Of a stretch of 37,882 nucleotides of DNA, positions 1 to 37,882 are shown in pieces. This stretch comes from a virus. Lineage: Duplodnaviria; Caudoviricetes. Below the pieces are notes generated by a model that worked only from the letters and a program-made list of their open reading frames with translations, had not been told where the DNA came from and did not search any database. The DNA lies in the IMG/VR virus record IMGVR_UViG_3300043437_000215, positions 1 to 37,882 of that record; one strand, given 5' to 3'. The translations under genes and the position numbers were made by a program. How positions within the stretch are numbered: position 1 is the first letter of the stretch; each line of letters opens with the position of its first letter.

Positions 1-1711
1 CTGATATGCCAATGTCAACTGCGATTAAATCACCCGCCTCGCAAATGAATACCTCGTTCGTTATTGTATACCAAGCTGGTTGACCGGGCACAGCTAAATC
101 ACTGCCAGTAATAAATCTTGTTTCTAATAAATTCAGACCGGCATCAAATCGCTTAATCATTAACTTAACTTGCCTGCCAGCTGCAAATGCAATCGGCAAA
201 AATGTAACAGGGTCTAAGTATTCATCTAATACAAGCCCGGCATTAACCGTGTATATGCCCGGATTTGCAACGCTGTAATACTCATACGTGCCCGGCACAG
301 GCTGCGTGAAATTATTTGGATTTATAACTGGGTCAAGCCAAATGAAGTAATGAGCCAACAGCCCTGAAAGAGTATTCTGAGTTGGAGCATTAACAACAGA
401 GAATTGATTTACAATTTGGTTTGCAAGTGTATTATCAAACCTTAATGTTCCAGTGGCCGTTGATGGATTGAATCCCTCAAAGAAAGATTGAAGCGAATTA
501 GGATATCCACTCAGCCAATTAGCAGATACAAGCTCGTTGCGATAAGTGCCATTGTAAATTGTATTGCCTACGCCGTAAGGGTCATATCCGTTAGCCGTTG
601 CGGTATTCGCTGCTTGGCTGCCAGTCCAATTGGATTGGATAATCACTCCATTAGTCTCATAGCCGGTATTGTTAAAAACAACAATGTCCTGAATGAGATT
701 GGTGTCGAATATTATCTCGCTTGTTTTAAGGTTCAATACATTCGATGTATTGCACTCACCTAAGAATCCAAATGTCTCAGTCCTGAAGCCTCTGAATGGT
801 GTCTGCGTAAATTCGCAAAGCGTGTCTCCATTATCACATTGACCTACTTCTAAGAATAATTCATTGCCGAAGTCAGCCGCTTGGTATAGCCTGCTTGTAT
901 CGAACTTCATCTCAATCTCCGGCTGATCGTAAAGGTTAGCCGATGCCCCTGATTGTTGGAAGTATGCAATAGGCTCGATGCGTAGTAATGGCCTTCCATT
1001 AGATTGCTTCTCGAATCCCATGCCGAGGTTTAGCTTTGACCGCATCGCTGCGTATAGGCTTTCAAAGTCTGCAAGTATCTCAACGTTTGACTTGATTCGA
1101 ATCGATTGCCCATTGGTGTAGAATGGCACATCGTTCTGCGGATATGTAGCGGCAAAGTAATTAGAATCAAAGTCGATTAAACCATCGCTCATGCAATTCA
1201 CAAGATGAGCAAACGTATCATAAACCGTATAAGCGTATGCTGGGTCTGGGTAGATTATCACACCCGGATTGAACACATAAAGCGGCACTGCTGTTGGCGG
1301 CGTTATGGGTACGCCGTTCTTTGATGTGGTAAGGCGCAGCGAGAATGGTATAGCCTTATTGTTGTTTATCTTGGTGCTGAATGTTTCATCATAGAGCTTC
1401 GTTTTAACTTGACACCTATCGAGCAAAAAGTTCGATTCGGTTACAATGATATAGCCATCGACCAACTTCTCCCAAGTACCCGAGTTGCAAAGGTATTGCA
1501 CAGTCACGCGCACAAGCTCGCAGTAACCCGATGTTGCAAGTTTATTGTAAAGATAGCCGAACACATCGCCGCCAAAGATTAACTCATTGTCGAACGATAC
1601 TATGCGGGCTCCGATGTTACTGTCCTCGGTTATGTTTATGCCGAAGTCCTCAGGGTTAAGCGGCTGGCCTCGATCGAGATTGTCGATTAAAAACTTAATT
1701 TCTACTGCCAT
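1..1711 (-). CDS. Tail tip/baseplate-region structural protein, allele A (runs off the left edge of the window)
   Basis: Homologue of 34888-36960 at offset 35,249. ATG at 1711 overlaps the tape measure stop. Absent from the ORF track because there is no stop in the window. Confidence 0.8.
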   Translation of the reverse strand, partial: MAVEIKFLIDNLDRGQPLNPEDFGINITEDSNIGARIVSFDNELIFGGDVFGYLYNKLATSGYCELVRVTVQYLCNSGTWEKLVDGYIIVTESNFLLDRCQVKTKLYDETFSTKINNNKAIPFSLRLTTSKNGVPITPPTAVPLYVFNPGVIIYPDPAYAYTVYDTFAHLVNCMSDGLIDFDSNYFAATYPQNDVPFYTNGQSIRIKSNVEILADFESLYAAMRSKLNLGMGFEKQSNGRPLLRIEPIAYFQQSGASANLYDQPEIEMKFDTSRLYQAADFGNELFLEVGQCDNGDTLCEFTQTPFRGFRTETFGFLGECNTSNVLNLKTSEIIFDTNLIQDIVVFNNTGYETNGVIIQSNWTGSQAANTATANGYDPYGVGNTIYNGTYRNELVSANWLSGYPNSLQSFFEGFNPSTATGTLRFDNTLANQIVNQFSVVNAPTQNTLSGLLAHYFIWLDPVINPNNFTQPVPGTYEYYSVANPGIYTVNAGLVLDEYLDPVTFLPIAFAAGRQVKLMIKRFDAGLNLLETRFITGSDLAVPGQPAWYTITNEVFICEAGDLIAVDIGIS

Positions 1712-2633
1712 GTGTATCGCGAATCCCCGCCGTTAATGTTTACAATCATTTGCTTGCCTGCCATTGTCTTGTTCAGCCTGTCGAGCTTGCGCTCCATAGC
1801 CTTGCTATTCAGCGAAGCGTTAACCGTTATGCCATCGCGCTTGTTGCTCATCGCATAGCTGAGTATGGCAGGGCGCACGTAACGCTCATCTATCAATCTC
1901 TTGAATGCCGCGCTCGATGTGTTAATCGCATCCAGTTCGCGCCGGTTGCGCATTACTGAGTTCTTATTAACCACGAACTCACCACGCTCAGCTTCAATCA
2001 ACGTTCCGCCTGCCTCATGGCTGCGCCCGCCTACCATACCACCCTTCTTGAACTTAGGGATAGGCGTTGCTGCAATGATGGCAATCTGAGCCAAGCCTGA
2101 AGCAAGGGCGATGGCTTTCTCAACTACCGTGACAGCCTTGGCAACAGCGGCAGCCGTGCCAATCGTTGCATTAAATATAGCCGCCGCCTTTTCGGCTTTC
2201 GCTTGCCGTGTCTTTTCGGCTGCAACCTTTTGCTCTGTTCTTATGCGTAAGGCCTCGAGCTTGCGTTGCTTTTGAGCTTCGCTTATTGTGCTGCCCTCGA
2301 TAGCCGCCTTCTCGGCTTCATTTGCCGCATTGATTTCCTCGATTCGCTTTTGCGATTGAATGCCTTGCAGCTCAATGATGCTTCCAAGTGTATCAGCAAC
2401 CGCCTGCGCAATCTCAAGCGCTTGGTCGATTGCTTCATCGCGTGACTTCTTACGCTCATCGCGGATGGCTTGCTCGGTCTCGGCGTTGATGAGTTTTATC
2501 TCGCTAGCATTTTCTTTAGCATCTTCAATTCGCTTTTTAGATTCGAGTTGTATAATCTCAATCCTTCTTTCGAGCGATGTGCCCTCTGCAATCTCTAATG
2601 TCTTAAGCGCATTTATCTGAGCATCGATGCCAG
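1..2633. repeat. Terminal redundancy, copy A (diverged duplicate of 35250-37882)
   Basis: Position 1 'ctgatatgccaatgtcaactgcg' matches 35250, and the window end '...gcatcgatgccag' matches 2621-2633. The offset is 35,249 throughout (ORFs 488/35737, 1702/36951, 2360/37609). Confidence 0.97.
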
Positions 2634-4206
2634 CGATTGTTAGCTTGCTTCTTTCCTCGGCTGCCTTCTCTGCTTCTTGCTGTGCCTTCTCCGCTGCTTC
2701 CTTTTCCTTTGCTGCTTTGTCATCAATTGCCTTTTGGTCAATCTCAGCAATACTCTTTGTCGCTTGCTCTTTGATTGCTAATATAGCATCTTGAAGTTTC
2801 TTTTCTTCAGCACTTCCGGCTGCAAACCTTGATTCTAAAAACGCCTTTTCAAGTTCTTGAATCTTAGCGTTGCTCTCGCTTAGTATCTTTTCGCGTTCAT
2901 CCAATTGCGCCTGCAAAGCATCGGTCTCTAACTTAGCTAAGTTTTCGCGTGCCTTGGCTACATCTTCAGCGGCTTTCTTTGCAGCCTCAGCTCGTTTCTT
3001 TGCTTCCTCTTGTGCTTTCTCGCTTGCTTCACGTTCTGCCTCATTGCGAATTACGGTAATCTTCGCGCTTGCATCCAACACGGCGTTAACCGCTGATTGC
3101 TGCACTTCCTTAGCCTTTGCCTTTTCTTCTTCGCTTAACTGGCTTAATGTTCCGGCTTTCTTCGTATAGTCAGCTATGATGGCACGGTTAGCATTTATGA
3201 CCGCTTGCTCGCGTTGTATCTCGAGCGCAACCGTTGAACGCCCCGCCGACTTCTCAATATCGATTTGCCGCTCAATCCTTTCAATCGCTGCATCGGAAGC
3301 GGCCAGCTGCTTCTTACTGGCAGACTCAAAAGCAGTCGCAGCGCGATCGGCTTCATCAGATGCGCCTACCCATTCTTTGATTGTATCAACCACACCGCCG
3401 ATCGCGTTGCTTACCTCTTTGAATCCCGGTATCGAGTTCTCCAGAGCGCGCTTCACTTTATCGAAGTTCTCGACTAAGGCAATCAAGCCAATCACAAGCA
3501 ATCCAATCCCAGTAGCGGCAAGTGCAATTCTAAACGCTTTCAATGCGCCTGTGGATGTACCCACAACCGTTGCATAAGCAGCTTGTGCATTTGTCAGCAC
3601 TAAGGTCTTAATCTTGCTCTCCTCAAGCAATAGGTTAGCCACTTGCTGCACGCCGTTAGCGATGGCAGTCGCAGCCTGCACCTTCAGCAATGCCTTCTGC
3701 AAATCTTCGCTCTCTGAGCCGAACAACGCCGCCGCGCCCTGAGCAATCTCGAAGCCAGCCGCGAGCCCTTGCGTGGCTTGCACTGCCGCATCGAACTTGA
3801 ACGTATCGCTTGCAAGGTTAGAAACGCGAGCGCGAGTATCGCCAATTTGGTCTTCGAGCCGTGCGGCTTCGCGCTCTAATTGCCTGAACTGCTCTGTTCC
3901 ACCTTTGCCCGCTTCCTCGAGTGCGTTGAGTTCATTCTTTAAGCCACGCAACACCCTTGTTAGCGGCACGGTCTTCTTATTCAAATCTTCAAAGGACTTG
4001 TTCTGATCGGCCAGGGCTTTCTTAACTTCATTGCCTGAGAACGCAGCTGCGATGCTTTTGCCAGCTGTCTTATAGGTATCGGCTACCTTCTTCGAGCTTT
4101 CCTGTGCCGATGCCACCACGGCATCATTGGCCTTGTTAACTTCGTTGACCGTTGCCTTCAGGCTCGTTGCCTCGGCTTCGTAGATAATCTCAACCTTTAC
4201 CGCCAT
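1702..4206 (-). CDS. Tail tape measure protein
   Basis: 834 aa, Ala/Glu/Lys-rich helical sequence, hydrophobic segment ALAATGIGLLVIGLIALV, C-terminal 'PKFKKGG..GG.SH..GG..IEAE.GE.VVN' motif. Lies directly downstream of a frameshifting chaperone gene. Confidence 0.9.
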   Translation of the reverse strand: MAVKVEIIYEAEATSLKATVNEVNKANDAVVASAQESSKKVADTYKTAGKSIAAAFSGNEVKKALADQNKSFEDLNKKTVPLTRVLRGLKNELNALEEAGKGGTEQFRQLEREAARLEDQIGDTRARVSNLASDTFKFDAAVQATQGLAAGFEIAQGAAALFGSESEDLQKALLKVQAATAIANGVQQVANLLLEESKIKTLVLTNAQAAYATVVGTSTGALKAFRIALAATGIGLLVIGLIALVENFDKVKRALENSIPGFKEVSNAIGGVVDTIKEWVGASDEADRAATAFESASKKQLAASDAAIERIERQIDIEKSAGRSTVALEIQREQAVINANRAIIADYTKKAGTLSQLSEEEKAKAKEVQQSAVNAVLDASAKITVIRNEAEREASEKAQEEAKKRAEAAKKAAEDVAKARENLAKLETDALQAQLDEREKILSESNAKIQELEKAFLESRFAAGSAEEKKLQDAILAIKEQATKSIAEIDQKAIDDKAAKEKEAAEKAQQEAEKAAEERSKLTIAGIDAQINALKTLEIAEGTSLERRIEIIQLESKKRIEDAKENASEIKLINAETEQAIRDERKKSRDEAIDQALEIAQAVADTLGSIIELQGIQSQKRIEEINAANEAEKAAIEGSTISEAQKQRKLEALRIRTEQKVAAEKTRQAKAEKAAAIFNATIGTAAAVAKAVTVVEKAIALASGLAQIAIIAATPIPKFKKGGMVGGRSHEAGGTLIEAERGEFVVNKNSVMRNRRELDAINTSSAAFKRLIDERYVRPAILSYAMSNKRDGITVNASLNSKAMERKLDRLNKTMAGKQMIVNINGGDSRYTWQ

Positions 4207-4950
4207 TATTTTGAGCCTTTATTGCTGCCTCAAATTTAAGCAAATAAACCGAAACATCGGAAGCCATTAACTCATTGAACTCGGATATGCTACCTCCGGC
4301 AAGGTTCATCACTTGCTCGCGGAAGGTGTCGGCTGTTCTCTTAGCCCTGCTTTGCGGTGAGAGCTCAGCTGGCGTAACGCCTCGTGCAGCTTGCGAAGTT
4401 CTACCGTGTTGTACTCCCAGAGCGTTTGAAACTCTTCCGCTGAAATATTGAATAAGGGCATCAGCGGCTCGATACCCAAGCTGTAAAAAAAATCATGAGC
4501 ACCCCCCTTGCTCAACGCCTCAAATGTTTGCAACTTTTGCTGATGTATATCAGGGTTAATCTCAGCCGGATTCTCGTCCTCGCGAATTATCCAAGTCGCT
4601 GCGATGTTAAGCAGTATGTCGCGATGGATAACCGTATTCTGCCTCTCGCGGATTACGTGAATGTATGCGCCCATCAATGCCGCTGTCTTAGGATTGCTCA
4701 ATCCAGCGCTAAGTGCCTTCTCCATCTCAGTGAGTATCTTCTCCATCTCGCTGCCGGATAGCCCGCTGCTTAATCGCTCAAGCAGGCTCATGCTCATGCT
4801 GAACCTCTCGAGCGGCATGTTCACTTCTTTCGGGAATCGGTAGTACCTATGCCCGCCATGCTTGAATACTTCAACGAGGTTGTACGTGGTGGGCTTACTG
4901 CGAGTAAATGTTGATCGAAGTCGCTCGCCTAATCTTTTGAATAATTTCAT
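4190..4950 (-). CDS. Tail assembly chaperone gpGT-like -1 frameshift product (~253 aa)
   Basis: After T TTT TTT the -1 frame is open for 98 codons (LQLGYRAADALIQYF...FREQVMNLAGGSISEFNELMASDVSVYLLKFEAAIKAQNNGGKG*) to TGA at 4190-4192, filling the gap before the tape measure gene. Confidence 0.75.
4309..4950 (-). CDS. Tail assembly chaperone (gpG-like, zero-frame product, 213 aa)
   Basis: Immediately upstream of the tape measure gene; contains GAT TTT TTT TAC slippery run (A8 on + strand at 4485-4492). Confidence 0.75.
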   Translation of the reverse strand: MKLFKRLGERLRSTFTRSKPTTYNLVEVFKHGGHRYYRFPKEVNMPLERFSMSMSLLERLSSGLSGSEMEKILTEMEKALSAGLSNPKTAALMGAYIHVIRERQNTVIHRDILLNIAATWIIREDENPAEINPDIHQQKLQTFEALSKGGAHDFFYSLGIEPLMPLFNISAEEFQTLWEYNTVELRKLHEALRQLSSHRKAGLREQPTPSASK

Positions 4951-5149
4951 CCAGTGTGTTCTTTGTTGTAATCTCTTTATCGTTGCTGATTAAACTGATG
5001 TATGTCCGCTCTGCGCTTTCATCCTCATACACCACGCTGATGTCGCTGGTGTTAATAATCAGGTCAAGCCATCGCTCATCCTTGTCGAGCAGCTCGTCCA
5101 CTTCATCCTTGTGCTGCAAGGCACTTACTAAGATGAAGCCGGTCATCAT
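4895..5149 (-). CDS. Hypothetical protein (~84 aa)
   Basis: ATG at 5149 sits just after the upstream stop at 5151-5153; the ORF-track start at 5179 is probably too long. Confidence 0.6.
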   Translation of the reverse strand: MMTGFILVSALQHKDEVDELLDKDERWLDLIINTSDISVVYEDESAERTYISLISNDKEITTKNTLDEIIQKIRRATSINIYSQ

Positions 5150-5150
5150 G

Positions 5151-5369
5151 TCACCAACGGAGCAGCGGGCAGGTTTCATCAGGCACTCTGGTCTTAGCGG
5201 GTAGGAAGCATCCGCATTCGCGGCAAGTGTCAGTTAGCTTGATACGGTATGGGCATGTCTTACAAATCTCCATGCGTGGCTTCGATACCTCGCGGCTCTC
5301 CTTTGTATCAAACGCCCACAGCGCCCAGCCGTGCGCGATGCTCTTAAGTTTCTTTAGCAGCTTACGCAT
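5151..5369 (-). CDS. Small Cys-rich putative zinc-binding protein (DUF6171-like)
   Basis: R..ICxxCP...CxxCGCFL.AK......CPL..W pattern. Confidence 0.7.
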   Translation of the reverse strand: MRKLLKKLKSIAHGWALWAFDTKESREVSKPRMEICKTCPYRIKLTDTCRECGCFLPAKTRVPDETCPLLRW

Positions 5370-5695
5370 TCGAGTAGGTTTATCGTTTCGGCAACATCCG
5401 TGTCCATGTTCACCACGCTGAATGCGATGCAGTCATACTCAACTTCGCAGATGGTGAACTTATCGCAGTTCTTCAGGCTTATCGTGTAGCCTTGCAGCGC
5501 ATCGACCTTCGCGCCAATGATTGTGATTATACCCTGTTCATCCGATGTCGCGGTAAAGCTCTGCACACGCTTAGTCGCGTTATGCGTTATCAGTACCGCG
5601 TACTCAGTCTCAGGTGTGACAACACCAAAGGCAATGCCAGCATTGCAAGCCGCTACGCTGATGCCTGAATCGAAACAAGGTGAACATACGCTCAT
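5354..5695 (-). CDS. Cys-rich hypothetical, possibly structural protein (113 aa)
   Basis: ATG at 5695 forms an ATGA overlap with the terminase stop; begins MSVCSPCFDSG. Confidence 0.65.
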   Translation of the reverse strand: MSVCSPCFDSGISVAACNAGIAFGVVTPETEYAVLITHNATKRVQSFTATSDEQGIITIIGAKVDALQGYTISLKNCDKFTICEVEYDCIAFSVVNMDTDVAETINLLECVSC

Positions 5696-6969
5696 AAGTA
5701 TCGCTTTAGAATTGCGTTCACAAAGTAACGAAAACAATCCAAGAAGTCAGCACGCTCGGCAATGTTTTTTCGATTGGTCTTTATGATGCTGCCATTCGCA
5801 TCGCATTGCACTTGCTTCGCATCGAATACGAATCCCTTGCACCGCTTTGAGTTCACGCGGATGTCGAGCTTGCGTAGTGCAGCGTTGCAATCGATGCGGC
5901 TGTTGTAGTGCGTTGGGTTAGCCGGTATCAGGAACTGACTATCGCTCATGCCGAGCCGCCGCTTTATCATCGTGTACGCGCTGGAGTTGTCGCGCTGTTG
6001 AACCGTGCCACCCTTACCCATCGCATCGCCTGTGATGCGTATCAGCCCCATCGGGATGCCGAGCGCAAGCACAGCATCGCAGAACGCATCCACGCTGCCC
6101 TTCTCAATCTTTATCTCATCCACCACCACCGCGCCTCTGCCAACGTGCTGAAGCACCAAGGCGCACAGCGGGTTAATGTTGAAGTCAACGCTGATGTGTA
6201 CTGGCATGTTTCGGTTCAGCTGCACGCTGTCATCGATGTGCTTATCATCGCTCCACTCGTAAAGGAATGGATTCGCCACATCGTCCATGACATCCCAATC
6301 CCCCTCCACGAAGCGGGCGTACTGCACAGGCGGGAGCTCCTTCAGGCTCTCGAGGTACTCAGCCGGGATGTGCGGGTTATCGGTAATCTTGCTCGGGATG
6401 AATGTCCACCGCTCGGGCAACGTGCCCTCCTTGTAGCGTTCATAGATGATTGACTTCACCCAGTTGTTGGCCGGGTTGCAAGTTGCCAGGCACACAATCG
6501 GGGGCTGGCCTATGGCCTTGTTCCAACTGCCGATACGTTCCTGCACCTTGTAGAATGTTTGCTCTTGCAGCTCGTTCACCTCATCCAAGCCCGCGCCATT
6601 CACCTCGAGGCCCTTGAAGCGGTTGAGGTCTTTGTCATCGTCAAAGCTCTCGGCCATGAACAGCAACTCGCTGCCATTGATGAATGTCACTACTTGCGTG
6701 TCGCGGTTCCAGCTTTCAACGTACTGGTCGATGCCGTCAGCGAGTATCGAGTTGAACGATGGAAAGGTTGTGCGCTTCAGGTCGGGCAGGCTGCGCCGAA
6801 TAATCACCCAACGGCTTCTCGGATATTGCAGTGCAAGGTAGCTGAGGGTTAGCAACAGCCAATACGTTTTGCCACCTCGTATGGCCCCACCGAATACAAT
6901 GACACGGTATGCGCCTGACTCAATTGCCTCGAATGCTGTGGTCTGCCTGCCGGTGAGTTCGAAGTTCAT
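5692..6969 (-). CDS. terL: Terminase large subunit
   Basis: Walker A GGAIRGGKT, Walker B LDEVNE, motif III ATCNP, nuclease domain VDFNINP and C-terminal D..DC.RY. Confidence 0.95.
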   Translation of the reverse strand: MNFELTGRQTTAFEAIESGAYRVIVFGGAIRGGKTYWLLLTLSYLALQYPRSRWVIIRRSLPDLKRTTFPSFNSILADGIDQYVESWNRDTQVVTFINGSELLFMAESFDDDKDLNRFKGLEVNGAGLDEVNELQEQTFYKVQERIGSWNKAIGQPPIVCLATCNPANNWVKSIIYERYKEGTLPERWTFIPSKITDNPHIPAEYLESLKELPPVQYARFVEGDWDVMDDVANPFLYEWSDDKHIDDSVQLNRNMPVHISVDFNINPLCALVLQHVGRGAVVVDEIKIEKGSVDAFCDAVLALGIPMGLIRITGDAMGKGGTVQQRDNSSAYTMIKRRLGMSDSQFLIPANPTHYNSRIDCNAALRKLDIRVNSKRCKGFVFDAKQVQCDANGSIIKTNRKNIAERADFLDCFRYFVNAILKRYL

Positions 6970-7094
6970 TAATCCTCCTCATCATTCGGGTCGGGCATGC
7001 AGTCGATAATGTGGCGAAGCACAAGCACCAGGCAGTACGCAAGCCCAACCATGAACAGGGTGAACAGCACTCCGATGCCAATCGATTTAAGCAT
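6969..7094 (-). CDS. 41-aa single-transmembrane microprotein
   Basis: MLKSIGIGVLFTLFMVGLAYCLVLVLRHIIDCMPDPNDEED*. The start overlaps the terS end and the stop forms TAATG with the terL start. Confidence 0.7.
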   Translation of the reverse strand: MLKSIGIGVLFTLFMVGLAYCLVLVLRHIIDCMPDPNDEED

Positions 7095-7398
7095 TGCCAT
7101 CCTCTTTCGTCTTGATAATCACCAGCGGCTCTGTGGTCTTCAGCGTGGTCTCGTTGGTCTGCTTAGGCTTGCCATAGCCTCGGTCGAGAAGCATCTCAGC
7201 TGCCTTTATATCGCCACGTAATGCCTTGGCCTCAATCGCCTTAAGGATGCGCTCCGCTGTGCTCAGTCCGTTCTTCTCATCCCCCAAGATGTCAGCCATT
7301 AGCTTGCTGAGTTCTGGCAGCTTACGCGGTCTCCCATTAGGGTTGCCTGTCTGCCCTTTCTTGAACTTATGCGGCTCTATGTTTTCCGGCTTTGGCAT
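7087..7398 (-). CDS. terS: Putative terminase small subunit (DUF5681-like N-terminus)
   Basis: FKKGQTGNPNGRP N-terminus, 'KALRGD..AAEMLLDRGYGKPKQ' C-terminal motif, upstream of terL. Confidence 0.75.
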   Translation of the reverse strand: MPKPENIEPHKFKKGQTGNPNGRPRKLPELSKLMADILGDEKNGLSTAERILKAIEAKALRGDIKAAEMLLDRGYGKPKQTNETTLKTTEPLVIIKTKEDGNA

Positions 7399-7415
7399 CG
7401 CTGTTTTGTCGTTGT

Positions 7416-7556
7416 TTACCTTCTACGTGTTTTGCGGTACTTCTCAGCCTCTGCCAGTGCGATTGCCTGCGCTTGCTGAGGTGGATATCCCTCGCCAATT
7501 AGCTTGCGGATGTTCATGCTGATTACCTCTTGACTGTCTCCTTGAAATAGTGGCAT
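7416..7556 (-). CDS. 46-aa small basic phage protein
   Basis: MPLFQGDSQEVISMNIRKLIGEGYPPQQAQAIALAEAEKYRKTRRR*, resembling a common 'MPL..G.S...IS.NI......G....QA.AIAL' phage family. Fills the gap upstream of terS; below the ORF-track cutoff. Confidence 0.75.
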   Translation of the reverse strand: MPLFQGDSQEVISMNIRKLIGEGYPPQQAQAIALAEAEKYRKTRRR

Positions 7557-7559
7557 AAT

Positions 7560-7943
7560 TTACAAATTTACTAAATTTTCGTACATCTTACCTTCCTGAG
7601 TGATGTTGATGCTGAAGCCTCGCTCAACTATCTCTTGGTATTGCGATTGGTAGATGAATAAGTCATGCAGGCCACCATCGATGAAAGCCTTTGCCGTGAA
7701 GCCTTCAATGCCGCTTTTGTCAGAGGTTGGTAATAGGATGCCGAGCTTGTACTCGACATCGCGCTCCTTGCTCAAAACAAGTTTGTTAATCTTGCTGAAC
7801 TTGCGTACATCGTCAATGGTAATGCCAACTGCGATGTCATACTCGAGTGCCGGATGCGTTAAGTAACCAAAGTAACAATGGTCGCGCATGTACTCAGAGT
7901 CGACAAACATGCCGGCTCTGAGTCTCGTGGTTTGGTTAGTCAT
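7560..7943 (-). CDS. Hypothetical protein (127 aa)
   Basis: ORF in the co-oriented chain; no motif recognised. Confidence 0.65.
   Translation of the reverse strand: MTNQTTRLRAGMFVDSEYMRDHCYFGYLTHPALEYDIAVGITIDDVRKFSKINKLVLSKERDVEYKLGILLPTSDKSGIEGFTAKAFIDGGLHDLFIYQSQYQEIVERGFSINITQEGKMYENLVNL
7563..7570 (-). promoter_or_regulatory. Bacteroidota sigmaA-type -7 box (TAAATTTG)
   Basis: Matches TAnnTTTG, 6 nt upstream of the ATG at 7556; heads the packaging/tail genes. Confidence 0.55.
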
Positions 7944-8148
7944 CTTTGCGTGAGTGATATCGCATGCAATCTAAGTCAATCCAATCAAGTTCGGGCTCTT
8001 CATCATCGTCATGGATTGGCTCATTGTTGGCTGGAGCATATTGCATGTCTCTGAGGTATCTGAAGTAATTCGGATGCCCGAGGTTTTCTGTTTCAATCCC
8101 GAAGTGCTTCATGCACATCTGTTCTTTGTACTCTAAGTAGTCTGGCAT
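7936..8148 (-). CDS. Hypothetical acidic protein (~70 aa)
   Basis: Likely ATG at 8148 (MPDYLEY...); overlaps the start of the next gene. Confidence 0.55.
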   Translation of the reverse strand: MPDYLEYKEQMCMKHFGIETENLGHPNYFRYLRDMQYAPANNEPIHDDDEEPELDWIDLDCMRYHSRKDD

Positions 8149-8159
8149 AGTGTGTGTAT

Positions 8160-8348
8160 TTAGCAACCGTGTTCCGGTTCGTGTTTCTTTGGTTTAATCG
8201 TCAAGCTCGAAAGATAATTGCGGACCATCATGCGCACGGTCTCTTTAGCTGATAATGGAACGCGGAAGGATATCGTTGACATGGCTTCGCCGTACATCGA
8301 CTTTCGCCCGGCACCTGATCGCCTACCGCCTCGTTTTTCTGTGTTCAT
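8160..8348 (-). CDS. Small putative DNA-binding regulator (RGGxRxGAGR, ribbon-helix-helix-like)
   Basis: RGGRRSGAGRK followed by the strand TISFRVP and a predicted helix; has its own promoter. Confidence 0.65.
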   Translation of the reverse strand: MNTEKRGGRRSGAGRKSMYGEAMSTISFRVPLSAKETVRMMVRNYLSSLTIKPKKHEPEHGC

Positions 8349-8352
8349 TGTG

Positions 8353-8360
8353 CAAAGGTA
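8353..8360 (-). promoter_or_regulatory. Bacteroidota promoter -7 box (TACCTTTG) with TTTG -33 element 19 nt upstream
   Basis: mRNA-sense tttg-caaaacagaaacaaataaa-tacctttg-caca-ATG. Confidence 0.7.
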
Positions 8361-8361
8361 T

Positions 8362-8598
8362 TTATTTGTTTCTGTTTTGCAAATTAATGTTATTCTTGTG
8401 CAGAAGCATCAGCCAGTTCAATGCCTTAATCGTATAGGTTCGATGCACTGATGTGCCATGCGCAGCTGTTGTCAGATACCTCGCAAGCGATTGGTGAGCC
8501 TGTTTCGTTGAGGTATAAGTTAGCGGCCCATCCACAAGCGTTGCCTCATCTGGAAGCATCTCGGTCATGTAGTGAATTATCTTGTCGTACTTAGTCAT
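8362..8598 (-). CDS. Hypothetical protein (78 aa)
   Basis: Start overlaps the end of the VRR-NUC gene. Confidence 0.6.
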   Translation of the reverse strand: MTKYDKIIHYMTEMLPDEATLVDGPLTYTSTKQAHQSLARYLTTAAHGTSVHRTYTIKALNWLMLLHKNNINLQNRNK

Positions 8599-8917
8599 GG
8601 TTTATGATGTTTAAGAATTCTTCTTCATTGCGCACTATGTGGTACTCATGGCCGAGCGATCGGCATATCTTTTCAAATCGCTTTTGCTCTTCCGACTGCT
8701 TGCCGGTGTCCGTCTTCCATTCAATCCAGCATGTCCGACCTTCCGGCTTCAGGTAGCACATATCGGCAACGCCAGGCACAACTCCCATAGCTTTGTTCAT
8801 TGCGCCCTTGATGCCGTTCACGCTGTTGTTATTGATGGCGAAAACTCTTCCACGCAAGTCGGGGCGGGCGTTCCATAGGTTTGTGAATGCTTTGGATTGG
8901 GCTTTTACTTCGCTCAT
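8591..8917 (-). CDS. VRR-NUC domain nuclease (putative Holliday junction resolvase)
   Basis: 'GV..GVAD', 'IEWK..TGKQS.EQ' PD-(D/E)xK VRR-NUC pattern. Likely start ATG at 8917. Confidence 0.85.
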   Translation of the reverse strand: MSEVKAQSKAFTNLWNARPDLRGRVFAINNNSVNGIKGAMNKAMGVVPGVADMCYLKPEGRTCWIEWKTDTGKQSEEQKRFEKICRSLGHEYHIVRNEEEFLNIINHD

Positions 8918-8920
8918 AAT

Positions 8921-9209
8921 TGTTGCCACTTAGTAAGGTGGCAACAATGTTTTTGACTGCCAAAAACGCTTGTGTCGCAATCGCTGCAATGCTTACAGCG
9001 ATTTGTTGCCACTTGGGCCAAAAAAAGCCCTGTTAGTATAATATGTGTGTGTGTGTGCATGTGTGTGTGTGTGTATATATAAATATTGTTAAGGTATGAA
9101 AGTAAGTGGCAACAGTGGCAACAAATGGCTATAAGGCTTGGTATAATTGGGCTTAGCGTGTTGCCACTTGCTTTTTTGAAGTGGCAACAAAGTGGCAACA
9201 GTGGCAACA
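8921..9209. repeat. Putative replication origin: nine GTGGCAACA repeats in both orientations around a (TG)n/(TA)n tract
   Basis: Direct copies at 8938, 9106, 9115, 9181, 9192, 9201; inverted copies at 8921, 9004, 9159; TG/TA dinucleotide run at ~9038-9080. Non-coding gap directly after the primase gene. Confidence 0.75.
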
Positions 9210-9211
9210 TA

Positions 9212-11335
9212 TCACATCGGATTTTTATTGATAAGGTACATTCTAACAATCGAATTACCTCTTCTTTTGCGGTCTTGCGTATAGCCTAATGCAGTGAGTA
9301 TCGAACCAATACGCTGCGTGTTGAGGTAGTTGAACTTGGTTTCAATCATAAGGTACTGCTGGATATCAGTTAGCGACATCCACTCGCCATAGCTTTCGGA
9401 ATTTGCCGGACTCAGCTTCTTGTGGATTAGGTCCTCTTCAGGTGTTGAGTGCTTGAACGCATCAGTTGATTGGTTCAGTTCTTCGATATCTTGGCGCAAT
9501 ACTGTGTAATCCCAGCCGTTGCGATACATGGCATAAATCTCACGCCATAAGGCAACCTTATCGCACTTGTTGTATTCATTTTGGTCAATCCCAAGTATGT
9601 GAATCGGAATCTGCCTACGGTTACCAGTTGGATCGTTAAGTATCTGCGTTTCGTTCGATGTACCGCAAAAGACTGCAAGCCTACGAAGGTCGAGCGACAC
9701 GCGGCCATATGGTTCGCGCACGTTGATGAACTCCTTCGATGTGAGTTCCTTGAGTCGCTTCTCTTCCTTTTTGGATTTACCGCCGTATTCGTCATCGAGT
9801 ATAATCAACTTCAGGCACATGAGAATCTCGTCATCCTTCCCGGCATCCATCTTTGACTCAGCGAATAGGTACCTGAGCTGCTTGGGTAGCAAGTAGCGGA
9901 ACCAGTGAGTCTTTCCTGTTCCTTGCTTCTCGCCTGAGAATATGAGCACCAATGGCGAGTGATTGCCATAGGCAGATGCCACCACTGAGACCAGCCATTT
10001 GCAGATCCACTTGTCTGCATTTGGTGTGTCAGTGATTACGCTGTTAAGCAGATGGGTAAGATTCGGGCATTCGTCCTCGGTGTGCAGTTCATCTTCAAAG
10101 AACTCATGCAAAGGGTTGTATGTCTCGATGCGATTTGAGAAAATTATGGAAGTAACCAGGTCTTTTGTGGACTCTTTGAACACGGCTTTGCAATCGAGAA
10201 AAATCGAGTTAATGTCACTGTCATCGATGGCCCTTCCGTTGAGTTCAATCTTGCGCGTAACTACGTTTTTTCTTAGGTCGAAAGTTCGGATAAACGCCGC
10301 AATGTCAGCGCTTACGTTCTCCGATTTGAATTTAATATCCTTTGCTACTATCTCATTGACAACTTTCGTGCTTTCTTCAGGGCTGATGCCTGCCACTTCG
10401 AGCGACTTGACGATGGCTTCAGGCGAAAGCCCAGCGGCACGTTGCGAGCTCGCAGCGCGGAGAATCTCTTTGGTCTGCTCGGAGTAGGCTTGTATGCCGT
10501 TTTGCTTGGCGTGGTAGTAAATGGTTGCGATTGTTGACCGCTTGCCCTTGCTTTCGCTGTGGTTCTTCAGGCATGCAGTGTACTGGGCATTGCAGTCATC
10601 GGAGTTGTACTTGGAAGAGTGCGATGACAGCGTGTGAAAGTAGTCGCGACCACCTTCGCCAAATTCGGATACCAGTGCGTAGGCGATTTGAATCCACTCG
10701 GAGTAATCTTCGCAGAGGTTAATTCCTTTGCGATCCATCGCGGCGATCATGGCATCGAAGTCGGTTTTAACTACCGCGACCTTTGCGAGCTTGCGCTCCT
10801 TCGGCTTGGCGAGGTACTTCTTAAACATGACGGCCTTGGTGTTGATGTGAATCCAAGGGTCATAAGAGATGAAGCGAGCACGCGATACGTTCTTGCCTGA
10901 CTGGTCAACGATAAGTTGGTAGGTGTGGTATAAGTAGGATGCGATGCCATTAAACGCATCGAGATGGCGTGTGCCATCGATTTTCATTATCAGGCATAGT
11001 CCATGTCCACTGATGGAAGTAAACGCAGCGTAAACGTAAGAATCGCCTTGTACGAGCTTCTTGGTATCTTCAGGATTGTCGATGTTATCGATGTCGATGG
11101 CAATGAATCCAGAGTGCGCTCGGATGGCATCGTCCTTTCGAGCGGAGAATGAGCCGCTGATGGTGACAAGCGGTGCGGTTTTCTTGAGCTTGTCACGTTC
11201 GGCCTTGTCGGCTGTTGCGCGAACTTGCAAGACTATGTCCTGCCATTTGCCTGTTCTGACTCCTTCCAGAAAGGAGCTGAGTTCGATGTCAATGTCTTGA
11301 CTGTCATAGATGTTTTTGTAGTGTGAGATGAGCAT
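9212..11335 (-). CDS. Primase-helicase: VirE N-terminal (BT4734-like) domain + PriCT-2 + VapE/VirE-like P-loop ATPase
   Basis: 'LKKTAP.VT.SG.F', IAIDID, FTSISG.GL, 'YSEW..IAYAL', Walker A GEKQGTGKT, ILDDE, REPYGR, FCGTSN, DPTGNRR. Confidence 0.9.
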   Translation of the reverse strand: MLISHYKNIYDSQDIDIELSSFLEGVRTGKWQDIVLQVRATADKAERDKLKKTAPLVTISGSFSARKDDAIRAHSGFIAIDIDNIDNPEDTKKLVQGDSYVYAAFTSISGHGLCLIMKIDGTRHLDAFNGIASYLYHTYQLIVDQSGKNVSRARFISYDPWIHINTKAVMFKKYLAKPKERKLAKVAVVKTDFDAMIAAMDRKGINLCEDYSEWIQIAYALVSEFGEGGRDYFHTLSSHSSKYNSDDCNAQYTACLKNHSESKGKRSTIATIYYHAKQNGIQAYSEQTKEILRAASSQRAAGLSPEAIVKSLEVAGISPEESTKVVNEIVAKDIKFKSENVSADIAAFIRTFDLRKNVVTRKIELNGRAIDDSDINSIFLDCKAVFKESTKDLVTSIIFSNRIETYNPLHEFFEDELHTEDECPNLTHLLNSVITDTPNADKWICKWLVSVVASAYGNHSPLVLIFSGEKQGTGKTHWFRYLLPKQLRYLFAESKMDAGKDDEILMCLKLIILDDEYGGKSKKEEKRLKELTSKEFINVREPYGRVSLDLRRLAVFCGTSNETQILNDPTGNRRQIPIHILGIDQNEYNKCDKVALWREIYAMYRNGWDYTVLRQDIEELNQSTDAFKHSTPEEDLIHKKLSPANSESYGEWMSLTDIQQYLMIETKFNYLNTQRIGSILTALGYTQDRKRRGNSIVRMYLINKNPM

Positions 11336-12801
11336 AGTTCTGTGAGTTTACTGTTTACGAGGTTTCGATGGAACTGGTCAAAGCGTTTGCCTTTTTCGCG
11401 GCACCAGAGCCTCGCAAGTTCGTGAATTTCTTTTTCGATTTGTGCGTGGTGCTGATGTGTTGGATTGTGAAATATGCGCACAGCCTTGTTGAAAACTTGC
11501 TCAACTATCACATAGAGAGAACGATAATCCTTATAATGTGCATTTGATTCGATTAGTTTTTTTACATCAATAGCCTTTGATACTTGGATGAACTTCTCGA
11601 TGGCTTCGTCCTTTGGCTTGATTACTGGGAAGACATGGCCGCAAGGAAATAACATCCCGAGATATTGCGCATCGCATATCTTCTTTGCGGTGTGATGCAG
11701 AGCTCCGCACTTTGGGCACTGCCTAACTGGAGCTACTCCATTGCCTGGCTTCTTCGGGTTGTGGAAGATATCGCTCCAGTTGCGAGGCGAGGACCAGAGG
11801 CCATGTGTCATGCAGTTCCCTCCAAGGTCTATGATGGTAAATGCGAGCTTGACATTATGCGGCCTTGCACCGCGCCCGCACATCTGAAGCCATAAGGGCA
11901 TTGATGCTGTGGCCTTGTTTACTATTACGGTCTCGATGTCGGGCTGGTCGAATCCGGTAGTGGCGATGCCGATGTTGTTGAGAATTGCATCGGGTGTGTT
12001 GGCAAACCATTGCAGCACCTCAGCCCGATCAGGCGAGCCAGCATCGAGATGTCGCGAGTTGAATCCAGCGGCTTGGAATGCTGTATTGACGGCCATCGAG
12101 TGCTCGACATTGCAATTGAAGATTATGGTCTTGCGGCCAAGTGAGTGTGCCTTGTAGGCGTTAACTGTTGTCTCGATGTACTTAGGTGCTTTGAATGCAG
12201 CTGCCATCTGTGCTGCATCGAACTCGCCAGCTTTCATCTTTAGCTTTGCGCGGTCTACAATCTGAGCGGCTGAGTAGGTCAGCTCTGGGCATAAGTAGCC
12301 TTGTTCGATTAGGTCGGGGATATCGATGCCGCACACGATGTCATCGAAGTAGTTGCGCAAGGGATTGGTCTTGCGAGCTGCCAATGGCGTTGCTGTGAAG
12401 CCAATGATATACTGAGAGGTGAAGTGCTCGATGACCTTTGTGAAATTGCCGATATGCACCTCATCGACAATGACCAACCCGATGTTAGTGAACTTGTCCA
12501 GCCGCTTGTAAGCAGTCTCAACCATTGCCACATAAACGCGAGCATGCGGGATTGACTTCATCCCAGCGGTTACGGGCTGCGATGGTATGCGAATCGCTTT
12601 AGTGGCCTGTGCGAGTAGTTCTTCACGATGCACAAGGATTAGGATGTCCGTGCTGTTGCGTGCTGTGAAGCGGTCACATATCGCAGAAAAGCATACGGTT
12701 TTGCCTCCACCAGTTGCCAGCTGCGCGACAACCTTGCGATTGCTGCGCAGGCTCGCTGCGATGTTATTGATGAAAGTATCTTGGTATGGCCTGAGTTTCA
12801 T
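11233..12801 (-). CDS. SF2 DEAD/DEAH-like helicase (RadD/YejH-like) with C-terminal Zn ribbon
   Basis: LRPYQ, LATGGGKT, DEVH, TATP, QMCGRGAR, CPKCG. Confidence 0.92.
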   Translation of the reverse strand: MKLRPYQDTFINNIAASLRSNRKVVAQLATGGGKTVCFSAICDRFTARNSTDILILVHREELLAQATKAIRIPSQPVTAGMKSIPHARVYVAMVETAYKRLDKFTNIGLVIVDEVHIGNFTKVIEHFTSQYIIGFTATPLAARKTNPLRNYFDDIVCGIDIPDLIEQGYLCPELTYSAAQIVDRAKLKMKAGEFDAAQMAAAFKAPKYIETTVNAYKAHSLGRKTIIFNCNVEHSMAVNTAFQAAGFNSRHLDAGSPDRAEVLQWFANTPDAILNNIGIATTGFDQPDIETVIVNKATASMPLWLQMCGRGARPHNVKLAFTIIDLGGNCMTHGLWSSPRNWSDIFHNPKKPGNGVAPVRQCPKCGALHHTAKKICDAQYLGMLFPCGHVFPVIKPKDEAIEKFIQVSKAIDVKKLIESNAHYKDYRSLYVIVEQVFNKAVRIFHNPTHQHHAQIEKEIHELARLWCREKGKRFDQFHRNLVNSKLTELCSSHTTKTSMTVKTLTSNSAPFWKESEQANGRT

Positions 12802-13912
12802 ACTGCTCGATTGCTTTGAATATTTGGTAAACGACTTGAGGCACTATGGCGTTTCCTCCGGCTTTGATGGATTCGTTTCGCCACTTAGAAAAGGTAATTC
12901 CGTCCAGTCCGGAGGAAAGCCCATCATTTCGAGAACAAATTGGGGATTGAGTTGGGAATTGTAACCAACCTGGTTGTGAATTACCATTGCTAAATCTTCT
13001 TGTCTGCCCTTGTCTTTTCTGTTCTTCCAATACGCTTCTTTGTCTGAGTGTTTTGTCAAAGAAGTTGTCGGTGTCGGCAACATTGTTACCCATTTGGCTA
13101 TGTGTTCCTCCAGATTCCCTTTGTTCCTGTTGGCTAAACTTTCGGAGTTCAGGTCGCATCCATTCACCTGGTTGGCTCTCGGTGTCGGCAATAACCCCAT
13201 CGCCATTGCTCGGCAAAGGGTTACACTGTGCATCGAGCCCTCCTTCACTTGACTGCTCTTCATCGTTGCCGTTGCGTTGGTTGAGTCCATTGCTGTCGGG
13301 GTTGGGAGTAGGCCGTTCATCGCTAAGTCCTTCAATGGTGCGCTTCCGTTGTGTCCTTGGTTGCTTATTATTCTTCCCGATTGCGTTATTTGCCGAGGAG
13401 GGTTCTGCATCATGTCCATTGCCTGAGGCGTAGGCAACAAACCAGACTCTGTCTCTTCGGTGCGGTGCGTTGACGGCACAAGCTGGAAGTACATACGGTT
13501 GTACTTCGTACCCTTCAGCTTCCAAATCAGCCTGCACCTCGTGGAAGACCAACCCTCCTGACCAATTAACAAGCCCGAAAACGTTTTCGCCCACAACCCA
13601 ACGCGGCCGAATTTCTCGAATCGCTCTAAGCATCTCCGGCCAGAGGTGTCGCTCATCTTCTTTTCCAAGTCGCTTTCCGGCCATTGAGTATGGCTGGCAA
13701 GGGAATCCCCCTGTGAGGATGTCAATTCTGCCTCTGTGAATAGTGAAATCTGTTTTGGTAATGTCTTCATAACTGATTGCATTTGGAAAGTGATATTTTA
13801 ATACTTTTTGCCCGAATGAATTCCACTCGCAATGGAATATGTTCTCCCATCCCATCCATTCGGCAGCGAGGTCAAAGCCGCCAATTCCGCTAAATAGTGA
13901 TCCGTGTGTCAT
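12764..13912 (-). CDS. DNA (cytosine-5)-methyltransferase, large (alpha-like) polypeptide lacking motif IX
   Basis: Motif I SLFSGIGG, IV GGFPCQPYS, VI ENV, VIII HRRDRVW, X GNAIVPQV. The central region is low-complexity. Confidence 0.9.
   Translation of the reverse strand: MTHGSLFSGIGGFDLAAEWMGWENIFHCEWNSFGQKVLKYHFPNAISYEDITKTDFTIHRGRIDILTGGFPCQPYSMAGKRLGKEDERHLWPEMLRAIREIRPRWVVGENVFGLVNWSGGLVFHEVQADLEAEGYEVQPYVLPACAVNAPHRRDRVWFVAYASGNGHDAEPSSANNAIGKNNKQPRTQRKRTIEGLSDERPTPNPDSNGLNQRNGNDEEQSSEGGLDAQCNPLPSNGDGVIADTESQPGEWMRPELRKFSQQEQRESGGTHSQMGNNVADTDNFFDKTLRQRSVLEEQKRQGQTRRFSNGNSQPGWLQFPTQSPICSRNDGLSSGLDGITFSKWRNESIKAGGNAIVPQVVYQIFKAIEQYETQAIPRYFHQ
12844..13782 (-). CDS. Nested out-of-frame C5-methyltransferase small (beta-like) polypeptide with motif IX and four LPTP units
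   Basis: 312 stop-free codons in the +1 frame inside the MTase gene; ends with LNPQFVLEMMGFPPDWT (motif IX-like). Confidence 0.75.
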   Translation of the reverse strand: MQSVMKTLPKQISLFTEAELTSSQGDSLASHTQWPESDLEKKMSDTSGRRCLERFEKFGRVGLWAKTFSGLLIGQEGWSSTRCRLIWKLKGTKYNRMYFQLVPSTHRTEETESGLLPTPQAMDMMQNPPRQITQSGRIISNQGHNGSAPLKDLAMNGLLPTPTAMDSTNATATMKSSQVKEGSMHSVTLCRAMAMGLLPTPRANQVNGCDLNSESLANRNKGNLEEHIAKWVTMLPTPTTSLTKHSDKEAYWKNRKDKGRQEDLAMVIHNQVGYNSQLNPQFVLEMMGFPPDWTELPFLSGETNPSKPEETP

Positions 13913-14162
13913 CTTTTTTATTCCAAGGTTTATGTCCTTTGGTGAATCTATTCTTCACCCCGGCAATTGCCACAACTTTGCCGTGCACCTCTCGGATATA
14001 CTCAGGCGCTTTTTTTAGCCCGAGCTTATGCGCAATGTTGTAAACGCTCGACTCAGATATGCCAAGCACTTTGGCAATCTCTGCCGTCTTGGTGTGCGAG
14101 TAATACTCCACAACGTAATCGATTACAAGCTGGCCGTGTCGCTTACTTCCCATAGTTACCAT
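13890..14162 (-). CDS. HTH-like protein resembling the N-terminal half of phage HNH endonucleases, with no HNH domain
   Basis: 'TAEIAKVLG.SESSVYN.A.KLGLKK' and 'RFTKGHKPWNK', then a stop. Confidence 0.6.
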   Translation of the reverse strand: MVTMGSKRHGQLVIDYVVEYYSHTKTAEIAKVLGISESSVYNIAHKLGLKKAPEYIREVHGKVVAIAGVKNRFTKGHKPWNKKDDTRITI

Positions 14163-14733
14163 CGAATTGATTGAGAAAGCCTGCGATTAGCTGGAATGCA
14201 TGGTCGAGTTCTTGCTGGTTGTGGCGGTAGAGGTAGAGGTCTTTGAACTGCCCCGACTTCTTAACCTTTGGCGGCACTCCAATGTAGTAGAAGTCTTTCG
14301 GATCCCAGCCCATCAGCATGCAATACCACACAGCCTGCACATGGTTGAAGTGCTTTATCATGTCATCGGCAAAGGCTTGCAGATTTTTGGCCGTTGTGGT
14401 CTTCACATCAGCGATTATCTTCATCTCATCCCAGCAGATATCCATCGCACCCTTTGCGAGCACGGTCTTATCCCCGAAAGTCAGTTCAGTGACAACGATG
14501 CGCTCCTTCTCGCTTTTGTCGAAGAGCTCACCAAGCAGCTCGACCTGGTGAATTGCATCGTAGGTGTTGCGCACTGCATCGCCCATCTCTGAGTAGTCGC
14601 ATTCAAGTAGTGAGTAGTGGAAGTCCTTGCCATAGTTCAGCGATGCCTTAGCGTAGCTGATGTCTCCAGTGTAGTGCCGTTTGATGCGGCTTGCGCTTAC
14701 CGCTGGGTAAGTGATATATTCTTCGCGTGTCAT
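14143..14733 (-). CDS. PD-(D/E)xK exonuclease (RecE/DUF3799-like)
   Basis: 'AVSAS.IK', 'G..FH...LE', 'KGAMD', 'IADVKTT', 'QAVWY'. Confidence 0.8.
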   Translation of the reverse strand: MTREEYITYPAVSASRIKRHYTGDISYAKASLNYGKDFHYSLLECDYSEMGDAVRNTYDAIHQVELLGELFDKSEKERIVVTELTFGDKTVLAKGAMDICWDEMKIIADVKTTTAKNLQAFADDMIKHFNHVQAVWYCMLMGWDPKDFYYIGVPPKVKKSGQFKDLYLYRHNQQELDHAFQLIAGFLNQFDGNYGK

Positions 14734-14945
14734 GAGTTGAATGTCTCGGTAAAATATTCGTTAGCTGTTTGCGGACCTTCTTTTATGCCTTCGAGCTTTC
14801 CGGCTGAATACATCTGCATCATGTATTCGCGCTCAACTACCTTGGCGGTTTCGAATGCCTCTGCAAAGAAAGGCCCCATCTCTGATGTGAGCTTGTTCTG
14901 AATGGTTAGTCGCAGCCATTCAACTGCTGTCATTTTAGTTGGCAT
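14730..14945 (-). CDS. Hypothetical protein (71 aa, 'TAVEWL' type)
   Basis: ATGA-coupled to the exonuclease gene. Confidence 0.65.
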   Translation of the reverse strand: MPTKMTAVEWLRLTIQNKLTSEMGPFFAEAFETAKVVEREYMMQMYSAGKLEGIKEGPQTANEYFTETFNS

Positions 14946-14956
14946 GTTTTAGCTTG

Positions 14957-15331
14957 TTATAGTGTTTCGATTTCTTTCAATGTTTCTAAAAGTCCTTTGG
15001 CATGTTTAGCGAATTTGCATACATTACTCCATTCTTCAGCAGTTCTTGAATCAGTTGTGCAATTGCCATAATAATATTTTGAATTTGAAATACTGCCTTT
15101 TATTTTGCCTTTATAATCTTCATGAATAATGGTAGTAAATACATCATTTTTATCAGATACCTTACTAATTTTAACATTTATAGAAGGAGGTAATGTTTCA
15201 ACCCCTATTGGCTGAATGGTTATATGAATAACAAATCCTTCTATTTCATGATAAATCTCTTTTGCAATATTCCGATTATCAAATTGATCTACAATTGTCT
15301 TGACTTCAATAAGTTCTTTTACTGGTTTCAT
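14957..15331 (-). CDS. AT-rich accessory hypothetical protein (124 aa)
   Basis: Likely start MKPVKELIEVK at 15331, just after the upstream stop; visibly lower GC than the flanks. Confidence 0.65.
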   Translation of the reverse strand: MKPVKELIEVKTIVDQFDNRNIAKEIYHEIEGFVIHITIQPIGVETLPPSINVKISKVSDKNDVFTTIIHEDYKGKIKGSISNSKYYYGNCTTDSRTAEEWSNVCKFAKHAKGLLETLKEIETL

Positions 15332-15333
15332 GT

Positions 15334-15957
15334 TTATCGTGTTATGGTTTGTATTTGTTCTTCGTAAATCTCGATGCCAGCGATGGCGGTCACTCCGCAT
15401 TTCTCCATTGCCTTGAGCAAGTTTTGCGTGAGGTCTTCGGGCTTGTACATTCCCGAGCCGAACAGCACACTGAGTACCTTCATCCAATCCACTTCGCCAG
15501 TGATGCGAGTGCGGCGGATTGTGCGAATACCTTTGATGTGGCTGTGCTGGATGCTAACATCAGCGAGCTGATCGGTCAAGTCGGCCATCGAGCGGGATTG
15601 CTCCTGTATGCGCTTTTGTTCTTCTTGCTGCTTGCGATTAAGCTCGGCGGTGTACTTCAGCATCTCAGCTTTGGTGGATGCGATGAAAGCCTGGAGAGGC
15701 TCGGTGGCATCTGTCTCGATGCGCATGAGTTCTTTTTTGTAGGCATCGAGCGGACCGGTGACCATCTTACGCGCATCTTGAATTGCCTTAACAGCGGCGT
15801 TAACCTGAGCGATGGCATTAGATGCGGCGGTGTATTGGTTTGGGCTTTCGATTGGCTGAATGTTAGCCGTTAGCCTCTGAGCATTTAATGTCTCAGGAGA
15901 ATTTATTGATTGATACAATTTCTCGATAGGAATTGTTATCTTTGCGATACTGTTCAT
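15334..15957 (-). CDS. Coiled-coil recombination-region protein (Gam/Gp157/DUF1351-like)
   Basis: 'K.I.DARK..T.PL' coiled coil and C-terminal 'IAGIEIYEEQ'; lies between the SSB-like and exonuclease genes. Confidence 0.55.
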   Translation of the reverse strand: MNSIAKITIPIEKLYQSINSPETLNAQRLTANIQPIESPNQYTAASNAIAQVNAAVKAIQDARKMVTGPLDAYKKELMRIETDATEPLQAFIASTKAEMLKYTAELNRKQQEEQKRIQEQSRSMADLTDQLADVSIQHSHIKGIRTIRRTRITGEVDWMKVLSVLFGSGMYKPEDLTQNLLKAMEKCGVTAIAGIEIYEEQIQTITR

Positions 15958-15972
15958 GTGTTTTATTTTAGT

Positions 15973-16009
15973 AAAAGCCCGGCTATAGTGTGTATGCCGG
16001 GCTTTTTTT
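15973..16009. terminator. Intrinsic terminator hairpin, potentially bidirectional
   Basis: aaaagcccggc-tatagtgtgtat-gccgggcttttttt. Confidence 0.75.
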
Positions 16010-16020
16010 GTGGTTAGAAA

Positions 16021-16668
16021 TTAGAATGGAGTCTTATCGTCTGACTCTGAAAATAGTGAATCGAAGTCTGTGGCCGATGCCTCCCACGTTGGCGCTGGCA
16101 CAGCTGGCTTGGAGGTAGTTCGCGCAATCCATTCATCGCTCTTGCGAATATCTTCCTGAAGGAACTCCGGCAGCTTTGCGAATACCTCAGCATTGTGCTC
16201 GGTTGTGTCATAGGTCAAAAGCTCGTTGATGGCAGGGGGGCAAGCGAAGCCCTTTGGCAGCGGAGAGATGCTCATGATGTTGGCGTATGTCCTGTCCTCT
16301 TTGCCATTGTGGGCGATGTTAATCATCCCGGGATGTCCGAGTAGCTTTGTGATGTCGAAGTCAGCGGCTTGCGCATCTGTGAGCTTCTTGCCAATCCATG
16401 ACTCGATGAACTTGCGAAGGGATGCCTTCTCGCCCATTGTGAGGTTGAATACTGTCTTAACATAGAACGGCTGTTCGCCTTTGTCCTCGCTGAATACAGC
16501 GGTCTCGGTTGGCAGTTCAAAGAGAAATTGAACTTTGCGTTTCTTGTTGCCCCACTTCTCGTCAAAGGTTGTGCCCTTGTCGATGATTTGGTAGCAGCGC
16601 GCAGGATATGCGCCTTCGGGTGCGATTTGGCGGGTTTGACTTCCGCCTGAGTTTACTGGTGCTTTCAT
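16021..16668 (-). CDS. Putative single-stranded DNA-binding/replication protein (NGO0469-like)
   Basis: 'EG.Y.ARC..IID.GT', 'KA.LRKF.ESW.GK', 'YANI.SISPLPKG', acidic tail ending DDKTPF typical of SSBs. Confidence 0.7.
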   Translation of the reverse strand: MKAPVNSGGSQTRQIAPEGAYPARCYQIIDKGTTFDEKWGNKKRKVQFLFELPTETAVFSEDKGEQPFYVKTVFNLTMGEKASLRKFIESWIGKKLTDAQAADFDITKLLGHPGMINIAHNGKEDRTYANIMSISPLPKGFACPPAINELLTYDTTEHNAEVFAKLPEFLQEDIRKSDEWIARTTSKPAVPAPTWEASATDFDSLFSESDDKTPF

Positions 16669-16678
16669 GATTAAAAGA

Positions 16679-16990
16679 TTAAATTGAGGTTAAAAGTGCT
16701 TGAGTTGATTGTTCGTGAAGGTATTCAGTGACGAATGCAAACTGGTTGTGGAATTCTTCCATGTTGCAAGGGTCATAGATGCGCTTCTCAGGTGCCACGC
16801 CGTGCTCCATCGAGCGGTGATACTGGCGTGCGAGGTTAGCGGCTTGAGAGTCGCATCGGGTGTAAAGGCCCTTGATGCATCCGTCATTTACAACCATGAC
16901 CATAGTGCCGGTGAGGTGGTTGTAGTGAAAGAATTCAGTGCCCTTCCAATTCTTGAAGGTTGTCGCTGGTGATAGTTCTGGTGTGTTCAT
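16679..16990 (-). CDS. Hypothetical early protein (103 aa)
   Basis: First gene after the promoter at 17014-17021. Confidence 0.7.
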   Translation of the reverse strand: MNTPELSPATTFKNWKGTEFFHYNHLTGTMVMVVNDGCIKGLYTRCDSQAANLARQYHRSMEHGVAPEKRIYDPCNMEEFHNQFAFVTEYLHEQSTQALLTSI

Positions 16991-17013
16991 GATTTTTCGT
17001 TGTTTTGTTGAGG

Positions 17014-17021
17014 CAAATGTA
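17014..17021 (-). promoter_or_regulatory. Bacteroidota promoter (TTG-19 nt-TACATTTG) for the early/replication genes
   Basis: mRNA-sense ttg-tgaattcaaaataaggatt-tacatttg in an AT-rich gap. Confidence 0.7.
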
Positions 17022-17109
17022 AATCCTTATTTTGAATTCACAATACTAAAACAAAGAAAAAAGTAAACCACCAGCGCGAAAAATCTCAAGTGCTTAATAA
17101 TCAACGCAA

Positions 17110-17754
17110 TTATTTTGCGCGACCAATTGCGAATCCTGTAATGCCACCAAGTGCGAAAGCGAATGCGCGTGTCTCATACCACTTCTTCGGCGGCTCGGCC
17201 ACGATTATGTTATTCATGCCGGTGACATGCACGTATGGATTGTCGATGCCAAGCCGAACCACCTTATCGCGCTTACGCGATAGGAAGCCTTTGCGCAGCG
17301 TATCTCCGATTGCAACGGTATAACTTACAGGAATAATAATTGAGTCCAACTGAAGCCTCCCTGCACGGCTTATTTGCCCACCTATCTCAAGCCATTTACC
17401 AGGCCGATGGAAGTAACGCGGAAGGCGAAGGTGCGGGAAGCTATCAATGTATACAGTCTCGCCAAGCTCTACTTGCGTCACCACCTTGGTGCGGGTTTGG
17501 TACCTGATCACCACCTCAGGCTCTCTCAGCTCCAAGGCTCGCAGCTTGGTGCCTGCCGCTGCCAGCTGCACTCCTTGGCTGTGCATCTTGCTGCTATCTC
17601 TCGCAATGCGCACAGCGTACTCATTGTTCAGCGAATCGAGGTACATCGCATTGCTTTCAGCCTCGCCCAATGCCCCGCACGTGCGCATCAAAAGCAGCAA
17701 AAGAAATAGGCATATTGCCAACAGGCTTAACGTGCTGATGTTGCTTTGCTGCAT
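17110..17754 (-). CDS. Spanin-like membrane protein
   Basis: N-terminal hydrophobic segment ending MRTC, coiled-coil then beta-rich region, C-terminal KKWY plus hydrophobic tail; last gene of the lysis cassette. Confidence 0.55.
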   Translation of the reverse strand: MQQSNISTLSLLAICLFLLLLLMRTCGALGEAESNAMYLDSLNNEYAVRIARDSSKMHSQGVQLAAAGTKLRALELREPEVVIRYQTRTKVVTQVELGETVYIDSFPHLRLPRYFHRPGKWLEIGGQISRAGRLQLDSIIIPVSYTVAIGDTLRKGFLSRKRDKVVRLGIDNPYVHVTGMNNIIVAEPPKKWYETRAFAFALGGITGFAIGRAK

Positions 17755-17921
17755 TTTATAAGTTCGTTTAATCGTTTGAGGTACGTGCTCTTATCGCGCA
17801 GCTCGTTGAGCAATATATCGCCCGCCACCTTTATCGGCATCGACTTCTCGGCTATGTACACAGCCAGCACCTTCACAAGTCGCTCATCGCATTCGCAATC
17901 GGTGGCCGGTAGGTTGCTCAT
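17727..17921 (-). CDS. Hypothetical protein (64 aa) coupled to the PAS-HisKA gene
   Basis: ATGA overlap with the PAS-HisKA stop; contains CEC. Confidence 0.6.
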   Translation of the reverse strand: MSNLPATDCECDERLVKVLAVYIAEKSMPIKVAGDILLNELRDKSTYLKRLNELIKCSKATSAR

Positions 17922-18484
17922 AGTTGCCGTGTTGCTTTCTTTACCAATAGCCGAATCACATTGTCGAGCTTTTCAACGCTGTCTTCGAGCATCTTCATAA
18001 CGCCATCGCGCTCCTGATCGGTTGCCCAAGTATGCTCGTTTACCATCTTCACCAAGCCACCGATTGATGTCAACGGCTGACGAAGCTCGTGCGATAGAGT
18101 GAACCTGAACTCTTCGAGCAGCATCTTTTGCCGCTCGTATTCGTGGCTGCTTATGGAAGTAACATCGACAAGTTGAATGCCGATGAAGTGCAGCATATCG
18201 ACAATGGCGTAAACATTCCACATATTGAAGCGCTCCGAGCTTATCTTCTGCTTCGTCTTAGCGTATACCCGAATCGGGTCGGGCGATTTGCTTTGCGCCT
18301 TGCGAATGGCTGCAAGCAGTTCATCGCGGTCGCTATCTTGCGCTGCGATGTCGAGGATATTGCCGGGCTTTATGTGGCTGGAGTATTCGCGAAATAGGTC
18401 ATTCGTGGTGACGATGTTGCCATCCTTATCTGTAATCACATAGAAGAGGTCAATTGATGACTCAAGGATGTGCAGCGATGCCAT
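17918..18484 (-). CDS. PAS-like + HisKA (DHp) protein lacking the HATPase domain (188 aa)
   Basis: PAS-like start 'LESSIDLFYVITDKDGNIVTTNDLF', 'DVT' linker, H-box 'LSHELRQPLTSIGGLV', second DHp helix 'SVEKLDNVIRLLV', then stop. Likely start ATG at 18484. Confidence 0.85.
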   Translation of the reverse strand: MASLHILESSIDLFYVITDKDGNIVTTNDLFREYSSHIKPGNILDIAAQDSDRDELLAAIRKAQSKSPDPIRVYAKTKQKISSERFNMWNVYAIVDMLHFIGIQLVDVTSISSHEYERQKMLLEEFRFTLSHELRQPLTSIGGLVKMVNEHTWATDQERDGVMKMLEDSVEKLDNVIRLLVKKATRQL

Positions 18485-18488
18485 GCTG

Positions 18489-18496
18489 CAAAGATA
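18489..18496 (-). promoter_or_regulatory. Bacteroidota -7 box (TATCTTTG) 4 nt upstream of the PAS-HisKA ATG
   Basis: taa-cg-tatctttg-cagc-ATG in the 14-nt gap after the upstream stop. Confidence 0.65.
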
Positions 18497-18498
18497 CG

Positions 18499-18891
18499 TT
18501 AAACCGAACGTAAATCCGCAATTAATGAACGCCATGCTGGCACACATCCGAGCGCATACTTGATGGTAAGCAGCATCGTGAATGTAAGCACAATTCCGTT
18601 TGCGAGTATATCGTAATTCATAGGCGTTGGCATTTCCGGCTCGTTTCTTACAGCGTGAGTTTTCGGGATGTAATACGTGGCGGCTGGGTACAAAGATACA
18701 TCACACGGCTGAATCGTGTCGAATGCCGTTAGCACTTTCGGCTTTGCCGGCTGTGCCATCACTGCCTGAAAGGATTCACGATTCGCTTGGGCGAATGAGG
18801 TGTCCACATCGGGCGCATGCCACTGCATCTCATCGACATTGACCTTGCTGTGGCGCACTACTTTGATGGTATCTCTTCTAATCTGTTGCAT
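18499..18891 (-). CDS. Membrane protein with C-terminal TM helix (130 aa)
   Basis: ILANGIVLTFTMLLTIKYALG; start overlaps the holin end. Confidence 0.65.
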   Translation of the reverse strand: MQQIRRDTIKVVRHSKVNVDEMQWHAPDVDTSFAQANRESFQAVMAQPAKPKVLTAFDTIQPCDVSLYPAATYYIPKTHAVRNEPEMPTPMNYDILANGIVLTFTMLLTIKYALGCVPAWRSLIADLRSV

Positions 18892-19081
18892 CGCTTTTGG
18901 CTTTTGGGATATATCCTGCGGCTATGAGTGCTGCAATGATGGCGGTTAATGTCTCGGCTGTTATCACTTTGAAGATTAGCAAAAAGATGGACACCAGAAT
19001 CATAAGCGAACCGATTGTGCCGCGCCAGTGCTTCACAATCACATCGAGTATTCGCCTTTGCTTGGTAGCCCTTTTTCGCAT
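18878..19081 (-). CDS. Putative holin (2 TM)
   Basis: Basic N-terminus, 'HWRGTIG' then two hydrophobic helices and a charged C-terminus; directly after the endolysin. Confidence 0.7.
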   Translation of the reverse strand: MRKRATKQRRILDVIVKHWRGTIGSLMILVSIFLLIFKVITAETLTAIIAALIAAGYIPKAKSDATD

Positions 19082-19126
19082 ACCTAATATACGCACACGC
19101 CAGCGCGGCGTTGGGGCAAGATGCCT

Positions 19127-19585
19127 CTAAATATTACACAATGAGAAATAGAGATTCGCCTCTTCGCGGCGGCGGTTGGTCAGCCCTGCGAGCACCTTCC
19201 CGCCCGCCTTGTTCCACTTCAGGAACTCATCGAGAATGCTCGGGTCGGCTGAGTTGGCTTTGGCCTTCTTTAGCAGCGTTGACTTAACCAAAGCGCCAGT
19301 TCCTACGTTGTAGGCGAAGCACACAAGCGCATCGAACTGGCATTGGTTGAGGTTAGGTAGGTGTTTATTGACGGCTGCCTCGAATGGGTCAAGCGTAGAT
19401 AGTAGCAATTGCGTTGCTTCCTTTTCGCCTGTGAGCTTTTCGCCCAGGATTACCTTCTTGCCATTCGGATAGCGTGTCGAGCCGTAGCCTATGGTCGGCA
19501 CTCCGGCGGGGCATAGGTAGCTTGAGAGCCTCAATCCCTCGTACTTCTTAATCAGATTAAGCCCGAGAATTGAGGTGCTGCGCAT
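19127..19585 (-). CDS. Endolysin, GH24 phage lysozyme
   Basis: E-x8-C-x5-T triad (EGLRLSSYLCPAGVPT), TIGYG, FDALV.FAYNVG, GL..RR..E. Confidence 0.95.
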   Translation of the reverse strand: MRSTSILGLNLIKKYEGLRLSSYLCPAGVPTIGYGSTRYPNGKKVILGEKLTGEKEATQLLLSTLDPFEAAVNKHLPNLNQCQFDALVCFAYNVGTGALVKSTLLKKAKANSADPSILDEFLKWNKAGGKVLAGLTNRRREEANLYFSLCNI

Positions 19586-20079
19586 TAGATGATAAGGTAT
19601 TGAAATGTTACAGATGCGTTTAAGACGCTACCAGCAACACCGTCAATTTGAATCTGCCCTAAATCCAAAGAGTCATTTGCAGCAATTAGTGAACCAGTGT
19701 AATTAGATGAATCATTTAATGATAATGTACCAATTAAATTTTGATTTGAGTTAAAACTTGATGGCACTGGCAAATCAAAATTAAAAACAACACTTGTATC
19801 AGCAACATCATAATTCACAGAAAATCTAAAAGAACAAGTTACAGTATTACCAACTTTCGACCAATGCATATCGCTTACACCGCCAATTGTAGTCGAACTT
19901 GGTGTTTCATTGCTAATTGTTGGAGCAAATACACCGCTATTCAACTGAGGCATCCCATCATAGATATTCTGCACCTCAATCTGCTTGCTGGTGTTGCTAC
20001 TTGTGTCAACAATGTACATTACATCATCGCTCGCTGCCGTTGCTAAGGGTGTTAGGTCGGTTACTTTTACGCCTGCCAT
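19585..20079 (-). CDS. Putative fibre/decoration protein (164 aa)
   Basis: N-terminal 'VKVTDL...DD.MYIVD....SKQI' of the K(I/V)(S/T)(E/D)L type; C-terminal beta domain 'WSKVGNTVTC.F' like fibre knobs. Confidence 0.6.
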   Translation of the reverse strand: MAGVKVTDLTPLATAASDDVMYIVDTSSNTSKQIEVQNIYDGMPQLNSGVFAPTISNETPSSTTIGGVSDMHWSKVGNTVTCSFRFSVNYDVADTSVVFNFDLPVPSSFNSNQNLIGTLSLNDSSNYTGSLIAANDSLDLGQIQIDGVAGSVLNASVTFQYLII

Positions 20080-20091
20080 AGTGGTAAGTTT

Positions 20092-20307
20092 TTACAAAGG
20101 TAGTGATTGTATTAATTCAAATTCAATGCCTTGACCTAATACTTCAATCGTTACATCATCTTCGAGTAAAAACCATCGATTATCATTTATTAATGGCCTT
20201 GAATAAGATTCAAAATTTGCGTCTGGAAATCCAAGTTCAATATTGATTAAATCAATATCATTTTGACATTGTTCTTCAGATTCGTATAAATAACCGCGTA
20301 CTAACAT
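20092..20307 (-). CDS. Small acidic protein, possible fibre chaperone (71 aa)
   Basis: Follows the lectin-like gene; AT-rich. Confidence 0.55.
   Translation of the reverse strand: MLVRGYLYESEEQCQNDIDLINIELGFPDANFESYSRPLINDNRWFLLEDDVTIEVLGQGIEFELIQSLPL
20095..20102 (-). promoter_or_regulatory. Bacteroidota -7 box (TACCTTTG) upstream of the decoration and lysis genes
   Basis: tacctttg-taaaaacttaccact-ATG at 20079. Confidence 0.55.
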
Positions 20308-20308
20308 A

Positions 20309-21394
20309 TCACATTCTTATGTTATAATATGAGCCAATGTCCGAAATAATCCCATTCAATCTGATGTTTGTAAACACTGATTGCCTAAAAATTATAAGCT
20401 CCGAAATATAACCTATTAAACCAACGTCTTGAGTGTTTACGTTACCCAGTTGCAAATTAGCTGCTGCGTTAACATTGCTTGGCGCATCAGAGTTTATATT
20501 GTTTATAACATTATTGTTATTGCAATAAACTTGCGACCTTTGAATATTTGGGATTACAGAATTATAGGATTTATAAACTCCTAAAACATTTAATCTATTT
20601 GCCGGTATTAAGTCTACCGCGGATGTAGCCGATGACCTACTGCCCGCAACGCTGCGAACAGTTGACCACCTAAAAAGATTATTTGAAACACTATCTTGAT
20701 AAGCCCAAGTTATTCCACTTGACGTACTTGCATCTCCTCCATTTGTGCTATCTAATAACCAATAATTAGTATTTGGATTATCAACAATTCCTGTCTGTGT
20801 TACCATAAATAAATATTGCTCAAAGCTCCCATCTGTTGAATCGTGCAAAAATTTATAAGTCGCTGTCGAACCATTAACAAACATGACTTGATTGTTGGAA
20901 TTCCAAAACATTGACGGCAATCCATTTCTTAACTCAATTAACCCTGTAGTGTAAATAAATGGTTGAAATTGTGGACTGTTCTGAATAAAGTGATTACCTC
21001 TACCTGATTGGTCATACAAGATACTTACTCGACCTGAATCTACTTTGCAAAATTCTGATATAGCTAAAATATCCAATTGATTGAATTTGTTAAAGCCTAT
21101 ATCTAAAACAGCATTATCATTTGTTCTCCTTATTCTAATCAAAGGGCCTGAATATCCTGACCATAATCTTCTTGCACATGACCACATGCTAAATGGCAAT
21201 CCTATTATTGGCTGATATTTATCTGCAAATAATTCATTCCATCGCATTGTGTTTCCTAAATTCCAATTAGGATTTAATTGATTGCCAAAATTATTATTGT
21301 CAGAATAATTCTTAAACAATCCATCCGAAGAAGATTGAGGCAATGAACTATTGCCAAAAGCCTGCCGCTTATTAAATCCTAAAAACCCAGTCAT
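20309..21394 (-). CDS. Putative receptor-binding protein with arabinofuranosidase-B/LamG-like fold
   Basis: 'RRL.SGYSGPLIRIRR..DNA..DIGF', 'V..LYDQSG.GNH', 'GYISELIIF'; Asn-rich, low GC. Confidence 0.65.
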   Translation of the reverse strand: MTGFLGFNKRQAFGNSSLPQSSSDGLFKNYSDNNNFGNQLNPNWNLGNTMRWNELFADKYQPIIGLPFSMWSCARRLWSGYSGPLIRIRRTNDNAVLDIGFNKFNQLDILAISEFCKVDSGRVSILYDQSGRGNHFIQNSPQFQPFIYTTGLIELRNGLPSMFWNSNNQVMFVNGSTATYKFLHDSTDGSFEQYLFMVTQTGIVDNPNTNYWLLDSTNGGDASTSSGITWAYQDSVSNNLFRWSTVRSVAGSRSSATSAVDLIPANRLNVLGVYKSYNSVIPNIQRSQVYCNNNNVINNINSDAPSNVNAAANLQLGNVNTQDVGLIGYISELIIFRQSVFTNIRLNGIISDIGSYYNIRM

Positions 21395-21828
21395 TATGCA
21401 AATTCTCCAACTGAAGCTCTAACATTAAGTGTTGTATTGGCTGCAACAGTAGTAACCGAAACGAATATCTTTTGCCCATTCTGAATTTGCAAATCATTGA
21501 TTGCTATTTCAAGATATGGCCCTGCAACCGTTGCAGTCATCGCTGAACCGGCTCCAAAAGCAAGTCCTCTTACTACCCTGGCATTTGCGCCTGTATTATC
21601 AGTCAACCAAATGTAGAATATTCCAGCGCTTGGTGTTCCTGTTCCTATGAATTGATAGGATATTAATGTGCACTTAGCCCCTTCAGGAATTGCGCAAGCA
21701 TATAATTGCCGGAAACTTCCGCTATCAGATGGCGATGCCACAACTGCTGTGGCTGTATTGGCTGTGTCGAGGTTAACAACAGGGGTCTTCGGCAATAATG
21801 CGAAAACTGGTCTTTGATTTGCTGGCAT
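21394..21828 (-). CDS. Putative fibre adaptor/structural protein (144 aa)
   Basis: MPANQRPVF start, all-beta character; lies between the fibre and lectin-like genes. Confidence 0.55.
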   Translation of the reverse strand: MPANQRPVFALLPKTPVVNLDTANTATAVVASPSDSGSFRQLYACAIPEGAKCTLISYQFIGTGTPSAGIFYIWLTDNTGANARVVRGLAFGAGSAMTATVAGPYLEIAINDLQIQNGQKIFVSVTTVAANTTLNVRASVGEFA

Positions 21829-21839
21829 TTTATGATGTT

Positions 21840-23894
21840 TTAGTAGTTGTAAAAAAGATATAAATCGCTACCCACTGCTGGATCATTGATTGCATTATCC
21901 ACATAAGCCTTAACGGCTGCCTGTGTTGGATATAATGTGTTGCTTGTGCCTAATGTTGTTGCAGTGCTTTTGTTGGCTACGTCTTCAGGTGTGAATCCTA
22001 AAGCATTTTGCTTCCCATTGAACATGCTCCAATCGGTCGAGCTCAATGCGCCTCTATTGGTTGCGCTGGCAGTTGGCAGATTAAAGGTATGGGTAGTGCT
22101 TGCCGAGCTGATGCCGAAGTCGGTTCCACTCGTGCCAGTTGCGAAGTTTTGCACTTGAGCAGTCAAGCCATTCAATGCGTTTAGCCCTGTCGTGAATGTT
22201 GTAATTACTTGGCAAAGGTTATTGTCCTCGGTATGCAGGGTAATGTTTCGCCCGGATGTAGTTACGAAAATGCGCACTGCGAGCCTATCAGTTGCAGCCA
22301 ATACAGTCGAGGGTACTGCAAGGGCACTAACGTACAAATCGACTACCGTGCCGCCTGTAATCGCTTCGGGATTAGTTGACCCTGATGAAATTAACGTAAA
22401 GGTTGCGCCATCGTACTTATACAGCTCAATGTAAAAGCTCGGATTGCCACCGCCACTCGATGCGTTAAAATAGGTTTCAAAGGTCCAATTGCCTGAAGGG
22501 ATTGCCAAAAGATTTGGGTCACCTGCATCGGTTATGAATTGAGCGATGTAGCCATTGCCTTGCGCGTTTGTGCGTGTGAAGTTAGTGCCCGGTCCAAGCA
22601 CTGGAACGCGGCTCATTTGAAAATAAGCATTGCCTCCAATCGTTCCTTGACTGATTGAGCCGTTGAGGTAATAGTTCACCGATGCGCCACCGCCACCGCC
22701 CAAAGGGAAGTTAGCCAAAGACCCATCGCCACGCACGTACTGGCTTACAACTCCATTGGCTGTTATGTCAATGCTTGGCGTTGTGGTTGAGTTAGGTACT
22801 GCAACGCTGAATGCAGGGTTTGTCGGGTTCGGCACAGTTGCCGCAACCGATGTAACCGTGCCATTTGTGAGTGTTGGGAATGGCTGAGGTGCTCCGGTTC
22901 CATCGAGATAGTCTGCGCTTGTCCCTGTTGGTGTATCGAACTTGCCATCAAAGGTATTCCAATCAGCCGAGCTGAGATAGCCGTCTGTTGTGGTGTCGGC
23001 TTGGCTTATGCTGATGTCGGGCGTTGCCCCACCGCTTGAGGATATCGGAGCGCTACCCGTTACCGAGGTTACGCCGCCGCCACCGCCACCGCCAGGTACA
23101 TTCACCTCAACCACTCCTGGCGAAGTTAGCGAAGCAGTCACGCCAGCGCCGGTGAAGTTCAGCGTTGTTGTGTTGGTGCTTACGTTGGTGCCTTCATCCT
23201 GAGTGCGCAATGGTGTTCCACCACCTCCGCCAATTGCGACAAGCGGATCCGCTGGTGTGCCGTTGCCTGTGATTGTGACCCCATCCACAGCCACTGATGT
23301 GAGGCAAGGCTCGCATGGTTCGAAATCGGGCAGGGGAATATCGCCAGTTTGGCAAGTATCATAGCAGCCGTCCTCGGATGAGGTGCTGACATTGACATCC
23401 ACATCAATAGCAACCGCTGCCCACTCATAGTTTACTGGCAAGTACTTAATCTCATTAGCGTACCCGCTTGGCACAACCTCATAAGCGATTGCCCCGATGG
23501 CAGTTTTGAATTGCGGGTCTGTGCCGCTAATGAGTCTCAGCACACGCGATGCCACCCAGTCCTGTGCATCGGCTGAGTCGCAAGGAAGGTGCGATTTGCG
23601 AACCATTGCGTATGCCGTCATCGAGAATCGTGTCTCATAGATTGAGCGGCAGCCTGCCAGCTTTAGCGAATCGTTTTTCGTTACGTTAATCTTGCCACGC
23701 TTGGCCCAAAAGAGAGTGCCCTGTTTCGCATCGTAATCGGTTACAGGAATCGCTTGGCCGTTGCCGATGTAGAAAGCCCACGCCTTATCATTGCCCTCGC
23801 CTACAAGCTCGCTAAGGCCGTAAATCTTATCGAAGATATTGCCGACCTCAATGCGCTGGTTTAGCCTGTCGAGAATGGTGGATAGTATATTCAT
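21840..23894 (-). CDS. Fibre protein with N-terminal neck/tail-completion-like domain (684 aa)
   Basis: ~190-aa globular N-terminus, then a Gly/Thr-rich shaft (VTSV repeats, poly-Gly, two 'G.LSS.DW..F.GK', 'LYPTQAAVKAYVD'). Confidence 0.75.
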   Translation of the reverse strand: MNILSTILDRLNQRIEVGNIFDKIYGLSELVGEGNDKAWAFYIGNGQAIPVTDYDAKQGTLFWAKRGKINVTKNDSLKLAGCRSIYETRFSMTAYAMVRKSHLPCDSADAQDWVASRVLRLISGTDPQFKTAIGAIAYEVVPSGYANEIKYLPVNYEWAAVAIDVDVNVSTSSEDGCYDTCQTGDIPLPDFEPCEPCLTSVAVDGVTITGNGTPADPLVAIGGGGGTPLRTQDEGTNVSTNTTTLNFTGAGVTASLTSPGVVEVNVPGGGGGGGVTSVTGSAPISSSGGATPDISISQADTTTDGYLSSADWNTFDGKFDTPTGTSADYLDGTGAPQPFPTLTNGTVTSVAATVPNPTNPAFSVAVPNSTTTPSIDITANGVVSQYVRGDGSLANFPLGGGGGASVNYYLNGSISQGTIGGNAYFQMSRVPVLGPGTNFTRTNAQGNGYIAQFITDAGDPNLLAIPSGNWTFETYFNASSGGGNPSFYIELYKYDGATFTLISSGSTNPEAITGGTVVDLYVSALAVPSTVLAATDRLAVRIFVTTSGRNITLHTEDNNLCQVITTFTTGLNALNGLTAQVQNFATGTSGTDFGISSASTTHTFNLPTASATNRGALSSTDWSMFNGKQNALGFTPEDVANKSTATTLGTSNTLYPTQAAVKAYVDNAINDPAVGSDLYLFYNY

Positions 23895-24445
23895 TTATTC
23901 ATTGCGTTAATGATTTGTTGCACGAGCTCCGCTGCATGGTCTTCGAGCATCTCGGCTTGCTCTTCAGGTGTCGGCAAAAAGATAGTGCCGTATTTCTTTT
24001 CTAAGCCATCAATCTTGCCCTCCTCGGATGCGGGTACTGTTATCGCTGCCTCCAATCCTTCGGTCAATACATCGGATGAAAGGAAGCCGCCTTTTAATCT
24101 TCCGGTTAACTCCAAAGGCAACTTGCGCGAAGTGCCTTTTTTCAATTCGGCATAACCGCCTGGAAAGAACAGCGACTTAATCGGCTCGCCACGCTTACCA
24201 ACCTTGTACTTGCTTGGTGCCGATGCCAACGCTCGCGGGCTGACATAAATCGGTTTAGTGCTGTATGGTTTGGTCGGCAATTTATCGCCCGCCGTATTCG
24301 TGCCACCGCTGGAGCCAGTACCGAATATCCGCTTGAACATGATGCGCTTTAATTCACGAACAGGGCCATACAAAGCTGTGAACTTGGATGTCCAATCGTT
24401 GTACAATTCATCGAGGTTCTTTTGAATTTCGGCGGGTGTCGGCAT
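23891..24445 (-). CDS. Putative neck/virion morphogenesis protein (184 aa)
   Basis: 'RIF..G', 'Y..LK', 'LELTGRL', 'LE.KYG.IF' pattern; lies after the head-tail adaptor. Confidence 0.55.
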   Translation of the reverse strand: MPTPAEIQKNLDELYNDWTSKFTALYGPVRELKRIMFKRIFGTGSSGGTNTAGDKLPTKPYSTKPIYVSPRALASAPSKYKVGKRGEPIKSLFFPGGYAELKKGTSRKLPLELTGRLKGGFLSSDVLTEGLEAAITVPASEEGKIDGLEKKYGTIFLPTPEEQAEMLEDHAAELVQQIINAMNK

Positions 24446-24446
24446 C

Positions 24447-25484
24447 TTATGGCAGGGCTGTAACGTACTTCATATTGCGCTTGCAATCCCAGCAATGCGT
24501 ATCGTCAGGCAGGCGCATGTTCTGCAAGGTTGCTCCAAGGTCTTCGCTGTATCGCGTTGCTGCGATGTCGCGAGCTGCCATGATTCCATCCATGAGCTCG
24601 GTCTTGTTCTGCCCCCTATTCACAATAACCGTTGTATTCACTCGCTGATTCTGGCTAATCGTAAGGGCATAGTTGTAAATCTCAACGGCTGTGGCATAGG
24701 CTAACGCTAATGCCATCGTTCCACCTACCGAGCACAGCCATCCTTGGCGGTCGCAGTTCACATTATACGTGAGGCTCATGCCTGTGGTGTATTTACTCGA
24801 TTTGCTTGTCAGCACGTTCGTGCCATCCGTTGTGAGCTCGATGCCTATCGCATCCACGAAAGGGCAGATATGCGATTCCTTAATCCCGCCCCCACAGCTT
24901 GTGCAAGTGCCTCTCTTTGGCGTGAACTTTACCGTATTGATATCTGACTCATAGACGATGGCGATGTCCATCTTACGCTTTGCCGAGGTAAAGGTCTTAC
25001 CGATGAACTGATCGAGCGCACCCTCTGCATAGGTAATAGTTTCAATCAACTTGCCAGTGGTCATATCGAATATCAAGATAGGCACGTTCACATTAGCAGC
25101 ATCGATTGCAAGGTTAATGTCGGCAAGGTAGAAGTTAAGATAGCTAACCGTATTCGGGTCAATCTTCAACCTGATGCCGCCATAGTTGCCAGCACCGAGC
25201 GCAGTCTGCACGTTGGCATAATTAGACACAACTTGTCCAACGCGCTTGCTCTCGATTATCGTGTCGCTCTTCATCATTGGGCTAAGCTTAGTCAGCACAT
25301 CCGATGAAAGTTTACGCCATGCGAAGGCTCGCTTATCTTCGAACAGCTCAACGCCGTTGCGGTATTGGTCCGTGATTAGTTGCCCGAGAAAGGTTTGGTT
25401 GATGCCGAGGTCATCGATGTAGAGCCCAGTCGATGGCTCTGGTGATTCGCAGCCTCTTAATCCGAGTAGTGATTCAATGCACAT
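24447..25484 (-). CDS. Putative head completion/head-tail adaptor protein (345 aa, Cys-rich)
   Basis: First gene after the capsid terminator; CTSCGG and CWDC motifs. Confidence 0.5.
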   Translation of the reverse strand: MCIESLLGLRGCESPEPSTGLYIDDLGINQTFLGQLITDQYRNGVELFEDKRAFAWRKLSSDVLTKLSPMMKSDTIIESKRVGQVVSNYANVQTALGAGNYGGIRLKIDPNTVSYLNFYLADINLAIDAANVNVPILIFDMTTGKLIETITYAEGALDQFIGKTFTSAKRKMDIAIVYESDINTVKFTPKRGTCTSCGGGIKESHICPFVDAIGIELTTDGTNVLTSKSSKYTTGMSLTYNVNCDRQGWLCSVGGTMALALAYATAVEIYNYALTISQNQRVNTTVIVNRGQNKTELMDGIMAARDIAATRYSEDLGATLQNMRLPDDTHCWDCKRNMKYVTALP

Positions 25485-25498
25485 CTCTTTAGTTTTTA

Positions 25499-25506
25499 CA
25501 AAGATA
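25499..25506 (-). promoter_or_regulatory. Bacteroidota -7 box (TATCTTTG)
   Basis: Directly after the terminator U-tract and 14 nt before the ATG at 25484. Confidence 0.6.
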
Positions 25507-25508
25507 AA

Positions 25509-25538
25509 TAAAAAAAGGAGGGCACGAAGCCCCCCTCT
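25509..25538 (-). terminator. Intrinsic terminator after the capsid gene
   Basis: mRNA gaggggggc-ttcgt-gccctcctt followed by a T-run. Confidence 0.8.
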
Positions 25539-25628
25539 TTATTGCGTGGTTAGATTATCTAATCCGTCTTGGGTCAATAAGTCCTCATCCGCTTGGGATA
25601 GCAGGCTCATTAACCCGATTACGGGTTT
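25539..25628 (-). other. Predicted -1 frameshift site (A AAC CCG) and 27-aa capsid C-terminal extension
   Basis: -1 frame reads VIGLMSLLSQADEDLLTQDGLDNLTTQ* to TAA at 25539-25541. Alternatively an independent 23-aa ORF from the ATG at 25610. Confidence 0.6.
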
Positions 25629-26665
25629 GCGATTTCAACGCAGTTCACGTAGTTAACGCCAGCATACTTGTCAGAAGACTCGTAGATGTCAGTTGGAAGA
25701 GTTACAATCTTTCCAGTTGTAGTCAACACAATCGACAAATTACCACAATCATCCTTCATGGTCAAATCTACTGGTACACCTGCTGGTGTGAACACCAAGG
25801 TCTTTGAGTAGTTTGAACCAGCCACAGGCGTAATGCCCTGATTCCAATCAGCCAAGTTAAATGATAACCACTGGATTGCTCCGGCAGTAGTTACCAAGTT
25901 CTTAAGCTGCGAACCTTGAGCCGCTGCAACGCGAGAATCGTAAGCGAATCCGAAACCGTTCTGCTGGCTAATCGCCAACAAGTCGATGCCGAACTGAGTG
26001 CAGCAACCAGCTTGCACAGCATTAGCATAACGCTGCATCTCAGCACCGCCAAATACCACAGGCGCACCTGGATAGTTAGCCATGCGAGTTGCTTGAAGGA
26101 TGTCAGCAAGTGCGAACTCGTTCAATGCTTGCCCGCCAGTTTGGCGAGTAGCAACGCGCAAGCAGTCACCGCTTACAGTGTAGTACCCTGACACCTCAGT
26201 GCCCCACGTTCCGATGTCAGCAACAGCCTGAACAGCGGCAGCAGAAGCAACCTTGCGGTCAAGTACATCCATCAAACGCATTACCGACTCAAGCACATAG
26301 CGAGAGTTCTCTTGGCAATGACGAGCGATGTCAGCAGCATTGATCAGCTGAGATGCTTGGTACGTATCAGTCACATCCAACGTATACGTGGTTGTGCTGT
26401 CTCCGTAAGTGTTCGTTGAGGTACAAGCTAAGATGTCACCTTCTGTATCAACTTCGGTCTCAGGTAAACGCTGAATCCAACGAGCTTGTACTGTTTTTAA
26501 TTTACCGCCGCCGGGTGCAACCTCAGTGCGGATTAGTTTTGCGTTTTCAGGCGAAAGCAAGAACTCTAAGAAAGGCAATTGCTCACGCTGTCCAACTTCG
26601 ATGAAGAGTTCGCTAAGTGACATTTGCACATTAGGACACTCCGATAGAATGCGAGATATAGACAT
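25619..26665 (-). CDS. Major capsid protein
   Basis: 348 aa, downstream of portal/minor head/scaffold, with its own promoter and terminator. Assigned mainly by synteny and size. Confidence 0.75.
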   Translation of the reverse strand: MSISRILSECPNVQMSLSELFIEVGQREQLPFLEFLLSPENAKLIRTEVAPGGGKLKTVQARWIQRLPETEVDTEGDILACTSTNTYGDSTTTYTLDVTDTYQASQLINAADIARHCQENSRYVLESVMRLMDVLDRKVASAAAVQAVADIGTWGTEVSGYYTVSGDCLRVATRQTGGQALNEFALADILQATRMANYPGAPVVFGGAEMQRYANAVQAGCCTQFGIDLLAISQQNGFGFAYDSRVAAAQGSQLKNLVTTAGAIQWLSFNLADWNQGITPVAGSNYSKTLVFTPAGVPVDLTMKDDCGNLSIVLTTTGKIVTLPTDIYESSDKYAGVNYVNCVEIANP

Positions 26666-26670
26666 GATTA

Positions 26671-26749
26671 ATGTAGTTTGGAGTTTCTGCCAGTTGCAAA
26701 GGCCGACAGGTGCGCCTACTTTGCCGCGATAAGTTGCGGCTCACTACAT
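26671..26749 (-). promoter_or_regulatory. Structured 5' leader of the capsid gene
   Basis: ATGTAGT-GAG pairs with CTC-caa-ACTACAT, enclosing CCGC/GCGG, AGGC/GCCT and TTGC/GCAG hairpins. Confidence 0.5.
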
Positions 26750-26760
26750 CATAGATGCTA

Positions 26761-26768
26761 CAAAGATA
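26761..26768 (-). promoter_or_regulatory. Bacteroidota -7 box (TATCTTTG), capsid promoter
   Basis: TAnnTTTG directly after the terminator U-tract. Confidence 0.65.
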
Positions 26769-26771
26769 AAT

Positions 26772-26800
26772 AAAAAAAGCCTGCATTTCTGCAAGCCTTT
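26772..26800 (-). terminator. Intrinsic terminator
   Basis: mRNA aggcttgca-gaaa-tgcaggctt-ttttt. Confidence 0.75.
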
Positions 26801-26855
26801 TCAAATAGTGCCTAAACTAATTGGTATGAACGAATAAAGAACGAACCGCAATATA

Positions 26856-27128
26856 CTAAGGCAATTCGATTCTGCCAAAAAAAGGTTTATCGCTTACCGA
26901 CCTTCGCCCCTCGCAGCTCCAAAGCTGCCGAGCCCACCAATTCGCCGAGCCTTTCGGAGAAGGGATGCCATTACTACGAGCACAGTAAGAATTGCCTGCA
27001 TCCGTGCCGGGGTTAATCCGATACCCTTCAGCGCCAAAGTGAATCTCATTGCCGTCATCGTCTACCGCTTTATACTTTTTGCCAGCGCGATCGGATGCCG
27101 TGACATTGTAACCTTCATATTCAGGCAT
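26856..27128 (-). CDS. Small conserved viral protein (DUF5754/DUF6321-like, 90 aa)
   Basis: 'S.RAGKKY......G..IHFGA.GY', 'SYCARS', 'SANWWAR.LW'. Confidence 0.65.
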   Translation of the reverse strand: MPEYEGYNVTASDRAGKKYKAVDDDGNEIHFGAEGYRINPGTDAGNSYCARSNGIPSPKGSANWWARQLWSCEGRRSVSDKPFFGRIELP

Positions 27129-27276
27129 GGGTCGATTGAGTTAGTTTATTTTCGAGATACGCAAGCACAATCTCAAGTGCTTTTGTGAGGTCGGCAGGGC
27201 TTACCATTTCGCTATGTTTGCCTTGCCGCCAATCTGCGTGGTGCATCAATATCTTATAGGCTTGCTTGATTGTCAT
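27121..27276 (-). CDS. 51-aa hypothetical protein
   Basis: MTIKQAYKILMHHADWRQGKHSEMVSPADLTKALEIVLAYLENKLTQSTHA*; ATGA overlap with the scaffold stop; below the ORF-track cutoff. Confidence 0.7.
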   Translation of the reverse strand: MTIKQAYKILMHHADWRQGKHSEMVSPADLTKALEIVLAYLENKLTQSTHA

Positions 27277-28097
27277 TTGGTAAAGAATCGAGGGTTAACG
27301 CCTTTCATACGCTTGTCGGATTGTGCCTCAATCGGCGGGATTATAGCCTGCCCCGGTCTCGGCACACGCTGCCCAGCCGATGGGTTCTTCATGATGATGC
27401 CCGCTGCCGTAGCTTCGGCAAGCAACACATCGGAGAGGTTCAGGAATGAGCCGGCTTTCTCTTTTGATTTCAATCGCTCGCCGCTGTTCTTATCCTTGAC
27501 AAAGACATTGCCATCCTCTTCCAAGTCGATTGCATACTTCTCGCCAATGGTAGCCTTAAAGCCTTTGATGGTAAACTCATTCACCGATGGGTCGAGCTTG
27601 ATTGCTGAGAGCTCCTTCTCGAAGGTGTGGTTTATCTTGCTCTGCTTTTGCTCCTCTGCCATCTTTAGCTTGAACTGGTCGAACTGGTTAATGGCATCTT
27701 GCCGAGCTGAGTCGATGTCCGTCACTTTCTTTTCGAGGGATTTGTATTTCTTCTCCCACTCCTTCACCAGCTCTTCGCTGCCTGACTTATCGGCTCGCTG
27801 TTGCCATTCTTCTTGCTGTTTCTCATAAGCCTCGCGAGCTCGCTCGGATGCCATGCGTAGAACATCTTGCGCCTTCTTATCCTTGAAATCTTCTTCAGTG
27901 AGCGTAACTCCGAAGGGCTCAAAAGCTCGTTTAGCAACGTGGGCAATTGTGCCGTTAATCTTTCCGAGCTTTTCGCTTAGCTCCTTGCTGTTTACCCAGT
28001 TCTCTTGAAATTTCTCCTTTGCTTCCTCGAGGTTCTCGGCTTCGTTTAGGTTTAGGAAGTTCACTATCTCCAGTGCTTCCTCCGGTTTGATCGGCAT
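27273..28097 (-). CDS. Putative capsid scaffolding protein
   Basis: Charged coiled coil with a Pro/Gly-rich C-terminus; lies between the minor head protein and capsid genes. Confidence 0.7.
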   Translation of the reverse strand: MPIKPEEALEIVNFLNLNEAENLEEAKEKFQENWVNSKELSEKLGKINGTIAHVAKRAFEPFGVTLTEEDFKDKKAQDVLRMASERAREAYEKQQEEWQQRADKSGSEELVKEWEKKYKSLEKKVTDIDSARQDAINQFDQFKLKMAEEQKQSKINHTFEKELSAIKLDPSVNEFTIKGFKATIGEKYAIDLEEDGNVFVKDKNSGERLKSKEKAGSFLNLSDVLLAEATAAGIIMKNPSAGQRVPRPGQAIIPPIEAQSDKRMKGVNPRFFTK

Positions 28098-28221
28098 ATA
28101 TGTCAGGGGTTTTAATTGGTTGCAGTATTAATTCCTTTGCGCCCTTCTTTGTAAGTAGGTGCTCGGCCACCATATCGGATGCTTGAATGATACGGCCATC
28201 TGAGAGTATTAAGTGTCTCAT
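27955..28221 (-). CDS. Hypothetical protein (88 aa) overlapping the scaffold start
   Basis: ATG 4 nt after a promoter box; the 3' half overlaps the scaffold in another frame. Confidence 0.55.
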   Translation of the reverse strand: MRHLILSDGRIIQASDMVAEHLLTKKGAKELILQPIKTPDIYADQTGGSTGDSELPKPKRSREPRGSKGEISRELGKQQGAKRKARKD

Positions 28222-28225
28222 ATAG

Positions 28226-28233
28226 CAAAGGTA
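28226..28233 (-). promoter_or_regulatory. Bacteroidota -7 box (TACCTTTG)
   Basis: tacctttg-ctat-ATG in an AT-rich gap. Confidence 0.65.
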
Positions 28234-28243
28234 TAAAATTTAT

Positions 28244-29155
28244 TTAATCAATAAACCCCTCCGCTCTCGCCCGAGCTTTGACCGTGTCCGGCACTTTTCT
28301 TTCGGGCACTGGCACAAGATAGTGCCGACAGTTCCACCCCCCTACAAGTGTAAATATCGACTTACTATCTGTGCCGTCTATGCGTCCAGCCCATGTGCCG
28401 TCTTGTATGTCTCTGATGCCAGCACTATTCTTACCCGCGCCCCATGCTTCAATCTCCTTGCGATGGTATATGCCACCCTCGCGATTTTCGCAGAATGGCC
28501 GCGTTGTGGATATCTCGCCGCCGAGGTATTCAAACCATTCAATGCCGAGCTCGTCATTGACAGCGGCTGAATAGCTTCGGTCTGCAACGGCTTGCGCGGT
28601 GGTTGCTGTGGTCTTTATGTTGGCAAGCAGCCGCCCATCATTCGCTTCCGTTCCGGTGACCAATCCCTCCAGTGCAACAACGGCCTCTCTTAGCGGTGCC
28701 CTTGCTGCGATGTTCGTGGTTAGTTGCTCAAGGAAGGGCTGCGTGAATCGTGCATCTAAGCCCGCGCCAAAGAATGTGTTAATCGCATTCTGCTTCGATA
28801 TTTGCAGCAATTGTTTCTGCACTTCAGTCGGCTCGAATGCGCTTTCAAAGGTTCGTGCAATCTCGTTAGTCAGCTGCACCCCTTCATCGATTGAACTGAG
28901 AAACGAACGAACTGCCTCCTTATATTCACTACCCGCGAGCACCTTCTTGAGTTCATCAGCAATCAGGCCGATGCGCCTGATGTTGCCCTCGGTTTGCTCG
29001 ATGTTTCCGGCGGCGCTAACATCCATGTCATCGAGAATAGGGCGAATCTTGCGCCATATCTCAGCCTGTGTCTTAATAGCAGCCGTTGCCAGTTTATCCG
29101 GCACCGACTCGAAGAGCTTAATCTTATCGCGAACTAACGAATCAAATGATGCCAT
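28244..29155 (-). CDS. Minor head/head morphogenesis protein (SPP1 gp7/Mu F-like)
   Basis: 'Y.G.....TRPFC' and 'GGWNCRH.LVPV'; directly after the portal. Confidence 0.8.
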   Translation of the reverse strand: MASFDSLVRDKIKLFESVPDKLATAAIKTQAEIWRKIRPILDDMDVSAAGNIEQTEGNIRRIGLIADELKKVLAGSEYKEAVRSFLSSIDEGVQLTNEIARTFESAFEPTEVQKQLLQISKQNAINTFFGAGLDARFTQPFLEQLTTNIAARAPLREAVVALEGLVTGTEANDGRLLANIKTTATTAQAVADRSYSAAVNDELGIEWFEYLGGEISTTRPFCENREGGIYHRKEIEAWGAGKNSAGIRDIQDGTWAGRIDGTDSKSIFTLVGGWNCRHYLVPVPERKVPDTVKARARAEGFID

Positions 29156-31049
29156 TCAATAGTTCCTGTTGCGCCTGTTGAATCGGGTCGAGCTGCACGG
29201 CAATCCTATCCGATGCCAAGCGGTTAAGTGCTGCAATCTGCTCGGCCATCGGTAGGTCGATGAAGCGTTGCGCACCCTCGGTCGGTATATGATTGCGAAT
29301 AAGCTCCATGATTAGCTGTGGTGCGCTGTGATGGATTACATCCTGGTACTTCTCAATCGTTCCATTAGCAACGCGCAGGGCAATATCGGCCGAGCTCATG
29401 AGTAGCAATTCATCAGCGTTGAGGATTAAGTCATAAACAGCACTTGTCTCTTCATCGGTGTAGTGAATTGCCTTGATGTAGTTATAGACATTGCTGAACG
29501 TAATCGATGGCGGTACGCCTGCCTTAACACCTTCGCTGATTACAGCTAAGTAATCGCTCGGGGTGCTAATGTCGAATGATGTCGGGTACACAAGATTCAC
29601 CCCGCCAAAGTTTTCGCCGTAACGCATCCGCCCCATCGTCACCAAGCAGAACTCGTAAAGGTTGAATAGCTGGTCTGATATAGGCTTAATGAACGCATAG
29701 AGCGCACGTAGCTTATTCAATGAGCCTGTGGCTGTCGATGCCTCGCCGATGGTTCCTGTTTCGTCTGAGCTTGGCAAGTGCAATATCCTGCGAGCCTTTG
29801 CCATTTGCTGCTCAATCTCTGTGCGGAGGAAGTTCAGCGTGTCCATTGGCGGGCTCACAAACTTAAGATACTCGCCACTTAGTGCGCTGTCACCTTCGCT
29901 CAATGCTGTCTTAGGCTTAATCAGTAGCATACCAGTTGGGCTGAATCGGCTCTTCACACCCGAGCCATTACAGCTCGAGCATGTACGGTAGCCTCCATTA
30001 ATTGGGTCAAAGATTTGGCCGTCCTGACACTTGTTACCTTCACGATCGGTGAACTCGCAAATCTCACCCAGAGCAACCATAAACGGAAACGCACTTGTGG
30101 CTTTGCTGATTTGCAAGTATGATTCATCGAGAATCACTTGGTCGAGCAATGGCACGGCTGTGATGAATGGTGACTGGAAGTTAATCTCACCACCGATAAG
30201 CTGCGGCATCCCTTGTAGCTTTTGCGCTGGCACATATCCAAGGTTGTGCGAATAGTATAGCTCGGGTTCGCTGAATGTATAATCCGACTTCTTACCGATT
30301 TGGTACACTTTCCAAATGTTCATCGTATCATAAATCTCCAACACGATGCCGCTCTTTTCTTCCTTGCTTCCGTTGCGCACCTTTGAATAGTCATCGGTAA
30401 TGACCATGTAATACTCGCCGTACTTTTGCCCTACGATGCTCTTACATGAGTAGTATTCCGGCATCGGATTAATCAGCTCGTTACTGATTATTTCTTCGCC
30501 GTCCTCATTCTCATAGGTATCAACATCTTGAGGCTCAATTGCGATAATGCCATTCGGGTCGATTAGCTTCAGCGTTGGCAGCATCGTCTTAACGAATGCT
30601 TCCAAAGAGCCGAAGCGTTCAATCTCTTGGTTCACGTAGCGCTGGAATGTATCCTCGCCAAAGATTGGCTCGAGCTCGGGGCTATATCGGATGCTCCAAT
30701 TTTGGTCCGCGAACGCACGGCTTATCGTGGCTTTGAAATCCTCGAATACACTCAGCGTTGTGGGCTTATAGTTCGCTCGGATGTACTCAGCCTGTGCATC
30801 GGTTTGGTTAGGTGCGCGCACGCTGAGTAGGTGAGCCGGGTAAATGTCAGGCCGGGTATGCGGCAAGATGCTGTCATACATCTTAGCGGCATAGTTATAC
30901 CCCGGCCAATACTCAGGATATTGACTCACGCCTGTGCGCTGCTTAGTGATTGGATTGATAGGTGTCTTCATTGCTGCGGCTTCCCAGCCCTTATGCAGCA
31001 TTGCAAACCTTTGAACAATCTTATCAATGTCCTCTATGCTTAGTGCCAT
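29142..31049 (-). CDS. Portal protein
   Basis: 635 aa upstream of minor head/scaffold/capsid; 'HNLGYVPA..L.G' and C-terminal 'YPTSFD' pattern; internal CxxCxGxG insert. Confidence 0.8.
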   Translation of the reverse strand: MALSIEDIDKIVQRFAMLHKGWEAAAMKTPINPITKQRTGVSQYPEYWPGYNYAAKMYDSILPHTRPDIYPAHLLSVRAPNQTDAQAEYIRANYKPTTLSVFEDFKATISRAFADQNWSIRYSPELEPIFGEDTFQRYVNQEIERFGSLEAFVKTMLPTLKLIDPNGIIAIEPQDVDTYENEDGEEIISNELINPMPEYYSCKSIVGQKYGEYYMVITDDYSKVRNGSKEEKSGIVLEIYDTMNIWKVYQIGKKSDYTFSEPELYYSHNLGYVPAQKLQGMPQLIGGEINFQSPFITAVPLLDQVILDESYLQISKATSAFPFMVALGEICEFTDREGNKCQDGQIFDPINGGYRTCSSCNGSGVKSRFSPTGMLLIKPKTALSEGDSALSGEYLKFVSPPMDTLNFLRTEIEQQMAKARRILHLPSSDETGTIGEASTATGSLNKLRALYAFIKPISDQLFNLYEFCLVTMGRMRYGENFGGVNLVYPTSFDISTPSDYLAVISEGVKAGVPPSITFSNVYNYIKAIHYTDEETSAVYDLILNADELLLMSSADIALRVANGTIEKYQDVIHHSAPQLIMELIRNHIPTEGAQRFIDLPMAEQIAALNRLASDRIAVQLDPIQQAQQELLNGII

Positions 31050-31129
31050 TACGCAGTTGCTTTAGTGGTTGGTTGGTTTATGATGTGCGAGCCGCATGAC
31101 TTAGAGCGGCAAAAGGTAAGTGCTTTCAT
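31049..31129 (-). CDS. 26-aa coupling microprotein
   Basis: MKALTFCRSKSCGSHIINQPTTKATA*; ATGA overlap upstream and TAATG overlap with the portal ATG. Confidence 0.55.
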   Translation of the reverse strand: MKALTFCRSKSCGSHIINQPTTKATA

Positions 31130-31692
31130 CGTTTCTGAATTAGCGAAAGGCCACGCCCCTCGGATGTGTTTAACGTAATCACATTGTAGTTATAATGCGC
31201 TGCGTACTCCATCAGCTTCTTAACATCAGCAATATGAATCGTGTCATGGTAGGCAACGATGCCACCCTTCGCAAGTACGCGCTCAACCTCTTTGAACTCG
31301 GGCAATATATTCTCCCAGCTATGGTCTCCATCGACAAAGATAAAGTCGAAGTGATTTGCCGGATAGCCTTTGAGCAATGATATCGATTCACCGAGCACAA
31401 AATCGACATCTGTTCCGAATGAATTGAGGTCATGCTTCAGATAATTGTTAATGTCGATGCCTGTGTATTTGCCACCGTATGGCAAGGCTTCAATCATCTT
31501 AACGGCTGTCTCGCCTTCGAACACGCCAATCTCGAGCACGTTCGCTGAATTGTTCATCTTGATAAGTGAGCCAATGAACTGACATACATCGGGCTCGCTG
31601 TTCCATCCGTGGCGTGCCACTTCGTTGAATGTCGCAGTTGTTACAATCTTTTTAGGTCTGCCTCTCTTTGGCTTATCGCTTAGGGTCTGCAT
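31126..31692 (-). CDS. Class I SAM-dependent methyltransferase (Methyltransf_24-like)
   Basis: VLEIGVFEG, FDFIFVDGDH, GGIVAYHD; N-terminal KRGRPKK. Confidence 0.88.
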   Translation of the reverse strand: MQTLSDKPKRGRPKKIVTTATFNEVARHGWNSEPDVCQFIGSLIKMNNSANVLEIGVFEGETAVKMIEALPYGGKYTGIDINNYLKHDLNSFGTDVDFVLGESISLLKGYPANHFDFIFVDGDHSWENILPEFKEVERVLAKGGIVAYHDTIHIADVKKLMEYAAHYNYNVITLNTSEGRGLSLIQKR

Positions 31693-32593
31693 GCTTATGG
31701 TCGGTTATTCTGTGAATGAAGTATTTGTGCTGGATGCCGTCCTGTTGCATCCATGCTTTGAGTTTTCTGTCGAGCCATTCGATGTAGAAGCTCGGCGTGA
31801 ATCCTTTGCCACCATAGTAGCTCATTAGGTAGAACCTTTCTTCGATTTGCGCATAGCTGAACTCACGATTCATCTGAAAGCAGATAGCATCAATCTCATA
31901 CGGCTTGAAATTATTCTTGCCGAATGATACATTGAAGTAAAGCTCATCGGGTTGCCCGCCGCCCCACTTCATGCGGAGCTTGTTAATCGGCATCGGATTG
32001 TTGAGGTAAAGGTCGGCAGCTGTGCGGTAAATCGCTTCGGCTTCATCGCACTTCTCAATGAACTGGATGCTGCTATTAATCGCATAAATCTTGTCGCTCT
32101 TAGCAAGGCCGAAGTGCTGCCATAGTTGATCGGCCCACGCCCATTGCATCTCCTTGAAATCGCGGCCTTTGTCGATGGTATGCTCACCCACAACTCGCGT
32201 GGCATACTTTGCATCGTTCGCAATTAGCTGGTCAATCAATGGCTGCAAGTCCTTAAGGCATACAGCATCGACATCGAGGTATAGGTTGTAATGAAACGGC
32301 AAGTAATCGAAGAGCAATACCTTCGCCTTGCCCGGGTCAAGTTTCTTATTCGTGTAAATGTGCTGTTCAGGCAAGTCAACATATATATCGATTTGGTTTG
32401 TCAAGTCATGGCAATAGTACAACGCCCTGTCCTTGCTATCGCTGATTAGCGCAATCTGCAAATCCTTGTTGAATCGCTTAATCGAATACGCTAAGTTATA
32501 AGCAGCCCAGTAATACTGAGGCTTACCAAAAGCAACAAGCACCACCCCGCTTGAGGTAGGCTTGCCGCTTTGATTTGTTGGTTGAATATCCAT
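31673..32593 (-). CDS. Putative GT-A fold glycosyltransferase
   Basis: 'A..LAYSIK', 'K..L.DY.PF...LYLDVD' DxD motif, 'INSS..F', 'PDELYFN'. Confidence 0.7.
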   Translation of the reverse strand: MDIQPTNQSGKPTSSGVVLVAFGKPQYYWAAYNLAYSIKRFNKDLQIALISDSKDRALYYCHDLTNQIDIYVDLPEQHIYTNKKLDPGKAKVLLFDYLPFHYNLYLDVDAVCLKDLQPLIDQLIANDAKYATRVVGEHTIDKGRDFKEMQWAWADQLWQHFGLAKSDKIYAINSSIQFIEKCDEAEAIYRTAADLYLNNPMPINKLRMKWGGGQPDELYFNVSFGKNNFKPYEIDAICFQMNREFSYAQIEERFYLMSYYGGKGFTPSFYIEWLDRKLKAWMQQDGIQHKYFIHRITDHKHADPKR

Positions 32594-33132
32594 TATCCAA
32601 AGATGCCAGCAGGAGCATCGTATTGTGCTGGGATATTCTTGTCACGCCAGCTGAATGTAACTTCGTAACGCTGCAATTCATTGTTCTGCTCAGGCAAGAT
32701 GAAGTTCGCCGATGTTGTAATACCAACCGGAGGGTTGATGTAAATCACCTTTCCGCTGTCGCACATGAATGCGAGCACCCATGCGATGCGGCGATTGTTT
32801 ACATCATTCCAGAAAGTATTGTTTTCATCGGTTACGTTTGCATCGTACAAGGTTGCAGTACGGTCTTCGTTAATACGAATAGGAGTACCGCAGCCGATCG
32901 GGCTGTCAACAGTCACAGGTGAGCCAGCAGGCAACGCGAAACGGATGTCCTCAATTAGCTTCGCAGTTCCGGCAGTGATTAATGCCTCGACTTCGGTCGC
33001 ATCTGAAGGGTCAACCAATTCGGTACCGCAAGCACCCACAAGGATAGCAGACACGCCGCCGAGCTTGTATTCATTGCAGTTTACTAAGTTGTGGTCAAGT
33101 AGCGAAGAGTCGCAGTAGCTTACACAAGCCAT
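32593..33132 (-). CDS. Putative major tail tube protein (179 aa)
   Basis: Size, acidic beta-rich sequence, 'C....GGV..I' N-terminus, 'YEVTFSW'; own promoter and long leader. No other tube candidate is present. Confidence 0.55.
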   Translation of the reverse strand: MACVSYCDSSLLDHNLVNCNEYKLGGVSAILVGACGTELVDPSDATEVEALITAGTAKLIEDIRFALPAGSPVTVDSPIGCGTPIRINEDRTATLYDANVTDENNTFWNDVNNRRIAWVLAFMCDSGKVIYINPPVGITTSANFILPEQNNELQRYEVTFSWRDKNIPAQYDAPAGIFG

Positions 33133-33204
33133 AGTAGTAGAGATTTAATTATTGTCAGCCTGTTGAATAGGACGGCATCACCCCTACGTTCCTATGATGT
33201 ACTG

Positions 33205-33212
33205 CAAATATA
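33205..33212 (-). promoter_or_regulatory. Bacteroidota -7 box (TATATTTG)
   Basis: TAnnTTTG just after the upstream stop, ~70 nt before the tube gene ATG. Confidence 0.6.
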
Positions 33213-33217
33213 CGAAT

Positions 33218-34891
33218 TTATTGTTGATACAAGTTAATGAAGTTCTCCGTTGTGATGCGCTCGTTATCCTGCGTTAGTATAAACGGCTCATCTGCGTTAT
33301 CCAATATCGAAGGTAGGCAGTCAGCATCCACGCCAACACAGACCGTCTTACGCACCTTATCGAGCTTCTTATACAGCTCGATTGTCAAGCTGCCAAGGTC
33401 ATCGGCATTGTCATACTCGATGGTCGGGAATTCATTGTCGGCTGGGAAGGATAGCTCCCCATTCACATAGCAGTTATCGAAGTAGAAAACAATCGAGAGG
33501 AAGTCGAGCACGTACTCAGGCAAGCGCCCGAAGTGGTAGCTCAGTTTCTTTTTGCGGTCTACAAAGCTCGCCTGCCATCTGCCGGAAGCATACCTAAACA
33601 AATCGGTATCGGTATCATATTGCGGTTGGAATCTTCGCCCTTCCAATCGGATGCCCGGCAAGAATGATGTGCCGCTGAAGCCGAGCCCGAATTGATTCTC
33701 ACCATTGCAGCCTTCAATCTTGAAGAATCGGCATTCATCGCTGAAGTCACCAATCTGAATCAGGTCGCTATACTTGTCATACTTAGCCCAGTTCTTATCA
33801 GCTCGCACCGTGATGCGCGTAACCGTTATCTCGCCATCGAGCGAAGCACCAAACTGCGAACCGAGTAGGCTCAATGCTCCGCTCTGCGTTACCGTTATCG
33901 TGAAGTTATACGTGCCCGCTGTGCTTATGGCTGTGGCATAGTTAACCCCATCGACCTGAAGCCGTAGCCGTGCATTGACAATCGAATCCACTTCAATGGT
34001 CACATAGTAATCCGTTTCCTCGCATAGCTCGGTAATCGACTCAAGGCTTGTGGCATTGCCGATTGCCGTAAGGTCAATCTGCGCCTCGCCGCCGCCGATG
34101 TTCCAGGTATCGCTGCCAGTTACCGCCACGCTACTCCAGCCAAGCGGCGGGCAATCGATGCACCCACCCCAATCGTTGAAGTATGGATTGTAAATGTAAT
34201 ACTGCCCGCAAGTGTTGGTGCAAAAGTCAGCAATCGCTAACCGATAGCAGCCCGGCTCAAGTTCGTAATCAGCCAACGCAATGCCAGCCGTGAGGTATTG
34301 GTCCTTCGTTGTGAGCACTGGGTCGAGCACTTGCACCACAGCCAGCGTTGTAGCATCAACGATGCCCGCGAATAATGCGCCATTGCAGTTCGGCTGGAAG
34401 TCATCAATGGTAACGCTTCCGATGAACTCTTGCACGGTTGTGTTAGTGCCAATAAGTAAATCCTGAATGTTGCTGTTAGTATTCGCAGGGATGTCGGTAG
34501 CCTTTAGATAAATTACATGGGTACCCGCCGCGCTGATGTTCACCGAATCACCATTGGTAAAGCCAACGATAAGCGTACCAATCGAGCCGGGGTTGATTGT
34601 GATGGTCAGCTTATACTCCAGGCAGTTGATGAACTTGTAGAAGGTATATGCAACAAGCGCGGTATCGTCATTGCTGCCGGGAAAGGTTATGTTAAAGCCA
34701 TCAACAGTCGCATCATTGACAACCACAATCTCATTGAATCGCAAGTATCCGCACTCCCCTGCTTCGAGCTGCCAGAACAATTGATCGTTGAAGTCGGCAA
34801 GCTGCGCGAACTCAGAGCCGCATCCCTCGCATACCTCGGGCAATGTGCTGCTAAATATTATCGGTTGGTTGGGTATCGATGTATAACTCAT
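33218..34891 (-). CDS. Tail-tip structural protein with two probable beta-sandwich inserts (557 aa)
   Basis: Second gene after the tape measure; two similar segments ('Y.LTITI...G.L..G...ISAAGTH' and 'YYVTIEV...L..DG...ISTAGTY'); C-terminal ADEPFILTQDNERITTE. Confidence 0.65.
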   Translation of the reverse strand: MSYTSIPNQPIIFSSTLPEVCEGCGSEFAQLADFNDQLFWQLEAGECGYLRFNEIVVVNDATVDGFNITFPGSNDDTALVAYTFYKFINCLEYKLTITINPGSIGTLIVGFTNGDSVNISAAGTHVIYLKATDIPANTNSNIQDLLIGTNTTVQEFIGSVTIDDFQPNCNGALFAGIVDATTLAVVQVLDPVLTTKDQYLTAGIALADYELEPGCYRLAIADFCTNTCGQYYIYNPYFNDWGGCIDCPPLGWSSVAVTGSDTWNIGGGEAQIDLTAIGNATSLESITELCEETDYYVTIEVDSIVNARLRLQVDGVNYATAISTAGTYNFTITVTQSGALSLLGSQFGASLDGEITVTRITVRADKNWAKYDKYSDLIQIGDFSDECRFFKIEGCNGENQFGLGFSGTSFLPGIRLEGRRFQPQYDTDTDLFRYASGRWQASFVDRKKKLSYHFGRLPEYVLDFLSIVFYFDNCYVNGELSFPADNEFPTIEYDNADDLGSLTIELYKKLDKVRKTVCVGVDADCLPSILDNADEPFILTQDNERITTENFINLYQQ

Positions 34892-36960
34892 GGAAGTAGT
34901 TTGTTTGAACGTAGCTCGAATTGCGCGGCCTTGCGCATCACTGACTCAATCTGAATGTTTTTAATGTAGGTGTCAATCACTGCGATGCTGTCATCCCTGC
35001 GACCGAGTTGTATCGGCTTGGATGTCTCCGATGTAATGGCGTTAATCTCTGCCATCGTGAGCGGGCGCTTGAACTTGTAGAGGTAGGCTTGCACATCATC
35101 GATGTTCACTGGGTCAAGTGTTTGTGGTGTGAATGGTTCGCCAATAATTGAAAAGAATGAGAATGCCGATGGTAGCGTAGTATTTTGAAATCCGCTTCCG
35201 AATCGTAAGAATCGTTGAATAACATTAGGCAATGGGGCTGTGGCGGTTGCTGATATGCCAATGTCAACTGCGATTAAATCACCCGGCTCGCAAATGAATA
35301 CCTCGTTCGTTATTGTATACCAAGCTGGTTGACCGGGCACAGCTAAATCACTGCCAGTGATAAATCTTGTTTCTAATAAATTCAGACCGGCATCAAATCG
35401 CTTAATCATTAGCTTAACTTGCCTGCCAGCTGCAAATGCAATCGGCAAAAATGTTACAGGGTCTAAGTATTCATCTAATACAAGCCCGGCATTAACCGTG
35501 TATATGCCCGGATTTGCAACGCTGTAATACTCATACGTGCCCGGCACAGGCTGCGTGAAATTACTTGGATTTATAACCGGGTCAAGCCAAATGAAGTAAT
35601 GAGCCAACAGCCCTGAAAGAGTATTCTGAGTCGGAGCATTAACAACAGAGAATTGATTTACAATTTGGTTTGCAAGCGTATTATCAAACCTTAATGTTCC
35701 GGTTGCAGTTGACGGATTGAAGCCCTCAAAAAATGATTGAAGGGAATTCGGATATCCGCTCAGCCAATTAGCAGATACAACCTCGTTTCTAAATGGTCCA
35801 TTATAAATGCTATTGCCAACGCCGTAAGGGTCGTATCCTCGAGCTCTTGCTGTATTGACTCCATAGAACCCATCCCAGTTGCTCATAATAACAACGCCGT
35901 TTGTTTCATATCCGGTATTGTTAAAAACAACAATGTCCTGAATAAGGTTAGTGTCAAATATTATTTCGCTTGTTTTCAAGTCAAGCACATTCGATGTATT
36001 GCACTCACCTAAAAATCCAAATGTTTCAGTTCTGAATCCTCTGAATGGTGTCTGCGTAAATTCGCAAAGCGTGTCACCGTTATCGCATTGACCTACTTCT
36101 AAGAACAATTCATTGCCGAAGTCAGCCGCTTGGTATAGCCTGCTTGTATCGAACTTCATCTCAATCTCTGGCTGATCGTAAAGGTTAGCCGATGCGCCCG
36201 ATTGCTGGAAGTATGCAATAGGCTCGATGCGTAGCAATGGCCTTCCATTAGCTTGCTTCTCGAATCCCATGCCGAGGTTTAGCTTTGACCGCATTGCTGC
36301 GTATAGGCTTTCAAAGTCTGCAAGTATTTCAACATTTGATTTGATTCGAATCGATTGCCCATTGGTATAGAATGGCACATCGTTCTGCGGATATGTAGCG
36401 GCAAAGTAATTAGAATCAAAGTCGATTAAACCATCGCTCATGCAGTTTACCAAATGAGCAAAAGTATCATAAATCGTATATCCGTATGCTGGGTCAGTAT
36501 AGAATGAAACGCCGGGATTATAAACATAAAGCGGCACAGCTGTTGGCGGCACTATCGGTACGCCGTTCTTTGATGTTGTAAGGCGCAGCGAGAATGGTAT
36601 AGCCTTGTTGTTGTTTATCTTGGTGCTGAATGTTTCATCATAGAGCTTAGTCTTTACTTGGCACCTATCGAGCAGAAAGTTCGATTCGGTTACAATGATG
36701 TAGCCATCGACCAACTTCTCCCAGGTACCCGAGCTGCAAAGGTATTGCACGGTCACGCGCACAAGCTCGCAGTAACCAGATGTTGCAAGTTTATTGTAAA
36801 GATACCCGAACACATCGCCGCCAAAGATTAACTCATTGTCGAACGATACAATGCGGGCTCCGATGTTGCTGTCCTCGCTAATGTTGATGCCGAAGTCCTC
36901 AGGGTTAAGCGGCTGGCCTCGGTCGAGATTGTCGATAAGGAATTTTATTTCTACTGCCAT
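34888..36960 (-). CDS. Tail tip/baseplate-region structural protein, allele B (690 aa)
   Basis: First gene after the tape measure; 'LRIEP..YF' hub-like segment; aromatic- and Asn-rich. Confidence 0.75.
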   Translation of the reverse strand: MAVEIKFLIDNLDRGQPLNPEDFGINISEDSNIGARIVSFDNELIFGGDVFGYLYNKLATSGYCELVRVTVQYLCSSGTWEKLVDGYIIVTESNFLLDRCQVKTKLYDETFSTKINNNKAIPFSLRLTTSKNGVPIVPPTAVPLYVYNPGVSFYTDPAYGYTIYDTFAHLVNCMSDGLIDFDSNYFAATYPQNDVPFYTNGQSIRIKSNVEILADFESLYAAMRSKLNLGMGFEKQANGRPLLRIEPIAYFQQSGASANLYDQPEIEMKFDTSRLYQAADFGNELFLEVGQCDNGDTLCEFTQTPFRGFRTETFGFLGECNTSNVLDLKTSEIIFDTNLIQDIVVFNNTGYETNGVVIMSNWDGFYGVNTARARGYDPYGVGNSIYNGPFRNEVVSANWLSGYPNSLQSFFEGFNPSTATGTLRFDNTLANQIVNQFSVVNAPTQNTLSGLLAHYFIWLDPVINPSNFTQPVPGTYEYYSVANPGIYTVNAGLVLDEYLDPVTFLPIAFAAGRQVKLMIKRFDAGLNLLETRFITGSDLAVPGQPAWYTITNEVFICEPGDLIAVDIGISATATAPLPNVIQRFLRFGSGFQNTTLPSAFSFFSIIGEPFTPQTLDPVNIDDVQAYLYKFKRPLTMAEINAITSETSKPIQLGRRDDSIAVIDTYIKNIQIESVMRKAAQFELRSNKLLP

Positions 36961-37882
36961 GAATATCGAGAATCCCCTCCGTTAATGTTTACAATCATTT
37001 GCTTCCCTGCCATTGTCTTGTTCAGCCTGTCGAGCTTGCGCTCCATCGACTTGCTATTCAGCGAAGCGTTAACCGTTATGCCATCGCGCTTGTTATTCAT
37101 CGCATAGCTGAGTATGGCAGGGCGCACGTAACGCTCATCGATTAATCGCTTGAATGCTGCGCTCGATGTGTTAATCGCATCCAGTTCGCGGCGGTTGCGC
37201 ATCACTGAGTTCTTATTCACCACGTACTCGCCGCGCTCGGCTTCAATCAACGTTCCGCCTGCCTCATGGCTGCGCCCGCCTACCATACCACCCTTCTTGA
37301 ACTTAGGGATGGGCGTTGCTGCAATGATGGCAATCTGAGCCAAGCCTGAAGCAAGGGCGATGGCTTTCTCAACTACCGTGACAGCCTTGGCAACAGCGGC
37401 AGCCGTGCCAATCGTTGCATTAAATATAGCCGCAGCCTTTTCGGCTTTCGCTTGCCGTGTCTTTTCGGCTGCAACCTTTTGCTCTGTTCTTATGCGTAAG
37501 GCCTCGAGCTTGCGTTGCTTTTGAGCTTCGCTTATTGTGCTGCCCTCGATAGCCGCCTTCTCGGCTTCATTTGCCGCATTGATTTCCTCGATTCGCTTTT
37601 GCGATTGAATGCCTTGCAGCTCAATGATGCTTCCAAGTGTATCAGCAACCGCCTGCGCAATCTCAAGCGCTTGGTCGATTGCTTCATCGCGTGACTTCTT
37701 ACGCTCATCGCGGATGGCTTGCTCGGTCTCGGCGTTGATGAGTTTTATCTCGCTAGCATTTTCTTTAGCATCTTCAATTCGCTTTTTAGATTCGAGTTGT
37801 ATAATCTCAATCCTTCTTTCGAGCGATGTGCCCTCTGCAATCTCTAATGTCTTAAGCGCATTTATCTGAGCATCGATGCCAG
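35250..37882. repeat. Terminal redundancy, copy B
   Basis: Aligns with 1-2633 without net indel. Confidence 0.97.
36951..37882 (-). CDS. Tape measure protein C-terminal part (start lies beyond the right edge)
   Basis: Near-identical to 1702-2633; a few amino acid changes (EFVV/EYVV, MSNK/MNNK, KAM/KSM, YTW/YSW). Confidence 0.9.
   Translation of the reverse strand, partial: GIDAQINALKTLEIAEGTSLERRIEIIQLESKKRIEDAKENASEIKLINAETEQAIRDERKKSRDEAIDQALEIAQAVADTLGSIIELQGIQSQKRIEEINAANEAEKAAIEGSTISEAQKQRKLEALRIRTEQKVAAEKTRQAKAEKAAAIFNATIGTAAAVAKAVTVVEKAIALASGLAQIAIIAATPIPKFKKGGMVGGRSHEAGGTLIEAERGEYVVNKNSVMRNRRELDAINTSSAAFKRLIDERYVRPAILSYAMNNKRDGITVNASLNSKSMERKLDRLNKTMAGKQMIVNINGGDSRYSWQ

Follow-up and report, generated by a model that had tools for sequence, protein, structure and literature searches.

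Organization of the lysis cassette

Why would a phage keep, in the middle of its lysis genes, a PAS sensor joined to the His-bearing DHp domain of a histidine kinase, with no kinase domain attached? The window, by which we mean the whole stretch of 37,882 nucleotides analysed here, is a phage record rated 100% complete by CheckV. Its two ends (1-2633 and 35250-37882) form a 2.6 kb duplication with 94% identity between the copies, and the genome is thus ∼35.2 kb long; the differences between them are of the kind expected from strain variants or a variable tail region. Elsewhere in the window, a C5 DNA methylase ORF (382 residues, 12764-13912, minus strand) overlaps a 312-residue ORF in another frame (12844-13782, minus strand), possibly a frameshifted or overprinted methylase, and an O-methyltransferase-like gene (Pfam) together with a 306-residue gene, at 31126-32593, adjoins the portal gene. 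The cassette itself consists of the following features, in the order of transcription.

19127-19585, minus strand: endolysin (phage lysozyme; Pfam Phage_lysozyme, 135 bits)
18878-19081, minus strand: 67-residue holin-like membrane protein, named from its position and one strong hydrophobic segment
18499-18891, minus strand: 130-residue protein bearing a C-terminal hydrophobic helix; its place behind the holin-like gene is conserved, but it does not always adjoin the PAS-DHp gene
18489-18496, minus strand: promoter-like TATCTTTG, 4 nt before the PAS-DHp ATG at 18484
17918-18484, minus strand: 188-residue PAS-DHp protein (PAS ∼1-110, helical linker, DHp ∼120-188, no CA domain)
18089-18091, minus strand: His132 codon of the PAS-DHp gene, in the H-box SHELRQPLT
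17727-17921, minus strand: 64-residue three-helix protein, ATGA overlap with the PAS-DHp stop, no family or fold match
17110-17754, minus strand: 214-residue spanin-like lipoprotein with an N-terminal hydrophobic stretch; Cys26 and a glycine-rich C-terminal segment are conserved
17104-17120, minus strand: terminator-like hairpin where the spanin-like gene ends, from a consensus scan that gave 7 sites against 3.7 expected

This is the gene order that an earlier sequence-only reading had described, with the holin and spanin labels given by position and topology. The holin-like protein has no family match and owes its name to its place beside the endolysin and to its hydrophobicity. Unimolecular spanins combine a lipoprotein signal carrying a Cys with a C-terminal membrane segment; the 214-residue protein, also without a family match, has a hydrophobic N-terminal segment and keeps Cys26 in at least 90% of 17 sequences, and its C-terminal segment falls under the hydropathy threshold.

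Three scans of viral contigs (best 80 of 109 matches, 43 of 43, and best 80 of 121) gave 203 loci. With the window included, the whole PAS-DHp ORF is present in 201 of 204, the other three being cut by contig ends. Using profiles built from the same loci, the holin-like gene, membrane protein, and lysozyme were found in 178/178, the spanin-like gene in 176/176, and the 64-residue gene in 191/191 with enough flanking sequence. The spanin-like gene lies directly 3′ of the module in every locus examined. Searches led instead by the spanin-like protein, covering the best 80 of 273 and the best 80 of 316 matches and overlapping with the earlier contigs, found the PAS-DHp gene in 76/76 new loci and in 79 of 80 loci, respectively, the lone exception being cut by a contig end. 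A search of viral contigs with P0130 returned no match, and no RNA holder was among the entries listed.

More distant relatives show which parts of this arrangement are fixed. In L223 and L224 (43 to 45% identity), the membrane protein gene and the PAS-DHp gene are separated by other genes, and the small and spanin-like genes still follow; the 130-residue protein was dropped as a fixed partner because of these intervening genes. L224 is 85% identical to the window in lysozyme and 88% in holin but only 45% in PAS-DHp and 25% in the small protein. Since the module is exchanged while the holin and lysozyme genes stay nearly identical, a specific contact with the holin becomes less likely. A clade at ∼35% identity (H-box HKVRKP, three metagenome loci) retains the order endolysin, holin-like protein, membrane protein, PAS-DHp, a 65- to 79-residue gene, and spanin-like gene; two of its three small proteins match the 64-residue profile weakly and the third does not. 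The endolysin of this clade is either an M15 peptidase or a lysozyme. An M15 peptidase replaces the lysozyme in L301 (2049-2534, checked with Pfam) and L302 (1964-2446), and in L223 it is encoded in addition to the lysozyme in the same cassette (1958-2440).

Two further features of these cassettes were noticed. About 40 loci of one clade (L134, L139, L151, L158, L185, L194, and L196 among them), and also the distant L303 (5369-5515), have an extra gene of 48 to 53 residues between lysozyme and holin, a candidate antiholin or lysis accessory gene. Unlike the fixed module, the slot right behind the spanin-like gene (16990-17110 in the window, and its counterpart in relatives) varies across loci and is occupied by many different small genes.

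A promoter-like element before the PAS-DHp gene

The octamer TATCTTTG (18496-18489) fits TAnnTTTG, the Bacteroidota −7 promoter consensus. The gene had been credited with its own promoter, and in the window the element does stand 4 nt before the ATG. Across 197 loci, however, this spacing recurs in just 78, and the examples listed all come from the window's own clade; the window has 22 copies of the octamer on its minus strand and 12 on its plus strand. The claim holds for some lineages only. In two of the three clades, the motif is absent, and the PAS-DHp gene and the membrane gene upstream of it overlap or touch. A similar element precedes the small gene in L204, L223, L224, L301, and L302, and expressing the two genes separately may hence be of importance.

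TAnnTTTG also occurs on the minus strand of the window at 33212, 28233, 26768, 25506, 20102, 17021, 8360, and 7570, shortly before several genes and in some cases 3 to 5 nt from the ATG. This distribution suggests host-type promoters and near-leaderless messages across the genome.

A PAS-DHp protein with neither kinase domain nor receiver in the phage

The domain reading of the 188-residue protein was borne out by several methods. Pfam HisKA matches it at 29.7 bits against a cutoff of 26.9, and the PAS and DHp domains of ThkA (3a0r) align with residues 6 to 181 with an E value of 2e-7. The AlphaFold model (pLDDT 76) shows a PAS domain followed by two long helices, and its Foldseek matches are PAS and LOV-kinase structures. 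The chain stops at the second DHp helix of the model, with no residues beyond the DHp. None of the Pfam PAS models matches the protein; the N-terminal PAS sensor is supported by the ThkA alignment, the fold model, Foldseek, and the alignment with host homologues. Hydropathy reveals no membrane segment in either the PAS-DHp protein or the 64-residue protein.

Of the elements of a class I (HisKA) sensor histidine kinase, the protein has the DHp/HisKA domain with its H-box His and lacks both a CA domain, in the chain or in a neighboring gene, and a nearby cognate response regulator. Both elements of the "HisKA, no HATPase" proteins are found, namely an N-terminal PAS/GAF sensor and a C-terminal HisKA with a conserved His and no HATPase. 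Domain searches also upheld the view that the phage supplies neither missing part from elsewhere: HATPase_c (PF02518) and Response_reg (PF00072) are each absent from the window genome and 29 related records (0/30), 26 of which are at least 90% complete; controls were positive in 14 and 12 of 14 genomes. Any phosphotransfer partner or donor must therefore belong to the host. A split kinase was rejected, a CA gene being found neither nearby nor elsewhere. The 64-residue protein had by eye some likeness to a CA N-box helix, an idea that was dropped because its model has three helices and no CA sheet.

Conservation and selection

A protein search gave 169 matches, the best 120 of which were aligned with the query (n = 121). 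His132, Glu133, Arg135, Pro137, and Thr139 are invariant in all 121 sequences, Gln136 (H+4) is kept in 119 and Gly143 in 116, and the DHp helices, like the C-terminal tail, vary little. The motif is HELRQPL or HEIRQPL in 200 of 201 loci, and close phage members thus have a Glu at H+1. Among 30 diverse members, only Asn28 and His132 are invariant, which leaves His132 as the sole invariant residue of the DHp (30/30); H+1 is nonacidic in 11 of the 30, and H+4 is Thr or Asn in 1 and Lys, Arg, Ala, or Leu in many of the distant ones. His37, in the PAS pocket, is kept in at least 90% of the diverse members.

The length of the protein is fixed at 188 to 189 residues. By the method of Nei and Gojobori, with at most 40 distinct sequences per clade, dN/dS is 0.055, 0.083, and 0.090 for the PAS-DHp gene and 0.069 to 0.103 for the 64-residue gene; the lysozyme values (0.099 to 0.114) lie above those of the PAS-DHp gene. 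The gene is conserved and under strong purifying selection, not decaying. Sporadic occurrence or decay, loss of the His, or loss of the neighboring genes would each have told against a function, and none was seen.

The 64-residue protein and its predicted complex

The 64-residue protein has no Pfam match and is modelled as entirely helical, with three helices. Fold searches, a weak test for a helical bundle, returned nothing in Foldseek at an E value of 0.001 or below, a best Z of 6.8 in VIA, and a best score of 0.79 in Atlas. The gene was not found among the 401 Bacteroidota genomes searched. That this protein might be the binding partner was not singled out in the sequence-only reading. Complex prediction with two PAS-DHp chains and one 64-residue chain gave a score of 0.62, whereas none of three controls exceeded 0.00; at least 84% of the contacts agreed between runs, and the pLDDT of the partner was at least 78. 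Of 157 solved complexes, 116 reach the mark applied to this score, as do 2 of 215 mismatched pairs; these counts are only a rough guide for this task. The prediction supports binding between the two proteins.

The predicted site comprises residues 72, 74, 84, 86, and 88 of the PAS domain and the hinge (105 to 116) of both copies; in PAS kinases, it is the hinge between PAS and DHp that relays the signal to the DHp. Conservation is higher in the interface columns than elsewhere, at 0.81 versus 0.73 in the PAS domain and 0.72 versus 0.49 in the 64-residue protein. The predicted contact Val108-Leu15 is unchanged in 176/176 loci and Asp107-Val18 in 175. Tyr74-Met28 is kept in 170 loci and becomes His-Trp in L223 and L224, a single event among kin and not proof of coevolution. 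Across 21 representative loci, the pairwise identities of the PAS-DHp and 64-residue proteins correlate with each other (Spearman, 0.83) better than either does with the four lysis genes (0.41 to 0.56). By Pearson correlation over 21 loci, however, the small protein follows the spanin-like gene about equally well (0.93 versus 0.91), and the correlated identities of the pair partly reflect shared ancestry. Judged from these sequence comparisons, the unit is the PAS-DHp protein together with the 64-residue protein.

Host and chromosomal relatives

The phage group that carries the module is widespread. The 20 listed best matches of the primase are all to Bacteroidota phages, at 32 to 36% identity, and these matches and the promoter motifs make Bacteroidota the likely hosts. 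Isolated phages yielded no match to the PAS-DHp protein (50,697 records) or to the spanin-like protein, and a scan of GTDB found no prophage copy of the module. Two close GTDB matches, on contigs of 4.7 and 2.7 kb that carry only phage genes and fall in unrelated bins, were set aside as likely misbinned. No integrase was recognized among the 43 window proteins scanned. The 69-kb relative L301 encodes a serine recombinase (8461-9201, minus strand), and some carriers may on this evidence integrate.

Bacteroidota had been said to encode similar proteins that end in HisKA, and the chromosomal searches agree. Nine of 401 Bacteroidota genomes have matches at E values of 1e-14 or below, and 8 of the 10 matched proteins end after the DHp. 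Among 118 cluster representatives, 110 have a DHp match and 26 of these are family members by a motif rule; 61 of the other 84 end within 60 residues past the DHp (about seven being short family fragments) and 23 have longer tails. L378, a 209-residue chromosomal PAS-HisKA protein without a CA domain, aligns with the phage protein over its full length (172 columns, probability 98.7) and adjoins a lone receiver gene. Its homologue L389 adjoins a gene that is receiver-like by motif, and L390 does not. Since a lone receiver adjoins just two of the eight kinase-less host genes, the link to host receivers is only suggestive. Many PAS/GAF proteins on Bacteroidota chromosomes end in a HisKA without an ATPase domain and share the motif QSHxVRxPLAxIxGL (L206, L208, L211, L378-L381, L383, and L385-L390); no function for this family was found in the literature searched. 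It is likely that the phage captured an architecture that was already kinase-less and set the 64-residue gene beside it.

Possible functions of the module

In HisKA proteins, an acid at H+1 is needed for kinase activity and a Thr or Asn at H+4 for phosphatase activity, and an Asn-to-Gln change at H+4 abolished the phosphatase activity of CrdS, according to PMC3510030. The phage protein has Gln136 where the phosphatase motif E/DxxT/N calls for Thr or Asn. With the His fixed and H+1 and H+4 free to vary, phosphoryl acceptance or transfer fits the family better than kinase or canonical phosphatase activity. The reading that we favor, at a probability of roughly 45%, is that the module acts on host receivers late in infection, as a switchable tap or sink based on His phosphotransfer. 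The invariant His would take phosphoryl groups from host receiver domains or pass them between such domains, the donor probably being a host single-domain receiver. The 64-residue protein, a predicted clamp on the hinge, would switch the tap on or off, the hinge presumably controlling the DHp as it does in PAS kinases. As lysis proteins build up, a host response, to envelope damage for instance, might in this way be damped or rerouted. A decoy, a phosphate sink, and a phosphatase had all been proposed from the sequence; a sink or transfer role fits best, and the canonical phosphatase is weakened by the near absence of Thr or Asn at H+4 (1/30).

Some points count against a tap or sink. The His could be kept for structural reasons, the Glu at H+1 of the close phage members would be compatible as well with a host CA domain phosphorylating the protein in trans, and a gene that jams the host is more usually early, whereas the PAS-DHp gene sits in the late lysis block.

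Control of lysis itself is a possible though rather doubtful alternative. Here, the PAS-DHp protein would listen to the state of a host phosphorelay or to a small ligand and hold or release the 64-residue protein, so that the phage reads the phosphorylation state of its host and lysis comes earlier or later. The position of the module between the holin and membrane protein genes and the spanin-like gene, kept from 98% down to ∼35% identity and with either lysozyme or M15 peptidase, speaks for such a timer, as do the junction with the upstream membrane gene in the two clades that have no promoter motif, the predicted complex, and the element just before the small gene in several lineages. Against it, in L224 the module has changed freely while the holin stayed the same, both proteins are devoid of membrane segments, and accessory genes are common in lysis blocks. 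If it were true, this would be a new mode of lysis control with an input from the state of the host, and it would give the kinase-less HisKA class its first function.

A noncatalytic decoy is unlikely. Mixed DHp dimers with a host kinase or kinase-less HisKA protein, or the occupation of a receiver, with the 64-residue protein as a restraint, would agree with the strong conservation of the DHp helices and tail, with the many similar DHp proteins of the host, and with the variable H+1 and H+4; a purely steric decoy, however, would not need the His, the one DHp residue that the 30 diverse members all share. A sensor-gated phosphatase for a host response regulator is likewise improbable. FixL has a Gln at H+4 and is nevertheless a phosphatase, and nearly all close homologues keep Gln136 (119/121). 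A phosphatase role is raised as a possibility in PMC5847659 for the archaeal "HisKA, no HATPase" proteins, but the CrdS substitution (PMC3510030) and the Lys, Arg, Ala, or Leu at H+4 of many distant members speak against it. That the gene is a passenger or the decaying remnant of a captured kinase would agree with the lack of carriers among the 50,697 isolated-phage records, and it is already largely refuted by the low dN/dS (0.055 to 0.09, against 0.10 to 0.11 for lysozyme), the fixed length, the lack of any loss in the best-matching spanin-led loci (76/76 and 79/80, the exception being a contig end), and host relatives that already lack the CA domain.

Comparison with known systems

The literature searched, largely open-access main texts, contained no description of the phage PAS-DHp and 64-residue module, in keeping with the earlier statement that no lysis cassette with a PAS-HisKA module was known. 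A PADLOC search for defense systems gave a best E value of 0.019.

ChpT and Spo0B are kinase-dead DHp proteins with an essential His through which phosphoryl groups pass from one receiver to another; both retain a degenerate CA-like domain and lack a PAS input. The phage protein resembles them in its invariant His within a kinase-dead DHp and differs in having a PAS domain and no CA remnant, and the 64-residue protein is all-helical. Sda, KipI, SafA, and PII are small proteins that bind a histidine kinase and set its state. None of them was matched by the family and fold searches with the 64-residue protein, a weak test for a helical bundle, and the 64-residue protein is, unlike them, predicted to sit on the PAS sheet and hinge and not on the DHp.

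The AgrC of phage phiCDHM1 is likewise a phage-borne, histidine kinase-related protein encoded beside lysis genes with no response regulator from the phage, as far as the available part of its description goes (PMC3901668). It carries HATPase_c, and its gene follows the lysis genes on the opposite strand, together with agrB and agrD, whereas the PAS-DHp gene lies inside the cassette and encodes the complementary half to the HATPase_c-bearing protein.

The closest relatives are the kinase-less PAS/GAF-HisKA proteins of Bacteroidota (L378, L389, L206, and L211), which share full-length homology, the same type of H-box, a chain that stops after the DHp, and variable H+1 and H+4 positions; some of these host genes lie beside lone receivers, whereas the phage has the 64-residue gene and no receiver. 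Nonenzymatic "HisKA, no HATPase" proteins have been described for archaeal chromosomes (Galperin et al. 2018, PMC5847659), with the same sensor, C-terminal HisKA, conserved His, and missing ATPase domain, and the available part of that paper gives them proposed functions only, as phosphoacceptors or in phosphotransfer or phosphatase reactions. Compared with these, the phage form is compacted, belongs to a lysis cassette, and has a dedicated small protein as its companion. A class that has only proposed functions in that text (PMC5847659) is common in Bacteroidota genomes, and a phage lineage keeps a minimal soluble member of it under stronger selection than its endolysin. This points to a route by which a lytic phage could enter host two-component signaling with no kinase or regulator of its own. 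The module is a phage form of the kinase-less HisKA class with a predicted dedicated partner, and its two small proteins make the role of that class testable.

What the first reader, a model, noticed from the sequence alone, without database searches (positions are those of the whole stretch)
25539..25630. Predicted capsid -1 frameshift appends a peptide shared with a tail protein
Seen: the capsid gene ends GCA AAC CCG TAA, an X XXY YYZ heptamer (A AAC CCG) abutting the stop, which lies in the loop of AACCCG-TAAT-CGGGTT. The -1 frame adds VIGLMSLLSQADEDLLTQDGLDNLTTQ and stops just before the terminator. This resembles the C-terminus of the 557-aa tail protein (ILDNADEPFILTQDNERITTE). Known: capsid frameshifts (T7 10A/10B) give extended minor forms. 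Inference: a short docking peptide displayed on a fraction of capsomers and at the tail tip, recruiting the same accessory protein at a ratio set by frameshift efficiency.
Basis: partly seen in the sequence, partly recalled or inferred. Interest (0 to 1): 0.8.

Follow-up and report, generated by a model that had tools for sequence, protein, structure and literature searches.

The report
Frameshifted capsid socket for tail fibre
In a family of uncultured phages, the capsid gene ends on a conserved slip signal and RNA hairpin ahead of an out-of-frame three-repeat peptide that also ends a likely tail-tip protein, so slipping ribosomes likely add the peptide to some capsid subunits, where it is predicted to grip a small three-part fibre.

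Summary
The gene encodes an HK97-fold capsid. Of 173 distinct capsid ends in relatives, 135 carry the peptide in the -1 frame, all behind C-CCR; only 4 of 30 peptide-less ends keep that signal. The peptide evolves as protein and its ATG is not conserved (20 of 135), so it is not a free microprotein. The likely stimulator is a different, covarying 46-nt stem-loop 5 nt after the slip site. One clade has the peptide in frame behind TGA, another in the +1 frame. A profile of the tail-protein end finds 96 of 100 extensions. A model places the three repeats on three subunits of a 164-aa fibre: score 0.84, best control 0.02; this mark was reached by 116 of 157 solved and 2 of 215 mismatched pairs. 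No fused protein, efficiency or binding was measured, and the motif slips poorly in E. coli. This scan noted such a system before on other DNA (e1-10211375); no paper on it was found.

The parts
25619..26665 (-). Major capsid protein gene, 348 aa, HK97 fold
   Evidence: ORF; model pLDDT 90.4; Foldseek best hits all phage capsids, E 5e-10; no Pfam or PHROG hit
25622..25628 (-). Slip site A AAC CCG (invariant core C-CCR), directly before the TAA stop
   Evidence: C-CCR in 135 of 135 -1 junctions, heptamer in 128 of 135, 4 of 30 peptide-less junctions
25571..25616 (-). Long stem-loop starting 5 nt after the slip site; likely frameshift stimulator, inside the peptide's coding sequence
   Evidence: -23.4 kcal/mol, z -4.54; z <= -2 in 104 of 106 distinct -1 sequences against 12 of 120 capsid-internal controls; two-sided changes in 4 of 5 outer pairs
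25539..25622 (-). -1 frame extension, 27 codons plus stop: three repeats of hydrophobic-hydrophobic-x-Q/E with acidic spacers
   Evidence: synonymous/non-synonymous 117/78 in this frame against 55/139 and 27/172 in the others
25502..25540 (-). Intrinsic terminator-like hairpin and U tract right after the extension's stop
   Evidence: consensus match; present after the extension in the relatives printed
33218..34891 (-). 557-aa protein of the tail gene block (likely tail tip); its last 23 residues (33289-33221) carry the same three-repeat motif
   Evidence: motif kept in 62 of 62 distinct C-termini, down to 31% identity; tail role inferred from gene order after the tape-measure gene (phrog_3336) and weak leads only
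19585..20079 (-). 164-aa predicted trimeric fibre: conserved N-terminal module of about 36 aa (predicted peptide-binding end) and a variable beta-sandwich head
   Evidence: N-terminus conserved, head variable; head resembles reovirus sigmaC and phage fibre heads, Z 9.1, rmsd 2.9, 115 aligned; phrog_19691 virion structural protein in 31 of 124 relatives; complex model

Best explanation
The capsid gene ends on a conserved C-CCR signal followed by a stop and a conserved stem-loop, where a fraction of ribosomes likely slip back one base and add a 27-residue three-repeat peptide that is predicted to wrap around the base of a trimeric 164-aa fibre, the same fibre likely docking on the matching peptide at the end of a likely tail-tip protein. 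Mechanism in steps. Shown: signal, stem-loop, frame and peptide are conserved together and lost together. Inferred: the ribosome pauses at the stem 5-6 nt downstream, helped by the stop in the A site. The proline tRNA moves from CCG/CCA to CCC, with the asparagine tRNA moving from AAC to AAA where that is possible, and reading goes on at GTA/ATA. Inferred: the long form co-assembles as a minority of capsid subunits with the peptide outside. Predicted: each repeat pairs with residues 4-6 of one fibre subunit. Inferred: the tail site is the core use, kept in every relative examined, and head display is optional and repeatedly lost.
For: Frame and signal: 135 of 173 distinct junctions have the peptide at -1, all with C-CCR; each has the heptamer (128), a stop right after C-CCR (128), or both (121). 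Correlated loss: 4 of 30 peptide-less ends keep C-CCR; 12 changes of state on a 64-row capsid tree; 8 independent pairs on well-supported branches, in which the signal goes the same way in about 6, never the other way, sign test p about 0.03; one single loss rejected, p-AU 0.015. Coding signature. No conserved start: ATG in 20 of 135, any ATG/GTG/TTG in 37 of 135, and these codons lie in the stem's 5' arm. Stem-loop. No permanent fusion in 270 capsid proteins. Motif on two sites only: of 142,171 six-frame segments the tail-end profile hit 86 tail ends, 84 capsid extensions and 2 others that are again one of each. Fibre module in 208 of 208 locus records that reach the endolysin gene, 39 of them without capsid peptide. 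Complex: score 0.84, best of 3 controls 0.02; the mark was reached by 116 of 157 solved complexes and 2 of 215 mismatched pairs (counts hold only roughly here); runs agree in at least 96% of contacts, partner pLDDT at least 81; repeats 1, 2 and 3 touch three different subunits.
Against: No protein, ribosome or reporter data exist for this phage. In E. coli the motif is poor: A_AA.C_CC.A stayed below threshold even with a strong pseudoknot, and C_CCA/C_CCG reached only 1.8-3.6 times background (PMC4066793 passages), so efficiency may be low or depend on the stop, the stem or host tRNAs. Four peptide-less junctions keep C-CCR. The +1 clade (3 junctions) has no codon that can re-pair, so not every placement is explained by this mechanism. 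The model scored only the capsid peptide, not the tail end, and its first four residues precede the slip site. The position of the capsid C-terminus (outside or inside) was not measured. Loci are related and exchange modules, so counts overstate independence.
Confidence: 0.75

Rival explanations
1. The peptide is made as a free microprotein, by initiation at the ATG at 25610 or reinitiation after the capsid stop, and acts as a chaperone, cap or competitor for the fibre trimer.
For: The window has an in-frame ATG. In the TGA clade the first codon after the stop is ATG in 1 and ATA in 6 of 7 records. The +1 clade has a GTG in 3 of 3 and no re-pairing option.
Against: ATG in 20 of 135 and any common start in 37 of 135. 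Candidate starts sit in a strong stem, also in the +1 clade. A free peptide needs neither a fixed -1 frame nor C-CCR, yet both track it.
Confidence: 0.06
2. The frameshift is real, but the peptide binds something other than the 164-aa fibre (another virion protein, a metal ion, or the capsid interior).
For: Binding rests on one model; other candidates (684-, 361- and 144-aa proteins) were not modelled; acidic spacers could bind cations; the side of the capsid C-terminus is unknown.
Against: The model passes with a three-repeat to three-subunit fit. The fibre N-terminus is the conserved part. Peptide variants with phenylalanine-rich repeats occur with a divergent fibre N-terminus in L172, L282 and L284 (one lineage).
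Confidence: 0.13
3. The stretch is kept as an RNA element (stability or termination hairpin) and the open frame is a by-product or a relic of a copy of the tail-gene end.
For: The stem is conserved with compensatory changes; the peptide is dispensable in 30 of 173 junctions.
Against: Synonymous excess only in the -1 frame; the third repeat lies outside the stem and is still conserved; codon choice upstream of the stop tracks the peptide; a separate terminator follows.
Confidence: 0.04
4. RNA polymerase slippage at AAACCC, not the ribosome, changes the frame.
For: Short runs of A and C; only assembled contigs, no raw RNA reads, were available.
Against: Runs are only three bases; 7 junctions lack the A run; a stem at fixed 5-6 nt spacing is typical of ribosomal signals.
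Confidence: 0.02

Closest known systems
Frameshift-extended major capsid proteins: T7/T3 gene 10A/10B, Lactobacillus phage A2, Listeria phages A118, A500 (-1) and PSA (+1) (PMC5009743, passages)
   Same: Recoding near the end of the major capsid gene gives a longer second product; the review also notes indifference to -1, +1 or in-frame access across phages.
   Different: There the added part is mostly an Ig-like domain. Here it is a 26-28-residue linear three-repeat peptide that recurs at the end of a tail-block protein and is predicted to hold a separate fibre. The slip core is C-CCR next to a stop, and the stimulator stem lies in the peptide's own codons.
Bacterial -1 frameshift signals X_XXY_YYZ / Z_ZZN plus 3' structure (PMC4066793, passages)
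   Same: Heptamer form in 128 of 135 junctions, stem at 5-6 nt.
   Different: A_AA.C_CC.A and C_CCR are among the weakest motifs in E. coli; 7 junctions have only the tetramer plus a stop.
+1 shifts at a codon before a stop: Listeria tsh (AAA) CCC_UGA; antizyme UCC_UGA and yeast GCG_UGA (PMC5009743, passages)
   Same: Proline or serine codon before a stop; the +1 clade here has UCG UAA plus a 3' stem.
   Different: The main family shifts -1; the antizyme cases are eukaryotic; the likeness for the +1 clade is a lead only.
Trimeric fibre heads: avian reovirus sigmaC (2jjl), Dettilon tailspike C-terminus (6f7k), PSA gp15 (6r5w), TP901-1 RBP
   Same: Residues 37-164 of the 164-aa protein align at Z 9.1 (rmsd 2.9, 115 residues) and Z 8.9 (rmsd 2.9, 108 residues).
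   Different: No solved chain matches the N-terminal module or the peptide by sequence; middling Z shows a fold, not a receptor.
Earlier notes of this scan: e1-10211375 (probably the same system); e1-6039408, e1-5377950, e1-5364737 (jumbo-phage capsid tags)
   Same: Frameshifted capsid tag shared with a tail or baseplate protein (unchecked AI notes, not independent evidence).
   Different: The short listings do not mention the covarying stem, the C-CCR core or the readthrough and +1 clades; I saw only those listings.

Membership tests
Programmed -1 ribosomal frameshift | Conserved slip motif allowing re-pairing at -1 | tested here: met
   C-CCR 135 of 135, A_AAC_CCR 128 of 135
Programmed -1 ribosomal frameshift | Conserved 3' stimulatory structure at about 5-9 nt | tested here: met
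   Stem starts 5-6 nt after the motif in 78 of 106 folds (3-4 nt in 26); covariation
Programmed -1 ribosomal frameshift | Overlapping -1 frame under coding selection, without own start | tested here: met
Programmed -1 ribosomal frameshift | Motif efficient in a tested bacterium | tested here: inconclusive
   Weak in E. coli without an adjacent stop; the value for A_AA.C_CC.G is in figures or supplements not seen (closed); host differs
Programmed -1 ribosomal frameshift | Trans-frame product detected | not testable with these tools
   No proteomic or ribosome data
Frameshift-extended capsid (T7/T3/A2/A118 kind) | Gene is an HK97-fold major capsid protein | tested here: met
Frameshift-extended capsid (T7/T3/A2/A118 kind) | Long form is built into the virion | not testable with these tools
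   Uncultured; no match among 50,697 annotated phage records
Ig-like-domain capsid extensions (T3, A2) | Extension is an Ig-like domain | tested here: not met
   Extensions are 24-28 residues in all 100 distinct peptides
Trimeric receptor-binding fibre (164-aa protein) | Fibre-head beta-sandwich fold | tested here: met
   Z 9.1, rmsd 2.9, 115 aligned; Foldseek only E 0.01
Trimeric receptor-binding fibre (164-aa protein) | Binds a cell-surface receptor | not testable with these tools
   Only the variable head suggests it
Distal tail / tail-tip protein (557-aa protein) | Dit-like fold or family match | tested here: inconclusive
   No Pfam, PHROG or PDB match; Atlas leads DUF2460 and CBM_4_9 at 0.75-0.76 only; not folded

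The most novel reading that the evidence does not exclude
A plug-and-socket code for phage fibres: one three-repeat peptide acts as a threefold socket for interchangeable trimeric fibres, fixed at the tail tip and metered onto the head by recoding. The family has kept head display through single-base indels by switching among three recoding routes (-1 slip at C-CCR, UGA readthrough, and a +1 shift at UCG-UAA without re-pairing) over the same stimulatory hairpin.
Probability: 0.35. Interest if true: 0.85.

Novelty: new variant of a known kind. Interest (0 to 1): 0.72.

Why it matters
Capsid frameshifts are known, but what the added piece does is usually vague. Here the added piece is a short socket with a named, testable partner. 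That would explain how one small fibre gene arms both tail and head, and how the number of head fibres is tuned or switched off by a few silent codon changes. The signal is also a natural set of more than 100 variants of a slip site that is nearly inactive in E. coli tests, which makes the roles of the stop codon, the stem and host proline tRNAs directly testable. A 24-residue tag that binds a trimer would be a simple display tool. Gene callers miss all of it.

Tried and rejected
Strict tandem-heptamer model: insufficient, 7 junctions end GTC CCG stop, and in L104/L109 a -1-frame stop leaves only the last two codons for the shift. Strict stop-dependent model: insufficient, 7 junctions have one codon between CCG and the stop. 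TGA reassigned genome-wide in the in-frame clade: rejected, long ORFs there end in TGA 4-8 times per locus. Permanent fusions: none in 270 capsids; a search with the tail end listed only tail homologues among the best 120 of 511. Distant relatives (30-37% identity, 28 locus records read by eye): no peptide in any frame. Folding z-scores of peptide-less ends (27 of 28 low) are no control, because the terminator falls in that stretch. Cultured relatives: none. Host: the one genome hit is a 5-kb contig in a MAG labelled Bacteriovoracaceae; unresolved. RNA runs: only contigs of relatives at low depth, some spanning the junction, no strand or level, DNA not excluded. Search of distant loci with alignment A1 failed for lack of conserved stretches. 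PDB sequence searches for capsid, peptide, fibre N-terminus and tail protein gave no meaningful hit. Paper searches without a report of this system; PMC13742148 has no occurrence of 'frameshift' or 'motif'.

Full report
Setting. The window is a near-complete phage record (G000) with terminase, portal, tape-measure and endolysin genes, the late genes on the minus strand. The 348-aa ORF at 26665-25619 has no family hit, but its model (pLDDT 90.4) matches HK97-fold capsids (best E 5e-10). No cultured relative was found. The host is unresolved. TAnnTTTG boxes lie before several genes and Shine-Dalgarno sequences are not evident, which by recalled knowledge suggests Bacteroidota; the one genome hit is a short contig in a MAG of another phylum.

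Observation. Coordinates, heptamer, -1 peptide, ATG and terminator are as reported. A -1-frame stop four codons before the heptamer's AAA limits the shift to the end of the gene.

Relatives. Five scans returned capsid loci: 80 of 206, 80 of 183, 78, 80 of 188 and 80 of 98 hits kept. These gave 282 records with the window, many of them the same contig. Of these, 276 reach the capsid end, 3 were dropped as too short, and 173 distinct junctions remain at 61-100% capsid identity. The motif lies in the -1 frame in 135, in frame behind TGA in 5, in the +1 frame in 3, and is absent in 30. All 135 have C-CCR; 128 have A_AAC_CCR, 128 have the stop directly after C-CCR, and none lacks both. Only 4 of 30 peptide-less ends keep C-CCR. 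With the protein end held fixed at Asn-Pro, A_AAC_CCR is used in 120 of 120 peptide-bearing ends, 3 of 18 peptide-less ends and 5 of 242 internal sites. On a tree of 64 representative capsids (last six residues left out), the basal branches under midpoint rooting are all -1, and the TGA and +1 forms are one clade each. Presence of the peptide changes 12 times, a single loss is rejected (p-AU 0.015), and in 8 independent pairs the signal follows the peptide in about 6 and never opposes it (p about 0.03). Recombination may have spread a few junction types, so the number of true losses is uncertain.

The peptide is protein. Among 65 distinct 27-codon sequences, single-site changes along a spanning tree are 117 synonymous to 78 non-synonymous in the -1 frame, against 55/139 and 27/172 in the other frames. 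ATG occurs in the first seven codons in 20 of 135 junctions, any common start in 37. None of 270 capsid proteins carries the motif fused. The 100 distinct peptides share three hydrophobic-hydrophobic-x-Q/E repeats eight or nine residues apart.

The RNA signal. A different stem-loop, 25616-25571 in the window, folds at -23.4 kcal/mol (z -4.54; 1 of 200 shuffles as good). It is present in 104 of 106 distinct -1 sequences at z <= -2, against 12 of 120 capsid-internal controls, and starts 5 or 6 nt after C-CCR in 78 of 106 folds. In a gap-free alignment of 100 of these 106 (six with a shifted stop or other length left out), 4 of 5 consensus outer pairs change on both sides. The named structure scores 0.466 for covariation against at most 0.273 when slid; the outer helix is 89% paired, the inner only 69%. 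Related sequences inflate these counts. The stem persists in the TGA clade (4 of 4) and the +1 clade (3 of 3). It explains why the first codons of the peptide vary: they pair with the codons of repeat 2.

Mechanism of the shift (inferred). Re-pairing of the proline tRNA from CCR to CCC is the common step. Junctions ending GTC CCG stop allow only that tRNA to move; junctions with one more codon before the stop must use the heptamer. Against high efficiency: in E. coli A_AA.C_CC.A stayed below threshold even with a pseudoknot, and C_CCR tetramers gave 1.8-3.6 times background (PMC4066793, passages). The passages do not indicate a stop placed directly after the motif, and I could not see the supplement. 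A low rate would still suffice for a few sockets on several hundred subunits (inference).

Two derived routes. All 7 TGA-ending capsid records found by a pattern scan have the peptide in frame, all as TGA-A (one clade; an eighth hit is not a capsid), and these genomes use TGA as an ordinary stop. Readthrough is the likeliest reading; reinitiation is not excluded (ATA in 6, ATG in 1). In the +1 clade (AAC TCG TAA) the peptide is still conserved between L098, L270 and L272, but no codon can re-pair. A shift like antizyme UCC_UGA or yeast GCG_UGA (PMC5009743, passages) or a GTG start are both open. Counted by hand, the first repeat lies 32, 33 and 31 nt after the Asn codon in the -1, TGA and +1 forms, so each derived form is one indel from the -1 form.

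The shared motif. The end of the 557-aa protein is kept in 62 of 62 variants while the rest falls to 31% identity. A profile of those ends finds 96 of 100 extension peptides at iE < 0.01 (window 0.0013), and among 142,171 six-frame segments it finds only tail ends and capsid extensions. In the window alone the reverse match is not significant (iE 2.3). In L098 and L158 both sites have the leucine-rich style. That this protein is at the tail tip is inferred from its place two genes after the tape-measure gene; family evidence is weak.

The partner. The 164-aa ORF at 20079-19585 has a conserved N-terminal module and a variable head that resembles trimeric fibre heads (Z 9.1, rmsd 2.9, 115 aligned; Foldseek only E 0.01). 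The module is in 208 of 208 records that reach the endolysin gene, 39 of them without capsid peptide, so co-occurrence cannot prove the link, but fits a core use at the tail. I chose this candidate from a recalled resemblance to fibre N-termini before modelling. Three copies were folded with the 31-aa -1 frame: score 0.84, best of 3 controls 0.02; the mark was reached by 116 of 157 solved complexes and 2 of 215 mismatched pairs, counts that hold only roughly for this job; runs agree in at least 96% of contacts, partner pLDDT at least 81. Peptide residues 11-13, 19-21 and 28-29, the three repeats, touch residues 4-6 of three different subunits. This supports binding and does not show it. No like complex was found by sequence, though a structural likeness recalled by the model cannot be excluded. 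The tail end was not modelled.

Comparison. It works like the frameshift-extended capsids of T7, T3, A2 and the Listeria phages (PMC5009743, passages) and meets the sequence features of a programmed -1 shift. It is not an Ig-like extension. Eight paper searches (listings only) found no report of a recoded capsid peptide that docks a fibre; the library lacks most subscription papers. PMC13742148 (abstract and word search) does not mention frameshifts. This scan noted what is probably the same system on another genome, and similar tags in jumbo phages; these notes were read after my tests and are not evidence.

Verdict. Real and conserved. Recoding about 0.9 likely, docking of the 164-aa fibre about 0.8 given that, whole mechanism about 0.75. 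New variant of a known kind; interest 0.72.

Noticed in passing
window 1-1711 and 35250-37882; 1702-4206: The record's two ends overlap in gene content (690-aa gene and tape-measure end occur at both ends) but the two copies differ at many residues, which suggests a chimeric or strain-mixed terminal overlap.
   Followed up: no
window 17918-18547 (-): 209-aa ORF with a PAS-like start and a histidine-kinase-like phosphoacceptor helix, next to the lysis genes; weak PHROG kinase hit.
   Followed up: no
window 31126-32593 (-): A methyltransferase gene (Pfam) and a glycosyltransferase-like gene sit between the portal gene and the tail block; they may modify the virion surface.
   Followed up: no
window 12764-13912 (-): Two long overlapping ORFs (382 aa and 312 aa, 12844-13782) in different frames on the same strand over a DNA cytosine methyltransferase-like gene.
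   Followed up: no
L172 2512-2625, L282, L284: Extension variant with phenylalanine-rich repeats occurs with a divergent fibre N-terminus: a possible natural specificity switch.
   Followed up: partly
L058, L064, L076, L086, L114, L116, L161: Two adjacent fibre genes with the same N-terminal module and different heads: mixed fibres could share the sockets.
   Followed up: partly
L304, L323, L328 (capsids at 30% identity): The next ORF starts five bases after the capsid stop, in the +1 frame, with no terminator between.
   Followed up: no
window 19960-20079 (-): The fibre's N-terminal module scores 0.91 by features against a cluster with DUF685 in 35% of members (Spirochaetota), a lead that the module is widespread.
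   Followed up: no
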